From positions 51,934 through 115,933 of the forward strand of contig CANKGV010000003.1 in assembly GCA_947481575.1 (NCBI GenBank): DNA of 64,000 nucleotides, in the 5' to 3' direction. The translations under genes were made by a program, and so were the position numbers. This DNA is from Alphaproteobacteria bacterium. GTDB lineage: Bacteria > Pseudomonadota > Alphaproteobacteria > UBA2966 > CAIVPW01. Each line of letters begins with the position of its first letter. The stretch's first letter is position 1. Under the pieces are notes generated by a model. The model was not told where the DNA came from, ran no database searches, and saw only the letters and a program-made list of their open reading frames with translations. Of this stretch, positions 1 to 64,000 are shown piece by piece.

Positions 1-128
1 GGGACGGGGGAGACGCCGGGAACGAACTGCGGCGGTGCGAACGCGGCCGCGTGGTACTCGCCGACCAACTCAAGGATGCGGCCGCGGAGCGCGGCGCTGC
101 GATCGGCATTCGTCGTGGACTCAGTCAA
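1..128 (-). CDS. ddhC: CDP-4-keto-6-deoxy-D-glucose-3-dehydrase (DegT/DnrJ/EryC1 aminotransferase-like), N-terminal fragment only; putative TTG start at 128
   Basis: Minus-strand translation of 1-128 reads (M)TESTTNADRSAALRGRILELVGEYHAAAFAPPQFVPGVSPVP, the typical RfbH/DdhC N-terminus; GAAGG SD 8 nt upstream of the TTG; runs off the window edge. Confidence 0.45.
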   Translation of the reverse strand, partial: MTESTTNADRSAALRGRILELVGEYHAAAFAPPQFVPGVSPV

Positions 129-171
129 TTCTAGCTACCTTCTGCGAATCTCAACCACCGCGGCAATCGCA

Positions 172-1245
172 TCATACCGGGCTGGTATGAGCCAAGGCCT
201 CGTAGTCGGCAATTTGTGCGTGAGTGACCGCCAATGCGTCGACCCCATGGGCGACCGAACGATACCAATCGGTGGTCATCTTGATCGAATCATCGAACGA
301 GAGCCGGGACTGCCAATCGAGACGTTCTGCTGCGCGGGCGGGGTTGAGCGTCAAGATCGCCGTCTCGGCGGGGTGGATTCCGGTGTCGTTGACCCATGGC
401 ACCGCGCCGCGGCCCCAGTGCCGGACGACCGCATCCGCGACATCGGCGACACTGCGCAACTCGTCGCTGCGCGGGCCAAAATTCCAGGCAACGGCATAGC
501 TGCGATCCCGCGCCAACAGGCGTTCCGCGAGCCGGAGATAACCGGCGAGGGGTTCCAGAACGTGCTGCCAGGGGCGGATCGCGTGTGGTGCCCGAATCCG
601 TGCCGGTACGCCGCTCAGGATGGCGCGCACCAAGTCAGGAACGAGGCGATCCTCGGCCCAGTCGCCGCCACCGATGACGTTGCCCGCGCGCGCAGTGGCG
701 ATCAGCGGATCGTCGGCTCGGTCGAAGAACGACGCGCGATACGAACTGGACACCAGTTCCGCGCACGCCTTGCTGGCGCTGTACGGGTCGTGCCCGCCTA
801 GCGGGTCGTCCTCGGCGTTGCCGGCTGCGCTGGCACCGGCACGATAGACCTTGTCCGTCGTGATGATCACCGACGCTCTCACGCTGGGGCAGGTCCGGAC
901 CGCCTCTAGGACGTGTACGGTTCCCATCACGTTGGTCGTGAACGTTGCGACCGGATCGGCGTAGGACGCCCGGACCAGCGGCTGGGCGGCCATGTGAAAG
1001 ACGACATCCGGCTCCGCCCGTTCCATCGCGCCGCGAACGAGCGCGCGGTCGCGAATGTCGCCGAGAGTCTCGGAAAATCGCCCCGGCAGTCCGGCGGCAC
1101 GATGGAGGGAGTCCGGATCGGCCGGCAACGCGAAGCCGACGACGCGCGCGCCCAAGCGTTCCAGCCACAGGGCCATCCAACTGCCCTTGAACCCAGTGTG
1201 TCCGGTCAGGAATACGCGCTTACCCGCCCAAGCGGTTGCGGGCAT
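172..1245 (-). CDS. rfbG: CDP-glucose 4,6-dehydratase
   Basis: KRVFLTGHTGFKGSWMALWL Rossmann N-terminus, YSASK active-site motif; ATG at 1245 chosen (MPATAWAGKRVFLTG) rather than upstream track start. Confidence 0.85.
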   Translation of the reverse strand: MPATAWAGKRVFLTGHTGFKGSWMALWLERLGARVVGFALPADPDSLHRAAGLPGRFSETLGDIRDRALVRGAMERAEPDVVFHMAAQPLVRASYADPVATFTTNVMGTVHVLEAVRTCPSVRASVIITTDKVYRAGASAAGNAEDDPLGGHDPYSASKACAELVSSSYRASFFDRADDPLIATARAGNVIGGGDWAEDRLVPDLVRAILSGVPARIRAPHAIRPWQHVLEPLAGYLRLAERLLARDRSYAVAWNFGPRSDELRSVADVADAVVRHWGRGAVPWVNDTGIHPAETAILTLNPARAAERLDWQSRLSFDDSIKMTTDWYRSVAHGVDALAVTHAQIADYEALAHTSPV

Positions 1246-1255
1246 GGTCAGGTCA

Positions 1256-2026
1256 CTATTCCCATTTGCGCCACGGGGGGCGGGGGGTGGCCCACAGCGT
1301 CTCAAGTTCCTTCTTGTCGCGCAGCGTGTCCATGCAGTGCCAGAAGCCAGTGTGGTGATGTACCGATATCTGACGTGCTTGCGTCAGGCGCGCCATCGGT
1401 TCCTGTTCCCACACCGTGTCGTCACCGCGAATGTAGTCGAGGACCGTAGGCGACAGAACGAAGAAGCCGCCGTTGATCCACTGGCCGTCGCCGGCCGGCT
1501 TCTCGTCAAATCCAGTCACCGTGTGGCCGTCGAACCGGATTGCGCCGAAGCGCCCCAGGGGCCGCACCGCCGTTACGGCGGCTAGGGTGCCGGCCCTGCG
1601 CCGCAGTTCAACCACGCTGTTGATGTCGAGGTCCGTCACCGCGTCGCCGTAGGTCATGCAGAACGGCTCGTCGTCCAAGTAGCGCGCAATGCGTTTCAGC
1701 CGGCCGCCGGTCTGCGTGCCGACACCCGTATCAACCAGGGTGACGCGCCAATCCTCGGCAGGCCCGGAATGGGGCGACACCGTGTTGGTCGCGAGGTCGA
1801 CGGTCAGATCCGACGCGCGCTCGTGATAGTCGAGGAAGTAGCGCTTGATCATGTCGCCCTTGTACCCAAGGCACAGGACGAAATCCTTGAAGCCGTGCGC
1901 GGCGTAGATCTTCATGATGTGCCAAAGCATCGGCTGCTCGCCGATTTCCACCAGGGGCTTCGGCTTCAGGGAAGTCTCTTCGGACAGGCGGCTGCCAAGC
2001 CCGCCGGCAAGAATTACAACCTTCAT
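1256..2026 (-). CDS. rfbF: glucose-1-phosphate cytidylyltransferase
   Basis: MKVVILAGGLGSRLSEETSLKPKPLVEIG nucleotidyltransferase signature; GGGGAG SD 7 nt upstream of ATG 2026 (track start is GTG 2032). Confidence 0.85.
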   Translation of the reverse strand: MKVVILAGGLGSRLSEETSLKPKPLVEIGEQPMLWHIMKIYAAHGFKDFVLCLGYKGDMIKRYFLDYHERASDLTVDLATNTVSPHSGPAEDWRVTLVDTGVGTQTGGRLKRIARYLDDEPFCMTYGDAVTDLDINSVVELRRRAGTLAAVTAVRPLGRFGAIRFDGHTVTGFDEKPAGDGQWINGGFFVLSPTVLDYIRGDDTVWEQEPMARLTQARQISVHHHTGFWHCMDTLRDKKELETLWATPRPPWRKWE

Positions 2027-2047
2027 CGCCACGCTCCCCCGAAGACG

Positions 2048-2629
2048 TCAGCCACCGCACGCGGCGGGCTGATCCGCTTGGAACAGAATATCGCCAGCTG
2101 GCTCAAGCGTCGCACCCGTTACCCGTCCGCGGAAGTAGAACCCATCCACTACTTCGTACATGACTTCCTCGACCACGAAATCCGCGCGCACGTCTCCGGC
2201 TAGGCCGTCCGGAACGACGATCTGCGCCCGTCCCGAACTGCGATCGAAGGCGGTTACCCTCGGCCCATGAATTCCCCAGATCACGTTGAGTCCGTTGCGC
2301 GCGGCAAGCGCACAACCAAAGCGCTGCGCCGCGAGGGTGCCGTAGTCTTCGTTAAAGGCGCCCTCGCTGGGAAACACCCAGACTACGCTTGGTGGCTTCC
2401 CGTCGCGAACCCCGGTCCAAATCCGCTCGGCGAACGGCATGAGATACTGGTCGGTCGTGGCGAAAATCAACTCTCCCGGGCGCGCTCGGTTGACGACCTG
2501 CTCGACTACGGCCTGCTGGCTGAAGCGCGGGGTCGCCTGGGGCAGCCGCTTAAGCGTGTGCGACGCTGGTACATACCCTGCGGTGAGGATACCCAGCGCG
2601 ATCGGTACCAGCCGCAGCTTGGCATTCAT
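2048..2629 (-). CDS. hypothetical exported protein (N-terminal signal/anchor MNAKLRLVPIALGILTAGYVPA); no recognisable catalytic motif
   Basis: 193-aa ORF with coding-like composition, packed between cysNC and ddhA on the same strand. Confidence 0.4.
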   Translation of the reverse strand: MNAKLRLVPIALGILTAGYVPASHTLKRLPQATPRFSQQAVVEQVVNRARPGELIFATTDQYLMPFAERIWTGVRDGKPPSVVWVFPSEGAFNEDYGTLAAQRFGCALAARNGLNVIWGIHGPRVTAFDRSSGRAQIVVPDGLAGDVRADFVVEEVMYEVVDGFYFRGRVTGATLEPAGDILFQADQPAACGG

Positions 2630-2717
2630 GGTGGGCCGTGCTCCAAGAGGCTGGGCGGATTTGGGTCGTGCGGCATGATCGGAAGCAGTCCACTGACCGC
2701 CGCGGGCCGCGGCAGGA

Positions 2718-4610
2718 TCACCGTTTTCCGCCGGCCGCCTGCGCCGCGCGATCCGCGAACTGCTCGCGGACGTAGCTGACGATCGCGTCTACGGACTGCT
2801 CCACGTCCATCGCAGCGGTGTCGACAACCAGTTCTGCGGTCTCGGGCGGCTCGTAGGGCGCCGAGATGCCGGTGAACTCTTGGATCTCGCCGGCACGCGC
2901 CTTGCGGTACAGCCCCTTGGGGTCGCGCCGCTCGCAGGTGGCGAGGTCGGCCTTCACGTACACTTCGTGGAACGAGTCGCCGACCGCCTTGCGGGCGCGG
3001 GCGCGGTCGGACCGGTACGGCGAGATGAATGCCGTCAGCACGACCATGCCGGCCCGGCTCATCAGGGCAGCCACTTCGCCGACGCGGCGGATGTTTTCCG
3101 CGCGCTCGTCGGGCGAGAAGCCCAGGTCCGAGTTGAGGCCGTGGCGCATGTTGTCGCCGTCCAGGACGAACACTTGATAGCCGAGGCTGAACAGACGGCG
3201 CTCGACAGCGCTGGATAACGTCGATTTCCCCGAGCCGGACAAGCCAGTGAACCAGATGACCCCGCCGCGGTGGCCGTTGCGGCGCGCGCGCGCCTCGACC
3301 GAGACAGCCTGTTCGGTCCAGGTGATGTTGCGCGACTTGACGGTGAGCGCCTGGCGCTGATCGGCGTACCCGGCCATCGAGATGATGCCGCCGCCGGCGA
3401 TGTCGTAGCCGTCGACGAGCACGAAGCGGCCGGACAGGGGCGCGCTGGTGAATTCATCCAGCGCCAGCACGCGATCCGCCTGCAGGATGACTTCCGCGAC
3501 CGCATTGCGCTCGACCTTGTCGGAGGCGGCGGTGGACAGATCGCCGGTGTCGACTACGTGTTCGATCGCCTGGACGCGCACTTGTGCCTCGGCGGTAGCG
3601 AGCTTCAAGCGGTAGCGCGAGCCGACGGTGAGCGAGGTCTTGCCGAGCCAGAACAGGCGGGCGCGGAACACGTCGCTTTCGATCGGCGGCTGCGCCTCGT
3701 GGCTAACGATCTCGCCGCGCTCGACGAAGATTTGTTCGTCGAGGGTGAATCCGGTGGAGATGCCCGCGCGCACTTCCGTGGGCGTGCCGGGTACCAACCA
3801 TGCTTCGATGGAGGCCACGCGCGCCGACTTATTGCTCGGCGAGAACAACACGCGGTCGCCGACCTTGAGCACGCCGGAATCGATGCGGCCGGCGATGATG
3901 CGGCGGTGGTCGAACTTGTAGACGTCTTGCACCGGCATGCGCAGCGGCAGGCCTTCGGGCTGGGTCACCACCTTGAAGCGCTCGAGGGCGCCCATGACGG
4001 TCGGGCCCTTGTACCAGGGCATGTTGACCGACTGGGTCACCACGTTGTCGCCGCCACGGCCAGAGATCGGCACGATGTGGGTGGGGGTGACGCCGACGCC
4101 GATCAGATAGGCGCGGTATTCCTTTTCGATTTCCTCGAAGCGCGCCTGGCTGAAGCCGACCAGGTCCATCTTGTTCACGGCGACGGCGATCTGGCGCACG
4201 CCGAGCAGATGCAGCAAGTAGCCGTGGCGGCGGGACTGTTCCTTCACGCCCTCGGCGCCGTCGATCACCAGCAAGGCGGCATCCGACGCCGCGGCGCCGG
4301 TGATCATGTTCTTCAGGAACTCTTTGTGGCCTGGCGCGTCGATGATGACGTAGTCGCGCGACTGGCTCTTGATCCAGATTTGCGACGTGTCGATGGTGAT
4401 GCCCTGGTCGCGCTCGGCCTGCAGCGCGTCCATCAAGAACGCCCACTCGAACTCGACGCCGCGGCGGCGGCACACTTCGCGGATCGCTTCGACCTTGCCT
4501 TCCGGCAGGCTGCCGGTGTCGTGCAGCAAGCGGCCGACCAGCGTGGACTTGCCGTGGTCGACGTGGCCGACGATCGCGACCTTCAGGCCTTCGCGCGAGG
4601 TTCCCGGCAT
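2718..4610 (-). CDS. cysNC: bifunctional sulfate adenylyltransferase subunit 1 / adenylyl-sulfate kinase (CysN-CysC fusion, NodQ-like)
   Basis: GTPase P-loop [11 protein letters not shown] at N-terminus; C-terminal APS kinase P-loop [10 protein letters not shown]. Confidence 0.9.
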
Positions 4611-4614
4611 GGGC

Positions 4615-5415
4615 TTACATGTACCCGTCGGCGCGCAGGCGCTCGAACGCGTCTTCGGCCTCGTGATCCATGGCGCGGCCGGAGCGTTCGGCGACCTTGG
4701 TGGTCTCGAGTTCGGCGATCACTTCCGCAACAGTGGATGCGTTGGAGCTCACCGGCGAGGTGATGTCCTGGTCGCCGAGCGAACGGTAGCGCTTGCCGTT
4801 GCGGGCGAAGTACAGCGGGACCATCGGAATCTTCTCGCGGTCCGAATACTTCCAGATGTCGAGCTCGGTCCAATGCAGGAGCGGGTGAATGCGCAGATGG
4901 GTGCCGGGCGGGAAGTCGGTGTTGAACTGGCCCCAGAACTCGGGCGGCTGATCCCGCACGTCCCACTTGCCGGCGCCGGCGCCGCTGCGCGGAGAGAAGT
5001 AGCGTTCCTTGGCGCGGGTGCCTTCTTCGTCGCGGCGGATGCCGGCGAACACGCCTTCAAATCCGTGCGCTTTCAACACGCGCTTCAGGCCGGCGGTCTT
5101 GCGCGCGGCCGAACGGGCGGCGGGGGGCAGGGACGGGTCCATTTCTTCGACCGGCGGGCAGTCGCCGAGGATGAGGTCCAAGCCCCACTCCTTCGCGTAC
5201 TGGTCGCGGAAGTCGTACATTTCCTTGAATTTCTTGCCGGTATCGATGTGCAGTACCGGGAACGGCAGGCGGCCAAAGAACGCCTTGCGCGCCAGCCACA
5301 CCATGACGTTCGAGTCTTTGCCGAGCGACCACAGCATCGCAAGTTTGCCGATGCGGTTGAACGCCTCACGAAAGATGTAAATGCTCTGGCTTTCCAGAGC
5401 GTCTAGCGGGGTCAT
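4615..5415 (-). CDS. cysD: sulfate adenylyltransferase subunit 2
   Basis: PAPS-reductase-like [17 protein letters not shown] and [16 protein letters not shown] motifs; 4-nt gap to cysNC start. Confidence 0.9.
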
Positions 5416-5554
5416 GCTGCGGCGCTGGTGTTACGGCGGAGGATCCGACCGGTGGCCGGAAAAGAGCCGGTTTCGCCTTGGATTGTCAAGTTTCCGCGCG
5501 GGTTTGGGGCGATCCTATCTAGGCGTCTTGTTGGGCCGCTCAAAACGGTCGATG

Positions 5555-8488
5555 TCATCGGAACAATTGCGGCCAGTCACGCGTTACCGCGTCGAGGTTC
5601 CCTGCGCTGGTAACGTCATACAGGCGGGTAGTCATGATCAGGCGTTGACCGCCGTCCCGGGAAAGAGGGCGGAACGCGAAGACGCTAGCGCTCGGGGTCG
5701 AATGAGTGAGTAGTAGGTCGAATGGCACAACAATGAAGAACCCTTTGTCGAACGAGCCTTCGCCGAACCGTTGCGCCGAGACATTTGTAAACGTTGTCCA
5801 CAGGCCTACACGGACACCGCTATCAAAACGTCGAGACAACTCGTACGTCGCGCCAACATCGCCTGCGAGGTAACGCCCCACGTGGGCCATGAGCAGAAGG
5901 TTCTTGTAGGGAAGTTCGTAGTACAGGCTGAAATGGCCGGTGGTTACCGCGTACTCGCGGAACGCAAAGAGCTGCTGGTAGTCACGTTGCCGGACCCGGT
6001 CCAGTTCCAGGCCGAGCGACAGCCGCGAATTGAACGGCCGGAACAGAGTCTCGGCGCTAACGCCTCCGAACATTTCTTCAAACAGACCTAGTGACATCCG
6101 GGTGTAGAGCTCTGGGCCCGCCTTGAAGAAGAAGTCGGTTTGTAGTCGGGTAATGTTATTGGCACCCTCCTGCAAGTAGTTGCGAATATCACTGCGAACG
6201 TGTGGCAGGACGCTGTCTGACACTAACGTTATCTTCTTGAAGTTGTTGTAGAGATCTAGCCCGAAACTTGTCTCTGCTGACCAACCGCGTCTGATCTCGA
6301 CACCGGCGTTGAATGCTAGCCAGAACTGATACAGGAGGAACTGGTTGGGCCCGCCAATGTGCTGGCGAGTCTGTGGCGCAGCGCTCCAAGTAAAACGAGG
6401 ATAGCGGCCGGTGTTGGAGTCGGCAGCAAGCCCCGGCATGCCGGGTTGTCCAGGTTCCCAAACTGCATGCGCCATAACTTCTTCTGGCGTTCCCTCGCCC
6501 GCGGCCTGACGCTCAAGGTCGGTGCGGCGAAAAGTGACGCGCGCGAGTTGCATTCCACCGCTGAGCGACGCGACCGTTATCTCTTCGATGGGCGCAGGAA
6601 TGTAGCTGGCGATGACTCGGGCGGCCGTGCCGAAGTTTCTCGCCTCCTGCGGAAACTGATTCATCGTTACTTCGGCTACTACAGAGCGCGAGCCCAAACG
6701 TAGAGAGTCCAATGAGAAACCGTACTTAGAGAGTTCTTGCCCCACGCGACTGCGGACTGCGGCGATTTGTTCGCGTGTATACGCCGGATCGGCAGGAACT
6801 GTGTCGTGGTCGATTCCGGCGGCGGCAGCAAGCTGCGCGAAGTCAAGACGATCCAATGTCAGCGGGTAGATCTGGAGCGGTGGGGTTGCCGCTAGCGGTC
6901 CAAGTGGCGTGATGGCGGGCGCAGTTAAGGGTGCGAGCAACGTCACCGAGTTCAGCGGAGGCGCGGCCGCAATCGTCTTAGCTGGTCTTGCTGCCCGAAC
7001 GATGGCGACTGAGACCTCCAGACTAGCGGCGGCAACGCGTGCGGCAGCAGCCAAGTCAAACCGGGCGCCTGCTAGAATGGGAGTGACAGAAACTGTGGCG
7101 GCCGCGCCTATGATACGGACGTCACTGATATCCAGGCCGAGGGCAGCGAGGCTGTCGAAGAGGTCAGGCATTGGAGGCATCGACCTGATGCCTGGGAATC
7201 GCTGAACGCGAGTCGCAATGACCCCAGGATCGACAACGATGACCGAATCAACGTCCTCTGGCACGCCCCCGAACGCGGCGCGGGCGGCACTCTCGTAGTC
7301 GGTATCGCTAGTGCCATCCACCGTCACGACGTATTCATCGCCAACGACAGCAACGTCCAGGACAGAAAGGCCAAAGCTGCCGAAGATGCCGTACAGTTCC
7401 ACGCCCAAGTCGGGAGAAGGTGGCCTTCGGCCCGCCAAATTCGCTACGGATGGCGTTGGGGTTGGGCGGGTTTCAGAGAATGGCGCGGCGGCGACCTTCG
7501 ACGCGGAAGGGGGTGGTGACGGCCGCAATGGGGTTGTCGGCACCGCATCGGCGTTTGGCCCGGCGAGCATTGCGATGGTCTGGCGGGGCTCGATTGAAGG
7601 GGGCGGCGGGTCAAATTTCGGCAGACTGGCTTGGTCCTGCAGATTTGCGCGCAAGGTGACGCGCGTCGAGAGAGTGTCACCCCGTTCCCGCCCCACTGAG
7701 ATGTCGATCCAGGACCACGGCCGGAAATTGAAGCCGTAGTTGATCGGAGATTTGTAGGGGAGGGCATTGTCCAAGGCCTCTTTTGCGGGGTCGTGCCCGT
7801 CGTATTCGATCTTTAGGCTGAGGCCTTCGATTGGCGTGTGGTACTCGATTCCGCCAAACGGCCCGATCGTGTCGCCAGAGAACAGTCGAGACAGGTTCAC
7901 TTGACCCCCCTGGCCCTGTTCTGGCTTGAAGGTCCTGCTGAAATTGCGGAGTGGGTTTGGCAGATTGCCCCGTGACCCGAGGTAGTCCCAGCCCAGGCCC
8001 AAACTAAAATCTAGGTCACGGTAGCGCTTGCTTGCGACAACGTATTCACCCTCAAACACGCCGGTGCCAAGCAGATCCTGAAACCCAATCGCTACCTCTG
8101 GGAGGTAATCGCTTTCTGACCACAGGTGAAATTTAAGATCGGCGCTGCGGTCCTTGTAGGTCTGCGTGCCGCTGAAACGAGGGTCGCTCGAGTAAAGGCG
8201 ATTTTGCACCTCAGTGTAGCGGAACGTGGCTTCGAGCCACGGCATCACGTGAAGCGTCAGCAGAGTGCGCTTGTATGGGAACGCCTGCGAGAGGCCGATC
8301 GTCGCGAGGCCGTCTGGTCCCATTCGCGCACTGCGAGTTTCGATCAATCCGACGCCGCCGAAATTGCCGGGAGACACCAAGTTGGCGACTGCTGGCGCGA
8401 TTTCTGCTGAACTGGCGGGCAATGGCGCAACCAACGCTAAAGCAACGAAACCTGCCACCACCCTGGCAGTGACCACGGAGTCTTTCAC
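5555..8488 (-). CDS. yjbH: YjbH/GfcD-family outer-membrane exopolysaccharide protein (977 aa, GTG start, signal peptide, Pro/Ala-rich central insert)
   Basis: Signal peptide VVAGFVALALVAPLPASSAEI; YjbH-like N- and C-terminal beta-rich regions (FDKGFFIVVPFDLL near C-terminus); residues ~290-560 low complexity (PPPPSIEP, PTPTPS, AAPPLNSV). Confidence 0.55.
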   Translation of the reverse strand: MKDSVVTARVVAGFVALALVAPLPASSAEIAPAVANLVSPGNFGGVGLIETRSARMGPDGLATIGLSQAFPYKRTLLTLHVMPWLEATFRYTEVQNRLYSSDPRFSGTQTYKDRSADLKFHLWSESDYLPEVAIGFQDLLGTGVFEGEYVVASKRYRDLDFSLGLGWDYLGSRGNLPNPLRNFSRTFKPEQGQGGQVNLSRLFSGDTIGPFGGIEYHTPIEGLSLKIEYDGHDPAKEALDNALPYKSPINYGFNFRPWSWIDISVGRERGDTLSTRVTLRANLQDQASLPKFDPPPPSIEPRQTIAMLAGPNADAVPTTPLRPSPPPSASKVAAAPFSETRPTPTPSVANLAGRRPPSPDLGVELYGIFGSFGLSVLDVAVVGDEYVVTVDGTSDTDYESAARAAFGGVPEDVDSVIVVDPGVIATRVQRFPGIRSMPPMPDLFDSLAALGLDISDVRIIGAAATVSVTPILAGARFDLAAAARVAAASLEVSVAIVRAARPAKTIAAAPPLNSVTLLAPLTAPAITPLGPLAATPPLQIYPLTLDRLDFAQLAAAAGIDHDTVPADPAYTREQIAAVRSRVGQELSKYGFSLDSLRLGSRSVVAEVTMNQFPQEARNFGTAARVIASYIPAPIEEITVASLSGGMQLARVTFRRTDLERQAAGEGTPEEVMAHAVWEPGQPGMPGLAADSNTGRYPRFTWSAAPQTRQHIGGPNQFLLYQFWLAFNAGVEIRRGWSAETSFGLDLYNNFKKITLVSDSVLPHVRSDIRNYLQEGANNITRLQTDFFFKAGPELYTRMSLGLFEEMFGGVSAETLFRPFNSRLSLGLELDRVRQRDYQQLFAFREYAVTTGHFSLYYELPYKNLLLMAHVGRYLAGDVGATYELSRRFDSGVRVGLWTTFTNVSAQRFGEGSFDKGFFIVVPFDLLLTHSTPSASVFAFRPLSRDGGQRLIMTTRLYDVTSAGNLDAVTRDWPQLFR

Positions 8489-8543
8489 TATCTATGTTCC
8501 GGTGGAGTGGATGTAGGAGTCGGTCGACCCAGGGGCAAGCCGA

Positions 8544-11417
8544 CTACCGACTGATCACAGCCAGAGACGCCATTGTGATCGCGATCTGGCTCACTAGTTG
8601 GGCGATGCTTCCGGTAACTGCGAGAAGATTCAGTGGTGCAGCGTTCTTCGGGGCGACGATCGCGCTGCCCGGCGGGATTTGGACAGGGTTATAGTTCCAA
8701 ATGCTGGTCGATATGGGCTGCGCCGAACCGTTCGGGAAGATAAGGAACAGTCGGCTCTGATCGGCCGAGCGCTCGAACCCACCTGCCCGTTTGATGTACT
8801 CGTCAGCGGTAGAGCCCGACCGGAATTGTAGAGCACCGGGGTTGAGGACATCGCCAAGCACGAGTACGGAGTTTGGGCGCTTCGGCATGAATACTGTGTC
8901 ACCCGGTTCCAAGGCGGTGTCGAACTCGGGTCGAACCTGCAACACGGTCGGATCGGCCTCGATCACGACCCGACCCACCGCCGGGGTCTGTGCAATCTGA
9001 TCAGTCAAGGCTTGGAGCGCGCCGACGGCTCCGGCGCTAATTTCGCCCTTGGTGGTCGCGAATACCGCCGCTGCCGACAATTCCCGAGCGGCTTTGGCGA
9101 AGCCCTCTTGTTGCGCACGCTTAACACTTTCACGCGTGAATACAGCGCCGTAGGGATACGCCTGTGCAGTTAGCCCGCCCGCGCGGATCATTAGCTGCGA
9201 CAGCGTCTCCCCCCGACGAATCTCATAGTAGCCGGGGTGAACAAAGTCTCCGGCTAGCAGCACCGGGCCGCTTTCGCGGTCGGCAAACACTGGGTTGAAG
9301 CGCACGATATCGCCGGGATTTACCACGGCGGTCGCGGCCTGTGCGCCGCTCAAATCAAGGTTGGCCCGCGTCGCCTGGCCGGCCGTGACGGTGCTGCGTG
9401 TTATTTCTACCCGCTTGAGGTCGGCGGTCCGGGTGACCCCGCCCGCAGCGGCGACCACGCTTGTGATGGGAGCGCCATCTACGACCGGGTAGGCTCCTGG
9501 GGTTCGGACTTCGCCGCTGAGCGCGACAACGTATTCCAATGCAAAAGGCAGCAGGGCGGCATTCTGCTGGAAGAGTCGGGGACACACCTGCGCCGCCGTG
9601 GCTCGCTCTTGCGGCTGAACTAGCGCAGCCGTCTGCGCATTCTGCCGGGCTGCAGCGCCCGCCGCCTGGATTGCGTTGTCAAATCGCCCAGAGCGCGTGG
9701 TGCTCACGACACGAGCGAGAGCATCCAGCCCGCTGCAGGAAGGTTGCTGCTGGGAGGGCCCAATTGCCTTCTTGTCCTCGCCCGCAGCAAGCAACTCGAT
9801 CTTGCGATTTGCTACGTTCAGTTGCTCGGTGAGGTCCCTCAGTTGGCCTGCTATGGGCACTCCCTCCGGTGCCATCCCGGCCGCGTCCGGCTGGACAGCG
9901 ATCACCTTTTGGACGTACGGGGAAGACAGGAACTGGATGTCGCTGACCGTGAAGACGTATAAACGGTCCGCGTCGCTCAGTAGGTAGTCCAACTGGCCCG
10001 ACATGATTCGCTGCAGGTCGACTGGGAACAGCCGGCGACTAAGTGCGCCGGGATCGGTCGTCTCCAAGACGGCGAACGGCGTATACGCGTCAGGCTGCAA
10101 GTTGTCCGAGGCGCCGATCAATGCGCGCACGCTGGGGGCCGCGCCAAGTGTTCTGATCCCCGGCGCGCGCACTGCTCCAACGAGTTCTACAACTCCAACA
10201 TTGATCTCTCCGCCGAAGTCGACGCGCACAAGCGTTCCACTCAGGATCGGCGCTGTCAGGGAACTATTCTCGCTCACCTGCGAGCGCCCCGCGGCGTCGA
10301 ACGAGTACGTTGAAATGCGCGAGCCCTGGGGACGAAGGGTGTTGCCAGCCATGGCCAACGCCTCGCCTACGGTGAGGGAATTGCGGTCGGACGCAAGTTC
10401 ATAGATCCCGGGGCGCTTGACCTTGCCGGCGACGGCTACGGTTGCGCCAATTGTGGGCACAATGATTCGATCTCCTTCGTACAGCGCCAGATTGCGAGTC
10501 AAAGTTCCGTAGAAGATGAGGTCATAGAGATCAATCGTAAACGAGGCGCCCCCACGCTGGACGATCACGTGGCGGAGACTGCCTGTCTTCTTGATTCCCC
10601 CCGCCTGAGCTAACGCATCGAGGATCGTCGAAAGGCCGGTCAGTTGGTGGACGCCGGGCTGGGAGACTTCCCCCAGAACCGAGACTGCCACTAGACGCAC
10701 CGAACCAAGTGACACAAATACTTCGGTGCCGACATACGCCGATCGAACCCGGGCCTGCAGTTCATTTCGCAGTTCACCGAACGTCCTACCCGCCGCCAAG
10801 ATCGGCGGGAGGTTCTGGACGGTAATGTGGCCCTCGCGGTCGACCACCAAACGGTTTGCCCCATTGGCTTGACCGCGCAATGTGACCACTAGTTCATCGC
10901 CGATGCCGAGAAGGTAATCGGCGGGAATAGTCCCGTTCACCAGGACACTTGGGGTGCGCGCGCCGTCAAACGTTTCATACCCGAATTGAAGCAGTGCTTC
11001 GCGCGCCCGTTGGCAATAGTCCTGCTCCAGCGCGCCGAAATTGCCGATCGCCTCAAGCGCGTCGCGTTCGGCGTCTTTCAGGCGCCCCTCACAAAACCGC
11101 CGCACCACCAGCATTTCCGTCTCGGAAAGCTTCATCGTGCTCCGACCTTGCGTGGTCGGTTGCGCACGGGATGACAGCGGCGAAGCCGTCGCCTGTCCTT
11201 GGGCCGCAGGGGCCCGCGCGGCATCAATGGGCGTGGTCGTGCCACCTCCGGCCGCCGTAGCAGCACCGATGGCCGGAGTCTGAAGGAGTTGCTGCAGCAA
11301 GGTGGGAAAATCTTGCGCCGCGCCGGGAAGTGCAATGATCGAGTTCAGCAACGTCAACGCGACGGCGAATGCAACGACCGGTGAACTGCGGTTGAGCATC
11401 GAGTACAGTGTCTCCAT
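8544..11417 (-). CDS. Wza-like outer-membrane polysaccharide export protein with ~6-7 tandem SLBB (beta-grasp) repeats and C-terminal hydrophobic helix
   Basis: Start reassigned to ATG 11417 (METLYSMLNRSSPVVAFAVALTLLNSIIALPGAAQ signal peptide); Poly_export-like GDELVVTLRG...VQNLPPILAAGRTFGEL then repeated G-V-x-x-PG-x-Y...AGG modules; C-terminal LNLLAVTGSIAQLVSQIAITMASLAVI. Confidence 0.7.
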   Translation of the reverse strand: METLYSMLNRSSPVVAFAVALTLLNSIIALPGAAQDFPTLLQQLLQTPAIGAATAAGGGTTTPIDAARAPAAQGQATASPLSSRAQPTTQGRSTMKLSETEMLVVRRFCEGRLKDAERDALEAIGNFGALEQDYCQRAREALLQFGYETFDGARTPSVLVNGTIPADYLLGIGDELVVTLRGQANGANRLVVDREGHITVQNLPPILAAGRTFGELRNELQARVRSAYVGTEVFVSLGSVRLVAVSVLGEVSQPGVHQLTGLSTILDALAQAGGIKKTGSLRHVIVQRGGASFTIDLYDLIFYGTLTRNLALYEGDRIIVPTIGATVAVAGKVKRPGIYELASDRNSLTVGEALAMAGNTLRPQGSRISTYSFDAAGRSQVSENSSLTAPILSGTLVRVDFGGEINVGVVELVGAVRAPGIRTLGAAPSVRALIGASDNLQPDAYTPFAVLETTDPGALSRRLFPVDLQRIMSGQLDYLLSDADRLYVFTVSDIQFLSSPYVQKVIAVQPDAAGMAPEGVPIAGQLRDLTEQLNVANRKIELLAAGEDKKAIGPSQQQPSCSGLDALARVVSTTRSGRFDNAIQAAGAAARQNAQTAALVQPQERATAAQVCPRLFQQNAALLPFALEYVVALSGEVRTPGAYPVVDGAPITSVVAAAGGVTRTADLKRVEITRSTVTAGQATRANLDLSGAQAATAVVNPGDIVRFNPVFADRESGPVLLAGDFVHPGYYEIRRGETLSQLMIRAGGLTAQAYPYGAVFTRESVKRAQQEGFAKAARELSAAAVFATTKGEISAGAVGALQALTDQIAQTPAVGRVVIEADPTVLQVRPEFDTALEPGDTVFMPKRPNSVLVLGDVLNPGALQFRSGSTADEYIKRAGGFERSADQSRLFLIFPNGSAQPISTSIWNYNPVQIPPGSAIVAPKNAAPLNLLAVTGSIAQLVSQIAITMASLAVISR

Positions 11418-11463
11418 GAACGATTTCCCCGACCGCAACAGACCAAAGCAAACACGCGCATAC

Positions 11464-12114
11464 ATGCGGCGAGAGGTGCTCACCGCATCTACCGCATTCG
11501 TCTTGTCCGGCTGCACGGTACCAGCAGTGTTCGCGAACATTGGGACGGTCACCCGTACCAGCATCCTGGGCTTGCCGGATGCCCCGGTAGCCACTGCATA
11601 TATTCAAAGTTTACCATACGCGACCATCAGCGCAAAGATCGGCAAGGGGCAACGGTCGGTCCTGGTGCTGGCGCGATTTGACGGTCCGGACCTGCACTGG
11701 GTTTCGGCGGACCATGCTGTGTTTGTGACTCGCAATGGTCGGCTGATCCGCGTGTTTGGAGTTGGCGCGAGTCTAACTGACACGCTTCAACTGGATCGCG
11801 ATCCGATATGCAGCGGCAGCTACGACTTTGATCGCGAGTCGGTTCGTGCTGTCGATCTTGCGGCTGACCAGCGCTACGGAGTTCCCATCAAGTCAACGTA
11901 CCGAGTGTTGGGACGGGAGACGATCGCGATCATGGACCATCAAATCGACGTACTCCGAGTGCGCGAGTTCAGCTCAGCGGTATCCTTTCGTTGGACGTTC
12001 GAGAATGATTTCTGGTTTGATTTTTCGGACGGGTTTCTGTGGAAGAGCGTCCAGAACTTCAACCCCGAAATGGCGCCCGCGGAAATCACGGTGTTGAAGC
12101 CGGCGCGCGTCTAG
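11464..12114 (+). CDS. yjbF: YjbF/GfcB-like lipoprotein
   Basis: ATG 11464 gives MRREVLTASTAFVLSGC lipobox (LSGC); ~216 aa; divergent from the Wza-like gene. Confidence 0.45.
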   Translation: MRREVLTASTAFVLSGCTVPAVFANIGTVTRTSILGLPDAPVATAYIQSLPYATISAKIGKGQRSVLVLARFDGPDLHWVSADHAVFVTRNGRLIRVFGVGASLTDTLQLDRDPICSGSYDFDRESVRAVDLAADQRYGVPIKSTYRVLGRETIAIMDHQIDVLRVREFSSAVSFRWTFENDFWFDFSDGFLWKSVQNFNPEMAPAEITVLKPARV

Positions 12115-12179
12115 AGGCATTGTCCGGCGCAATACCACCGGACAATCAATCGATGCCGACCCCCGCTCCGCTCGGTGCC

Positions 12180-12215
12180 AAAAAAAACTGGGCGACCCGC
12201 AACTGAGTCGCCCAG
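12180..12215. terminator. bidirectional hairpin terminator (A8 - CTGGGCGAC - 10-nt loop - GTCGCCCAG)
   Basis: Perfect 9-bp inverted repeat 12188-12215 preceded by an A-run on plus (U-run on the minus transcript of the yjbE-like gene). Confidence 0.55.
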
Positions 12216-12273
12216 TCCCTCAGAAGATGTTTTGCCCACCGCGCCGAGTAGGGCGGGCAGCTGCCGTGCAGCG

Positions 12274-12690
12274 CTAGCGGTCGAGGTAAACGTCGTAACG
12301 GTACGTCGTTTGTGATGCCGATACAGTCGCTGTCGAGGTCGACGTAGACGTGCTGATAACCGAGCGCGCGCCGCCAGCGCCAGCAACGGCGGCGATTGCA
12401 ACCGCAACAGCAGCCGCAACGGCAATGGCTCCCCCGACGCCTAACCCCACCGCACCGATTCCCAGTCCGGCCGCCGCACCGCCGGCCGCGCCGCCGCCCG
12501 CACCAGCAGCAGCAGCAGCAGCATCCTGGCCGGCTACCGCGGTCGGAACCGACTTCTGCGAAAGCATGTTCTGTTGGAACTGCAGCGAGACTGCGGCCGC
12601 CGCGGCATCAGCGGCCAACGCCAAAGTCGGCGCAACGACCAGCGCAACTGCTACCCCAAACGCCATCGCCTTCATACGGAACTGGTTCAT
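12274..12690 (-). CDS. yjbE: YjbE-like small secreted Ala/Gly/Ser/Thr-rich protein
   Basis: GGAGG SD 4 nt upstream of ATG 12690; signal peptide MKAMAFGVAVALVVAPTLALA; then poly-Ala/Gly and STSTSTSTAT low complexity, resembling E. coli YjbE composition. Confidence 0.45.
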   Translation of the reverse strand: MNQFRMKAMAFGVAVALVVAPTLALAADAAAAAVSLQFQQNMLSQKSVPTAVAGQDAAAAAAGAGGGAAGGAAAGLGIGAVGLGVGGAIAVAAAVAVAIAAVAGAGGARSVISTSTSTSTATVSASQTTYRYDVYLDR

Positions 12691-12907
12691 TAGGCCTCCA
12701 AACGCTACAGAAATCCAAATCTTACGACCGCCGCCATGAGCACCGACGCAACTCCGAACCTACAGAAAGAATTATGCGTGCTCAAGGAGTGTTTTTTCCA
12801 ATGCAGATACTTCGTCACGCTTAGTAAGCGTAACCCTCGGGAAACCATGATTGGCTGGGAAATCGCGGCTACTTTAGCATCCCTGCTGGTGACGCTAAGG
12901 ATTCCCC

Positions 12908-14653
12908 ATGGTTGAGCCTCCCTGGCTGGCCGGCTATCCGCCCGCCATCGACTGGCATGCAGCGATCCCGGTGCAGCCCTTGCCGGCCCTGTTTGCCCAG
13001 TCAGCGCGCCGGTTTGGGCCGCGGCCGTGCCTTGATTTTCTCGGCCGCCGCTACAGCTATGCGGACGTCGAGCGTCTGATCGAGCGGGCGGCGCGCGGTT
13101 TTCAGAACCTTGGGGTAACCAAAGGTGCGCGGGTAGGCCTGTTCCTACCCAACTGCCCGCAATTCGTGGTCGCGTACTTTGCGATCCTGCGCGCCGGCGG
13201 GACCGTGGTGACCTTTAGTCCGCTCTACGCTGAGGCGGAACTGCGCCACCAAGTGCTGGATTCCGGTACGGAATTCATGGTGACGCTGAATCTGACGGCG
13301 CTGTACCCGCGGGCGCAGGCGCTGATCGGCGGGACCCAACTGCGCCGCCTGGTCGTGGGCACGTTGAGCGAAGTCCTGCCGTTCCCGAAGAATTTCCTGC
13401 ACCCGATTTTCCATCGCCGCGAGATTGCCGAAATCGACGGCGACGCGGTGCGTTTTTCGGACTTGATTGCCGACGCAACGCCACCGGCGCCGGTGGCGAT
13501 CAACCCCGACACCGATATCGCGCTGCTGCAGTACACCGGCGGCACCACCGGCACCCCGAAAGGCGCGATGCTGACCCACGCGAATCTCTCGGCGAACGCA
13601 CACCAAGCCCTGCTGTGGCTGGACGGCGTCCGCTGGGGCGAAGAGAAGATGTTGGCGGTGTTGCCGTTCTTCCACGTCTTTGCGATGACGGTCGCAATGA
13701 ACCTCGCCCTATACGTGGGCGCGGAGATCATCATCCATCCGCGGTTCAGGCTCGAAGACGTGCTGCGCGACATTCACCGCAAGCGGCCGACGCTGCTGCC
13801 GGGCGTGCCGACGATGTATGCGGCGATCAATTCCGCGGACCTGCGAAAGTTCGATCTCACGTCGATCCGGTTCTGCATATCGGGCGGCGCACCGCTGCCG
13901 GTCGAGGTGAAGCAACGCTTTGAGACGCTCACCGGGTGCAAATTGGTCGAAGGCTACGGCCTAACCGAGACGGCGCCGGTGGCGACCTGCAACCCGTTGT
14001 ACGGGGTCAATAAGGCTGGCTCGATCGGGCTGCCGCTGCCCGGGACGACGGTCACGATCACCGACCGGAATGACCCGTCACGGGTTCTGGGCGCGGGCGA
14101 GAGGGGGGAGATCTGCATCTCCGGCCCACAGGTCATGCGCGGGTACTGGAATCGTGCCGACGAAACCGGCGCCGCGATCGTGGACGGACGGCTCCGCACC
14201 GGGGATATCGGATACCTCGATGCCCAGGGATACGTGTTCTTGGTCGATCGTATCAAAGACTTGATCCTGGTCGGCGGATTCAACGTGTATCCGCGTGTGG
14301 TCGAGGAGGCGATTTACCAGCACGACGCCGTGGTCGAGACGATCGTGATCGGCATTCCAGACGACTACCGCGGCCAGGCCGTGAAGGCGTTCGTTCGCGT
14401 CCGCGACGGTGCGCGGCTCACGCAGGCCGAGTTGCTGGCGTTCCTTGAGTCACGGGTCGGCCGCCACGAGATGCCTCACGAAGTCGAATTCCGCGCCGCC
14501 CTGCCGCGGACCTTGGTGGGGAAGTTGTCCAAGAAGGAATTGGTTGAGGAGGAACTGGCGAAGGCGCGCGTCAAGTCCGGCGCCAACGTCCCGGCTACGG
14601 ACGCAGGCGCCGACCTCGCGCGCGGATCGCCGGTTGCCGACCCTGCTCGTTAG
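12908..14653 (+). CDS. fadD: long-chain-fatty-acid--CoA ligase (AMP-binding)
   Basis: LQYTGGTTGTPKGAMLTHANL AMP-binding motif, GYGLTE, C-terminal K of PEVEF..LPRTLVGKLSKKEL. Confidence 0.8.
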   Translation: MVEPPWLAGYPPAIDWHAAIPVQPLPALFAQSARRFGPRPCLDFLGRRYSYADVERLIERAARGFQNLGVTKGARVGLFLPNCPQFVVAYFAILRAGGTVVTFSPLYAEAELRHQVLDSGTEFMVTLNLTALYPRAQALIGGTQLRRLVVGTLSEVLPFPKNFLHPIFHRREIAEIDGDAVRFSDLIADATPPAPVAINPDTDIALLQYTGGTTGTPKGAMLTHANLSANAHQALLWLDGVRWGEEKMLAVLPFFHVFAMTVAMNLALYVGAEIIIHPRFRLEDVLRDIHRKRPTLLPGVPTMYAAINSADLRKFDLTSIRFCISGGAPLPVEVKQRFETLTGCKLVEGYGLTETAPVATCNPLYGVNKAGSIGLPLPGTTVTITDRNDPSRVLGAGERGEICISGPQVMRGYWNRADETGAAIVDGRLRTGDIGYLDAQGYVFLVDRIKDLILVGGFNVYPRVVEEAIYQHDAVVETIVIGIPDDYRGQAVKAFVRVRDGARLTQAELLAFLESRVGRHEMPHEVEFRAALPRTLVGKLSKKELVEEELAKARVKSGANVPATDAGADLARGSPVADPAR

Positions 14654-15569
14654 CCACCCGGCGTGCCTGGAACACGCGGTGCCCGGTCACCCGGAAAGCC
14701 CCGCGCGGCTGGAATCGGTGCTGGCGGCGCTGGCGGCGCCCGCGTTTGCCGGCCTGGTGCGGCGCGAGGCGCCGGAGGCCACGCGCGAGGAACTCGGGCG
14801 GGTTCACGAACTTGGCTACATCGACGCTGTACTCGCCGCCGTTCCGCCCCGCGGCATCGTCGAACTCGATCCGGACACCGCCCTTACCCCGGGGTCGGGG
14901 CGCGCGGCGCTGCGCGCGGCGGGCGCGGTCGTGATGGCGGTCGATGCGGTGGTCGGAGGCTCCGTCACGAATGCCTTTTGCGCCGTGCGGCCACCCGGGC
15001 ACCACGCCGAACGCGGCCGGCCGATGGGGTTCTGCATCTTCAACAACGTGGCGGTGGGGGCCTTGCACGGGCGCGCGGCCCACGGGCTGGAGCGGGTCGC
15101 GATCCTGGATTTTGATGTCCATCACGGCAACGGCTCGCAAAATGTGTGCGCGCCGGATTCCGCGTTGTTTTACGGCAGTACCCATCAGAGTCCGGCGTAT
15201 CCAGGGACCGGGCGCGCCCACGAGACGGGGGTAGCCGGCAACGTCGTCAACGTGCCCTTGCCGCCCGGCACCGGCGGGGCCAAGTTCCGCAACGCCTGGG
15301 CCGAACAGATTCTCCCGGCGCTCGACGCGTTCGCCCCGGATCTGGTGATGGTTTCCGCCGGATTCGATGGGCACCGCGACGATCCGCTTGCGTCCCTGCT
15401 GCTGGAGGAGGCGGACTTCGCCTGGGTGACCAAGGCGATCGGGGCGGTGGCGGCGCGCCATGCGCGCGGCCGCCTTATTTCGGTGCTGGAGGGCGGCTAT
15501 GACGAGGACGCCCTGGCGTCGAGCGTGCAAGCGCACGTAGCGGAATTGATGCTCCTGCGGCAGGCATAG
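14634..15569 (+). CDS. histone-deacetylase-family protein (AcuC/acetylpolyamine amidohydrolase-like); start uncertain (TTG 14634 or CTG 14643; track ORF opens at 14409 inside fadD)
   Basis: LLVSHPACLEH...PPGHHAE...DFDVHHGNG...GGYD catalytic motifs of Zn-dependent deacetylases. Confidence 0.65.
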   Translation: MPTLLVSHPACLEHAVPGHPESPARLESVLAALAAPAFAGLVRREAPEATREELGRVHELGYIDAVLAAVPPRGIVELDPDTALTPGSGRAALRAAGAVVMAVDAVVGGSVTNAFCAVRPPGHHAERGRPMGFCIFNNVAVGALHGRAAHGLERVAILDFDVHHGNGSQNVCAPDSALFYGSTHQSPAYPGTGRAHETGVAGNVVNVPLPPGTGGAKFRNAWAEQILPALDAFAPDLVMVSAGFDGHRDDPLASLLLEEADFAWVTKAIGAVAARHARGRLISVLEGGYDEDALASSVQAHVAELMLLRQA

Positions 15570-15630
15570 GATACCTTGTTCCCCTCGCAGCAGCGAGCAG
15601 TACACTTCATCCTTGTGCGGAGGGATGTGA

Positions 15631-15894
15631 ATGGCCCCCGACGAACTCTCCGAACCTGTGCCCGCCGACATCCGCAAGCTTTCCTTCGAGAAGGCGCTGC
15701 AGGAGTTGGAGGATATTGTGCGCCGGCTCGAAAGCGGCGAGGTCAGCCTGGAAGAATCCATTGCCACGTACAGCCGCGGTATTCAGTTGAAGCGCCACTG
15801 CGAGGCGAAGCTGGAATCAGCCCGCCAGCAGGTCGAGCGCATCGAACTGAAGCCGGGCGGCGCACCCGCGTCCGAGCCGGCTGCCTTTGAATAG
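15631..15894 (+). CDS. xseB: exodeoxyribonuclease VII small subunit
   Basis: SFEKALQELEDIVRRLESGEVSLEESI signature, 87 aa. Confidence 0.85.
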   Translation: MAPDELSEPVPADIRKLSFEKALQELEDIVRRLESGEVSLEESIATYSRGIQLKRHCEAKLESARQQVERIELKPGGAPASEPAAFE

Positions 15895-15904
15895 CGCCGC
15901 ACCC

Positions 15905-16810
15905 ATGCGGGCGCGCCGGGTCGAACCATCGGCGGCCGAGGCGATGGCGGCGACGGGCCGTGCGGTCGACGCCTTTGTGCGCGATCACCTGACCGGTTCG
16001 AGCGCGCCGGATGGCGGACTGTTCGAGGCGATGCAGTATGCGGCGCTCGGGCCCGGCAAGCGGTTCCGGCCGGCGCTGGTGATGGCGGGTGCCGAGTTGT
16101 TTGCCCTGCCGCATCCATCGGCGCTGCGCGTGGCGGCGGCGATCGAGCTGGTACACACCTATTCGCTCGTCCACGACGACCTGCCGTGCATGGACGACGA
16201 CGATTTGCGCCGCGGCCGGCCGACCACCCATGTGAAGTTCGGCGAGGCGACGGCGGTGCTGGTGGGCGATGCCTTGTTGCCCCTCGCCTTCGAGCTGCTC
16301 GTGCATCCGGAGACTCATTCGCGCGCAGAGGTTCGGATCGAACTGGTGCGGGGCCTTGCGGTCGCCTCCGGCGCCCATGGCATGGTCGTCGGGCAGATGC
16401 TGGATCTGGCGGCCGAACACCGGGTGCTGGACTTGGACGGCATCACGCGCCTGCAGGAACTCAAAACCGGCGCTTTGATCACCTTTGCCTGCGAATCGCC
16501 GGCGGTACTCGCCGAAGCCAGCGGCGGCGAGCGGGCCGCGTTGCGCGCATTCGCCCGCGACTTGGGACTCGCGTTCCAGATCACCGACGACATCCTGGAT
16601 GTGGAAGGCACCGCCGCGGCGGTGGGCAAGGGCGTGGGCAAAGACGCCAGCGCGGGCAAAGCCACGTTTGTGTCGCTGCTGGGGGTGGAAGCGGCGCGCG
16701 CCCGGGCGGACGGGCTGATGGAACAAGCGGCCGCGCACCTTGATTGCTTCGGCGCACGTGCGGCAACCTTGCGTGCGCTGGGGCGATTTGTGGTACAGCG
16801 CAGTGCCTAA
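15905..16810 (+). CDS. ispA: farnesyl-diphosphate synthase / geranyltranstransferase
   Basis: [22 protein letters not shown] (first DDxxD) and FQITDDILD (second) motifs; ATG 15905 preferred over track TTG 15887. Confidence 0.8.
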
Positions 16811-16817
16811 GACACCG

Positions 16818-18734
16818 ATGCCCTACACACGCGACACCGCCCTGCTCGACACCGTCAAGTCGCCCGCCGAACTGCGGGAGCTGGAGCCCAATCAATTGGG
16901 CCAACTGGCGGACGAGGTGCGTGGTGAAATCATCCGCACCGTGGCGCGGACCGGCGGACACCTTGGAGCGGGTCTGGGCGTCGTCGAACTCACGGTTGCC
17001 CTGCACTACGTGTTCGACACGCCCACGGACCGGTTGATCTGGGACGTGGGTCACCAGGCGCACGCCCACAAGATTTTGACCGGCCGCCGGGCGCGCCTGC
17101 ACACGATGCGGCAGGCCGGCGGGCTGGCGGGCTTCACCCGGCGCGCCGAGAGCGAGTACGACCCGTTCGGCGCCGGGCACAGTTCGACTTCGATTTCGGC
17201 CGGGCTGGGCATGGCGGTGGCGCGCGATCTGGCGGGCCAGGACCACAACGTGGTGTGCGTGATCGGCGACGGTGCGATGACTGCCGGCATGGCGTTCGAG
17301 GCCATGAACAACGCCGGTGCAATGGCGAGCCGGCTGATCGTCGTGCTCAACGACAACGACATGTCGATCGCGCGCAATGTCGGCGCGATGCGCGCGTACC
17401 TTTCGCGGCTGATTTCTTCGCGGCAGTACCGCGATTTCCGCGGCATCGCCAAGCGGGTCGCCAAACGTCTGCCGCGCACGGTGGAGCGCACGGCGCAGCG
17501 GGCGGAGGAATACGTGCGCGGGTTGGCGACCGGCGGCACGTTGTTCGAAGAACTGGGCTTCTACTACATCGGGCCGCTCGACGGCCACAACATCGACCGC
17601 CTGCTGCCGGTGTTGCGCAACGTGCGCGACTTCCGCGGCGAGGGCCCGGTGCTGGTGCACGTGCGGACCCAAAAGGGCAAGGGCTACGGCCCCGCCGAGG
17701 ATTCGCACGACAAGTTCCACGGCGTCGGCAAGTTCGACGTGGTGACCGGCGCGCAGATCGGACAGCGCCCGGCGTTGCCGACCTACACCCAGGTGTTTTC
17801 CGATGCGCTGGTCTCCGAAGCCGAGCGCGACCCGCGCATCGTCGCGATCACCGCCGCAATGCCGCACGGCACCGGGCTGGACAAGTTCGCCGCGCGGTTC
17901 CCGGAGCGCTGCTTCGACGTGGGCATTGCCGAGCAGCATGCGGTGACCTTTGCCGCGGGCCTGGCGGCAGAGGGCTACAAGCCGTTCGCGGCGCTGTATT
18001 CCACGTTCTTGCAACGCGCCTACGATCAGGTGGTGCACGACGTTGCGGTGCAGCGCCTGCCGGTGCGCTTCGCGGTAGACCGGGCCGGACTGGTCGGCGC
18101 CGATGGCCCTACGCACGCTGGATCGTTCGATATCGGGTTCCTCTCGGCGCTGCCCGGCTTCGTGGTCATGGGCGCGGGCGATGAGGCGGACCTGGCGCGC
18201 ATGGTGGCGACCGCCGTGGCGATCGACGACCGGCCCTCGGCAGTCCGCTATCCGCGCGGCGAGGGCGTCGGCATGCCGGTGCCGCTCCAGGCGGAGCCGC
18301 TGGAGGTTGGCCGCGGCCGGGTGCTGCGCGAGGGCGCCGCGCTTGCCATCCTGTCGTTCGGCGCACGCTTGGCGGATGCGCTGAAGGCGGCGACGGAGCT
18401 GGACGCCATGGGGTTCACGACGACGGTTGCCGACGCTCGGTTCGCGCGGCCGATGGACTACGATTTGGTGCGCCGCTTGGCCGCGAACCATCCGCTGCTG
18501 ATCACCCTGGAAGAAGGGGCTTCCGGCGGGTTCGGGGCGCATGTGCTGGAATACCTGGCCGAGCACGACCTGCTGAAAGCAGGTCTGAAGGTGCGCCCGA
18601 TGTTCCTGCCCGACCGGTTCTTGGAACACGACACGCCGGCGGGTCAGCTTCGCACGGCGGGGTTGGACACCGCCGGTATCGTCGCCACGGCGCTTGCGGT
18701 GGTTGCCGCCGGTGCCCGGGAGGCGCGCGCCTAA
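16818..18734 (+). CDS. dxs: 1-deoxy-D-xylulose-5-phosphate synthase
   Basis: Start reassigned to ATG 16818 ([16 protein letters not shown]); TPP motif [18 protein letters not shown]; classic xseB-ispA-dxs order. Confidence 0.9.
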
Positions 18735-18744
18735 CGAGCCCGCG

Positions 18745-19500
18745 ATGAGCGGGGTGGTGAAGCAGCGGCTCGACGTATTGTTGGTGGCGCGCGGCCTGGC
18801 CGAAACGCGGGCCCGCGCGCACGCGCTCGTGCTGGCCGGGCTGGTGTTCAGCGGCGAGCAGAGGCTCGATAAGCCGGGACTGACGGTGCGCGAGGACGTG
18901 GACCTCGAAGTGCGCGGGGCGCCGCACCCGTGGGTCAGCCGGGGTGGCGTCAAACTCGCCCACGCGCTGGAACACTTTCGCCTGGATCCCACCGGCGCGG
19001 TCGCCGTCGATGTGGGGGCGTCGACCGGCGGGTTCACCGATGTGCTGCTGACGCATGGAGCCGCGAAGGTTTATGCGGTCGACGTCGGCCGCGCGCAGTT
19101 GGCGTGGAAGTTGCGCCAGGATCCGCGCGTGGTGGTATTGGAAGGCGTCAACGCGCGCACCCTGAGCAGCGCCGAGATTCCCGAACCGCCGGATTGGATC
19201 GTGTGCGATGCAAGCTTCATCGGCCTGGAAGTGTTGTTGCCCGCCGCTCTTGCGCTTGCTGCGCCGCGCGCAACACTCGTGGCGTTGATCAAGCCGCAAT
19301 TCGAGGTCGGGGCGTCCCGGGTGGGGAAGGGCGGGGTCGTGCGCGACCCGGCCCTGCACGTCGAGGTGTGCGAGCGCGTGCGTGGCTGGGTCGCGGGGCG
19401 CGGCTGGAGCGTGCTCGGCATTGCCGAGAGCCCAATCCAGGGACCGGCGGGCAACCGCGAGTTCCTGATCGCGGCCGAGCGGGGCCGGCCAAGCCAATGA
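18745..19500 (+). CDS. tlyA: TlyA-family rRNA 2'-O-methyltransferase (hemolysin A-like)
   Basis: S4-like N-terminus RLDVLLVARGLAETRARA, FtsJ-like VDVGASTGGFTDVLL. Confidence 0.8.
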   Translation: MSGVVKQRLDVLLVARGLAETRARAHALVLAGLVFSGEQRLDKPGLTVREDVDLEVRGAPHPWVSRGGVKLAHALEHFRLDPTGAVAVDVGASTGGFTDVLLTHGAAKVYAVDVGRAQLAWKLRQDPRVVVLEGVNARTLSSAEIPEPPDWIVCDASFIGLEVLLPAALALAAPRATLVALIKPQFEVGASRVGKGGVVRDPALHVEVCERVRGWVAGRGWSVLGIAESPIQGPAGNREFLIAAERGRPSQ

Positions 19501-20777
19501 CCGATACGATCGAGGTAACGATCGACGCGGTCGGCGCACGCGGCGACGGGCTGGCGCGGGCGCCCGATGGGACCGCGCTATTTGTGCCGTTCACCGTCCC
19601 GGGCGACCGGGTGCGCGTCCGCAGTGGGCAGGCACGGGCCGGCGGTGCGGTGGCCGAGGTGGTGGAATTGCTGGCGGCGGGCAGCGAGCGTGTTGCGGCC
19701 CGGTGCGCCCACTACGCCGATTGCGGCGGCTGTTCGCTGCAACATTGGTCCGACGCGGCGGTGCTGGAGTGGAAACGCGGCGAGGTGCGCGCGGCGCTCG
19801 CTCACCGCGCTTTGGAGACGGCGGTCGCCCCGACGCTGGCGACACCGCCGGGGGAGCGCCGCAGGGCGCGGCTGGCGGTGCGGCGCGATGGCGATGCCAT
19901 TGCGCTCGGGTTCCGCGCGCGGGCGAGCCGGCGGGTGGTGCCGGTCGGCCGGTGTCCGGTGTTGGCGCCGGGGCTGCAGATGCTGTTGGTGCCGCTGCGA
20001 GAGTTCGCGAGTGCGATGCTGCGGTCCGACGAGGAAGCACAGTTCGAACTGACCCAGACCGAAGGCGGCGTCGACCTGGTGATTGAGCGTGCCCGCCGGC
20101 CGGGTGCCGACGTGGTTTCGGCGGCTGCGGCATTTGCCAGGGCGCATCGTCTGGCGCGCGTGAGCTGGCGTGCGGACTCGGCGGGCGACGCAGACTTGGT
20201 GGTGCGGCAGGCGGCGGCGGAAGTCGTGTTCGGCGGTGTCCCGGTCGAGATTCCGGCCGGGGCGTTCATCCAAGCGAGCCCGGCGGCCGAGGCGGCGCTG
20301 GTGGGCGAAGTGCGGGCCGCAACGGCGAAGGCCCGGCGGGTGGCCGATCTGTTTGCTGGATGCGGGGCGTTTACCTTCCCCTTGGCGCTGCACGCGCGGG
20401 TGCACGCGGTGGAATCCAATGCGGCGGCGGTCGCGGCAATTGCGGCGGCAGCGTCCGGGCGGAGCGGCGTCAGCGTCACGGCAGAAGTGCGCGACTTGGA
20501 ACGGCGGCCCCTGATGGCCGATGAACTGGCCAAGTACGACGCCGTCGTGCTCGACCCGCCGCGTCCCGGCGCACGGGCACAGGCGGAAGCGCTGGCGAAG
20601 TCGGCAGTGCGCACGGTTGCGTATGTTTCGTGCGACATGGGAACGTTCGCCCGCGACGCGCGGCTGTTGGTGGACGGCGGCTACGTGCTGCAGCGGGTAG
20701 TTCCGGTCGATCAGTTCCTGTGGTCGGCACACGTGGAGTTGGTTGGGGTGTTTACCAAGGAGACTAGGCGGCGATGA
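19497..20777 (+). CDS. RlmD/RumA-like 23S rRNA (uracil-5)-methyltransferase (TRAM + Fe-S + SAM MTase)
   Basis: ATGA overlap with tlyA stop; TRAM-like N-terminus, CAHYADCGGCSLQHW cysteine cluster, C-terminal DPPRPG MTase motif. Confidence 0.75.
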   Translation: MTDTIEVTIDAVGARGDGLARAPDGTALFVPFTVPGDRVRVRSGQARAGGAVAEVVELLAAGSERVAARCAHYADCGGCSLQHWSDAAVLEWKRGEVRAALAHRALETAVAPTLATPPGERRRARLAVRRDGDAIALGFRARASRRVVPVGRCPVLAPGLQMLLVPLREFASAMLRSDEEAQFELTQTEGGVDLVIERARRPGADVVSAAAAFARAHRLARVSWRADSAGDADLVVRQAAAEVVFGGVPVEIPAGAFIQASPAAEAALVGEVRAATAKARRVADLFAGCGAFTFPLALHARVHAVESNAAAVAAIAAAASGRSGVSVTAEVRDLERRPLMADELAKYDAVVLDPPRPGARAQAEALAKSAVRTVAYVSCDMGTFARDARLLVDGGYVLQRVVPVDQFLWSAHVELVGVFTKETRRR

Positions 20778-21382
20778 GCGGTACGCTCGATTTCTATTTC
20801 AGCATCGGCAGCCGGTATTCGTACTTGGCTAGTACGCAAGTGGAGGCGCTGGCGGCCGAGTTCGGGCGCACGGTGCGGTGGCGGCCGATCCACAGCCGCG
20901 CGTTGTTCGCTGCCGTGGGCAGCGATCCGTTCAGTGGGCCGCCGGCATCGCGCCAGTACCAGCCGGAGTACCGCTCGCGCGACGCGAAGCGCTGGGCGGA
21001 CCTGTACGGCGTGCCCTACACCGATCCCGATTGGGAACACACCGATTGGTTCCGCATCGCCCTCGCCCTGGTGGCGGTAAGTCGCAACCGCGACTGTGCG
21101 CCGTTCGCCAAGGCCCTGTATGCCGCAACATTCGGCGCCGGCAAGGCGCCGGCCAACGACAAGGAGTTGGTTGCGATCGCCGAGGGCGCGGGGTGTTCGG
21201 GCGCCGAAGTGTTGCGCTCGGTCGACGCGCCGACGACCGCGGTGACTCACGAACGGATCGTCGCCGAGGCGGTGAAGGCCGGTGCGTTCGGGGTGCCGAC
21301 GATGGTGGTCGACGGCGAAGCGTTTTGGGGCAATGACCGGTTGCCGCTGGTGCGGCACCGGTTGCAGCAACAGAAGACCTAG
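20774..21382 (+). CDS. 2-hydroxychromene-2-carboxylate isomerase / DsbA-like thioredoxin-fold protein
   Basis: [17 protein letters not shown]-terminus typical of the HCCA isomerase family; 4-nt overlap with upstream gene. Confidence 0.6.
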
Positions 21383-22449
21383 CCGACCTGGCCGCGGTGC
21401 AGGAGCATGTGGTCGGCGAGTACGACGGCCAGCATCGCCTCCCCCACCGGTACCGCGCGGATGCCGACGCACGGATCGTGCCGCCCTTTGGTGGCGATGT
21501 CGGCGTCGGCGCCCGATTGGGTGACGGTACGGCGCGGCGTGGGCAGGCTCGACGTCGGCTTCACCGCGAACCGCACCACGATGTCCTGGCCGCTGGAAAT
21601 GCCGCCCAAGATGCCGCCCGCGTAGTTGGACAGGAAGGCGACCTTGCCGTTCTGCATGCGCATTTCGTCGGAGTTCACTTCGCCGCGCAGCGACGCCGCG
21701 CCGAAGCCGGCGCCGATCTCCACTCCCTTTACCGCGTTGATGCTCATCATGGCGGAGGCTAGGTCGGCGTCGAGCTTGGCGTAGAGCGGTGCGCCCCAGC
21801 CCGCAGGAACCCCTTCGGCCACGACTTCGATGATGGCGCCCACCGAGGATTGCTCCGAGCGCACCTCGTCGAGGTACTTCTCCCAGTGCGATACAACATC
21901 CGCGTCGGGCGAGAAGAACGGGTTGTTGCCGACTTCGTCCCAATTCCAGCGGGACCGGTCGATGGTCTCCGTCCCCATCTGCACCATGGCGCCGCGGATG
22001 CGGACCCCGTCTCCCAGCACCTTGCGGGCAACCGCGCCGGCGGCGACCCGCGAGGCGGTTTCGCGGGCGCTGGAGCGCCCGCCGCCGCGGTAGTCGCGGA
22101 TGCCGTACTTTTGGTCGTAGGTGTAGTCGGCGTGGCCGGGCCGGTACTTATCTTTGATGTCGCCGTAGTCCTTGGACCGTGCGTCGACGTTGTCGATCAT
22201 CAGGCTGACGGGCGCGCCGGTGGTCTGACCCTCGAACACGCCGGACAGGATGCGAACCTGATCCGGCTCGCGGCGCTGAGTCACGAATCGCGACGTGCCG
22301 GGTTTGCGGCGATCGAGGTAGGGCTGGATGTCGGCTTCGCTGAGTGCCAAGCGCGGCGGCACGCCGTCGACGACGCAGCCGATGGCGGGCCCGTGGCTTT
22401 CGCCCCAGGTGGTGAAGCTGAACAGGCGCCCGAAGGTATTGAGCGACAT
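21379..22449 (-). CDS. aroC: chorismate synthase
   Basis: Start reassigned to ATG 22449 ([20 protein letters not shown]); [10 protein letters not shown] motif. Confidence 0.9.
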
Positions 22450-22460
22450 CGGTGGCGAGA

Positions 22461-23288
22461 TCAGCCTTCTTGCGCGATGACGACGGCGATGTCGGGCGCG
22501 TCGACCCGCTTCATGCCGTTGATGTGGTAGCCGGCGTCGACGTGGTGCACTTCGCCGGTGACGGCGCGCGAGAGGTCGCTCAGCAGGTACAAGGCCGAGG
22601 CGCCGACGTCTTCGATGGTCACGTTGCGGCGCAACGCGGAGTTCAGCTCGCTCCACTTGAGGATGTAGCGGAAGTCGCCGATCGCCGAACTGGCCAGGGT
22701 CTTGAGCGGGCCCGCCGAGATTGCGTTGACGCGGATGTTGTTCGCGCCCAGGTCCATGGCCAGGTATTTGACCGACGCTTCCAGCGCTGCCTTGGCCACG
22801 CCCATGACGTTGTAGTGCGGCATAACCTTTTCGGCGCCGTAGTAGGACAGCGTGAGCAAGCTGCCGCCATTGGTCATCAGCGGCTCGGCGCGTTTGGCGA
22901 CGGCGGTGAACGTGAAACAGCTCGTGTTCATCGTGAGCTGGAAGTTCTCAGGCGTCGTGTCGACGTAGCGGCCCTTCAATTCTTCTTTGCGCGAGAAGGC
23001 GATGGCGTGGACGACGAAGTCGAGGCGGCCCCAAGTCTTGGCCAGCGTGTCGAACGTGCGGTCGAGGTCGGCGGCGCTGTTGGCGTCGCACGGCAGGATC
23101 ACTTTGGAGCCGACTTGTTCGGCGAGCGGACGCACCCGCTTTTCCAGGGTTTCGCCCATATAGGTGAATGCAAGTTCGGCACCGTGGTCGGCGCACGCTT
23201 TGGCGATGCCCCAGGCCAATGAGCGGTCGTTGGCGACCCCCATGATCAGTCCGCGCTTGCCGGCCATGAGTTGAACCGGGTCGGCCAT
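22461..23288 (-). CDS. fabI: enoyl-[acyl-carrier-protein] reductase (NADH)
   Basis: [22 protein letters not shown]-terminus and [23 protein letters not shown] catalytic region. Confidence 0.9.
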
Positions 23289-23366
23289 CGCGTACTCCTG
23301 TCAATCAACCGGGATGACGCAATCTACACACGATTGCGGACGGCGCAAAAAGGATTGCGTGGAGGA

Positions 23367-24344
23367 CTAGCCGCGCAACTTGCGGCGTGGGTCGTAAGGG
23401 TGAGCCGCGGACCAGCGGCCGACGAATTCGGTCAATTCTGGGTCCACGGCCTCGGGCAGCGCAACCACGAGGTGGACGTATTGGTTCCCGGCGTCTTTGC
23501 CCTTGCGGCGCACGCCTTGTTCCTTGAGGCGCAAGGTGCTGCCGCTGTTGGACCCCGCGGGGATGCCGAGGGTCACCGAGCCGTGGATCGTCGGCACCGC
23601 GATCTTGGCGCCTTGGAGCGCTTCGCCGAGGGTTACCGGCAAGTCCATATGAATGTCGTCGCCCTCGCGCCGGAACGTAGGGTGCGGCGCCACGCGCACG
23701 GTGATCAAGACGTCGCCGACGCCGGACGGGGACTGGGCTTGGCCACGCAGGCGCACCGCCTGGCCGGTCTCGATCCCCGCCGGGATCGCGACGTCGAGAC
23801 TGCGGCCATCGACCTGGACCCGGCGGGTGGCGCCGTTGACCGATTCCAGGAAGCCGATCTCCATCTCGGTCGCGGCATCGGGTCCGCGGCCACGGCCACG
23901 CTTAGCCCCACCGGCTTCGCGAGCGCCGCCGAACAGGGGCGAAAACAGGTCGTCGAAGCTGAAGCCGAAGCCGCTCGCATTGGGATCGAACGGACCTTCG
24001 CCGCCGGGCGGAATGGGACCTGCGCCGGCCCGGGACCGTGGGCCACCTTGGCCGGGGAAACCGAAGCCTTCCGGGCTGAACCCGCGCGGAGCGCCCTGTT
24101 GGAACCCGGCGTGGACGCGTTCGCGGCCATCGCTGTCGATCTCGCCGCGGTCGAAGCGCGCCCGCTGCTTCGCGTCGCCGACGATGCCGTATGCGGCGTT
24201 GATCTCCTTAAACCGTTCGACGGCCTTGGCGTCGCCGGGGTGGCGATCAGGGTGATTGTCCTTCGCCAGGTTCCGGTACTTCTTCTTGATCTCGGCCTGT
24301 GTCGCGGTTCGCGGCAAGCCAAGAACTTCGTACGGATTTCTCAT
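23367..24344 (-). CDS. cbpA: DnaJ-domain protein (CbpA-like curved-DNA-binding co-chaperone)
   Basis: J-domain YEVLGLPRTATQAEIKKKYRNLAKDNHPDR with HPD; Gly/Phe-rich linker; DnaJ C-terminal domains, no Zn finger. Confidence 0.7.
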   Translation of the reverse strand: MRNPYEVLGLPRTATQAEIKKKYRNLAKDNHPDRHPGDAKAVERFKEINAAYGIVGDAKQRARFDRGEIDSDGRERVHAGFQQGAPRGFSPEGFGFPGQGGPRSRAGAGPIPPGGEGPFDPNASGFGFSFDDLFSPLFGGAREAGGAKRGRGRGPDAATEMEIGFLESVNGATRRVQVDGRSLDVAIPAGIETGQAVRLRGQAQSPSGVGDVLITVRVAPHPTFRREGDDIHMDLPVTLGEALQGAKIAVPTIHGSVTLGIPAGSNSGSTLRLKEQGVRRKGKDAGNQYVHLVVALPEAVDPELTEFVGRWSAAHPYDPRRKLRG

Positions 24345-24441
24345 TCAGCGACCCTGCGCGTAACCCGGTGCGGCGAGCTCACGGGAGCCCGTTGGGGATG
24401 TGGCGCGCCCATCCCCCGGAGGCAAGTGCGGCGGCGCAGGT

Positions 24442-24921
24442 TCAGCCCTGAATCTTCCAGGACCCGTCAGGCTGGCGGCAGGCAGTCCCGTAAGCTTGTT
24501 CGGTCTGGCCGCCGATGGTCACGGTCTGCTGGTATTCGCGGCAATAGATGCCGGGGCGCGGCTCCGTGGTATTGCGCGGCGTAATCGTGCCGGCGTGGCC
24601 GTTGTCCGGGTTGCGCCATTGGGTGGTCTGGTTGCTCGGCACCTCGTTCAGAGCGTGCTCGGTTTCCTGCGCCATCAGTTGGCGGTCGACCGCATCCATC
24701 GAGCGGCCGACATTGCCGCCGATGGCGCCGCCGAGCAGCGCGCCGACGCCGATCATGACGTCACGGCCACCGCCCTTGCCGAACTGCGCGCCGGCGAGGC
24801 CGCCGGCGATCGCTCCCAACAGGGTACCCGCTTGTTCATTCGGGCCGGCGCCGGCGCAGCCAGCCAGTCCGAGCATGGCAACGGCCACCACGGTGGCTGT
24901 GGCGGAGGTAACAATGCGCAT
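24442..24921 (-). CDS. glycine-zipper outer-membrane lipoprotein (17-kDa surface-antigen-like)
   Basis: Start reassigned to ATG 24921 with GAGGAAA SD; lipobox LAGC; GxxxG glycine-zipper region; C-terminal YCREYQQTV...GTACRQPDGSWKI. Confidence 0.5.
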   Translation of the reverse strand: MRIVTSATATVVAVAMLGLAGCAGAGPNEQAGTLLGAIAGGLAGAQFGKGGGRDVMIGVGALLGGAIGGNVGRSMDAVDRQLMAQETEHALNEVPSNQTTQWRNPDNGHAGTITPRNTTEPRPGIYCREYQQTVTIGGQTEQAYGTACRQPDGSWKIQG

Positions 24922-25140
24922 CTTTAGGTTTCCTCGCGGTTGGATGGAATTGGGCGTCCCCCGAGCTTGAGGACAATCATAACAGTTTCGTGAGCGCGGA
25001 CCAATTGTACCCGTGCGTGCTTCCGCCACACTTGCGGCGCATTTCGCTTGGCTACCGCGGGCGTCCATCGACAACAGGATGGCCCCGTCGATACAATCCG
25101 CGCGCCGGCGTCGCGTCGGTTCGTAGGGGCCGGTGCAGGG

Positions 25141-25734
25141 ATGACGCAGGGCGATTCTGTCGATCCGATCGCGCGGTTTGCCGATTGGATGGAGGAAGCG
25201 GCTAAGTCTGAGCCGTCGAACCCGAATGCGATGGCGCTGGCGACCACGACCCCGGACGGGATTCCGTCGGTGCGGATGGTTCTGTTGAAGGGCGCCGACA
25301 CGCGCGGGTTCACGTTCTACACCAACCTTGAAAGCCGGAAGGGCGGCGAACTGCGGTCGAACCCGCATGCCGCACTGTGCTTCTACTGGAAGTCGCTGGA
25401 GCGGCAAGTGCGGGTGGAAGGGCGGATCGAAGCGGTTGACGCGGCCGAAGCGGACGAATACTTCGCCTCACGGCCGCGGCAGTCGCGCATCGGCGCGTGG
25501 GCCTCCAAACAGTCCCGCCCGATGGTGGGGATGTTCGAGCTGGAGCGCGAGGTCGCGAAAGCGGCGGCGAAGTTTGCCGTGGGCGAAGTGCCCAGACCGC
25601 CGCATTGGTCGGGGTTCCGGTTGGTGCCGGCGCGGATTGAGTTCTGGCGGGAGCGGCCATTCCGGCTCCATGAACGGATCGTATTTCGCCGTGCCGAGGC
25701 CGGCGGTTGGACGACAGAGGAGTTGTATCCATGA
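25141..25734 (+). CDS. pdxH: pyridoxamine 5'-phosphate oxidase
   Basis: [10 protein letters not shown]...[12 protein letters not shown]...PFRLHERI signature; start ATG 25141. Confidence 0.9.
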
Positions 25735-26669
25735 CGGTGGCGGAGGCCGCGGGCACGGGCGCCCGTCCGGCGGGGAAGACGGCGCACGCGCGGCGCATGC
25801 GATTGGCGACCTATGCATCGATCGCGGTCGCGGCCACGCTGATCATCACGAAGTTCTTCATTTGGCGGATTACCGGTTCGGTTGCACTGCTGAGTTCGTT
25901 GCTGGATTCGGCGCTGGACGTGATGGCATCGCTGATCAACGCGTTCGCAGTTCATCAGGCACTCCAGCCGGCTGACCGCGAACACCGCTTCGGTCACGGC
26001 AAGGCGGAGGCGCTGGCAGCCCTGGCCCAGGCCGTGATCGTCGGCGGATCGGCGATCTTCTTGATCCTGGAAGCGGGCAACCGCTTGGTGCACCCGAAAT
26101 TCATCGAGAACGGCGGCTGGGGCATCGCGGTGATGGCCTTGTCACTGGTGCTCTCGATCGTGTTGGTACGGTTCCAGCGCAAGGTTGTGCGGGAAACCGG
26201 GTCGCTGGCGGTTTCTGCGGATGCGGCGCACTACGCGACCGACACCGTGATCAACGTCGGCGTTCTGGTCGGCCTCGCGCTGATGACGTTTCTCGGGTGG
26301 AGCCTCCTCGATCCGCTCATCGCCATTGCGGTGTCGTTCTATCTGATCGCGACCGCGCTCAAAGTTGCCCGGGCGGCCTTCGACATGCTGATGGACCGCG
26401 AGTTCGGCGACGACGTGCGCAAGACGATCCGCGACACGGTGCTGGCGCATCCCGAGGTGAAGGCGATGCACGACCTGCGCACCCGGTCTTCGGGCATCCA
26501 TTCGTTTATCCAGTTCCACCTGGAAATGGATCCGAAGCTTACCCTCGAAGAAGCACACCGCATCTCCGACGAGGTGGAGCGGTCGCTGTACGTCAAGTTC
26601 CCGCACGCCGAGGTACTCATCCACGAAGACCCGGCCGGGATGGGCGAGAACCGGCCCAGCTTCGCCTGA
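25731..26669 (+). CDS. cation diffusion facilitator family transporter
   Basis: ATGA overlap with pdxH stop; 6 TM helices; [14 protein letters not shown] and [11 protein letters not shown] motifs. Confidence 0.8.
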
Positions 26670-26674
26670 CCAAC

Positions 26675-28213
26675 TTGGCGGAGAGCGACCAGCGCGAGGT
26701 CGTAGCCTTCCTGTCGCGGCCGGCCGCCTATCCGGGCGCGCCGGCCGTAACTCGCACGCAAACCCACATCTCGCTGGTGTTCCTGGCCGGGTCGCGCGCC
26801 TACAAGATGAAGCGGGCGGTCCGCTTCGACTACCTCGATTTCAGCACTCTCGCGTTGCGCCGCCGGTACGTCGAGGCGGAGGTACGGATCAATCGCCGTA
26901 CCGCACCGGAACTCTATCTTGGCGCGCTCGCGGTGACCCGCGAGCGCGACGGGCGCCTAGCGCTGGGCGGTTCCGGCGAACCGGTCGAGTGGCTGGTCGA
27001 GATGATCCGCTTCGACGCCAGCGCGACGTTTGACCAACTCGCCCTGCATGGCGCCCTGGGCGATGAACTGCTGGACCAGACCGGCCTGGCGATTGCCGCG
27101 TTTCACCACGGCGCCGAGGTCCGGACCGACCCGGGGGCAGGGGCGGCTCTTTCGGAGCTCGTCGATGTGAATGCGCGCCAGCTGGCGGCGGAGGTTGGCC
27201 GCACGTTTGAGTCCGGCGCGGTGGCGAGCCTCAATGACCGTGCCCGCGCTGCAGCCGTCCGGGTCGAGGGCATCCTGGACGCGCGCCGCGCCGCCGGATT
27301 CGTACGGCGCGGGCACGGCGACCTGCATCTGCGCAACATCTGCGCGTACCAGGGCCGCCCGACCCTGTTCGACGCGATCGAGTTCGATGAGCGGCTGGCG
27401 ATCATCGACGTGCTGTTCGATCTCGCGTTTCTGCTGATGGACCTGCTGCATCGCGGGCTCCGGCGCGCGGCGAATCAAGTGTTCAACAAGTACCTTGAGG
27501 TCACCCGCGATTACGACGGCCTAGCGGCGTTGCCGATCTTCCTGTCCGTGCGCGCGGCGATTCGCGCCCATGTATCCGCTGCGGCGGCCCGCACGGCGGC
27601 AGCGGCGGACGCGGACCGGCAGCGTGGCGAGGCGCGCTCGTACTTGAACCTTGCCAGCGAGCTGTTGGTTCCGGCGGCGCCCCGGCTGATTGCCATCGGC
27701 GGCCTGTCGGGCACCGGCAAGACGACACAGGCGCGGCGGCTCGCCCCCGATATCGGACCGGCTCCCGGTGCCGTGGTGCTACGCAGCGACGTGCGCCGGA
27801 AGCAGCGGCTGGGCGCGGCGGAGACCGCCCGGCTCGGGCCGGAGGGGTATCGTCCCGAAGTAACCGAGGCCGTCTATCGCGAGCTTGCGGCCGATGCCGG
27901 GCGCGTCGTGGCCGCCGGCCATGGGGCGGTTGCGGACGCGGTGTTCGCTCGTCCCGACGAGCGAGCGGCGATCGAAGCAGCCGCACGGGCGAGCAAGGCA
28001 GGGTTTACCGGGCTGTGGCTGGAGGCGCCGGAGGCCCAGCTGCAGGCCCGCGTCAGCGCCCGCCGCAACGATGCCTCGGATGCCGACGCCGGTGTGGTTG
28101 CGCGCCAAGCGCACTACGCGCTGGGCTCGGTGGACTGGGCGCGGATCGACGCCAGCGGTGCTGCGGACCAAGTGGCGGCAAGGGTTGCGCGCGTTGTGGG
28201 AGCCGAGCCGTGA
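26675..28213 (+). CDS. bifunctional aminoglycoside-phosphotransferase-like kinase / P-loop ATPase protein; start uncertain (TTG 26675 or CTG 26666; first ATG far downstream)
   Basis: APH-like HGDLHLRNI catalytic loop in N-half; Walker A GGLSGTGKTT in C-half. Confidence 0.6.
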   Translation: MAESDQREVVAFLSRPAAYPGAPAVTRTQTHISLVFLAGSRAYKMKRAVRFDYLDFSTLALRRRYVEAEVRINRRTAPELYLGALAVTRERDGRLALGGSGEPVEWLVEMIRFDASATFDQLALHGALGDELLDQTGLAIAAFHHGAEVRTDPGAGAALSELVDVNARQLAAEVGRTFESGAVASLNDRARAAAVRVEGILDARRAAGFVRRGHGDLHLRNICAYQGRPTLFDAIEFDERLAIIDVLFDLAFLLMDLLHRGLRRAANQVFNKYLEVTRDYDGLAALPIFLSVRAAIRAHVSAAAARTAAAADADRQRGEARSYLNLASELLVPAAPRLIAIGGLSGTGKTTQARRLAPDIGPAPGAVVLRSDVRRKQRLGAAETARLGPEGYRPEVTEAVYRELAADAGRVVAAGHGAVADAVFARPDERAAIEAAARASKAGFTGLWLEAPEAQLQARVSARRNDASDADAGVVARQAHYALGSVDWARIDASGAADQVAARVARVVGAEP

Positions 28214-28728
28214 AGCAGCGCGTGCTACTGGACGCCGCGACCATCGCCTCGCGTGTCGCGGAGCTTGCGGACGAAATCGCGGCCGCGATGCCGCGCGAAT
28301 TTGTTGTGGTGGGAGTCCTGCGTGCGAGTTTCGTGTTCGTTGCCGACCTCGTGCGCCAACTGGACCGGGCCGGCGCGGCGCCGCTCGTGGAATTCGTTCA
28401 CCTATCCAGCTACGGGGCGGGCCGTACCGGTGGCGCGGTTCAGCTTGTCGGCGCACCGCCACAGAATGTGGCCGGGCGGGATGTTGTACTGGTCGACACC
28501 GTGGTCGAGTCGGGACGGTCGCTGGTCGCGGCGCGCGAGATTCTGCGCGCGCAGAACTGTGGCCAAGTCCGCACCTGCGCCCTGATCGAAAAGCGCGGCG
28601 GCAACGCTATCGCGCCGCGTCCAGACTTCATTGGGTTCGCGGCCGCCGCAGATCAGTTCCTCGTCGGCTACGGCCTGGACGACGGGGGCCAACTGCGGCA
28701 TTTGCGCCACGTGGCGGTGGTGGAATAG
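28210..28728 (+). CDS. hpt: hypoxanthine phosphoribosyltransferase
   Basis: GTGA overlap with upstream stop; PRPP-binding VVLVDTVVESGRSL motif. Confidence 0.8.
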   Translation: MKQRVLLDAATIASRVAELADEIAAAMPREFVVVGVLRASFVFVADLVRQLDRAGAAPLVEFVHLSSYGAGRTGGAVQLVGAPPQNVAGRDVVLVDTVVESGRSLVAAREILRAQNCGQVRTCALIEKRGGNAIAPRPDFIGFAAAADQFLVGYGLDDGGQLRHLRHVAVVE

Positions 28729-29135
28729 TAGCGACGAAATCGCGCCCCATTCCCGGAGTTGTGCATTCTTACGAAGATTGGCCAAGACACCGATTGAATA
28801 CATGCCTCATTGTTGCGTCCCTCCAGATATTCATAGGAATACTCCCTGACGCTGCTGGCGATTGCTGAACAGATTCGCTGGGCGGGTCGCGGCAGGTGCC
28901 CTGCTGGGACGGCCAAAATGGCGCAAACTGTGTTCACAGAAGCGAGAGCGAATGGTCAATGTCGCTGACATTTGCCCGGTCATAGCCACAACCTGTTGTG
29001 TCATGGTCAGGGTGATACCCTACCAGTAGGGCCTTGCGAATCTCCGGGTGGGCCCCCTATTCTCCGAACTTGGGAGGCGCGAGAAAACAAAATCGCCATG
29101 GGCCTCTCGGTGTGCAAATCGATAGGAGAATCACA
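28729..29135. promoter_or_regulatory. AT-rich (~50% GC) intergenic regulatory region upstream of the DUF1344 gene pair; contains perfect palindrome CAATGTCGCTGACATTG at 28957-28973
   Basis: 407-bp non-coding stretch in an otherwise ~68% GC, gene-dense context; 7-3-7 inverted repeat. Confidence 0.4.
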
Positions 29136-29393
29136 ATGAAGAACGTTGTCGCCGCTGTGCTGGCGGTTGCTATGGTCATGTTCGCGGGCGCTGCTTTCGC
29201 CGGCGACATTAAGGGTGCGATTAAGTCGGTTTCGGGCCGCACTGTTACCCTCGATAACGGCCAGACCTACACGTTCGCGGCTGCGGCCGCGGGCGCTGCT
29301 GACATGATGGCCGGCTTGGCCGCTGGTCAGACCGTCACCCTGACGTTCACGACCGCGAACAACGTCAACACCGTTTCGAAGGTCGCGAAGTAA
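29136..29393 (+). CDS. DUF1344-like small secreted protein (85 aa)
   Basis: AGGAGA SD; signal peptide MKNVVAAVLAVAMVMFAGAAFA; GDIKGAIKSV...TVTLDNGQTYTF core. Confidence 0.55.
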   Translation: MKNVVAAVLAVAMVMFAGAAFAGDIKGAIKSVSGRTVTLDNGQTYTFAAAAAGAADMMAGLAAGQTVTLTFTTANNVNTVSKVAK

Positions 29394-29447
29394 TTTACCT
29401 CAACCGGTTTTCCCGGCGTTCGCGCCGGGACTAGTCGATTAGGGTTT

Positions 29448-29485
29448 TGGACGGGCGCGCTGCAAAGCGCGCCCGTTTGATTCTG
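29448..29485 (+). terminator. rho-independent terminator (ACGGGCGCGC-tgcaaa-GCGCGCCCGT + TTTGATTCT)
   Basis: Perfect 10-bp stem followed by T-rich tract, ~55 nt after the first DUF1344 gene; preceded by a CCCGGCG-TTCG-CGCCGGG tetraloop hairpin at 29411-29428. Confidence 0.55.
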
Positions 29486-29599
29486 GGCCTGCCTTGCCTC
29501 GCAATCATTCGTGTTCCATTGTTCCAGTGGGAGGCGCGGAACTGTTTGCCGGTACTTTGCCGGTCCCGCGGAGCTCTCGGTTCCACTGGAGGTACTAAG

Positions 29600-29872
29600 A
29601 TGAAGAAGATGCTTGGCGCCGTGCTTGCGGTTGCCGTTGTGGCTTCGGCGGCCGCCGCCGTGGCCGGGGACATCAATGGCACGGTTAAGGCGGTCGATGC
29701 TGCCAACCGCCTTGTGACCCTGCAGGACGGCACGGTCTACAAGTTCGGTAACGACATGGCGATGCCCAACATTCCGGTTGGCGCGGAAATCACCCTCACG
29801 TTCACCACCACACAGATTCCGCAGAACAACGTGAGCAAGGCTGTCGTGACGCCGAAGGCAGCCGCGAAGTAG
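29600..29872 (+). CDS. DUF1344-like small secreted protein, paralog (90 aa)
   Basis: GGAGGT SD; signal peptide MKKMLGAVLAVAVVASAAAAVA; GDINGTVKAVD...LVTLQDGTVYKF core parallel to the upstream paralog. Confidence 0.55.
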   Translation: MKKMLGAVLAVAVVASAAAAVAGDINGTVKAVDAANRLVTLQDGTVYKFGNDMAMPNIPVGAEITLTFTTTQIPQNNVSKAVVTPKAAAK

Positions 29873-29924
29873 TTTGTTGATTGTCTCCGCTCGGGTCCCA
29901 TCGGGGCAGGCGGATCCATCGAAT

Positions 29925-29970
29925 GGGCGCGCCTGTGGGGGGTGCGCCCGTTTGTTTTTCCGGGCCGTTG
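29925..29970 (+). terminator. rho-independent terminator (imperfect GC stem + TTTGTTTTT)
   Basis: ATGGGCGCGCC-tgtgggg-GGTGCGCCCGT with T-run 29959-29967, after the second DUF1344 gene. Confidence 0.5.
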
Positions 29971-30087
29971 GGGCAAGGGGCGTGATCACGGATGCGTGAG
30001 GCGGCCCGAACGGCCTGCCAGTTGCCGTCCCGGCGCTTTGTTTGGGCGGTGATCGTTTGACCATCGTCGTCGTATTCGGGGGCAGCC

Positions 30088-30642
30088 TTGAGCCGCGCTA
30101 TTCTTGTTCTGTATGCCCACCCGGATCCGCCGGCGTCGCGGGTCAACCAGGCGATGGCCGAAGCGGCTGGGGACGTGGCCGGGGTGACCGTCCGCGACCT
30201 CTATGCGCGCTACCCCGATTTCTTCATTGATGTGCCTGCGGAACAGGAACTCCTCACCGCCGCGGACATCATTGTGTTTCACCATCCGCTACAGTGGTAC
30301 GGCAGCCCGCCGCTCCTGAAGGAGTGGATCGACCGGGTACTGACGCGCGGTTGGGCCTATGGGCGCGGCGCCACGGTGCTGCGCGGCAAGTCGGTGCTGT
30401 CGGCGGTGTCGACCGGCGGGGAGCGCGAGGCCTATCAGCGCGACGGATTTCACGGCTACACGGTGGCTGAATTTCTGCGGCCGTTCGAGCGCACCGCAAC
30501 CCTGTGCGGGATGCGGTACCTTGATCCGTTCGTGTTTTACGGCGCCTACCAGACCAACGCGGCCCAGGTGCGCGACCACGCCGACGCGTACCGCCGCCAC
30601 CTGACGCAACTGCGCGACGACGCGCCGCCGGAGGTCGCGTAG
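30088..30642 (+). CDS. kefG: glutathione-regulated K+-efflux system ancillary oxidoreductase (KefG/KefF, flavodoxin-like NAD(P)H quinone reductase)
   Basis: ILVLYAHPDP...SRVN and HHPLQWYGSP motifs; immediately upstream of kefC-like gene. Confidence 0.75.
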   Translation: MSRAILVLYAHPDPPASRVNQAMAEAAGDVAGVTVRDLYARYPDFFIDVPAEQELLTAADIIVFHHPLQWYGSPPLLKEWIDRVLTRGWAYGRGATVLRGKSVLSAVSTGGEREAYQRDGFHGYTVAEFLRPFERTATLCGMRYLDPFVFYGAYQTNAAQVRDHADAYRRHLTQLRDDAPPEVA

Positions 30643-32552
30643 TGGCAGGTCACAACTTCCTTCTCAGTGCGTTCTTCTTTTTAGCCGCCGCGGTTGCGGT
30701 CGTGCCGTTTGCGCGGCGCGGCGGGCTCGGCTCCGTGCTGGGCTATCTGCTGGCCGGCGTGCTGATCGGGCCATTCGGACTACGCTTGGTTACCGAGCCT
30801 GCCGAGATTCTTGAGTTCGCGGAATTCGGCGTCGTGATGATGCTGTTCTTGGTCGGCTTGGAACTGGAGCCGGCCAAGTTGTGGCGCTTGCGCATGCCAA
30901 TTCTCGGAACCGGCGGGGCCCAGGTGTTGGCGACCACGCTGGCGGTGGCGGCCATCGCCATGGTGTTCGGTGAGCCGTGGCGCGCCGGCCTTGCGATGGG
31001 CATGGGCCTGGCGATGTCGTCCACGGCGATTGCGCTGCAACTCCTCAACGAGCGCAACGTCATGGGCACCACCGCCGGGCGCTCGGCGTTCTCGGTGCTT
31101 CTGTTCCAAGACATCTCGGTGATTCCGATCTTGGCGATTCTGCCGTTGCTGGCGCTCCCGGGCGCGGGCACGGCGGCGGCGGTCGATGACGGCAGCGGCA
31201 AGCCGGCGTGGCTGTCGGCGCTCATCGTGTTCGGGGTGGTGGCGGGGATCGTTGGCGCCGGCCGGTTCTTGATGCGGCCGCTGTTCCGGTTCATCGCCGG
31301 CTCCGGCATCCGCGAGATCTTTACCGCCACCGCGCTCCTGCTGGTTATCGGCACGGCGCTGCTGATGCAGCAGATCGGCCTGTCGCCCGCGTTGGGCACG
31401 TTCCTCGCGGGCGTCGTACTGGCGGACTCCGAATATAAGCTCGCCCTCGAATCCGACATCGAGCCGTTCAAAGCGTTGCTGCTCGGCTTGTTCTTCCTGT
31501 CGGTCGGGATGTCGGTGAATTTCGGCGTGCTGGCCGACCATCCGTTCTCGATCGTTGGCATGACGCTCGGCCTGATCGTGCTGAAGCTCGCCATCCTCAC
31601 GGTGCTGGCGCGCTTGTCCGGCATGCGTCTGGAGGAGAACCTGCTGTTCGGCTTCACCTTGGCCCAAGGCGGCGAGTTCGCGTTTGTGCTGTACCAGTTT
31701 GCGGTCGGGCAGGGTGCGCTCTCCGCCGCGCAGGCGGAGCCGCTGGTCGTGGTAGTGGCGCTAAGTATGGCGGCGACACCGCTGATGATGATTCTGCTGG
31801 AGCGGGTGGTGCAACCGCGGTTGCGCACTGCCGCCCCGGTCCGGGCGCCGGATACCGTTACATCCGACGGTCACCCGGTGATCATCATCGGCTACGGCCG
31901 CTTCGGGCAGATTGTCGGCCGGTTCCTCGCGGCCAACGGTGTGCGCACGGTCATCCTCGACAACGACCCCGAACACGTCGAGGTGTTGCGCAAGTTCGGT
32001 GCGCCGGTGTTTTACGGCGACGCCACGCGTCTCGATCTGCTCGAGGCTGCCGGCGGCGATCAGGCGCAGATGTTCATCGTCGCGATCGACGACCTCGACA
32101 AGTCGGTGGCCACCGTGGAAGCGATCGTCGGCCGGTTTCCCAAGGCCAAGGTCCTGGCGCGCGCCCGCAACCGCGAGCACGTGTACCGTCTGACCGAGGC
32201 GGGCGCGCACATCACCCGGCGCGAGACATTCGATTCCGCGCTCATTGTCGGACGCCAGGCGCTTGAGTTGCTTGGCGAACACCCCTATGCGGCACGGCGC
32301 CGGGCGCGCCTATTTGCCCGCCACGACGAGCAGGTCCTTAAGGAAGGCTACGCGATTCGCGACAATTTCGATTCGCTCGTTACGCTTTCGCGCCAGGCGC
32401 GCACGCAGCTCGAGGACCTGTTCCGTCAGGACCGCGCACCGGCGGAGCGCACGGACCGCGACGGTGGGTTCGGCGATCACGATCAGGTTGGAGAGGGTTC
32501 ACCCGCGCCGCCGGCCGACCAACCCATCCAACCCGGGCGAGGGGGCCCATAA
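30642..32552 (+). CDS. kefC: glutathione-regulated potassium-efflux system protein (KefB/KefC, CPA2 antiporter + TrkA-N)
   Basis: GTG start overlapping kefG stop; 12-13 TM segments; C-terminal Rossmann IIIGYGRFGQIVGRFL (KTN domain). Confidence 0.85.
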   Translation: MAGHNFLLSAFFFLAAAVAVVPFARRGGLGSVLGYLLAGVLIGPFGLRLVTEPAEILEFAEFGVVMMLFLVGLELEPAKLWRLRMPILGTGGAQVLATTLAVAAIAMVFGEPWRAGLAMGMGLAMSSTAIALQLLNERNVMGTTAGRSAFSVLLFQDISVIPILAILPLLALPGAGTAAAVDDGSGKPAWLSALIVFGVVAGIVGAGRFLMRPLFRFIAGSGIREIFTATALLLVIGTALLMQQIGLSPALGTFLAGVVLADSEYKLALESDIEPFKALLLGLFFLSVGMSVNFGVLADHPFSIVGMTLGLIVLKLAILTVLARLSGMRLEENLLFGFTLAQGGEFAFVLYQFAVGQGALSAAQAEPLVVVVALSMAATPLMMILLERVVQPRLRTAAPVRAPDTVTSDGHPVIIIGYGRFGQIVGRFLAANGVRTVILDNDPEHVEVLRKFGAPVFYGDATRLDLLEAAGGDQAQMFIVAIDDLDKSVATVEAIVGRFPKAKVLARARNREHVYRLTEAGAHITRRETFDSALIVGRQALELLGEHPYAARRRARLFARHDEQVLKEGYAIRDNFDSLVTLSRQARTQLEDLFRQDRAPAERTDRDGGFGDHDQVGEGSPAPPADQPIQPGRGGP

Positions 32553-32652
32553 ACCGCGGGTGGATGGCCAGCGCGTCTCTGTGACCTGCGGTAGCGATGC
32601 GGAGACGTGTGGTCCCTGAGGCGAAGGGCCAAGATCAAGCGTGTGCCTCGGC

Positions 32653-33816
32653 CTAGTTCGTCCTGCTGACGCAGTGCGCCCCGGTCTGAGAGGGAAATCG
32701 TGATGCCAGTACTGGGCACAACGCCGCCGCGACGAAGGCCGCAACGGCGGTGGCGCCGTCGTTGTTGAAATGCATCGAGTCGTAGAAATAGAGCGTCGTC
32801 TTTGGCATCAGTCGCGCAAGATCGATGACCGACACATTCAGGGTTGCTGCGACATCGCGGGTGACGTCGTTGTAGGAGTCTAACAGGCGCCACTGCGTGT
32901 GACCGTCGAGGACGGAACCCCAAAGGTCCAGCCGCACTCGCGACAGGTCGACGCCGGTCCGAGGATCGACAGCGTCGCCCAACAGAAATGGTTGGGTGAT
33001 CAACACCGGCAGGATTCCGGCTGCGACACTTTCCCGCACCAGATTCTCCAGTCGTGCTCGATAGCCGTCGCGAAACGCGGCGTGTGCGGCGATGAGGGTG
33101 GTGGCGGTCGCGTCCGGCGTTTCCGTGGTAGCGGGCGCGAAACTGCCCGGGTCTCGCGGCACATGGAATTCGCCCTGTGCCAGGCCCCATCGCACGGTAT
33201 GCCAGTACCGGTAGAGATTGAGGCCCAGCGCGCCGATCTCAGTGTGTTGCGCAAGAGCGAGAAGGAACCCTCTCGGGCTGCTCCACGCGGATGCAGGATT
33301 AAGCCGGTCGTCATCGCCCTTCTGGTTGCTGAGTCCCACGTCGTTGGCGCCGACCAGGAACAGGACCACGTTGGGCTGCATTGGCGCGACGGCTTGGTGG
33401 AGAAGCACCGTGTGGCCGAACGAGGAATGTCCGTCGAGGCCGGCGTTCTCGACCCATAGCCGCGGGAAGTTTGGCACGAGGTTTCCAGCCAGCAGTGCTG
33501 GCCAATCCTTGCCGTCGGAAAGGTAGAAGCACTCGGTGGTACTGCCGCCGATCGCAACCACAGTGAGATGGTTCGCCCAATCGGGCGGCGGCATCGGCCC
33601 GCGAAACCCTATTGCGTTCTTGGTATGGACTATTTCGGAGTCGAGGCCATTTCCGGTGGCTCCGTTGAACGCATACCGCATGGTTGCGGGCAATACGATG
33701 CTGTTGCCGCGCAGCCGGAAACCAAAGGGATGGTAAACGTGTAAAAAGCCCTCGATGGCGAGAAGAGCCAGGAGGGTCGCGGCCAAGAGGACCAGAATGT
33801 TAGAAGTTGGGCGCAA
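32653..33816 (-). CDS. membrane-anchored SGNH/GDSL-family hydrolase (putative glycan O-acyl esterase/transferase)
   Basis: N-terminal TM anchor ILVLLAATLLALLAI; block I VVAIGGSTTE and block V DSMHFNNDG motifs. Confidence 0.5.
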   Translation of the reverse strand: MRPTSNILVLLAATLLALLAIEGFLHVYHPFGFRLRGNSIVLPATMRYAFNGATGNGLDSEIVHTKNAIGFRGPMPPPDWANHLTVVAIGGSTTECFYLSDGKDWPALLAGNLVPNFPRLWVENAGLDGHSSFGHTVLLHQAVAPMQPNVVLFLVGANDVGLSNQKGDDDRLNPASAWSSPRGFLLALAQHTEIGALGLNLYRYWHTVRWGLAQGEFHVPRDPGSFAPATTETPDATATTLIAAHAAFRDGYRARLENLVRESVAAGILPVLITQPFLLGDAVDPRTGVDLSRVRLDLWGSVLDGHTQWRLLDSYNDVTRDVAATLNVSVIDLARLMPKTTLYFYDSMHFNNDGATAVAAFVAAALCPVLASRFPSQTGAHCVSRTN

Positions 33817-33825
33817 AGAGCAGCC

Positions 33826-35100
33826 TCATGCCTTAGCGTCCGGAGTTCGAAGTGCCGCCTTGACCGTTCGAGGTACAACGGCGGGTAGATGGGAAATGGC
33901 AGATTTCCATGCGCGCGACGCGCCCATGGCCGCTAGGAAGATCAGCGCCGGGTAAGTGGGAGCGCGGTACCGCCAGTCAAAGTCGAGCAGCGTGAGCGCG
34001 TGGTAAAGGGCGGTGGCGACGATCCACGCGATACTCGCGAACCCCGCCGCAGCGGCGAACCGGCTGTTGCCGCGCAAGGTCGTGGCGGCGCCTACGACAG
34101 CGAGCAAATACAACGGTACGTGGGCGGCGACGTTCATCAGGCGATGCGCGGGACTGTAACCGTCGGCGAGGAACCAGAAGAAGTAACCGGCGCGGGCCAA
34201 GACGACGCGCGTATAGCCCGCGATCGAGGCGTTAGGTCGCAGGTAGGTCTCCGGACGTTGGAACACGACGGCGCCACTCCCAACCTCCGCGCCATAGGCT
34301 GTGGCTACGTCGCGTAGTGCGCCCGGGGGAAGCATCTGCGGATTCCACAACAAGGCGATGCCAGCGGCGAGGCCCACGGCCACTAGGACCATGCCAAGCG
34401 CACAAATCCAAGTGTATCGGAGTCGGGCAGCCCCTTCGGTGGGCGCGTTGTATGCCCAGGCGCCGACTGCCACGGCGGCCACTGCCAGCGCTACGGGCGG
34501 CCATGCTGGCCGGCACAGTGCGGCGGCCGCTAACATGACCGCCGTCCCGCTCCACGCGGCGGTGCGCGTCGGTGTTGGACCCTCACGGCAGCCCCAAAGG
34601 GCCAGCAATACAGCGGCCGTACTGAGCAGGATGAAGAGCGGGTCCGATTGGGTCATGGCGACCCACTGATAGAAATCGAACAGCGACATTAGGAAAGCAA
34701 CGGCCACCCAAAGCGCGAGTGTGCCAGCTTGAGCCTGCCCAAGCATGAGCAACACCAATGCCCCGGTTGCGGCGTAGGCGACCGCGTTCAGAACTACCAA
34801 CGCCTGGGGCCAATGTGGCCCAAACCCTGCCTCGGCCGCGGCGAAGACGTAGATATAGGTGAGGTAGAACTGAACGAGGACGGTATGCGAGGTGCCCGGC
34901 ATTCCGCCGAGCCCATCCGCCGTGTTGCGTGCATCCAACAGGTAGCGCAGTGGACTGTAGTGAAGCGTTGCCAAGGCCTGCGCCATGCTTCGATAGGCCA
35001 ATGAATCTGGAGTGACGATCGGGCCGAACCAGAACCCAAACGCCAGATAGGCCACGCCGAGGCCAAGCCCCACCCCTAAGGCTATCGCGGTCGTCTTCAT
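33826..35100 (-). CDS. polytopic GT-C-like membrane protein (ArnT/PMT_2-like glycosyltransferase or polymerase)
   Basis: ATG 35100 (MKTTAIALGVG); >10 predicted TM helices, no soluble domain. Confidence 0.5.
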   Translation of the reverse strand: MKTTAIALGVGLGLGVAYLAFGFWFGPIVTPDSLAYRSMAQALATLHYSPLRYLLDARNTADGLGGMPGTSHTVLVQFYLTYIYVFAAAEAGFGPHWPQALVVLNAVAYAATGALVLLMLGQAQAGTLALWVAVAFLMSLFDFYQWVAMTQSDPLFILLSTAAVLLALWGCREGPTPTRTAAWSGTAVMLAAAALCRPAWPPVALAVAAVAVGAWAYNAPTEGAARLRYTWICALGMVLVAVGLAAGIALLWNPQMLPPGALRDVATAYGAEVGSGAVVFQRPETYLRPNASIAGYTRVVLARAGYFFWFLADGYSPAHRLMNVAAHVPLYLLAVVGAATTLRGNSRFAAAAGFASIAWIVATALYHALTLLDFDWRYRAPTYPALIFLAAMGASRAWKSAISHLPAVVPRTVKAALRTPDAKA

Positions 35101-35119
35101 AGGCCCTAGTCGCATTTCG

Positions 35120-37018
35120 CTAATGTTGAAGGTGCGGAGCGGCATCGGCGGTCACGGCTCTAGGACCCACCATCCACCGGTCCAGGCTCAGCCAAGCGAA
35201 CAGGACGCCGCGATGGTCGGCTCGCCCCTCGCGGTGCTCTGACCACAGGCGCGCTAGGTGGCCTGCGTCCAGTCCCGCTTCTTCGGCGCGCCCCAAATCG
35301 GGGATGGGCCACTGGCGCAGCCACGCCGCAATCGGGATGCCGAAGCCCTTCTTCGGCCGGCGCAAGACGTCCGGTGGGAGCAACCCCTCGACCGCCCGCC
35401 GGAAGATCCACTTGCGCTCGCCATGCCGGTGCTTGGCGCGATACGGCAGGCGCATACAGAACTCGGCAACAGCGGTATCCAACAACGGGCACCGCACTTC
35501 GAGGGATGTCAGCATGCTGGCCCGATCGACCTTCGCAAGGATGTCGCCGGTCAAGTAGAACCGCGCGTAAAACTCCAACAAGCGGTCGCGCGGGTCGTCG
35601 CTCGCGCAACTGTTCCACAGTGCGATCACGTCGTCGTATACGGCGTCGGCGGCGACCGGAGATCGGCAGATCGCCGACACTTGGTCCAGGTCGGCGGGCG
35701 CCATCCACTGGGCCGCCCACACGGGTGGCGGGTAGGAGACGCCGCGGAGTGCGCGCCGCAGCTTGAAGTCCAAGCTGAGGTTCGAGTCACGCCGGGGCAG
35801 CCACTCGACGGCTCGCCGAAGCGCCCGGTGCAGGGCACGGGGAACCGCAGCGTAATAGAGGCGCGCCGGGGTCATCGCGGTGAAGGTGTCGTATCCGGCA
35901 AACATCTCGTCACCGCCATCGCCGGAAAGCGCCACCGTGACCTGGGTGCGGGCGAATCGCGACAGCAGGTGGGTCGGCAATAGCGACGGGTCGGACACCG
36001 GTTCGTCGATCGATTCGAGCAACGTGCCCAACAGTCCGCGGGAAGCATCCAGACTCAGGCGTTGATGGTGATGCCGTACGCCGAGCGCCGCGGCGGTCGC
36101 CCGCGCCGCATCCACTTCGTCATAACTTGGATCCTCGAACCCGACCGTGAACGCCTGGGCGGTGCCGGCGCCGCGAAGCTGGCAGGCCAGGGCCAACACT
36201 GCCGCCGAATCGATACCGCCGCTCAGGAAGAATCCCAGTGGAACGTCCGCTTCCAGGCGGCGCTCGACCCCGGCGCGCAAAAGGCGCTGCAGCTCCTCGA
36301 TCCAGTCCGCAGCGCTGCCGGAAAGCGGCTGCGCGGCGATGCGGTAGCGCCAATACGGGCGCACTTCCAGACTGCCGGTGGCCACGTCGTACAAGGCGAG
36401 GTCGCCGGCCTCGAGCTTGCTGGCGCCGGCGATCAGCGTACGGGGCGCCGGCACATACCCGAGGGCGAAGAACCGGACCAACGCGTCGCGGTCGAGGTGG
36501 CCGGCCACAGACGGGTGGCGCCGCAGCGCCGTCAGCTCAGACGCGAAAACGATGCCGCGCGCATGGACCGCGTAGTAGAGCGGCTTCTTACCGAATCGGT
36601 CGCGCGCAAACAGGATGCGGTGCCTGTGGCGGTCGTACAGCGCGAACGCGAACATGCCGTCCAAGCGCGGCACCATGCCCTCACCCCACTGGGCGTAGGC
36701 GTGGAGCAGCACCTCGGTGTCGGAGTGGTCGGACCGAAATACAGCGCCCTGCGCGGCAAGCTCGGTCCGCAAGGCTCGGTGGTTGTAGATTTCGCCGTTG
36801 AACACGACGACGAAACGGCCCGCCGAATCCGCCATCGGTTGCGCGCCGCCGACGCTATCCAGAATCGTCAGGCGGCGGAACCCGAGTCCGACCGGCCGGG
36901 CGGACTCAGGCTCAAACCACGCACCCTCGGCGTCGGGTCCGCGATGGACCAGTGCCGCGCACATCGCGGCAAGATCCCCGCGGGTGCCGGGGCCGGCGAA
37001 ACCCGCAATGCCGCACAT
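35120..37018 (-). CDS. asnB: asparagine synthetase (glutamine-hydrolysing) family amidotransferase
   Basis: N-terminal Ntn MCGIAG; synthetase SGGIDSAAV PP-loop. Confidence 0.85.
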   Translation of the reverse strand: MCGIAGFAGPGTRGDLAAMCAALVHRGPDAEGAWFEPESARPVGLGFRRLTILDSVGGAQPMADSAGRFVVVFNGEIYNHRALRTELAAQGAVFRSDHSDTEVLLHAYAQWGEGMVPRLDGMFAFALYDRHRHRILFARDRFGKKPLYYAVHARGIVFASELTALRRHPSVAGHLDRDALVRFFALGYVPAPRTLIAGASKLEAGDLALYDVATGSLEVRPYWRYRIAAQPLSGSAADWIEELQRLLRAGVERRLEADVPLGFFLSGGIDSAAVLALACQLRGAGTAQAFTVGFEDPSYDEVDAARATAAALGVRHHHQRLSLDASRGLLGTLLESIDEPVSDPSLLPTHLLSRFARTQVTVALSGDGGDEMFAGYDTFTAMTPARLYYAAVPRALHRALRRAVEWLPRRDSNLSLDFKLRRALRGVSYPPPVWAAQWMAPADLDQVSAICRSPVAADAVYDDVIALWNSCASDDPRDRLLEFYARFYLTGDILAKVDRASMLTSLEVRCPLLDTAVAEFCMRLPYRAKHRHGERKWIFRRAVEGLLPPDVLRRPKKGFGIPIAAWLRQWPIPDLGRAEEAGLDAGHLARLWSEHREGRADHRGVLFAWLSLDRWMVGPRAVTADAAPHLQH

Positions 37019-38082
37019 CAGTCGTCGGTCGCAGCGTTTCGGATTTCGCGCACCGAATAGGGCCTCTTGTCCTGACTCTCGTGGTAGGTCCGCATCAGCA
37101 TTTCGGCCAGGAGTCCGGACAGAATGCAGACGATGCCGAGCACCATCAGCATTACGACCAGCAATGGCAGCGGCGTGGTGATGAACGGGACGCCGCTAAA
37201 CAGCTTGAGCCAGATTGCCCACAACCCCGCGGCAAGGCCGCCGGCAATGGACGCAAGCCCGAGGCCGCCAAACAGATGCATGGGGCGGTTTGCTGCGCGT
37301 TCCAAGAACAGCACCAGCATCAGGTCGACGATTACGGCGCTCGTCCGGCTGAAGCCGTACTTGGACTTGCCGGTGGTGCGGGGGCGATGGTTGACCGCCA
37401 ATTGCGCGACGCGGGCGCCTTGCCAACTCGCGAAGATGGGGATGAAGCGATGCATCTCGCCGTACAGGCGGATACCTTCGAGCGCCGAGCGGCGGTACAC
37501 CTTTAGTGTGCAGCCGTAGTCGTTGAGCCGCACGCCGGTGAAGGCGGAGATGATCCGGTTGGCAATCTGGCTGACCAACACACGCGACGCGCCATCGCGG
37601 CGCGTGCGGCGCCATCCGGAAACGACGTCGTATCCTTCGTTCAGCTTGGCGAGCAACGCCTGGATATCGGCCGGGTCATTTTGGCCATCGCCGTCCAGCG
37701 TGATGATCAGGTCGCCGAGGGAAAGGTCGAAGCCGGCCATCAGAGCGGCGGTCTGACCGTAGTTGCGGGCAAACCGAACGGGCCGCACGCGGCGATCTAT
37801 GGCGGCGATCGCTGTGAGCTGGTCCCACGTGGCGTCGGTACTGCCGTCGTCAATGAGCAGGATTTCATAGCGGTAGGGCAGGCCGGCCAGCGTCGCCGTC
37901 AGTTCACGAACCAGCGGCGTCACCGATTCAGCTTCGTTGAAGACCGGCACTACGATCGAAAGGTCGGGCGGTGCTGCTACTGTGGTTGGGCGTTCGGGCA
38001 CGCCGGGCTCGCCTACTGCGTGCATCTGTTTGTGCGCCAACCGTCGCATTCCACGCTCACCGAACCTATCCCGGTATCCCAC
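37018..38082 (-). CDS. family-2 glycosyltransferase, polyprenyl-phosphate sugar synthase type (DPM1/ArnC/GtrB-like) with C-terminal TM helices
   Basis: LSIVVPVFNE...LLIDDGSTD...ITLDGDGQND motifs plus two C-terminal TM helices; stop overlaps asnB ATG (TGATG). Confidence 0.8.
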   Translation of the reverse strand: MGYRDRFGERGMRRLAHKQMHAVGEPGVPERPTTVAAPPDLSIVVPVFNEAESVTPLVRELTATLAGLPYRYEILLIDDGSTDATWDQLTAIAAIDRRVRPVRFARNYGQTAALMAGFDLSLGDLIITLDGDGQNDPADIQALLAKLNEGYDVVSGWRRTRRDGASRVLVSQIANRIISAFTGVRLNDYGCTLKVYRRSALEGIRLYGEMHRFIPIFASWQGARVAQLAVNHRPRTTGKSKYGFSRTSAVIVDLMLVLFLERAANRPMHLFGGLGLASIAGGLAAGLWAIWLKLFSGVPFITTPLPLLVVMLMVLGIVCILSGLLAEMLMRTYHESQDKRPYSVREIRNAATDD

Positions 38083-39196
38083 ACAGCCGCAGATATTGCG
38101 CGGCCACGGCCCGCCAGCCGAAGTCCTGCTCCATTCGCCGACGCGCGGCCGCCCCGAGCTGTGCGGCGGTGTTTGGGTTGGTCATCAGGCGGGTCACGGC
38201 CTGGGCCAAGGCGCCAGCGTCATCCACCGGCACTAGAATGCCGCATTCGCCGTTAGAAATCACCTCGCGGATCGACGGAATGTCGCTGGCCACCACGGCG
38301 AGTCCGCTCGCCATCGCCTCGAGCAGCGCGTTGGGTACGCCTTCATGGCGCGATGGGAACACAAAGATGTCGGCGGCGCGGTACAGGTCGGGGAGCGCGG
38401 CGCGCTCGACCCACCCGCGCATCCGCACCCACTCCGCGCACCCTAGCTGCTCGGCGTGACGTGCGATTCGCTCGCGGTCGGGGCCGTCGCCAACCAGTTC
38501 GAGTTCCCACGTCCCGGGTACGCGCGACAGACCTGTCAGCAGAACGTCCAGGCCCTTCTGTTCGGTGACCAGGCGCCCGACGAACAGTACCCGGGTCACC
38601 TCGCCGGGGGCCTTGGGCGGCACGGCGGGAGCGAACACGGTGGTATCGACCCCATTCGGCACCGCCGCGATTTCGAGCCCCGGCGCATATGCGCGCGCTA
38701 GCGTGCGAAGCCCAGACCCGTTGGCGATGATCACGGCGGCACGGCGCCACACCATGCGCAGGAGAAACCCGGATACCTGGTGGGCCCGGCGGAGTTGTTG
38801 CGGCAGGAAACCGGGAACGTCGCCGCCGCGCAAGGAGACGGCGTAGGGAATGCGGAACAACGCATAGAGAAGCCATGCGATCGGGCCCGACGGGAGCCCG
38901 AAGAAGGCGACAACGCGATCGGGCCGGTTGCGAAGCGCGATGAGAATAGCGGCGGGCGCGGCCATAGCCATGAAGCCGATCATCTCCGCGATGGTGGCAC
39001 GGTCACGCCGCCGGCGCCCCGACCACACGCGCCGGACATTCATCCCGGCCGTGAATTCGCTGTGCCGCAACCCGCGGTGCCACGCCGTCAGAACGGTCAC
39101 GTCGTGGCCCAGTTCAACCATCGCACGGCCGATCTCGAAGCTAGCCGTCGCGGCGCCTCCGCCCAGCGGAGGAAACTCGTAGTTGATCAGGAGCAG
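38066..39196 (-). CDS. family-4 glycosyltransferase; true start unresolved (first ATG at 39121 lies downstream of conserved N-terminal motif; CTG 39196 given as nominal start)
   Basis: In-frame upstream codons encode LLLINYEFPPLGGGAATASFEIGRA, the canonical GT4 Gly-rich N-terminus; C-terminal EGVPNALLEAMASGLAVVASD motif. Confidence 0.65.
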   Translation of the reverse strand: MLLINYEFPPLGGGAATASFEIGRAMVELGHDVTVLTAWHRGLRHSEFTAGMNVRRVWSGRRRRDRATIAEMIGFMAMAAPAAILIALRNRPDRVVAFFGLPSGPIAWLLYALFRIPYAVSLRGGDVPGFLPQQLRRAHQVSGFLLRMVWRRAAVIIANGSGLRTLARAYAPGLEIAAVPNGVDTTVFAPAVPPKAPGEVTRVLFVGRLVTEQKGLDVLLTGLSRVPGTWELELVGDGPDRERIARHAEQLGCAEWVRMRGWVERAALPDLYRAADIFVFPSRHEGVPNALLEAMASGLAVVASDIPSIREVISNGECGILVPVDDAGALAQAVTRLMTNPNTAAQLGAAARRRMEQDFGWRAVAAQYLRLCGIPG

Positions 39197-39274
39197 GCGC
39201 GTGGCAAAGCCTTGAGTCGACAGGGGTTCCGTGGCATTGCCTTCGGGCAGGGCGGATGGAGCCGTGCGACAAGT

Positions 39275-40234
39275 ATGCCACAGAATGTACGGGGATCTGC
39301 CTTGGCCTTCGCGCCCGCGGTTGCTACGGAGACGGTGCCGTGTCCGCTGTGCGCGAGCCTAGCATTCGAAATCCTGTTCTCGGCTGGGGACTATGAGTAC
39401 GGCCTTCCCGGAGAGTTCTTCGTTTCCCGGTGCCGGCAATGTGGCCTGATGGTGCAAAACCCACGGCCAGCGTTCTCCGAGATTCTGCGGTACTACACCG
39501 AGGCCTACGAGCCGCATCACAGTCCCGGAACCGCTCTTGTGCGCCGCCTGCGCCATCGCGTGCTGGTGCAACCCAAGCTGCGGCTTATCCGGTCGTTGGT
39601 GGGGGACACGGGTGATGTCATCGACATCGGTTGCGGGAGCGGTGCGTTGCTGGCGGATCTCGCCCAATTCGGACACTGGCGGCTGATGGGCGTTGAGCCC
39701 AACCGCGAAGCCGCCGCGTCGGCGCGTGGGCGCGGCCTTACGATCGCGGCGACGGTTGTCGAGGAGGCCCAGGTTGCTGCGCAGTCGCAGGACGTCGCCA
39801 TCATGAACCACGTCCTGGAACATCTGCCCGATCCCCGCCAAACGGTGGCTCATGTGCAGACGCTCCTGCGCCCCGGTGGTCATTTCATCGGCGAGGTCCC
39901 GAGCCCGCAATGCGTGGAGCGCGTGCTGTTCGGCCGGTACTGGGGCGGGTACCATTTGCCGCGGCACCTGACGTTCTTTTCGCGAGACCAGCTCACGCGG
40001 TTTCTGGCCCAAGCTGGATTCCGTGAGATCAGGGTCCGCCGGGTCATTCAGCCCTCGTCGTGGCTGACCAGTGCGTCAAACTACTTCCGTTCCCGCAACA
40101 GCGCGGCCGCCAGATTCGTGAGTCCACACGGCTTCATCTTGCTTGCGGCCGGGGTACTGCCGGCGCTCGCGCTCAAGGTCCTCGGCAGCGCTCCGATCTT
40201 GGCCTTTTCTTGCCGCAAGCCGAGTTGCCGGTGA
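39275..40234 (+). CDS. class I SAM-dependent methyltransferase with N-terminal zinc ribbon (alt GTG start 39332)
   Basis: CPLC...CRQC ribbon then VIDIGCGSGAL motif I. Confidence 0.65.
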   Translation: MPQNVRGSALAFAPAVATETVPCPLCASLAFEILFSAGDYEYGLPGEFFVSRCRQCGLMVQNPRPAFSEILRYYTEAYEPHHSPGTALVRRLRHRVLVQPKLRLIRSLVGDTGDVIDIGCGSGALLADLAQFGHWRLMGVEPNREAAASARGRGLTIAATVVEEAQVAAQSQDVAIMNHVLEHLPDPRQTVAHVQTLLRPGGHFIGEVPSPQCVERVLFGRYWGGYHLPRHLTFFSRDQLTRFLAQAGFREIRVRRVIQPSSWLTSASNYFRSRNSAAARFVSPHGFILLAAGVLPALALKVLGSAPILAFSCRKPSCR

Positions 40235-41172
40235 GCGCCGTCCACCAGGTTCGCGGTCTGCGGCGGCAACTGCGTCCGCTGCTAGTCGGCCTCGAGCCGT
40301 GCGACAACTGGCGGGCCGCGCTGGAGATCGGTGGAATCGTCGCTGCACTGATCGCGATTGAAGTTGCAGCCTTCGCTGCGGAGCGCACCGGGTACTGGGG
40401 CCTGTTCGTGCCGCTGGCGCTCGCGGTTGCTGTCGTTCAGGTGCGGATGGCGATCCTTCACCACGAGGCGGTGCATCGCCTGCTGTTCAGTAACCCCGCA
40501 CTGAACGATATCGTGGGGCTTCGCATCATCGGAGCGTCAATCGGCGCGCTGCCCAAATACTCGCGCCGGTCGCACCTCAGCCACCACGCCTACCTGGGCG
40601 ACCCCTGGGACCTGGAACGGGCAAACTACGACCCGCCGGCGAGCGCCCCGGCGTTCGTTCTGTGGCTAGCCCGCAAGGCGCTCGGCATTGAACCGCTGCA
40701 ACGGCTGGTCCGGCTGCTCCGGCACCGGCCCGCCGCCGCCGCCGGGCCGCCGCCGCCGCACAGTTCCGATTGGATCAACTTGGCGGTGATGCAGACGGCG
40801 ATTCTCGGGGGGCTGGCAGCGCTCGGTAGCGCCGAGCACTACCTGATCCTTTGGATCGCGCCGCTCATGACAGTGAGCCGCGCGCTCATGGGCGTGCGTG
40901 CTCTGGCGGAACACCTTCCGTTCCCCGGGCCGGAGGGGACGCGGTACCTGACGACGTTTGATGCTGGGCCGGTTGAGCGCCTGCTGCTTGCACCGCTGGG
41001 ATTTCAGTACCACGCGGAACATCATCTATTGCCGTCGATTCCGTCGTGGCGGCTATGGCGCGCCGCTGCGGCGATTCGTTCCCACGCGGAGTTTCCGCGC
41101 CTGGCGCGGCGCCGCGCCGGTTACGGCGCAGCCCTCCGGGAGTTCTATCGGGCCGGAGGCGCCGGTGTTTGA
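40231..41172 (+). CDS. membrane fatty-acid-desaturase-family di-iron oxygenase (desaturase/hydroxylase)
   Basis: GTGA overlap start; three His boxes HHEAVH, HLSHHAY, HAEHH. Confidence 0.7.
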   Translation: MSAVHQVRGLRRQLRPLLVGLEPCDNWRAALEIGGIVAALIAIEVAAFAAERTGYWGLFVPLALAVAVVQVRMAILHHEAVHRLLFSNPALNDIVGLRIIGASIGALPKYSRRSHLSHHAYLGDPWDLERANYDPPASAPAFVLWLARKALGIEPLQRLVRLLRHRPAAAAGPPPPHSSDWINLAVMQTAILGGLAALGSAEHYLILWIAPLMTVSRALMGVRALAEHLPFPGPEGTRYLTTFDAGPVERLLLAPLGFQYHAEHHLLPSIPSWRLWRAAAAIRSHAEFPRLARRRAGYGAALREFYRAGGAGV

Positions 41173-41869
41173 TTACGGTGACGTGTGGGTCGACGACTGG
41201 AGCGACATGCGGCAGTTCGGTCCCTCGGCGCGTCATCTGCGCAATATCGTCCTAGCGCTGCTTCGTGATCTGCAGTTTGCCACGGTCCTCGACGTTGGGT
41301 GTGGCGAAGGCTCGCTGCTGAACGATCTATACGGCGTGCAGCCGGCGCTGCTGCCGTTCGGAGTTGATCTCTCCGAGAGCGCCCTCGCCCGGGCGCGCCA
41401 GCGGGTGCCTGGCGGCGAGTTTGCGTCGCTCGATGTTGCCAGCGCGCGCTTGCAACGCCAGTTCGATCTGGTCGTCTGCACCGATGTGGTTGAGCACATC
41501 CCGGACGACCGCGCTGCGCTCGGCAACCTTGCCGGGATGACCGGGCGGTATCTCCTGGTCAGCAGTCTCCAAGGGCGCATGCGTGGGTTCGAAGCGACGG
41601 TCGGGCACGTGCGCAACTACAAGCTAGGCGAACTCGCAGCCAAGATCGAAGAGACGGGTCTTCGGGTGGTGCGGGTTGTCCAATGGGGGTTCCCGTTCTT
41701 CAGTCCGCTGTACCGGAACCTATTGGATGGGGTCGGGGGGCGCGGCACGACCGGGCAGTACGGACGGTTCCGCCGCCTGATTGCCGGGGCCCTCTATCAG
41801 TTGTTCCGCCTGAACACGTGGACACGCGGCGACGTGATCGTTGTTCTCGCGGAGCGCCCCCACGCATGA
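41165..41869 (+). CDS. class I SAM-dependent methyltransferase (alt ATG 41207)
   Basis: GTG overlapping desaturase stop; VLDVGCGEGSL motif I, DLVVCTDVVEHIPD motif. Confidence 0.65.
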   Translation: MFDYGDVWVDDWSDMRQFGPSARHLRNIVLALLRDLQFATVLDVGCGEGSLLNDLYGVQPALLPFGVDLSESALARARQRVPGGEFASLDVASARLQRQFDLVVCTDVVEHIPDDRAALGNLAGMTGRYLLVSSLQGRMRGFEATVGHVRNYKLGELAAKIEETGLRVVRVVQWGFPFFSPLYRNLLDGVGGRGTTGQYGRFRRLIAGALYQLFRLNTWTRGDVIVVLAERPHA

Positions 41870-42765
41870 AGCCGAGCGCTGCGGTCGTGCTGGGACGGCC
41901 CGAGTTGCGGTACTTGGACGACGTTATCGTGGAAAGCCTGCGGCGCGAGGGATTCTGTGGGCCCGTGTCGCGTCGCGATGCGCATGCGTTGGCGCACGAT
42001 GTTCTGTCCGACCAACGCATCGATGAGCAACTCGAGCTGCTGTCGCGGTCTACGCCGCTGCAGGGCCGGCGCATCCTTGAAGTGGGGAGCGGCTGGGGCG
42101 GACTGGTCGTGCGGGGCCGGGTCGCGTACGGACTGGAGATATTCGGGCTTGAGCCGTCGCGTGCCGAGTTCTCGTCCGCGTGGACAGTAAGCCGGGCGCT
42201 CCTGCAGGCGTTCAGCGTGCCGGACCACGTCATCGTCAACGGGCGCGGCGAGGCGATGCCGTTCGCCGACGCGAGCTTCGACGTCGTCTACTCCACCAAT
42301 GTTCTGGAGCATGTCGACGACCCCATCGCAGTCCTCAACGAGTCGCTGCGGGTGTTGCGGCCCGGTGGGGTGCTGCAAATGGTGGTGCCGAACTACGGTT
42401 CGTGGTGGGAGGGGCATTACGGCGTGTTCTGGCTGCCCCATCTCACGCCGGCGCTCGCGCGCATCTACGTACGGCTGCTGGGGCGGGATCCGAGCTATCT
42501 GCGGGGGTTGCGGTTCATCTCGCTCGGCACCCTCCGGCGTTGGGCGCGCACCAAGGCGGACACCGCGGTTGTACTGGGCTGGGGCGAAGACGTATTCGCC
42601 GAGCGGCTCCGCACCATCGAATTTCAGCCCTGGGCGGCACTGGGGAAGGTGCGCACCGCGGCGCACTGGTTGCGGCGCGCGGGGCTGACCGATGCGTTCA
42701 TTGCGATGAGCCGCTGGTTCGGCTGGGTCACGCCGATTGTTCTTACCTTGCGTAAGCGCGGCTGA
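41866..42765 (+). CDS. class I SAM-dependent methyltransferase (Methyltransf_11-like)
   Basis: ATGA overlap; ILEVGSGWGG motif I, FDVVYSTNVLEHVDDP, LRPGGVL. Confidence 0.65.
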   Translation: MKPSAAVVLGRPELRYLDDVIVESLRREGFCGPVSRRDAHALAHDVLSDQRIDEQLELLSRSTPLQGRRILEVGSGWGGLVVRGRVAYGLEIFGLEPSRAEFSSAWTVSRALLQAFSVPDHVIVNGRGEAMPFADASFDVVYSTNVLEHVDDPIAVLNESLRVLRPGGVLQMVVPNYGSWWEGHYGVFWLPHLTPALARIYVRLLGRDPSYLRGLRFISLGTLRRWARTKADTAVVLGWGEDVFAERLRTIEFQPWAALGKVRTAAHWLRRAGLTDAFIAMSRWFGWVTPIVLTLRKRG

Positions 42766-44219
42766 TGGGGCGCGGGCTGCCGGCCACGGCGATCCTGCTG
42801 CTGGCGGCGGGCGCGGCAATTCGGATCGCCGGCGCAGTGCTTTGGCCGACCGGCGGTGGCGATACCGCAATCTACATGACGGTTGCTGAGAACATTGCCC
42901 AACACGGATGCGTATCCGTGTCGCCGCCAGCGAGCGGCGCGTGCGTACCCCACTGGGGCGGGAATCAGCTGCCCCTGTACCCGGCCTTTCTGGCCGTGTG
43001 GCTGGTTGGCGGCGGCCTCTCGAGCACAACCATCGGGCTCGCCCAGGCGGTGCTGGAACTGCTGGCGATCGCGCGTCTTGGACAGGCGGTCGCCGACTTG
43101 GCGGGCCGCAAGGCCGGATGGCTGACGGTGGCCGTACTCGCAATCGCTCCGACGGAGTGGTTCTGGTCGCGGTACGTGCTGACCGAGTCGCTATCCATCG
43201 CCGCGCACCTGTGGCTGTGGGCCGAGCTTCTGCTGTGTTTGGCGCAGGCCCGGCCTCGCGCATTGCCTGTTGCCGTGGCGCTGGCGGTCAATGTCGGCTT
43301 GCGCCTCGATGCCGCATTCCTAGTTGCACCGGTGGTGGCGACCTTTTTCATGGTGGCGCCGCCGCGCGCGGCGCTACGCGGGCTGGTCGTTGCGGCGATG
43401 ATTGCCGGCGCCCCATTTTTGGCTTGGACGGTTCGCAGCCATCTTGCCGGGTTGCCGTGGTCGCCGATCGCCGCCCTCAGCAATCAAGACCGGAGCGCGG
43501 CGCCGGCTGGATACTTTGCGTGGCTGCGGACCTGGCAGGTCAATCAATACGACCTGCCCACGAACTCGTGGCCGGTTCTTACGCAGGAGTACTCCCGGGT
43601 TGTTTTGACGCCACGGGCCGTCGCTGGCGCGACGCCGGGCGAGGCCCGCGACCTTGCGCAGTTGTTCGCGGAACTGGCGAACCACGACCACGAGGCGTTT
43701 CCGCCGGAGATTGACGCCGCATTGGGGAAGCTGGCCGCGGACATGCGCGCGCGGGAGCCGATACGGCATTGGGTGCTGCTGCCCCTGGCGCGCGCAGGAT
43801 GGGCTTGGTTCAACCCATTCACGTCGTATGCGTGGCCGCAATTCGAGCGCGCGGGGCGTACCAGTGTCGACTACGTAACGATGAACTGGCGGTCGTTTCT
43901 CGACGAGCCGTCCTTCTTGGTGGCGCGAGTTGTTCCGAATGCCTGGCGCATCGCCGCGCTGCTGACGCTCGTGATTGCGCCCTTGTTCTGGCGCCGGCTC
44001 GGCGTAGATGCGCGCCGCGTCTACTGGCTGACCCTGCTCTACCTGGTTTTGCGCACGGCGGCGTTTGCGATGATTGCGGGGGTTGAGACCCGCTACATCG
44101 TCGAAACGGTCCCGCTCCTGGAATGCCTGGCGGTGCTAGTAGCGACGAGCCTGTGGCCCGCGCTCCGGCAGCATGCCCCGGCGCAGGCGTCCGGGCCTGT
44201 TGCGAGGCCCGGACGTTAG
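42765..44219 (+). CDS. ArnT/PMT_2-like GT-C family membrane glycosyltransferase
   Basis: TGATG overlap; ~12 TM helices; N-terminal loop with YMTVAENIAQHG; GT-C-like architecture. Confidence 0.55.
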   Translation: MGRGLPATAILLLAAGAAIRIAGAVLWPTGGGDTAIYMTVAENIAQHGCVSVSPPASGACVPHWGGNQLPLYPAFLAVWLVGGGLSSTTIGLAQAVLELLAIARLGQAVADLAGRKAGWLTVAVLAIAPTEWFWSRYVLTESLSIAAHLWLWAELLLCLAQARPRALPVAVALAVNVGLRLDAAFLVAPVVATFFMVAPPRAALRGLVVAAMIAGAPFLAWTVRSHLAGLPWSPIAALSNQDRSAAPAGYFAWLRTWQVNQYDLPTNSWPVLTQEYSRVVLTPRAVAGATPGEARDLAQLFAELANHDHEAFPPEIDAALGKLAADMRAREPIRHWVLLPLARAGWAWFNPFTSYAWPQFERAGRTSVDYVTMNWRSFLDEPSFLVARVVPNAWRIAALLTLVIAPLFWRRLGVDARRVYWLTLLYLVLRTAAFAMIAGVETRYIVETVPLLECLAVLVATSLWPALRQHAPAQASGPVARPGR

Positions 44220-44235
44220 TGCCGCGGTTGCGGGC

Positions 44236-44850
44236 TTAGAACTGGTAGAGCGCCCCCACCTTGAGCGCCCAGCCGTTGTAGCGATGGCTGCCGGCGCCGT
44301 CTTGGTGGACCATGTTCATCTCGCGTTCAACAATGCCGCGCAGGCCGATGCGCGTCGCGATCAAGATTTGGGCACCGATGCCGAGGTGCGCGCCCCTGCT
44401 CGTACCGGTGCTGGTGTCGGTGTTGTTGCCATCGGTAACCGACAGATTCAGGCGCGAACGCGAGACCCCGATCAGGCCGACAAGTTCGAGCCCGGGACGG
44501 CCTAGCGGTGCGTAGCCCATGAAATCGAAGGTCAGCCGGTCGCGCACATCAACGGTCGAGGTGATGCCGCTCGCCGAGTCGGTCCGGCTCGTCGAGCCGG
44601 ATGTGCCATAGCCGAGTTCGAGGCCGATGGTCGGGGTTACCCTGGCGCCGACAAAGACCGACTGCCCGCGCAGGCTGTTCTCTGGGCCACCCGTGGTCGT
44701 GTTAAGGCCTTCGATCGTCGGGTAGTGCCCTTTGTCGGAAGTGCCTTCGACGCCGGCATACGGACGGTAGTTGTAGGTCTGGGCGGTAGCGGCGCCGATG
44801 CCGGTGAGGCCAAATACAAGCGCACAGACGGTGACACGCAAACGATTCAT
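44236..44850 (-). CDS. outer-membrane beta-barrel protein (OmpW/OmpA-like small porin)
   Basis: ATG 44850 with signal peptide MNRLRVTVCALVFGLTGIGAATAQ; alternating beta-strand pattern; C-terminal ...ALKVGALYQF. Confidence 0.5.
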   Translation of the reverse strand: MNRLRVTVCALVFGLTGIGAATAQTYNYRPYAGVEGTSDKGHYPTIEGLNTTTGGPENSLRGQSVFVGARVTPTIGLELGYGTSGSTSRTDSASGITSTVDVRDRLTFDFMGYAPLGRPGLELVGLIGVSRSRLNLSVTDGNNTDTSTGTSRGAHLGIGAQILIATRIGLRGIVEREMNMVHQDGAGSHRYNGWALKVGALYQF

Positions 44851-45057
44851 GACGACTCCTACTGAATACGGGTACCCCGTACGCATAGGGCTCACACCGG
44901 CGTCACTGCGCGTGTGCGAAACGGCACATGCGTGGCTGGTTTGGCCGGGGGGCGCGCCCCAGGCGGACTGCGAGTGGAAGAGTAGGTGGAACGAGGGAAA
45001 TTTGGCTGCCCGACCGGGCCGGCGTCCGAACCGTTGACGCCTAGGCCCTTGGGCTGC

Positions 45058-45134
45058 TGGTCGGGGAGAGAGGATTCGAACCTCCGGCCCCCACGTCCCG
45101 AACGTGGTGCTCTACCAGGCTGAGCTACTCCCCG
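45058..45134 (-). tRNA. tRNA-Pro (anticodon CGG)
   Basis: 77-nt cloverleaf: acceptor CGGGGAG/CTCCCCG, D-arm GCTCAGCCTGGTAGAGC, anticodon loop TTCGGGA, T-arm GGTTCGAATCC, discriminator A, encoded CCA. Confidence 0.8.
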
Positions 45135-45194
45135 AAGCAGCCGCCTTATAGCCGCAAGCAGTCGGGACCCGCAAGGCGGAGCGCACGGCTCCGG

Positions 45195-46214
45195 TCAGTG
45201 CGCCCGTTCGATACAAAAATCGACCACCTGCATCAGTGCGTCCTTTTCCGCGCAGTGTGCAAAGATGCCCAGAGCGTCGCGGGCTTTGGCGCCGTAGTGG
45301 CGGGCCCGGTCGATGGTGTCATTCAGGCTGCCGTGAGCGATCAGGTAGGTCATGGCCTGTTCCAGGTCGCCGGGGTGCCGGTCGCCGTCTTCCAGGGTGC
45401 GGCGCCAGAAGGTGCGCTCGGCGTCGCTGCCGCGGCGGTAGGCAAGCACGATCGGCAGGGTGATTTTACCCTCGCGGAAGTCGTCGCCGATGGTCTTGCC
45501 CAGCACCGCCTCGCGGGCCGAGAAATCGAGCATGTCGTCCACCAGCTGGAACGCAATGCCGATGTTGCGGCCATAGCTATCCAGTGCGTCTTCGGCCTCC
45601 TGCGGCCGGCCTGCCAGTACCGCGCCAATCCGGCACGCGGCGGCGAACAGCGCCGCGGTCTTGGCGGTGATCACGTCCAGGTAGGCGTCTTCGGTGGTGC
45701 TGGTGTCGTTGCTCGTGAGGAGCTGAAGCACCTCGCCCTCGGCGATGATCGCCGCCGCATCGGCCAGAATGCCCAACACCTTGGGCGAGCCGGCTTCGAC
45801 CATCAGCTGGAACGAGCGGCTGAACAGGAAGTCGCCCACCAGCACGCTGGACTGGTTGCCCCACACCGCGTTGGCGGTGGCGTTGCCGCGCCGCAGAGCG
45901 CTGTCGTCCACCACGTCGTCGTGCAGCAGGGTGGCGGTGTGAATGAATTCCACGGCGGCCGCCAACAGCACGTGCTGGGTGCCGCGGTACCCGCACATGC
46001 GCGAGGACGCCAAGGTCAGCATCGGCCGCAGGCGCTTGCCGCCACCGGCGATCAGGTGGCCGGCCAGCTCCGGGATGCGATGCACCCGGCTGGTCATCCG
46101 GCGCAAAATCGTCTCGTTGACCTGAGTCAGGTCAGCGGCGACCAAGTCCTGCAACTGCTTGAGCGACGGGCGCGCTGGGCGCTCCCGCTTGCCTTCGAGC
46201 GGTACCACAACCAC
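45195..46214 (-). CDS. ispB: octaprenyl-diphosphate synthase
   Basis: HTATLLHDDVVDDSALRRG and FQLVDDMLD aspartate-rich motifs. Confidence 0.85.
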   Translation of the reverse strand: MVVVPLEGKRERPARPSLKQLQDLVAADLTQVNETILRRMTSRVHRIPELAGHLIAGGGKRLRPMLTLASSRMCGYRGTQHVLLAAAVEFIHTATLLHDDVVDDSALRRGNATANAVWGNQSSVLVGDFLFSRSFQLMVEAGSPKVLGILADAAAIIAEGEVLQLLTSNDTSTTEDAYLDVITAKTAALFAAACRIGAVLAGRPQEAEDALDSYGRNIGIAFQLVDDMLDFSAREAVLGKTIGDDFREGKITLPIVLAYRRGSDAERTFWRRTLEDGDRHPGDLEQAMTYLIAHGSLNDTIDRARHYGAKARDALGIFAHCAEKDALMQVVDFCIERAH

Positions 46215-46302
46215 GATGAGCCCTGTAGGAATACCCCGAGATTGACCGCAGCATAGGTGCGGTCACCGGCATCGGCAATGCGAAGCGGTCTGGCGTGGGG
46301 TC

Positions 46303-46521
46303 ATGAAGGAACTGCTGCGGACCAACGACGCCGTGTTGCTCTCGTTCCTGGAGGCGCTGCTGGCCGATTCCGGAATCCCGACGTTCGTGTTCGACCGCCA
46401 CACGTCGGCCATGGAAGGCAGCATCGGCGCGCTGCCGCGCCGGGTGCTGGTCAACGATGACGATTTGACCCGGGCGCAGGGCATTCTTGACGATGCCAAC
46501 ATCCCCTTCCGCAACGCCTGA
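46303..46521 (+). CDS. DUF2007-domain small protein
   Basis: 72 aa, conserved ispB-adjacent divergent partner in alphaproteobacteria; LLRTNDAVLLSFLEALL. Confidence 0.55.
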   Translation: MKELLRTNDAVLLSFLEALLADSGIPTFVFDRHTSAMEGSIGALPRRVLVNDDDLTRAQGILDDANIPFRNA

Positions 46522-47260
46522 GGCGCGCGCCGTGGCGACGACCGACGACCGCCTGCTGGGCGGGCGGGTCCAACTGCGCCAGCCGCTCAAGGGCTACCGG
46601 GCGGCGATTGACCCGGTGTTTCTGGCCGCGGCTGTGCCCGCCGGCCCGGGCGATTCCGTCCTTGACCTAGGCACCGGCCCCGGCGCCGCGGCGTTGTGCC
46701 TGGCGGTACGCACGGGGTGCGCGGTCACCGGGATCGAACTGGACCCCGCCGCGGTGACGCTGGCGCGGGAAAATGCGGTCACCAACGCGGTCCGCTTCAC
46801 GGTTATCGCCGCAGACATCGCCGATCCGGCTACGAGCTATGCCGGGTTCGATCACGCGATGGCCAACCCGCCGTTTCTCGGCGAAGGGCAGGGCACACCG
46901 CCGCCGAATCCGGGCAAACGGGCCGCGAACATGGCCGCGGGCGGTGCTGTGGACCGATGGGTCGACCTGGCGGTACGCGCGGTGCGCCCGGGGGGCACGG
47001 TTACCTTCGTCTACCGGGCCGACCAGTTGCCCGGTCTGCTCGCGGCGTTCCCGGACAGCGCGGCCGGGGTGGCCGTGTTTCCGCTGTGGCGGCGCGCTGG
47101 CGATACGGCGGAACGGGTGCTGGTGCAGGCCCGTGCCGGGGGCCGGGCGCCGTTCCAGCTGCTGGCCGGGCTGGTGTTGCACGAGTCCGCCGGACCCTAC
47201 ACCCGGGCGGCGGAAGCGGTCCTGCGGGGCGGATCGGCCATCGATTTGATGGCGGACTAG
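46487..47260 (+). CDS. SAM-dependent methyltransferase, small-domain N6-adenine type (TrmN6/YfiC-like)
   Basis: VLDLGTGPGAAAL motif I and NPPF motif IV. Confidence 0.6.
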   Translation: MTMPTSPSATPEARAVATTDDRLLGGRVQLRQPLKGYRAAIDPVFLAAAVPAGPGDSVLDLGTGPGAAALCLAVRTGCAVTGIELDPAAVTLARENAVTNAVRFTVIAADIADPATSYAGFDHAMANPPFLGEGQGTPPPNPGKRAANMAAGGAVDRWVDLAVRAVRPGGTVTFVYRADQLPGLLAAFPDSAAGVAVFPLWRRAGDTAERVLVQARAGGRAPFQLLAGLVLHESAGPYTRAAEAVLRGGSAIDLMAD

Positions 47261-47306
47261 GCCCGCGCCGTTGCGGCTGCGTACCTAAGGGCCGTATTCT
47301 CCGGCC

Positions 47307-48146
47307 ATGGCTTTCCCCTTCTTTGGCGGCGGCGCCCCGCGCGTGGCGGTGCTCCGGCTCTTTGGTACGATCGGCACCTCCACCACCGGCCGCGGGCTCT
47401 CGCTCGCGACGCTGGCGCGGGACTTGGAAACCGCATTCCGGATGCGCGGCGCCAAGGCGGTGGCCTTGTGCATCAACTCGCCCGGCGGATCGCCGGTGCA
47501 GTCGAACCTGATCTATGCCCGCATCCGCGCGCTGGCCACGGAAACCAAGATGCCGGTGTACGCGTTTGTTGAGGACGCGGCGGCGTCCGGCGGGTACTGG
47601 CTGGCGTGCGCGGCGGACGAAATCTTCGCTGACGCAAACTCCGTGGTCGGATCGATCGGCGTGATCTCGGCGGGGTTCGGCTTCCCCGGTCTGCTCGCCA
47701 AGCTTGGTGTCGAGCGCCGCCTGTACGCGGCCGGCGAGCACAAGGGCATGCTGGACGCGTTCAGCCCCGAGCGGCAGGACGACATCGCCCGGTTGCTGGA
47801 ACTGCAAAAGACGGTGCACCAAAGCTTCATCGACCTCGTGCGCGGCCGCCGCGGTGCCAAGCTGAAGGCGGACGACGCGAAGCTGTTCAGCGGCGAGTTC
47901 TGGAGCGGCAGCCAGGGCCTTGGCCTGGGCCTGGTCGACGGTCTTGGCGATCTGCGCACGATCCTGCGTCAGCGCTTCGGCGACAAAGTGCGGTTGAAGG
48001 TGGTGGGCAAGCGCGCCGGTGGTTTGCGCATGCTGCTGGGGCGCACGGCGATCGAAGCGCCGGACCTTTCTGCTTTGTCCGAGTGGCCCGACCGTTTGTT
48101 GGGTGCCCTGGAAGCGCGTGCCCTGTGGGCGCGGTTCGGGCTCTAG
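47307..48146 (+). CDS. sppA: signal peptide peptidase SppA, 36K type (S49 family)
   Basis: ALCINSPGGSPVQS and AASGGYWLACAADEIFA S49 motifs. Confidence 0.8.
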   Translation: MAFPFFGGGAPRVAVLRLFGTIGTSTTGRGLSLATLARDLETAFRMRGAKAVALCINSPGGSPVQSNLIYARIRALATETKMPVYAFVEDAAASGGYWLACAADEIFADANSVVGSIGVISAGFGFPGLLAKLGVERRLYAAGEHKGMLDAFSPERQDDIARLLELQKTVHQSFIDLVRGRRGAKLKADDAKLFSGEFWSGSQGLGLGLVDGLGDLRTILRQRFGDKVRLKVVGKRAGGLRMLLGRTAIEAPDLSALSEWPDRLLGALEARALWARFGL

Positions 48147-48149
48147 CCG

Positions 48150-48401
48150 ATGCTGAGCATCACCAAACTCATCGTCCTGTTCCTCGCCATCGTCGGCGTC
48201 TGGTACTTGTTCCGTATCGGTACGCGGGTGAACCAGGCGCGCGCCGACCGCTTCGGTGCGGACGGGGCCAAGGCTGAGAAGGCCACCGCGAAGTCGAATA
48301 AGCGCGAGATCGAAGACTTGGTGAAGTGCCGCCAGTGCGGCTCGTACGTTTCCCCCAGCGCGCGCGCATGCAGCCGCGAGGATTGTCCCTACCCCCGATG
48401 A
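48150..48401 (+). CDS. small membrane protein with C-terminal CxxC...C zinc-ribbon-like motif
   Basis: One TM helix [15 protein letters not shown]; [21 protein letters not shown]; stop overlaps glyQ ATG (ATGA). Confidence 0.4.
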
Positions 48402-49285
48402 ATGCGCCTGCGCGGTCCAGCCGCACGCCGCCGTCCAGCTTTCAGGACCTGATCCTCACCCTGCAGCAATACTGGGCTGCCCAGGGGTGCGTGATCGTGC
48501 AGCCGTACGACACGGAAGTGGGGGCGGCCACCTTCCATCCCGCCACGCTGCTCCGCGCACTCGGGCCGAAGCCGTGGAAGGCCGCGTTCCTACAGCCGTG
48601 CCGGCGCCCGAAGGACGGGCGCTACGGCGAGAACCCGAACCGGTTCCAGCACTACTACCAGTTCCAGGTGATCCTGAAGCCATCGCCGGAGAACATTCAG
48701 GAACTGTATCTCGGTAGCCTTGCCAAGCTTGGCATCGACCACCGCGTCCACGACATCCGCTTTGTCGAAGACGATTGGGAGAGCCCGACCCTCGGCGCGT
48801 GGGGCCTGGGCTGGGAAGTGTGGTGCGACGGCATGGAGGTGACGCAGTTCACCTACTTCCAACAGGTCGGCGGCTTCGACTGCAACCCGGTCGCGGGCGA
48901 GATCACCTACGGCATGGAACGTTTGGCGATGTTCATTCAGCAGAAGGAAAACGGCTTCGACCTGGATTGGAATGGCGCGGGGGTCTCCTACGGCGACGTG
49001 TTTCTGGAGGCCGAACGCGAGTTCTCCGCCTACAACTTCGAATTCGCCGACACCGACGTGCTGCGCCGCCATTTCGTGGACGCGGAAGGCGAGTGCGCGC
49101 GCCTGCTCGAGCGCAAGCTGCCGCTGCCGGCCTACGACCAGTGCATGAAGGCGAGCCACGCGTTCAACTTGCTTGACGCGCGCGGGGTGATTTCGGTCAC
49201 CGAGCGCGCCGCGTATATCGGCCGCGTGCGTGCCCTGGCGAAGGCGTGCTGCGAGGCTTGGCTCGCACACACGACGGGCGCGTAA
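48398..49285 (+). CDS. glyQ: glycine--tRNA ligase alpha subunit
   Basis: [19 protein letters not shown]-terminus and [22 protein letters not shown]. Confidence 0.9.
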
Positions 49286-49288
49286 GCC

Positions 49289-51367
49289 ATGCCCGAACTC
49301 CTGCTCGAACTCCTGTCCGAGGAGATTCCGGCGCGCATGCAGCAGCGCGCGGCAGCCGATTTACGCGAACTGGTCACCAAAGGCCTGACCGACGCCGGAT
49401 TGAAGTTCGACAGCGCCGAATCGTTCGCCACCCCGCGCCGCCTCGCGCTCGTGGTGCGCGGGCTGCCGGACCGGCAACCCGACCAGAAGACCGAGCGCAA
49501 AGGTCCGCGCGCCGATGCGCCCGCCGGAGCCGTCGATGGCTTCCTGCGTTCGACCGGCCTGCGCCGCGCCCAGCTTGAGGAACGTGACACCGACAAGGGC
49601 AAGGTGCTGTTCGCCGTGCAGGATGTGCCGGGCAAGGCGAGTGCCGAGGTGGTGCCGGCGCTGCTGAACGCGGCGATCACTGCGTTGCCTTGGCCCAAGA
49701 GCATGCGGTGGAAGGACCACGCAGCGCGGTGGGTGCGTCCGCTGCGTTCGGTCGTGGCCTTGCTGGGTGGTGCCGTGCTGCCGTTGGAACTGGTGCTGGG
49801 CCCCGACGCCAAGATGCTGGCGGGCAACACCACAGTCGGCCACCGCTTCATGGCGCCGAAGCTGTTCCCGGTCACCGGGTTCGACGACTACAGCGCCAAG
49901 CTGATGAAGGCATACGTGGTCCTCGACACGGCCGAGCGGAAGAAGATCATCCAGCGCAAGGGCAAGGCCCTCGCTGCCAAGGAAGGCCTGCGCATCCGCC
50001 GCGACGATGGGCTGCTCGACGAAGTGGCCGGCCTGATGGAATGGCCGGTGCCGTTGATCGGCACCATTGAGTCCCGGTTTATGGGCTTGCCGCCGGAAGT
50101 GCTCACCACGTCGATGCGCACGCACCAGCGCTACTTCGCGCTGGAGACAAAGGACGGTGTGTTTGCGCCGCGCTTCCTGGTGGTTGCGGGCACCCGGACG
50201 AAGGACGGCGGCGCGGCGGTGATCCGCGGCAACGAGCGGGTCCTACGCTCACGCCTGTCGGACGCGCAGTTCTTCTGGGACCAAGACCGCAAGGTCAAAC
50301 TTGAATCGCGGGTCGCGGCGCTGAAGGACATCACGTTCCACGCGAAGCTCGGCACGGTGTGGGACAAGGTTCACCGGGTGCAGAACTTGGCGGTGGCACT
50401 GAGCGAATTCATCGGCGATGCCGATACCGGCCGCGTCGGCCGGGCCGCGGAGCTCGCGCGCGCGGACCTGACCACAGGCATGGTGGGCGAGTTCCCCGAG
50501 CTGCAGGGTCTGATGGGCTCGTACTACGCAACGCTCGACGGCGAGGATGGCCAGGTGGCCAACGCCATCGCCGACATCTATTCGCCGAAGGGACCGGACG
50601 ATCGTTGTCCTACGGCCCCCGTGTCGGTCGCCGTCGCGCTTGCCGACCGGCTCGATACGCTGGTGGGCTTTTGGACCATCGACGAAAAGCCCACGGGGTC
50701 GAAGGACCCCTTTGCGCTGCGCCGGGCCGCCCTGGGTACTATCCGCTTGATCGTCGAGAACAAACTGCGGCTGAGCCTGGGTGAGGCGCTGAACGTTGCC
50801 GCGAGCGTCGGCTTTAACGCACCGCTCACGCCGGAAAAGCGCACGGACCTGCTCGCCTTCTTTGCCGACCGGCTGAAGGTCCAGCAGCGCGAACTGGGCG
50901 TGCGCCACGATCTCATCAGCGCGGTATTCACCCTTTCCGGTGAGGACGATCTCGTCCGGTTGCTGGCCCGTGTCGAGGCGCTGGCCAAGTTCGTTGCGTC
51001 CGCCGATGGCGCCGACTTGCTGGTGGCCTACCGGCGCGCCGCCAACATTGCGCGCATCGAAGAGAAGAAGGACGGCAAGGCGTACTCGGGCACCGCCGAC
51101 GCGACCTTGTTCCGACTGGAGGAAGAGCGGACGCTGTCGGCGGCGCTGGCAACGGCGCGTTCGGCGGTAGCGTCCGCGCTTGGCGCGGAGAAGTTCGGTG
51201 CCGCCATGGGTGCGCTGGCCAAGCTGCGCGGTCCGGTGGACGCGTTCTTCGACAAGGTGACGGTGAACGCCGAGGAACCGGCGTTGCGGGCCAATCGGCT
51301 CACGCTACTGACCGAGATCACGGCCACGCTCGAACAGGTCGCCGACTTCTCGCGCATCGAAGGGTAA
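49289..51367 (+). CDS. glyS: glycine--tRNA ligase beta subunit
   Basis: [19 protein letters not shown]-terminus, 692 aa, directly follows glyQ. Confidence 0.9.
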
Positions 51368-51371
51368 GGCA

Positions 51372-54023
51372 GTGGTGCGACGCGCACGCTGGGTGCGGCC
51401 CTTTGGGGCGGAGCCCGGTGGTGCGGCCCGGGCCGACGTTCCCTCGGTGGCGGACCTTGGCGGCAAGGGCGCGTCGCTGGCCGAGATGGCGGCGCTGGGA
51501 CTGCCGGTGCCGCCGGGGTTCACCCTGCCGACCGCGCTGTGCTCCGCGTATCTCGGCGCCGGCCGTAAACTTCCCCCGGATCTGGACGCCGAGTTCGACG
51601 GCGCGCTGGCGGAACTGGAACGCACCGCCGGGCTGCGCTTTGGCGACGCCGCCGATCCGTTGCTCGTGGCGGTGCGCTCCGGTGCGCCGGCTTCGATGCC
51701 GGGGATGATGGATACGGTCCTCAATGTCGGGCTCAACGACCGCACGGTGGAAGGCCTGGCCCAGCGCTCCGGCGATTCCCGGTTCGCGTGGGATACCTAC
51801 CGGCGCTTTATCCAGATGTATGCCGATGTCGTGCTCGGCCTCGACGTGGACCGGTTCGAGCGCCTGTATGAAGCCAGGCGCCGCGACCACGGCGAGCGGC
51901 CATGGTCCGACGCGGAACTGCGTGGCGTTACGACGGCGTTCCTTGATCTTGCCGCCACCGAGTCCGGCGCGCCGTTTCCGCAAGACCCGCGCGCCCAACT
52001 GTGGGGCGCGATCCGGGCGGTGTTGGAATCGTGGAACAGCCGCCGCGCCGTCACCTACCGGCGCTTGCGCGATATTCCCGACACGCCGGGAACGGCGGTC
52101 ACCATCCAGGCGATGGTGTTCGGCAATGCCGGCGATGGTTCGGCCACGGGCGTCGGCTTCACGCGCGATCCGGCAACCGGGGCACCGGCACCGTTCGGCG
52201 AGTATTTGCCCAACGCCCAAGGCGACGATGTCGTGTCGGGTACGCGCACGCCCCGGCCGTTGACGCAGCTGGGACGGATCGCCATCGGCGGCGCCGAGCC
52301 CTCGCTGGAGGAGGCGATGCCTGCGGTGTACGGGCGCCTCGTGGCGGCCTTCCGCGTGCTGGAGCAACGCTTCGGCACCATGCAGGACGTGGAGTTCACC
52401 GTCGAGCGCGGGAGGCTCTGGCTGCTGCAGACGCGCAGCGGCATGACCAGCACCACCGCGGCACTGCGCATTGCGGCCGACATGGCGGCCGAAGGCCTCA
52501 CGACACCGGAGGCGGCGCTGCGCCGCCTCGATCCGGCGTCTCTCGGGCGCCTGTTGCATCCTTCGGTGCCCGTGGACGTGAAGCGCGAAGTGCTGGCGCG
52601 CGGGCTGCCCGCATCGCCGGGCGCTGCGACCGGCGCCGTGGTGTTCACGGTCGAGGACGCCCAAGCCTATGCGGCGCGGCGCGAGCCGGCGGTGCTTGTG
52701 CTCACTGACACCAGCCCGCGCGACATTCACGGCATCCATGCGGCAGCGGCGGTGCTTACCAGCCGCGGCGGCGCCACCAGCCACGCGGCGATTGTCGCGC
52801 GCAGCATGGGCCGCCCGTGCGTCGTGGGCGCCGGCGACGTGCGCGTCGATGCGGGCGAGGGGCGGTTCACCGCCGCAGGCCGCAGCGTGAAGCGCGGCGA
52901 TATTGTTACGGTCGACGGCACGAGCGGCGAAGTCTCGCTTGGCGCGCTGCCGCTGGAGCGCGCGGCCCTCGGCGGTGCGTTCGACACAGTGCTGGGCTGG
53001 GCCGACCGCGCGCGCCGCCTGCGCGTGCGCGCCAATACCGAAACGCCGGAAGACGTGCGCCTGGCCCGCGAATTCGGCGCCGAGGGCATCGGCCTGTTCC
53101 GTACCGAGTACAGCTTTCTGGCGGCCGAGCCGCTTGCGCTCATGCGCCGCCTGATTCTCGCCGATGGCGCCGCCGCGCGCGCCGATACACTGGCGGCGCT
53201 GCGCCCGCTGCTGCAGGCGTCCTACACGCGCGTGTTCGCGCGCGGTGGGGGATTGCCGATCACGGTGCGCCTGCTCGACCTGCCGCTGGCGGCGTTCATG
53301 CCGCACACGCCCGAGGAAATCACCGAAGCCGCTCGCGCCGCCCGCACCACCGAGGCGGAGGTGGCAGCGCGGGCTCGTGCGCTGGCGGAGGTAAACCCGG
53401 TACTGGGCCATCGCGGCTGCCGCCTTGCCATCAGTTGGCCCGACCTGTACGCCGCCCAGGTGCGCGCAATTCTGCAGGCGGCGCTGGAAGCGGAAGCCGC
53501 GCCGCAAATTCTGGTGCCGGTGATTTCGTCCGCCGCCGAGTTCGAGGTGGTACACCGCAACGTTGCCGCGGTTGCCGCCGAAGTGGCGAAGTCGAGCGGC
53601 GCCCCGCCGCCCTACAGCATTGGCGCGATGATCGAGTTGCCGCGCGCGGCGCTGGAGGCGGGACGCCTCGCCCGCACGGCCGAGTTCTTGAGCTTCGGCA
53701 CCAACAACTTGACGCAGGCGACCCTGGGCGTGAGCCGCGACGATGCCGCGGCGTTCCTGGAACGCTACCGCCGCGAGCGCATCCTGAGCGGCGATCCCTT
53801 TGTTACGCTGGACACCGAAGGCGTCGGCGAACTCGTGGCGGGCGCGGTGCGCCGCAGCCGCGAAGTGCGCCCCGCGATCGAGATCGGCGTGTGCGGCGAA
53901 CACGGCGGCGATCCGGATTCGATTGCGTTCTTTCACCGCGCCGGGTTGGACTACGTGTCGTGCTCGCCGTACCGGGTGCCCGGCGCGCGCTTGGCGGCCG
54001 CACAGGCGGCGCTGGCGGACTGA
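51372..54023 (+). CDS. ppdK: pyruvate, phosphate dikinase
   Basis: GGKGASLAEMAALGLPVPPGF ATP-grasp start, phospho-His region GGATSHAAIVARSMGRPCVVG, C-terminal PEP-utilising TIM barrel. Confidence 0.9.
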   Translation: MVRRARWVRPFGAEPGGAARADVPSVADLGGKGASLAEMAALGLPVPPGFTLPTALCSAYLGAGRKLPPDLDAEFDGALAELERTAGLRFGDAADPLLVAVRSGAPASMPGMMDTVLNVGLNDRTVEGLAQRSGDSRFAWDTYRRFIQMYADVVLGLDVDRFERLYEARRRDHGERPWSDAELRGVTTAFLDLAATESGAPFPQDPRAQLWGAIRAVLESWNSRRAVTYRRLRDIPDTPGTAVTIQAMVFGNAGDGSATGVGFTRDPATGAPAPFGEYLPNAQGDDVVSGTRTPRPLTQLGRIAIGGAEPSLEEAMPAVYGRLVAAFRVLEQRFGTMQDVEFTVERGRLWLLQTRSGMTSTTAALRIAADMAAEGLTTPEAALRRLDPASLGRLLHPSVPVDVKREVLARGLPASPGAATGAVVFTVEDAQAYAARREPAVLVLTDTSPRDIHGIHAAAAVLTSRGGATSHAAIVARSMGRPCVVGAGDVRVDAGEGRFTAAGRSVKRGDIVTVDGTSGEVSLGALPLERAALGGAFDTVLGWADRARRLRVRANTETPEDVRLAREFGAEGIGLFRTEYSFLAAEPLALMRRLILADGAAARADTLAALRPLLQASYTRVFARGGGLPITVRLLDLPLAAFMPHTPEEITEAARAARTTEAEVAARARALAEVNPVLGHRGCRLAISWPDLYAAQVRAILQAALEAEAAPQILVPVISSAAEFEVVHRNVAAVAAEVAKSSGAPPPYSIGAMIELPRAALEAGRLARTAEFLSFGTNNLTQATLGVSRDDAAAFLERYRRERILSGDPFVTLDTEGVGELVAGAVRRSREVRPAIEIGVCGEHGGDPDSIAFFHRAGLDYVSCSPYRVPGARLAAAQAALAD

Positions 54024-54757
54024 TGCCGACGCTGCCGCCTCCCGACCGTACACTGCGCCTGGGCGCCACCGAGATTCCGTTTCGCCTAGTGCGCAGCCCC
54101 AACCGCCGCCGCACCATCGGCTTCGCCATTGACGACGCCGTGCTCACGGTGCGGGCTCCCACGCGGGCCAGCTTCAAGTCGATCGAGGAACTGGCCCAGC
54201 GCCACGCCGAGTGGATCCTGACGCGCCTCGCCGCGGCGCGGACCGTCCGTACCCGCACCTACGAGTCCGGCGAAAGCCTTCAGGTTTTGGGCACCGAGGT
54301 ACGCATCCTGGTGTTCGCGGCGGGTGGCCGCCGCAGCACGTGCACGTACCACGGTACCTGGATCGAAGTGCGGGTGCCGACCCTCGCGGAACCGGTGGCG
54401 CGCCGGGGCGCGGTCGCGGTGGCCCTGGAACGCTGGTACCGCGGGTTCGCCGCCGCGAAGTTCGCCGAGCGCAGCGAGCACTACGCCCACCGTCTCGGGG
54501 TCACGCCCGGCAAGATCCTGGTCAGCAATCCCCGCGCCCGCTGGGGCAGTTGCGATGCCGCCAACAACATCCGCCTCAACTGGCGTCTGGCCATGGCCCC
54601 CCAACACTTGTTGGATTACGTGGTCGCCCACGAGTTGTGCCACGTCGTGCACAAGAACCACGGCCCAAGGTTTTGGCGGCTCTTGGAGACCATCATGCCC
54701 GATTGCCGCGAGCGCCAGCGCGCATTGCAGGAGCTCGGACCCACCCTGGCGCTGTAA
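54023..54757 (+). CDS. YgjP-like M48/DUF45 zinc metallopeptidase-fold protein
   Basis: TGATG overlap with ppdK; HELCHVVHKNH HExxH motif. Confidence 0.7.
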   Translation: MPTLPPPDRTLRLGATEIPFRLVRSPNRRRTIGFAIDDAVLTVRAPTRASFKSIEELAQRHAEWILTRLAAARTVRTRTYESGESLQVLGTEVRILVFAAGGRRSTCTYHGTWIEVRVPTLAEPVARRGAVAVALERWYRGFAAAKFAERSEHYAHRLGVTPGKILVSNPRARWGSCDAANNIRLNWRLAMAPQHLLDYVVAHELCHVVHKNHGPRFWRLLETIMPDCRERQRALQELGPTLAL

Positions 54758-54877
54758 GGCTTGCGCCAGGAGGCTGTGATAAAGGTCACAGACTCAAGAT
54801 CCTAGGCGGCTCACTGGTACCCCTAGGATCGGAGCGGCCGGATCGGGACCCGGCCGCTGGGCACTCGGGGAGAACGC

Positions 54878-56035
54878 ATGACCCCACGCGAACTGGTTGA
54901 CGTTCTGCGCAAGCACGAACGATTCGTACGCGGCCAATTGGGCGGCCAGCGCGCCGATTTGCGCGGCGCCGACCTGTCGGGCCTGCGGCTGCGCGGCATC
55001 ACCTTGCGGGATGGCAGCTTGGCCGGCACCGACTTCCGCAAGGCGGACGTGTCGGAGTCGGATTTGAGCTCCGCCGACTTGTACGGGGCCAACTTTGAGC
55101 GCGCCACGGCGACGCAGACCAATTTCGAGCGGGCGGACCTGCGCGCCGCCAGCTTCCGCGGCACCGTGCTCACCAACGCGCGGTTGGCCGGGGCCGACCT
55201 GCGGGCGGGCGCCTTGATCGGTTCGATCGGTAAGCCCAAGGCGGCGGACCTTTCGGAAACGAACCTCGATGGCTCGGACCTTTCGGAGGCCAAGGCCACC
55301 GGCGGCAACCTGCGCAATGCGTCGCTGAAGGAAGCGAATTTGCAGCGCGCGACCATGGTGAAGGTCGACCTGCGCGGCGCCAACTTGTGTGGCGCGGATC
55401 TCACCGGCGCCACGCTTACCGGCGCCGATCTGGCCGGGGCCAACATGACCGGGGCGAATGTCATGCGCGCCAAGCTCAACGGCGCGCGCCTCACCGGCAC
55501 GATCATGACCGGCGTGGACCTCTCCTCGGCCGATCTGCGCGACGCCACGATCTCGCGCGGGGTGTTGAAGCTATCTGAAGAGCTGCAGTTGATGCTGAGC
55601 GCCCATGTGCTTTGGTCCGAGACGGGCGGGTCCGAAGGGGCCCGCGCCGTGTTGGATGGGCGCGACCTGTCCGGCCTCGACCTGTCGCACGTGTTCCTCA
55701 GCGGGGCCAGCCTGCGGGGCTGCAACTTTGCCAGCTCGACGCTGGTAGAGGCAGAGTTAGTGCTGGCAGACCTGCAGGAAGCTAACCTGTCGGGTGCCGA
55801 TCTGCGCCGCGCCGATCTATCGGGCGCCAGCTTCCTCAAGGCTGATCTACGCCACGCCAAATTGGCGAACGCGCTACTGAAGCCGGTGGAATTGCGCGGG
55901 TCGCACGGCGAGGTTAAGGGCCGCGCGATTCGTACCAGCCTGCGCGGGGCACTGACCGACGACATCGACATGACCCACGTCGATCTCACCGATGCCCAGG
56001 TCGATGAGGCCGCGCCGGGCACCGGCGACGCCTGA
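54878..56035 (+). CDS. pentapeptide-repeat protein
   Basis: Dozens of A(D/N)LxG-type pentapeptide repeats (ADLRGADLSGLRLRG...). Confidence 0.75.
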   Translation: MTPRELVDVLRKHERFVRGQLGGQRADLRGADLSGLRLRGITLRDGSLAGTDFRKADVSESDLSSADLYGANFERATATQTNFERADLRAASFRGTVLTNARLAGADLRAGALIGSIGKPKAADLSETNLDGSDLSEAKATGGNLRNASLKEANLQRATMVKVDLRGANLCGADLTGATLTGADLAGANMTGANVMRAKLNGARLTGTIMTGVDLSSADLRDATISRGVLKLSEELQLMLSAHVLWSETGGSEGARAVLDGRDLSGLDLSHVFLSGASLRGCNFASSTLVEAELVLADLQEANLSGADLRRADLSGASFLKADLRHAKLANALLKPVELRGSHGEVKGRAIRTSLRGALTDDIDMTHVDLTDAQVDEAAPGTGDA

Positions 56036-56041
56036 CCGGCG

Positions 56042-56605
56042 CTATACCTTTTTGTACCGGGCGCAGGTAACGACGTGGTCGTTGACCATGCCGACCGCCT
56101 GCATGAACGCGTAGCAGATCGTCGGGCCGCAAAACTTGAACCCGCGCGCCTTGAGCGCCTTGCTCATGGCCTTGCTCTCCGGCGTTTCGGCAGGAATGCC
56201 GGACCAAGTTTGCCAGCGGTTGCGGATGGTCTTGCCGTCGGTGAACTGCCACAGGAAACCATCCAGGGTCAGGCCCGCGTCGCGCATCGCCAAATAGGCC
56301 TTGGCGCTCTCGATCGCTCCGGTGATCTTGGCGCGATTGCGCACGATGCCGGCGTCGTTCATCAACGCCGCCACCTTGGGCGCCGTGAAGCGTGCCACGG
56401 TGCCGGGATCGAAGCCCTGGAACGCGCGGCGGAAATTCTCGCGCTTGCGCAGGATGGTCGCCCACGACAAGCCGGCCTGGAATCCGTCTAGGATCAGCTT
56501 TTCGTACAACGCGCGGTCGTCGTGTTCCGGCACGCCCCACTCGTCGTCGTGGTACGCCACCATCAAGGGGTCTTCCCCCGCCCACGTGCACCGGCCGGCG
56601 GGCAT
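56042..56605 (-). CDS. tag: DNA-3-methyladenine glycosylase I
   Basis: Start reassigned to ATG 56605; CTWAGEDPLMVAYHDDEWGVP and Zn-site C...H...C pattern. Confidence 0.8.
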   Translation of the reverse strand: MPAGRCTWAGEDPLMVAYHDDEWGVPEHDDRALYEKLILDGFQAGLSWATILRKRENFRRAFQGFDPGTVARFTAPKVAALMNDAGIVRNRAKITGAIESAKAYLAMRDAGLTLDGFLWQFTDGKTIRNRWQTWSGIPAETPESKAMSKALKARGFKFCGPTICYAFMQAVGMVNDHVVTCARYKKV

Positions 56606-56607
56606 CG

Positions 56608-57600
56608 TCAAGCAGTAGGGGGCGCCGCTACCGCCGAATGCGCAAACCAGGCCGGCCGCACCGCCCGCAAGGTGCTGGCGCCGGCGTGGAACGGTGTGCC
56701 GGAGCGTGCCGCTTCGTCCACGTGTTCGAGGCGCAGCATGGCGAGCCCGCTGGTGCCGGCGCCCGAGCGCATCTCGCCGCTCGCGATCCCGGCGAACGTC
56801 ACCTCCGTGCCCGGGGCGGGCAGAGGGCCATCCACGTCGACGCGGAACAGGCGCTTCCGAATCGTGCCGCGGTAGTGCGTGCGCGCGGTCAACTCCTGAC
56901 CGACATAGCACCCCTTGCCGTAGTCGATGGCGTGCAACTCATCGAGCCCCGCTTCCAGCGGCAGGGTCTTGTCGACCAGCAAATCGTGGCTGCCGTCCGG
57001 CACGCCCAATGCGATGCGCGCGGCGGTATACGTCTCGCCGCTCTTCGCCGTCAGTCCGGCATCCAGCAGCGCCGCGTCGATCGCCGCCGCCGGCGCAATC
57101 ACGCGCGCACCGAGTTCGGCCAAACGCGGGTCGATGAATGCGATTCCGTCACCGAACGCGGCGGCTGCGCCATCACCACCGTGCAGCCCGAGGCGCTGTG
57201 TGGCATCGCCGCCAAACACCGCTGCCACGGCGAACCGGGCACTGAGGTCGGTGAGCGTCACCGCTGCGTGCAGGCGGTAGAGGGTTAGGCGCCGCAGGAG
57301 GTCGGGCAGGCGGGCGGCTTCGACGTCGATCAGGATCGGCGTAGCGGCGTCGGCCCCCGGCGCGTCCGCCAAGAAGAAGTCGAACAGGCACTTACCCTGC
57401 GCCGTGAGCAGGAGGGCGTAGAGCGCGTGGGCCGGATCGAGCCGCCGCACGTCGTTGGACACGAGGTTCTGGAGGAATTCGCGCGCATCGCTGCCGCCCA
57501 CCCCGAGCACGCCGCGCTCGAACAAGCGCACGTACCCGGGCAAAGAATCGCCGGGGCCCACGCCCGCTGCCGTGACCACCGAGTTGTGAATCATGGTCAT
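56608..57600 (-). CDS. ygfZ: YgfZ/CAF17-family folate-binding Fe-S cluster repair protein (GcvT-like)
   Basis: Start reassigned to ATG 57600; LTLYRLHAAV and KGCYVGQELTARTHYRGTIRKRL signature. Confidence 0.7.
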   Translation of the reverse strand: MTMIHNSVVTAAGVGPGDSLPGYVRLFERGVLGVGGSDAREFLQNLVSNDVRRLDPAHALYALLLTAQGKCLFDFFLADAPGADAATPILIDVEAARLPDLLRRLTLYRLHAAVTLTDLSARFAVAAVFGGDATQRLGLHGGDGAAAAFGDGIAFIDPRLAELGARVIAPAAAIDAALLDAGLTAKSGETYTAARIALGVPDGSHDLLVDKTLPLEAGLDELHAIDYGKGCYVGQELTARTHYRGTIRKRLFRVDVDGPLPAPGTEVTFAGIASGEMRSGAGTSGLAMLRLEHVDEAARSGTPFHAGASTLRAVRPAWFAHSAVAAPPTA

Positions 57601-57748
57601 TGAAGTAAAGCGCAGGGGATAGCTTGGCAAGGCGGCGGATTTGCACCGATGGACTCTTGGAGCGCCGCGCAAAAGCCCGTATAACGGCTGGGGCAATGTT
57701 TGACGCGGCAATCCTCGGGAGGGAGAGCGTGCGGGTACCGGCCCGGTT

Positions 57749-58720
57749 ATGAAGATACTATTCATCACATCCAATCGGATCGGCGATGCCGTCTTGTCGA
57801 CGGGTCTGCTGAACCACGTCATCCGCGAGTATCCCGACTCGCGCATCACCCTGGCGTGCGGGCCCTTGGCGGCCCCGCTATTCGCCGAAACACCCAACAT
57901 CGACCGGATCATCGAACTGGTGAAGGGCACCGGCCATTGGCGCAAGCTGTGGCGCGAGACCTTTGGCACGCGGTGGGACCTGGTGGTCGATCTGCGGGCC
58001 TCGGCGTTCGTGTATTTCGTGCGCGCACGCAAACGCCGCACCTACCGCCCGTCGGATGAGCCGGTCCATCGCGTCGTGCAACTGTCGCGGTTCTATGGCT
58101 TGGCCGAGCCCGCCGCCCCCGGGTTGTGGTTCGGGCAAAAGCAGGTCGCGGCCGCGAAAGCGCTGATCCCGCCCGGCGATCCGGTGATCGCGCTCGCGCC
58201 TACCGCGAACTGGGCGGGCAAGCAGTGGCCGGCAGCGAAGTTCGCCGACATGGTGCTGCGTCTCACGGGCCCGCGCGGCATATTGGAAGGTGCCCGCGTC
58301 GCCGTGTTCGGTGCTGATGCGGAACGCAAAGTTGCCCTGCCGCTGCTTGAGCGCATCCGCAAGGATCACCGTATCGATCTCGTCGGCAAGGTCGATATCC
58401 TTACCGCTGCGGCGTGCCTGCAACAGTGCGCGCTGTTCATTGGCAATGACTCCGGCCTGATGCACCTGTCGGCCGCCGCCTACACCCCGACGCTGGGGTT
58501 GTTTGGGCCGAGCCGCGACGAACTGTACGCGCCGTGGGGCGCGCACTGCGCGGTGGTGCGCACCAAGGCGACCTACGACGAACTCAAGGCATCGCCCCAG
58601 TGGGCGCGCGGCGCCAGCTTGATGGGGTCCCTGTCGGTGGAAGCGGTGGAAGCCGCGGCCATCGACCTTTGGAACCGCTGTCATCCGCAGCAAGAGGTCG
58701 CCGAGGCGGCAGGGGCCTGA
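57749..58720 (+). CDS. family-9 glycosyltransferase (LPS heptosyltransferase-like)
   Basis: MKILFITSNRIGDAVLSTGLL N-terminus and GNDSGLMHLSAA motif. Confidence 0.75.
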   Translation: MKILFITSNRIGDAVLSTGLLNHVIREYPDSRITLACGPLAAPLFAETPNIDRIIELVKGTGHWRKLWRETFGTRWDLVVDLRASAFVYFVRARKRRTYRPSDEPVHRVVQLSRFYGLAEPAAPGLWFGQKQVAAAKALIPPGDPVIALAPTANWAGKQWPAAKFADMVLRLTGPRGILEGARVAVFGADAERKVALPLLERIRKDHRIDLVGKVDILTAAACLQQCALFIGNDSGLMHLSAAAYTPTLGLFGPSRDELYAPWGAHCAVVRTKATYDELKASPQWARGASLMGSLSVEAVEAAAIDLWNRCHPQQEVAEAAGA

Positions 58721-58752
58721 TCCCCGCCACCGGACGCGCTCACCAGCTTCCC

Positions 58753-59784
58753 GTGCGGGTACTGCAGGTAATGGCCGGGGCCGAAGCGGGCGGCGCCGAG
58801 ACCTTCTTTGTCGATCTCGTACTGGCGCTGCACCGCGCCGGTCTGGAGCAGCGGATCGTGATCCGCCGCAACTCGGCTCGTGCGGCAACGCTGGCCGCCG
58901 CGGGCCTCACCGTCGAACAGTTGCGGTTCGGCGGGCTGCTCGACTTCTCCACCCGCGGCGCGCTGGCGGCGATCGCGCGCGGCTTCCGTCCGGCGATTGT
59001 CCAATCGTGGATGACCCGCGCGGCGTCGTTCACCGGCAACGGCCCCTACGTCCGGGTCGGCTGGCTCGGCGGCTACTACCCGCCCAAAGGCTTCCGCGGC
59101 TCCGATCACGTCGTCGGCGTCACTGCCGACATTGCGCGGCACTTGGTTGAGGGTGGATTTCCGCCTGCGCGCACGCACTACTTGCCGACGTTCGCGGCGA
59201 TCGGTGCTGCGCCGGCAGTACCGCGGGCCAGCATCAATACTCCCGAGGGGGTGCCGCTGGTGCTGGCCTTGGGCCGTCTGCATCAGAAGAAAGGCTTCGA
59301 CATCCTGCTCGCGGCGCTCGCCCAGGTTCCGGGCGTGTGGCTGTGGCTGGCCGGCGAGGGCGAATTGCGCGGCACGTTGGAGGCGCAAGCTGCGCGCCTA
59401 AGGCTGTCGGATCGTGTCCGGTTCCTCGGCTGGCGCACCGATCGCGCGGCGCTGCTGGCCGCCTGCGACGTGTGCGTGATGCCGTCCCGCTACGAGCCGT
59501 TCGGCACCGTGATGATCGAGGCGTGGGCGGCGGGGCGCCCCCTGATCGCCGCCGCCGCGGCTGGGCCCAGGGGCTTGGTGCGCAACGAGGTCGACGCGCT
59601 GCTGGTACCGGTGGATGATGCGGCCGCGCTGGCCGCCGCCGTGCGGCGCGTGGTGACAGACCGTGGCCTTGCCGACCGACTCGCCAGCGCCGGCCGGGCG
59701 GTCTACGAACAGCGCTTTACCGAAGGGGCGATCGTGCGCCAGTACCTTGAGTTCTATCGCAGCATCGCATCGGGAGTGGCATGA
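58753..59784 (+). CDS. family-4 glycosyltransferase (LPS core-type); GTG 58753 start
   Basis: VRVLQVMAGAEAGGAETF GT4 N-terminus, EPFGTVMIEAWAAGRPLIA E-x7-E motif. Confidence 0.7.
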   Translation: MRVLQVMAGAEAGGAETFFVDLVLALHRAGLEQRIVIRRNSARAATLAAAGLTVEQLRFGGLLDFSTRGALAAIARGFRPAIVQSWMTRAASFTGNGPYVRVGWLGGYYPPKGFRGSDHVVGVTADIARHLVEGGFPPARTHYLPTFAAIGAAPAVPRASINTPEGVPLVLALGRLHQKKGFDILLAALAQVPGVWLWLAGEGELRGTLEAQAARLRLSDRVRFLGWRTDRAALLAACDVCVMPSRYEPFGTVMIEAWAAGRPLIAAAAAGPRGLVRNEVDALLVPVDDAAALAAAVRRVVTDRGLADRLASAGRAVYEQRFTEGAIVRQYLEFYRSIASGVA

Positions 59785-61115
59785 GCGAATCGTTCGATCT
59801 GGTCATCCGTGGCGGCGAGTGCGTCACTCCCGCCGGCGTTGAGCGCACCGACGTTGGCGTGCGGGCCGGGCGCATCGCGGCGATTGGCGACCTTGGCCGC
59901 GCACCCGCCGCTGCCGTGCTGGAAGCGGTGGGGCTGCACGTGTTGCCCGGCGCCATCGACACCCAAGTGCACTTCCGCGAGCCGGGCAACGAGCACAAAG
60001 AGAACCTCGACACCGGCACCCGCGCCGCGATCTTGGGCGGCATCACCGCGGTGTTCGAAATGCCGAACACCAGCCCGCCCACGACCACCGCAGCAGCTCT
60101 CAACGACAAGCTCGCCCGCGCCAGCGGCCGCGCCTGGTGCAACTACGCGTTCTATGCCGGCGCTACCGTGGACAACGCACCCACCCTGGCGGAGTTGGAG
60201 CGCACCCCCGGGTGTTGCGGGGTGAAGATCTTCATGGGGTCGTCCACCGGCAACCTGCTGGTGCCGGACGACGCCGCCGTCTTGTCGGTACTGCGCTCCG
60301 GCATGCGCCGCGTGGCGGTGCACTCGGAGGACGAAGAGCGTCTGCGCGAGCGCCGCGGCATTGCCGAGCGGGCCGGCGATCCCCACGCCCATCCGGAATG
60401 GCGCGACGTCGAAACAGCGCTGCGCGCAACTACGCGCCTGGTCGCCCTGGCGCGCCAAGCCGGCCGCCGCGTGCACGTGCTGCACGTAACTTCGGCGGAA
60501 GAGATCGCGTTTCTTGGCGCCAACAAGGACATCGCCAGCGTTGAAGTAACCCCGCAGCATCTCACGCTCGCTGCGCCCGATTGCTACGACCGCCTCGGCA
60601 CGTTGGCCCAAATGAACCCGCCGATCCGCGATGCACGCCATCGGGCAGCGCTGTGGGCTGGCGTCGCCAATGGCATCGTCGACGTGATTGGTTCCGATCA
60701 CGCCCCGCATACGCGCGAGGAAAAGGCGCGGCGCTATCCTGAGTCGCCGTCCGGCATGCCGGGGGTGCAGACCCTCTTGCCGCTCCTGCTCGACCACGCA
60801 GCCGCCGGGCGGCTGTCGCTGCTACGGGTCGTTGATCTGGTGGCGGGATCGCCGGCGCGGCTGTTCGGGCTGGCGGCAAAGGGCCGAATCGCGGTCGGCT
60901 ACGACGCCGACTTTTCGATCGTCGACTTGAAAGCCCGCCGCACCATTACCGACGCGTGGATCGCCAGCAAATGCGGCTGGACTCCGTTCAACGGCGACAC
61001 CGTTACCGGCTGGCCCAAAGCCACGGTTATTGCCGGAGTGCCGGTGATGCGGGACGACGAGGTTCTGGGCGCCCCGGCCGGCCAGCCGCTCCGCTTCTTT
61101 GAAGCGTGGAAATAA
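59781..61115 (+). CDS. cyclic amidohydrolase (dihydroorotase/allantoinase/dihydropyrimidinase family)
   Basis: ATGA overlap with upstream GT4; IDTQVHFREPG metal-binding HxH, VIGSDHAPH. Confidence 0.7.
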   Translation: MSESFDLVIRGGECVTPAGVERTDVGVRAGRIAAIGDLGRAPAAAVLEAVGLHVLPGAIDTQVHFREPGNEHKENLDTGTRAAILGGITAVFEMPNTSPPTTTAAALNDKLARASGRAWCNYAFYAGATVDNAPTLAELERTPGCCGVKIFMGSSTGNLLVPDDAAVLSVLRSGMRRVAVHSEDEERLRERRGIAERAGDPHAHPEWRDVETALRATTRLVALARQAGRRVHVLHVTSAEEIAFLGANKDIASVEVTPQHLTLAAPDCYDRLGTLAQMNPPIRDARHRAALWAGVANGIVDVIGSDHAPHTREEKARRYPESPSGMPGVQTLLPLLLDHAAAGRLSLLRVVDLVAGSPARLFGLAAKGRIAVGYDADFSIVDLKARRTITDAWIASKCGWTPFNGDTVTGWPKATVIAGVPVMRDDEVLGAPAGQPLRFFEAWK

Positions 61116-61212
61116 ATCGGGGCGCCGATCCTGGTGCCGGACAATGCCGAAGAGTAGTTTTGTGCCCGTGGTCCTCAATTCCCCAGTAGGACTAAAGAAC
61201 GAGGGCAAACTG

Positions 61213-61560
61213 ATGAAGTTCGAAACCCGTAAACTACGCGCGGCCGTGGCCGCCGTTGTCGTGACTGGTGTTGCGGCTGGTCTTGTGATGCCCACCGCTG
61301 CGTTTGCCGTTGCCGCCCCGCTTCCTGCCGGTGTGGCCATGCCGGACACGGAATTGCTTCAGGTTGCGGCGGTGATGGCCGATCCGAAGGTGAAGTCGGC
61401 GCAGATGGCGCTGATGACGCAGAAGTTCAACCCCGGCTCCACCGACGGCAAGATGGGCCCGAAGACGCGCGCCGCGGTCAAGGCGTTCCAGAAGGCGCAC
61501 AACATGGCGCAGACCGGCGAACTCGACGCCGCCACGCTCGGCGCGCTCGGCGTTCGCTAG
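61213..61560 (+). CDS. secreted peptidoglycan-binding-domain protein
   Basis: GAGGG SD; signal peptide; PG_binding_1-like GKMGPKTRAAVKAFQKAHNMAQTGELDAATLGAL. Confidence 0.55.
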   Translation: MKFETRKLRAAVAAVVVTGVAAGLVMPTAAFAVAAPLPAGVAMPDTELLQVAAVMADPKVKSAQMALMTQKFNPGSTDGKMGPKTRAAVKAFQKAHNMAQTGELDAATLGALGVR

Positions 61561-61576
61561 GTTCCGTTTGCTGGTA

Positions 61577-61606
61577 TGTGACCGAGTCCGGGGGGGGCTC
61601 GGTCAC
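61577..61606. terminator. strong hairpin between convergent genes (GTGACCGAGTCC-GGGGG-GGGCTCGGTCAC)
   Basis: 12-bp stem (incl. one G-U) with G5 loop, between PG-binding protein gene (+) and cysQ (-). Confidence 0.4.
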
Positions 61607-61638
61607 ACCTACCGCAGTGGGGAATACACCCCCCGCGC

Positions 61639-62418
61639 CTATCTTCCGCTTGCGCCCTTCGCGATGAAGCCGGGGTTCTTGAAGGCCGGCTTGGCGTAGC
61701 CCAAATCGGCGCCGTCACGGGTGACGACGCGGCCGCCGGCGGCAGACAGCACGGCGTGGCCCGCCGCAGTATCCCACTCGTTGGTGGTGCCGAAGCGCGG
61801 GTACAGGTCGGCTTCGCCCGCTGCAACAAGGCAAAACTTCAGCGAACTGCCGGCCGAGGTGATGCTCTTCACCGGGATGCCTGCCAGATATTCGTCGGTG
61901 TCGGGATCGCGGTGCGAGCGGCTAGCGACGACCACCATGCCGTCGGCAGCAGGGACTCGCGCCGTCACCTTGCGCTTCGGCGCTCCGCCTTCCTCGGCCC
62001 AGGCTACGTCGCCAGCAGTCCAGAACAGGCGGTTCACGGCGGGCGCGTAGACCGCACCCAGTACCGGCTTGCCCGCCACGACCAAGCCGACGTTCACGGT
62101 GAACTCGCCGTTGCGGCTCACGAATTCCTTGGTTCCGTCCAACGGGTCGACCAACCAGAACGGGCGCGAGCCCACGGAAGGGATCCGGCCCTTGGCCACG
62201 CTCTCTTCTGCTACCACCGGCAACTGCGGTGACAGGCGCTCCAACTCGCCGATGATGTACGCCTCGGCGGCCTCGTCGGCTGCGGTGACCGGCGAACGGT
62301 CGGCCTTGGCCTGCACCGCGAAGTCGCTGCGGTACACCTCCATGATCCGGTCGCCGGCGTCCAACACGATCTGACGAACGGCGATGGCAAAGGCGGCGAG
62401 GGGCAGGTCGGCGGTCAT
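61639..62418 (-). CDS. cysQ: 3'(2'),5'-bisphosphate nucleotidase (inositol monophosphatase family)
   Basis: Start reassigned to ATG 62418; FWLVDPLDGTKEF and WDTAAGHAVL motifs. Confidence 0.7.
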   Translation of the reverse strand: MTADLPLAAFAIAVRQIVLDAGDRIMEVYRSDFAVQAKADRSPVTAADEAAEAYIIGELERLSPQLPVVAEESVAKGRIPSVGSRPFWLVDPLDGTKEFVSRNGEFTVNVGLVVAGKPVLGAVYAPAVNRLFWTAGDVAWAEEGGAPKRKVTARVPAADGMVVVASRSHRDPDTDEYLAGIPVKSITSAGSSLKFCLVAAGEADLYPRFGTTNEWDTAAGHAVLSAAGGRVVTRDGADLGYAKPAFKNPGFIAKGASGR

Positions 62419-63299
62419 CGGCGGATCGGGCTCCGGGCCGCCCAGGGCGGCGCCAAACGGGGGCGGAGTGCAACACTCCGGCGCCACGCGGTCAACCCAG
62501 CGCCCCGTCTCCCGGACGCCGGACGGTTTGCGATGTTAGCGACCTTGCTTCCGCGCTCGCCGCGGCACGCGAGGGCAGGACCAACCGCCCAGCGGCGCCA
62601 AGGTCCGCGCGCTACTCGGCTTCGGCGCGCTTGCGGCCGGTGAACATCGCTTTGATCAGGTTTTCCCGGTGCGCCCAACTGCGCGAGCAGTACGCCGCCA
62701 ATGTGCAGCAGGGTCAGCCAGAACGTCACGTTGCCGATCAGCTGGTGTGCCTCTTCCATGAGAGTCGGCGCCCGGCGCTGAAATCCCTGACCCGGCGGCG
62801 CGCCGATAGCGCGAGGTGGCGCCGTGACGGCCGGCCGCTCAACTTGTTGAACCCACGACGATAACGGACCTTTGCCCTGGGTCTGGGCATATGCCCACAG
62901 CCCGGTGAAGCCGGTGGCGGCGATGCCGAAGATCAGGGTGAACACCATCGCCGCGCCCGCCGGGCTGTGTCCCAGGTAGCGCGGGGATTTGCGTTGCAGC
63001 AAGCCAACGAGATAGGGCCGCACGGCGAACGGCGAATAGACGAAGCTTCGGAAACGCGCGTGCGTGGTGCCAATGAAGCCCCACACGATGCGGAGTGCCA
63101 GCACCGCCCCGACGAGGTATCCGCCCCACGTGTGGATGAGGAGCAACGTCCCCTCCCGCCCGACGATGAAGTAGGCGGTAAAGAACCCCGCGACGATCAA
63201 CCAATGACCGATGCGCACGAACGGGTCCCATACCGTGACCTCTTGGGCGGCGGCGGCGGCGGCGGCACGGTTGGCGGCAGAGGCTGTCATGGCGTTCAT
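62415..63299 (-). CDS. cytochrome b561-family protein; 3' end uncertain (Arg/Ala/Gly-rich ~90-aa tail with no stop until 62415)
   Basis: WDPFVRIGHWLIVAGFFTAYF...HTWGGY...TFWLTLLHIGGVLL di-heme b561 pattern in first ~200 aa. Confidence 0.55.
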   Translation of the reverse strand: MNAMTASAANRAAAAAAAQEVTVWDPFVRIGHWLIVAGFFTAYFIVGREGTLLLIHTWGGYLVGAVLALRIVWGFIGTTHARFRSFVYSPFAVRPYLVGLLQRKSPRYLGHSPAGAAMVFTLIFGIAATGFTGLWAYAQTQGKGPLSSWVQQVERPAVTAPPRAIGAPPGQGFQRRAPTLMEEAHQLIGNVTFWLTLLHIGGVLLAQLGAPGKPDQSDVHRPQARRSRVARGPWRRWAVGPALACRGERGSKVANIANRPASGRRGAGLTAWRRSVALRPRLAPPWAARSPIRR

Positions 63300-63477
63300 C
63301 CAATCGCTGCGGGATCCACAAGTGCAACGGCGCGGCCAGTCGAGGCCATCGGGATTGGTGGGCCATCAAGAAATCAGCGCGTCGATATGCGGTCTGGCGC
63401 GGCCGCTCCGCAAGGGTATAGCATTACTTGATTTGTTTTTTGATCTCACCGACTAGCACCGCAGGGAGGGAAACATG

Positions 63478-64000
63478 AGGTTTGCCAATTCCTTATTGAG
63501 CGCCGTCATGGTTATGGGCGGCGTTGCCGGGTTTGGATTGGGAGCCGATGCGGCTCCGACTACACCGGATCGGCTTAAGAACGCTGTCAATGAGCCGCAA
63601 AACTGGCTGATGGCACACGAGAATTACAACTCGTGGCGGTATTCGAAGCTCACTCAAATTAACAAGAGCAACGTTGCCAACTTGCACGTCGTGTACATGG
63701 CGGCAATTGGCGGCGGCGCAACTTCGAACCTCGCCGGGCGGCCGAACAACAACGAGCAGGCCGCGCCGCTGGTCGAAGACGGAATGATGTACGTCGTCGA
63801 CTCGGCCAACAAGATCATGAAGTTCGATGTGCGCAGCGGCGATCGCGCCGTGCCGCTATGGCGGTACGACCCGAAAGTCGAAAACGTTCAGAACACGCTG
63901 GGCATCGCCCTGTGGCAAGACACCGTGGTGATGGCGGCGCGCGACGCTCGCATCATGGCGATCGGCAAAGACACGGGCGAGGTCGTTTGGGAGGCAAACG
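63478..64000 (+). CDS. PQQ-dependent dehydrogenase (methanol/ethanol family), N-terminal part; continues beyond window
   Basis: Signal peptide then NWLMAHENYNSWRYSKLTQIN and PLVEDGMMYVV propeller-blade motifs; ~57% GC vs ~68% window average. Confidence 0.7.

Follow-up and report, generated by a model that had tools for sequence, protein, structure and literature searches.

What does a bacterium make with three methyltransferases, a desaturase-family membrane enzyme and a GT-C glycosyltransferase encoded end to end? In the window, the stretch of 64,000 nucleotides analyzed here, these genes were first described as a functional unit of five. All five open reading frames are present on the + strand, but the block is only half of a divergent locus of ten genes, 32653–44219 (Table 1). 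With modest confidence, we read this locus as a system for extracytoplasmic glycosylation that depends on a lipid carrier and has an unusual tailoring set; its product is most likely a methylated sugar, which may also be hydroxylated and amidated, carried on a membrane lipid and then moved onto a cell-envelope molecule.

Table 1. Features of the divergent locus, with positions in the window
Feature	Position	Strand	Content or basis
Divergent operon	32653-39121	-	GT4, ArnC-like GT2, AsnB-type, TM439, SGNH protein
SGNH/GDSL-family protein	32653..33816	-	Lipase_GDSL_2 9e-14
TM439, polytopic membrane protein	33826..35145	-	hhalign to GT-C family; AF2/Foldseek
AsnB-type glutamine-dependent amidotransferase	35120..37018	-	Asn_synthase 5e-80, GATase_7 1e-44
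ArnC/GtrB-type GT2, polyprenyl-phosphate sugar synthase	37018..38082	-	NCBIfam ArnC, PgfS; C-terminal TM helices
GT4 (GT-B fold), cytoplasmic glycosyltransferase	38066..39121	-	Glyco_trans_1_4 5e-40, Glycos_transf_1 1e-37
Divergent control region	39122..39274	.	Also holds conserved GT4 N-terminus on - strand
Five-gene block	39275/39302-44219	+	MT1, DES, MT2, MT3, GT-C; four stop/start overlaps
MT1, class-I SAM methyltransferase	39275..40234	+	Methyltransf_23 6e-26
DES, membrane di-iron oxygenase, FA_desaturase family, 313 aa	40231..41172	+	PF00487, 100 bits
MT2, small class-I SAM methyltransferase, 234 aa	41165..41869	+	Methyltransf_23/12/25/11, 1e-12 to 6e-11
MT3, class-I SAM methyltransferase, 299 aa	41866..42765	+	Methyltransf_11 2e-17
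GT-C-fold membrane glycosyltransferase, 484 aa	42765..44219	+	Predicted GT-C fold

Every junction of the five-gene block is a stop/start overlap that can be read from the sequence, as the initial annotation had it. The MT1 stop is shared with the GTG start of the DES gene (GTGA, 40231–40234); the MT2 GTG (41165), preceded by a GGAGG Shine-Dalgarno 7 nt on its 5′ side, and the DES TGA (41170–41172) form an 8-nt overlap; MT2 and MT3 meet at ATGA (41866–41869), MT3 and the GT-C gene at TGATG (42763–42767). On identical metagenome contigs, an independent gene caller reproduced the starts of four of the five genes; for MT1 it favors TTG 39302 over ATG 39275, which leaves this start ambiguous. These are coding frames, not artefacts, because GC3 is 0.76–0.83 against a GC2 of ∼0.5, and comparison with the ∼95% identical sister contig L008 gives dN/dS of 0.09–0.20, indicative of purifying selection on all five genes. 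Obligate co-expression had also been proposed. The translational coupling is genuine, but ‘obligate’ is too strong, since such overlaps are commonplace in this genome (17 nt for GT4/GT2 and 1 nt for GT2/AsnB in the divergent operon) and since in L008 a TGC-to-TGA change truncates MT1 by two codons, leaving a 2-nt gap and not an overlap before the oxygenase gene. No promoter or terminator signal rose above chance level.

The three methyltransferases are distinct class-I SAM enzymes. MT1 contains an N-terminal Cys4 zinc ribbon (C23, C26, C53 and C56; 39341–39442), as initially annotated, and a C-terminal hydrophobic tail (residues 282–304); the four Cys residues, the tail and a WGGxHxPRH motif are common to nine MT1 homologs. 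The nearest solved structures to MT1 are TcaB9-type sugar 3-C-methyltransferases (E 1e-10), with part of the Zn domain included in the match. Like TcaB9, MT1 combines the Cys4 module with a SAM domain; different from the TcaB9/TylC3-type NDP-sugar C-methyltransferases, it has no C-terminal domain for sugar-nucleotide binding (Methyltransf_14) but the hydrophobic tail in that place. The top solved relatives of MT3, both at E of ∼1e-10, are the D-glucose O-methyltransferase 6uv6 and 3bus, which was deposited as ‘Methyltransferase’ and which we take to be RebM, a sugar 4′-O-methyltransferase. Those of MT2 are generic only. The likeness of MT1 and MT3 to sugar methyltransferases and the membrane tail of MT1 support the glycosylation reading; due to the low identity, regiochemistry and the methylated atom are not inferable for either enzyme.

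DES was predicted to be a three-His-box membrane enzyme, and all three boxes are in place (H78–H82, 40462–40476; H115–H119, 40573–40587; H261–H265, 41011–41025), together with H228; nine His residues are invariant in the subfamily. Just nine representatives among 1.84 billion are related to it at E≤1e-30. FA_desaturase enzymes classically work on acyl or isoprenoid lipid chains, not on sugars, which weakens the glycosylation reading. The same synthase and GT-C machinery could accordingly be accompanied by an oxygenase that desaturates or hydroxylates the acceptor or carrier on one of its acyl or isoprenoid chains (lipid A acyl chains, for example), while nucleotide sugars or the completed glycan would be the methyltransferase substrates. 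We consider this unlikely. Weak partial matches of DES to CrtR (34 bits), CrtW, DesA and DesB would fit it, as would the CMAS matches of MT2 and MT3; however, the latter are below the gathering score and confined to the SAM-binding core. Next to the closest DES-MT1 pairs (L106–L108), the GT2s are not ArnC-like; the substrate of the pair may therefore not be a polyprenyl-phosphate sugar, a point that favors the lipid alternative and weakens the glycosylation reading.

Against a lipid substrate stands the top curated match, GntB, the transmembrane L-arginine γ-hydroxylase of guanitoxin biosynthesis (NCBIfam NF041365), which makes γ-hydroxy-arginine and thus acts on a polar substrate (bioRxiv 10.1101/2023.03.21.533663). 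For DES and for all 12 subfamily members tested, GntB is the first-ranking and sole full-length curated match; DES is similar to it in length and aligned over model positions 16–288 of 308. At 83 bits, far short of the cut-off of 380, DES is not a GntB ortholog; since, in addition, GntB belongs to a PLP cyclase/toxin cluster whereas DES lies among glycan genes, their substrates are expected to differ. The neighborhoods point the same way. DES and MT1 occur together in eight of the ten closest contexts; MT1 orthologs adjoin DES orthologs in L106, L107 and L108 (54%, 50% and 39% identity), and MT1 homologs adjoin DES in seven more metagenome loci that span GC contents of 0.33–0.71. Wherever neighbors were readable, they are sugar genes (DegT, formyltransferase, sugar C-methyltransferase, GT2, AsnB); the DES subfamily was always located within or alongside sugar or glycan genes and never next to those for fatty acids or lipid A.

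Independent support for the glycosylation reading, and for the previously predicted periplasmic-face transfer from a lipid-linked donor, comes from the ArnC-like GT2 of the divergent operon, which the initial annotation did not mention. This GT2 matches NCBIfam ArnC over the full length (200 bits, positions 8–311 of 316; equivalog cut-off 529 not reached), PgfS at 152 bits and CruG weakly (35 bits); its C-terminus has two transmembrane helices, as typical for polyprenyl-phosphate sugar synthases. The AsnB-type enzyme has an intact N-terminal Cys (MCGIAG) and scores 474 bits against the XrtA/PEP-CTERM amidotransferase model, below the cut-off of 817. The SGNH protein, with one N-terminal hydrophobic segment (residues 7–25, signal or anchor), is probably periplasmic. 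GT4 has a dN/dS of 0.20; its frame is open upstream of ATG 39121, encoding RLLLINYEFPPLGGGAATASFEIGRA, with no canonical start codon there, and one difference between the window and L008 in this extended N-terminal stretch is synonymous in that frame.

The ArnT/PMT-like assignment of the GT-C protein stands at the level of the fold, although no Pfam or NCBIfam model matched it, including PMT, PMT_2 and ArnT; this weakens the glycosylation reading. Its invariant Asp33 (42861–42863) directly follows TM1, and a periplasmic loop contains Cys. The model of the protein has, at residues ∼230–380 between hydrophobic helices, a mostly helical stretch of low hydropathy, which we read as an inserted soluble region. 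TM439 matches nothing in Pfam; hhalign aligned it to the GT-C family (probability 89.7%, E 1.9e-6, 354 columns). Foldseek matched its AF2 model (pLDDT 84.5) with high probability to GT-C enzymes. At E≥0.012 these matches are not statistically significant alone, which counts against the glycosylation reading; TM439 is probably a second, distant GT-C-like transferase.

These glycosyltransferases bear on whether the product could be a free glycolipid, made in the manner of carotenoid glycosides: the oxygenase would hydroxylate a membrane lipid (an aglycone of carotenoid, hopanoid or hydroxy-fatty-acid type), GT2 and GT4 would glycosylate the hydroxyl, and the methyltransferases would O-methylate the sugar. 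Cyanobacterial myxol glycosides contain methylated sugars, the weak CruG and CrtR matches agree with such a route, and 1 kb downstream there is a gene for a polyprenyl synthase. The route is nevertheless quite improbable, as the scores place that synthase with the IspB-type housekeeping enzymes and an OMP gene and a tRNA intervene, carotenoid and hopanoid genes are absent nearby, GT2 is far closer to ArnC than to CruG, and two GT-C-fold proteins imply a polyprenyl-phosphate-linked donor and periplasmic transfer. We give similarly little credence to GT-C enzymes that glycosylate periplasmic or outer-membrane proteins, like PMT or TMEM260-type O-glycosyltransferases, and not LPS or polysaccharide.

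The synteny search that the initial annotation suggested found the complete five-gene order only in this lineage, but two sub-modules, DES with MT1 and ArnC-like GT2 with AsnB and GT-C, recur in uncultured bacteria. All relatives are metagenome or MAG sequences; no experimentally studied member of these subfamilies was found. Five of the ten long-flank GT-C homolog loci carry an AsnB relative, and five carry a GT2 at E≤1e-20 versus the ArnC-like GT2 of the window; further contexts of GT-C homologs were in agreement. GT2 orthologs (44–52% identity; 51–52% in GT-C loci L013 and L020) adjoin GT-C or DES homologs. AsnB relatives have 38–54% identity in GT-C homolog loci L012–L015 and L020 (tblastn, some split in pieces) and 46% (partial) in DES locus L026; in L026, L027 and L062, DES homologs adjoin ArnC-like GT2 and AsnB genes. 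In L104, L105 and L020, a methyltransferase weakly like MT2 separates a GT2 gene from a GT-C-like one, and the triads in L104 and L105 suggest that methylation is tied to the carrier-linked sugar. TM439 homologs occur in GT2-MT-TM439 triads and, in L015 and L104, also accompany GT-C homologs; the L016 copy is ∼9.6 kb away, cut off at the locus end. A separate pathway encoded by MT-oxygenase-MT-MT, for a small molecule or a lipid and fortuitously beside unrelated glycosylation genes, would agree with the lineage-restricted order and with DES homologs in 0 of the 12 GT-C homolog loci taken from species-representative genomes, but it is highly improbable given four consecutive overlaps that reach the GT-C gene and the recurrence of both DES homologs and MT2-like enzymes in the settings above, DES also within sugar loci.

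From the observed gene identities, folds, purifying selection and recurring neighborhoods, we infer the step order, tailoring on the lipid-linked sugar, the oxygenase chemistry and the acceptor as follows. The ArnC-like GT2 would move a sugar from its nucleotide donor to polyprenyl phosphate at the cytoplasmic face. The membrane-tethered sugar may then be amidated by the AsnB-type enzyme, if it is a uronic acid, oxidized by DES, most likely by hydroxylation, and methylated by tail-anchored MT1, MT2 and MT3. A flippase would carry it across the membrane, and the GT-C protein, probably also TM439, would transfer it to an envelope acceptor, for which LPS or another surface glycan is a candidate. 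The methylated, possibly hydroxylated or desaturated glycolipid or lipid-linked glycan envisaged initially is likewise a predicted product. The scheme is supported by the tight packing of genuine genes, the polar substrate of GntB and the full-length ArnC/PgfS match of GT2 with its two C-terminal helices; it is weakened by the ten-gene locus having neither a flippase candidate (GtrA, MATE, ArnE/F or LPG_synthase_TM) nor sugar-nucleotide synthesis genes.

The initial annotation did not recognize the combination as a characterized pathway; plasmid records, GTDB species representatives (MAGs only) and full-text searches gave no characterized or annotated equivalent, and we found no characterized counterpart of the oxygenase-methyltransferase tailoring pair. 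The Arn (PmrHFIJKLM) lipid A L-Ara4N system also joins a synthase, ArnC, to a GT-C transferase, ArnT. Compared to Arn, this locus has no ArnA, ArnB, ArnD or ArnE/F homologs, its GT2 stays under the ArnC equivalog cut-off, and its GT-C protein lacks both a Pfam match to PMT, PMT_2 or ArnT and the C-terminal periplasmic domain; methyltransferases, oxygenase and AsnB, all present here, are absent from Arn loci. Three-component systems (Gtr-type O-antigen glucosylation; pentofuranose/GT136, Kelly et al. 2024, PMC11127046) pair a polyprenyl-phosphate sugar synthase with a GT-C enzyme in or beside glycan loci, as here, and they share with the proposed scheme the diversification of the carrier-linked sugar by auxiliary enzymes (epimerases in PMC11127046). 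Different from them, this locus has no flippase gene and has two GT-C-like proteins, and no auxiliary set like the one here, which joins three methyltransferases to a di-iron membrane oxygenase and an AsnB amidotransferase, is described for them. The overall scheme of synthase, flippase and GT-C transferase is of a known kind, established for other systems (PMC11127046).

Five consecutive open reading frames lie on the + strand at positions 39275–44219 of the window; they encode a methyltransferase (MT1), a membrane oxygenase, two further methyltransferases (MT2 and MT3) and a GT-C protein. The four stop/start junctions described in the initial annotation were all found on reading the sequence, and are listed in the table together with the genes of the divergent operon. 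All five frames are coding, with GC3 values of 0.76–0.83 and GC2 near 0.5; between the window and the sister contig L008, which are ~95% identical, dN/dS is 0.09–0.29 for all five genes and for four genes of the divergent operon. The contigs identical to the window sequence are metagenomic or come from MAG GCA_947471125.1. In the gene calls on the sequence-identical metagenome contigs L001–L006, the boundaries of four genes are the same as here; MT1 starts at TTG 39302, not at ATG 39275.

The five genes form a real, compact operon. The "obligate" co-expression that had been read from the overlaps is an over-reading, because overlaps are not special here, being also present in the opposite (−) operon, and because the MT1/oxygenase overlap is lost in L008. 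There (L008 9990–10003, window 40220–40234), a TGC to TGA change ends MT1 two codons sooner, and the 4-nt overlap of the window becomes a 2-nt gap. A scan for promoter-like and terminator-like sites gave none above shuffled expectation.

Junctions of the five-gene operon and genes of the divergent operon (window positions)
Feature	Position	Strand	Remark
Junction MT1/oxygenase	40231–40234	+	GTGA
Junction oxygenase/MT2	GTG 41165, TGA 41170–41172	+	GGAGG 7 nt before GTG
Junction MT2/MT3	41866–41869	+	ATGA
Junction MT3/GT-C	42763–42767	+	TGATG
GT4	38066–39121	−	
GT2, ArnC/GtrB/DPMS-type	37018–38082	−	profile match, C-terminal TM helices
AsnB-type amidotransferase	35120–37018	−	N-terminus MCGIAG intact
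TM439, 439-aa polytopic protein	33826–35145	−	
SGNH/GDSL protein	32653–33816	−	N-terminal anchor

The functional unit is larger than the five genes initially reported. In the divergent operon, GT2 scores 200 bits against the ArnC model (positions 8–311 of 316), below the equivalog cut-off of 529, and 152 bits against PgfS, both alignments covering its full length. Its hydrophobic segments at ~270–301 and 307–325 correspond to the two C-terminal TM helices typical of polyprenyl-phosphate sugar synthases; judged by profile and topology, GT2 can be assigned to the ArnC/GtrB/DPMS-type polyprenyl-phosphate glycosyltransferase class. TM439 is probably a second GT-C-like transferase. In profile–profile comparison, its family matches the GT-C family with a probability of 89.7% and an E-value of 1.9e-6 over 354 columns; the high-probability matches of its predicted structure (pLDDT 84.5) are mainly GT-C enzymes, with non-significant E-values. 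The GT4 frame extends upstream of ATG 39121: the canonical GT4 N-terminus RLLLINYEFPPLGGGAATASFEIGRA is encoded in frame (window 39122–39205, −) without any ATG, GTG or TTG, and the single window/L008 difference within this stretch is synonymous in the GT4 frame. The protein either starts at a rare codon (candidates are CTG 39196, CTG 39190 and ATC 39187), which would leave a divergent intergenic region of only ~80–105 bp, or is N-terminally truncated.

The locus is flanked by housekeeping genes (KefB-like, OMP, tRNA, IspB, GlyQS and PPDK); its GC3 (0.73–0.83) is slightly under theirs (0.81–0.87). The tRNA gene (45061–45134, −; Rfam tRNA, 65 bits) lies ~840 bp past the locus end, with the OMP gene on one side and the gene of the IspB-like polyprenyl synthase on the other, and could mark an old integration site. 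A polysaccharide export and sulfation set occupies 172–11594 (−), with a Yjb/Wza-like export set 21–27 kb upstream of the locus. The region contains genes for an NAD epimerase/dehydratase, a CysN/CysC fusion, a CysD-like protein, a 977-aa YjbH and a 1016-aa fusion of Poly_export, SLBB repeats and a GfcC C-terminal domain; GC3 of the YjbH and Wza-like genes is low, 0.66–0.70. The product may be a sulfated exopolysaccharide, which could serve as acceptor for the GT-C enzymes. A 385-aa pentapeptide-repeat protein (54878–56035, +; Pentapeptide, 2e-63) appears unrelated to the five-gene locus.

The initial annotation described the last protein of the operon as an ArnT/PMT-like GT-C. At the fold level this description holds; assignment to the ArnT or PMT family does not. 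The 484-aa protein is a polytopic membrane protein with a conserved GT-C transmembrane core. Its predicted structure, built from ten family members, has a pLDDT of 84.5 and a pTM of 0.86, and the first 39 Foldseek matches of the model are all GT-C, with ArnT on top. The family profile of ArnT/PMT/PMT_2 (GT83, GT39; PF02366, PF13231) was not matched, nor was any Pfam or NCBIfam model at E ≤ 0.01; a precomputed PF13231 match exists for just 3 of 9 homologs. In a search of the PDB with the GT-C family profile, the only match, a weak one (E 6e-4), is TMEM260, a protein O-mannosyltransferase. Asp33, located directly after TM1 (helix 7–26) where the first extracytoplasmic loop begins, is invariant in 10 family members, as is Tyr37. 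This is presumably the site where GT-C enzymes hold their catalytic acidic residue, and Asp33 is a putative counterpart of the catalytic Asp of ArnT/PMT. The genomic context suggests a polyprenyl-phosphate-linked sugar as the putative donor of the GT-C protein, an ArnC-like GT2 being encoded within this locus and also in the loci of homologs.

The oxygenase is, as initially annotated, a three-His-box FA_desaturase protein (PF00487, 100.2 bits; gathering cut-off 29.7). The boxes are HEAVH (78–82), HLSHH (115–119) and HAEHH (261–265); the His residues in them, and His228, do not vary among homologs. GntB (NF041365), the L-arginine gamma-hydroxylase of guanitoxin biosynthesis, is the best and sole full-length curated match of the oxygenase, and likewise of all 12 subfamily members tested. 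GntB is described as a transmembrane enzyme that produces gamma-hydroxy-arginine (bioRxiv 10.1101/2023.03.21.533663). The oxygenase is no ortholog of GntB: it scores 82.9 bits against an equivalog cut-off of 380, and even the best subfamily member (E 7e-38) is far below. A carotenoid glycoside pathway (CrtR/CruG-like) is rejected, having given weak partial matches only. A complete HMMER scan, covering 1.84 billion representatives, found 2163 relatives at E ≤ 1e-3, 623 at E ≤ 1e-10 and just 9 at E ≤ 1e-30, which makes the subfamily rare; the nearest relative beyond this lineage is 44% identical.

All three methyltransferases belong to class I of the SAM-dependent enzymes, in agreement with the initial reading: each exceeds the cut-offs of Methyltransf_23, _11, _12 and _25 and has a Rossmann-type SAM domain that carries the glycine-rich motif I (VIDIGCGSG in MT1, VLDVGCGEG in MT2 and ILEVGSGWG in MT3). 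The Cys4 ribbon noticed in MT1 consists of Cys23, Cys26, Cys53 and Cys56; the protein also has a WGGxHxPRH motif and a C-terminal hydrophobic segment (residues 282–304), and all three features are kept in nine homologs. The closest solved relatives of MT1 are TcaB9-type NDP-sugar 3-C-methyltransferases, with part of the zinc domain included (E ~1e-10). MT1 is not itself a TcaB9/TylC3 NDP-sugar C-methyltransferase: the Zn ribbon and the SAM domain are present, PF08484 and PF08421 gave no match, and the C-terminal Methyltransf_14 sugar-binding domain is missing. A true member of that family, which has both PF08484 and PF08421, is encoded in the metagenome locus L025. MT3 is closest to 3bus, deposited merely as "Methyltransferase" and which we take to be the sugar O-methyltransferase RebM, and to 6uv6, a D-glucose O-methyltransferase; solved relatives of MT2 are generic only. 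Assignment of MT3 and MT2 to CMAS (PF02353) failed: their scores (25.3 and 17.9 bits) are below the cut-off of 27, and the matches span the SAM-binding core only. Matches to lipid methyltransferases (CMAS, PmtA) were sub-threshold or generic.

The complete ten-gene arrangement was found in the identical contigs and L008 only. Word-indexed homolog searches gave at least 10, 7 and 14 relatives; because they returned just these, the family sizes are understated. In species-representative genomes, the GT-C family occurs in 12 loci, all from MAGs, mostly of Alphaproteobacteria with one Desulfobacteraceae and one Magnetococcales; none of the 12 contains the oxygenase. Five of the 10 loci with long flanks have AsnB relatives. 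An ArnC-like GT2 of 51–52% identity is present in L013 and L020, weaker ones (31–36% identity, E 1e-20 to 2e-42) in L012, L014 and L015; TM439 relatives occur in L015 and also in L016. Metagenomic GT-C contexts agree, and in addition show LPG_synthase_TM, carbamoyltransferases and sugar-nucleotide enzymes. Both GT-C paralogs are present in L104. TM439 homologs sit in GT2(+GT2_TM_C)–methyltransferase–TM439 triads. In one TM439 homolog locus, L105, UbiA and HAD genes, a small ORF and a GMC oxidoreductase gene follow one another (13122–16616), a set reminiscent of the decaprenyl-phosphoribose/arabinose-type donor pathway that has been considered in connection with pentofuranose three-component systems (PMC11127046).

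In the closest retrievable oxygenase contexts (L106, L107 and L108), an MT1 ortholog (54%, 50% and 39% identity, respectively) and a GT2 stand beside the oxygenase; L108 combines the oxygenase with three methyltransferases and a GT2. When the seven best metagenome matches (L024–L030) are added, a full-length MT1 homolog adjoins the oxygenase in 6 of the 10 closest contexts (L106, L107, L108, L025, L028 and L030), and a small methyltransferase with an ArnC-like GT2 does so in two others (L026 and L027); L029 lacks such a neighbour, and L024 is too short for neighbours to show. Among 80 metagenome loci of more distant relatives, a full-length MT1 homolog adjoins the oxygenase relative in seven, and an ArnC-like GT2 (33–47% identity), with or without AsnB, in three; the GC content of these loci spans 33–71%. 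In L025, the oxygenase–MT1 pair heads a DegT/formyltransferase/acetyltransferase/SDR/sugar-C-methyltransferase operon. Two low-GC metagenome contigs carry two oxygenase paralogs in tandem (L026 30–1330, L027 1–1199), followed by the small, truncated-looking methyltransferase, the ArnC-like GT2 (44–47%) and, in L026, AsnB. This is the same module in compact form, in an organism far removed phylogenetically. Taken together, the parts that recur in GT-C, oxygenase and TM439 loci define two conserved units, the oxygenase–MT1 pair and a GT2–AsnB–GT-C(-like) module, which the window combines.

From the identities, folds, selection and neighbourhoods, which were observed directly, we infer a scheme that we hold to be somewhat better than evenly balanced: a polyprenyl-phosphate sugar is made, tailored, flipped and attached by GT-C to an envelope acceptor. 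The ArnC-like GT2 would make the polyprenyl-phosphate sugar. Cytoplasmic-face enzymes would then tailor it: AsnB would amidate the sugar, if it is a uronic acid, the oxygenase would act on it, most likely by hydroxylation, and the three methyltransferases would methylate it. All of these enzymes depend on cofactors or substrates of the cytoplasm (SAM, ATP plus glutamine, reducing equivalents), and on the precedent of the FA_desaturase family the His boxes of the oxygenase would face the cytoplasm. Transport of the sugar to the other side of the membrane would fall to a flippase encoded outside the locus; the GT-C enzyme(s) would then attach it to the acceptor.

That the oxygenase acts on a sugar is itself rather unlikely, and hydroxylation followed by O-methylation by the oxygenase–MT1 pair is a guess. 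About as doubtful is the idea that the GntB-like oxygenase and its regular partner, the zinc-ribbon, tail-anchored MT1, form a previously unrecognised module, which oxidises a sugar C–H on a polyprenyl-phosphate or other membrane-bound glycan intermediate and then methylates that position. An acyl or isoprenoid chain may be the substrate of the oxygenase; its FA_desaturase fold agrees with this, and the GntB match and the neighbouring sugar genes point elsewhere. If it is an acyl chain, the locus would be an ordinary lineage-specific envelope-modification cluster. The product could also be a free glycolipid; the two GT-C-fold proteins argue for periplasmic transfer from a polyprenyl-phosphate-linked donor. 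The acceptor might be a protein, as it is for PMT or TMEM260-type O-glycosyltransferases. A fortuitous juxtaposition of the genes would fit the narrow distribution of the complete arrangement, and is opposed by the recurrence of its sub-modules.

The gene combination had not been recognised as a characterised pathway, and no characterised or named equivalent was found in plasmids, species-representative genomes or the literature. In the context search, the five-gene block was not met as an annotated or known pathway; only its sub-modules recur outside the lineage. The relatives found are from metagenomes or MAGs and are named solely "hypothetical protein" or "fatty acid desaturase". In tblastn searches of 72,556 plasmids, the oxygenase and GT-C gave no relative, and MT1 gave one unannotated Phocaeicola match (30% identity). 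Targeted full-text literature searches returned nothing relevant on desaturases or methylation tied to ArnC/ArnT, undecaprenyl, O-antigen or EPS genes. Antibiotic resistance, serotype and the properties of the envelope are all shaped by extracytoplasmic polyprenyl-phosphate-sugar glycosylation (Arn, Gtr, Rgt, mycobacterial arabinan, GT136). Should the enzymes of the locus methylate, oxidise and amidate a sugar on its carrier, the chemistry on lipid carriers would be wider than known, and a first function would be given to a rare FA_desaturase subfamily, its conserved methyltransferase partner and a GT-C family outside Pfam/NCBIfam. If the oxygenase–MT1 module exists, it would be a new route to methoxy- or hydroxymethyl-decorated sugars and would add a substrate class to the fatty-acid-desaturase fold; the window would plug the pair into ArnC-like/GT-C periplasmic glycosylation. 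Oxygenase, methyltransferase and sugar genes are linked in bacteria of 33–71% GC, so that heterologous expression could test this.

The Arn system follows a synthase/flippase/GT-C logic, and its ArnD is a precedent for tailoring a carrier-linked sugar. To our knowledge, the enzymes that alter such sugars in known systems are deformylases, deacetylases or epimerases. A synthase/flippase/GT-C scheme is established, and auxiliary epimerases are a further precedent for tailoring a carrier-linked sugar (PMC11127046). In its working the locus would resemble extracytoplasmic glycosylation of the Arn, Gtr or GT136 type, although membership tests failed for each. It is not an Arn or Rgt locus: GT2 is below the ArnC cut-off, GT-C matches no ArnT/PMT profile, and profile searches of the ten genes gave no ArnA, ArnB, ArnD or ArnE/F. 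Nor is it an autonomous O-antigen/EPS locus, since Wzx, Wzy, an ABC transporter, an initiating phosphoglycosyltransferase and Wza/Wzc are absent from the ten genes and the checked neighbours on both sides. Different from three-component extracytoplasmic systems, in which a dedicated flippase is encoded with the synthase and GT-C, the ten tightly packed genes of 32653–44219 include no GtrA, MATE, ArnE/F or LPG_synthase_TM, and there is no space for an additional gene. LPG_synthase_TM (MprF flippase-like domain) directly adjoins the GT-C homolog in L007 (8985–11485) and the oxygenase homolog in L106 (10001–12000); it is a candidate flippase of the kind missing from the window locus. Glycobiologists will recognise the logic as a whole; the testable features are the recurrent oxygenase–methyltransferase pair in sugar loci and the GT-C family outside Pfam/NCBIfam.
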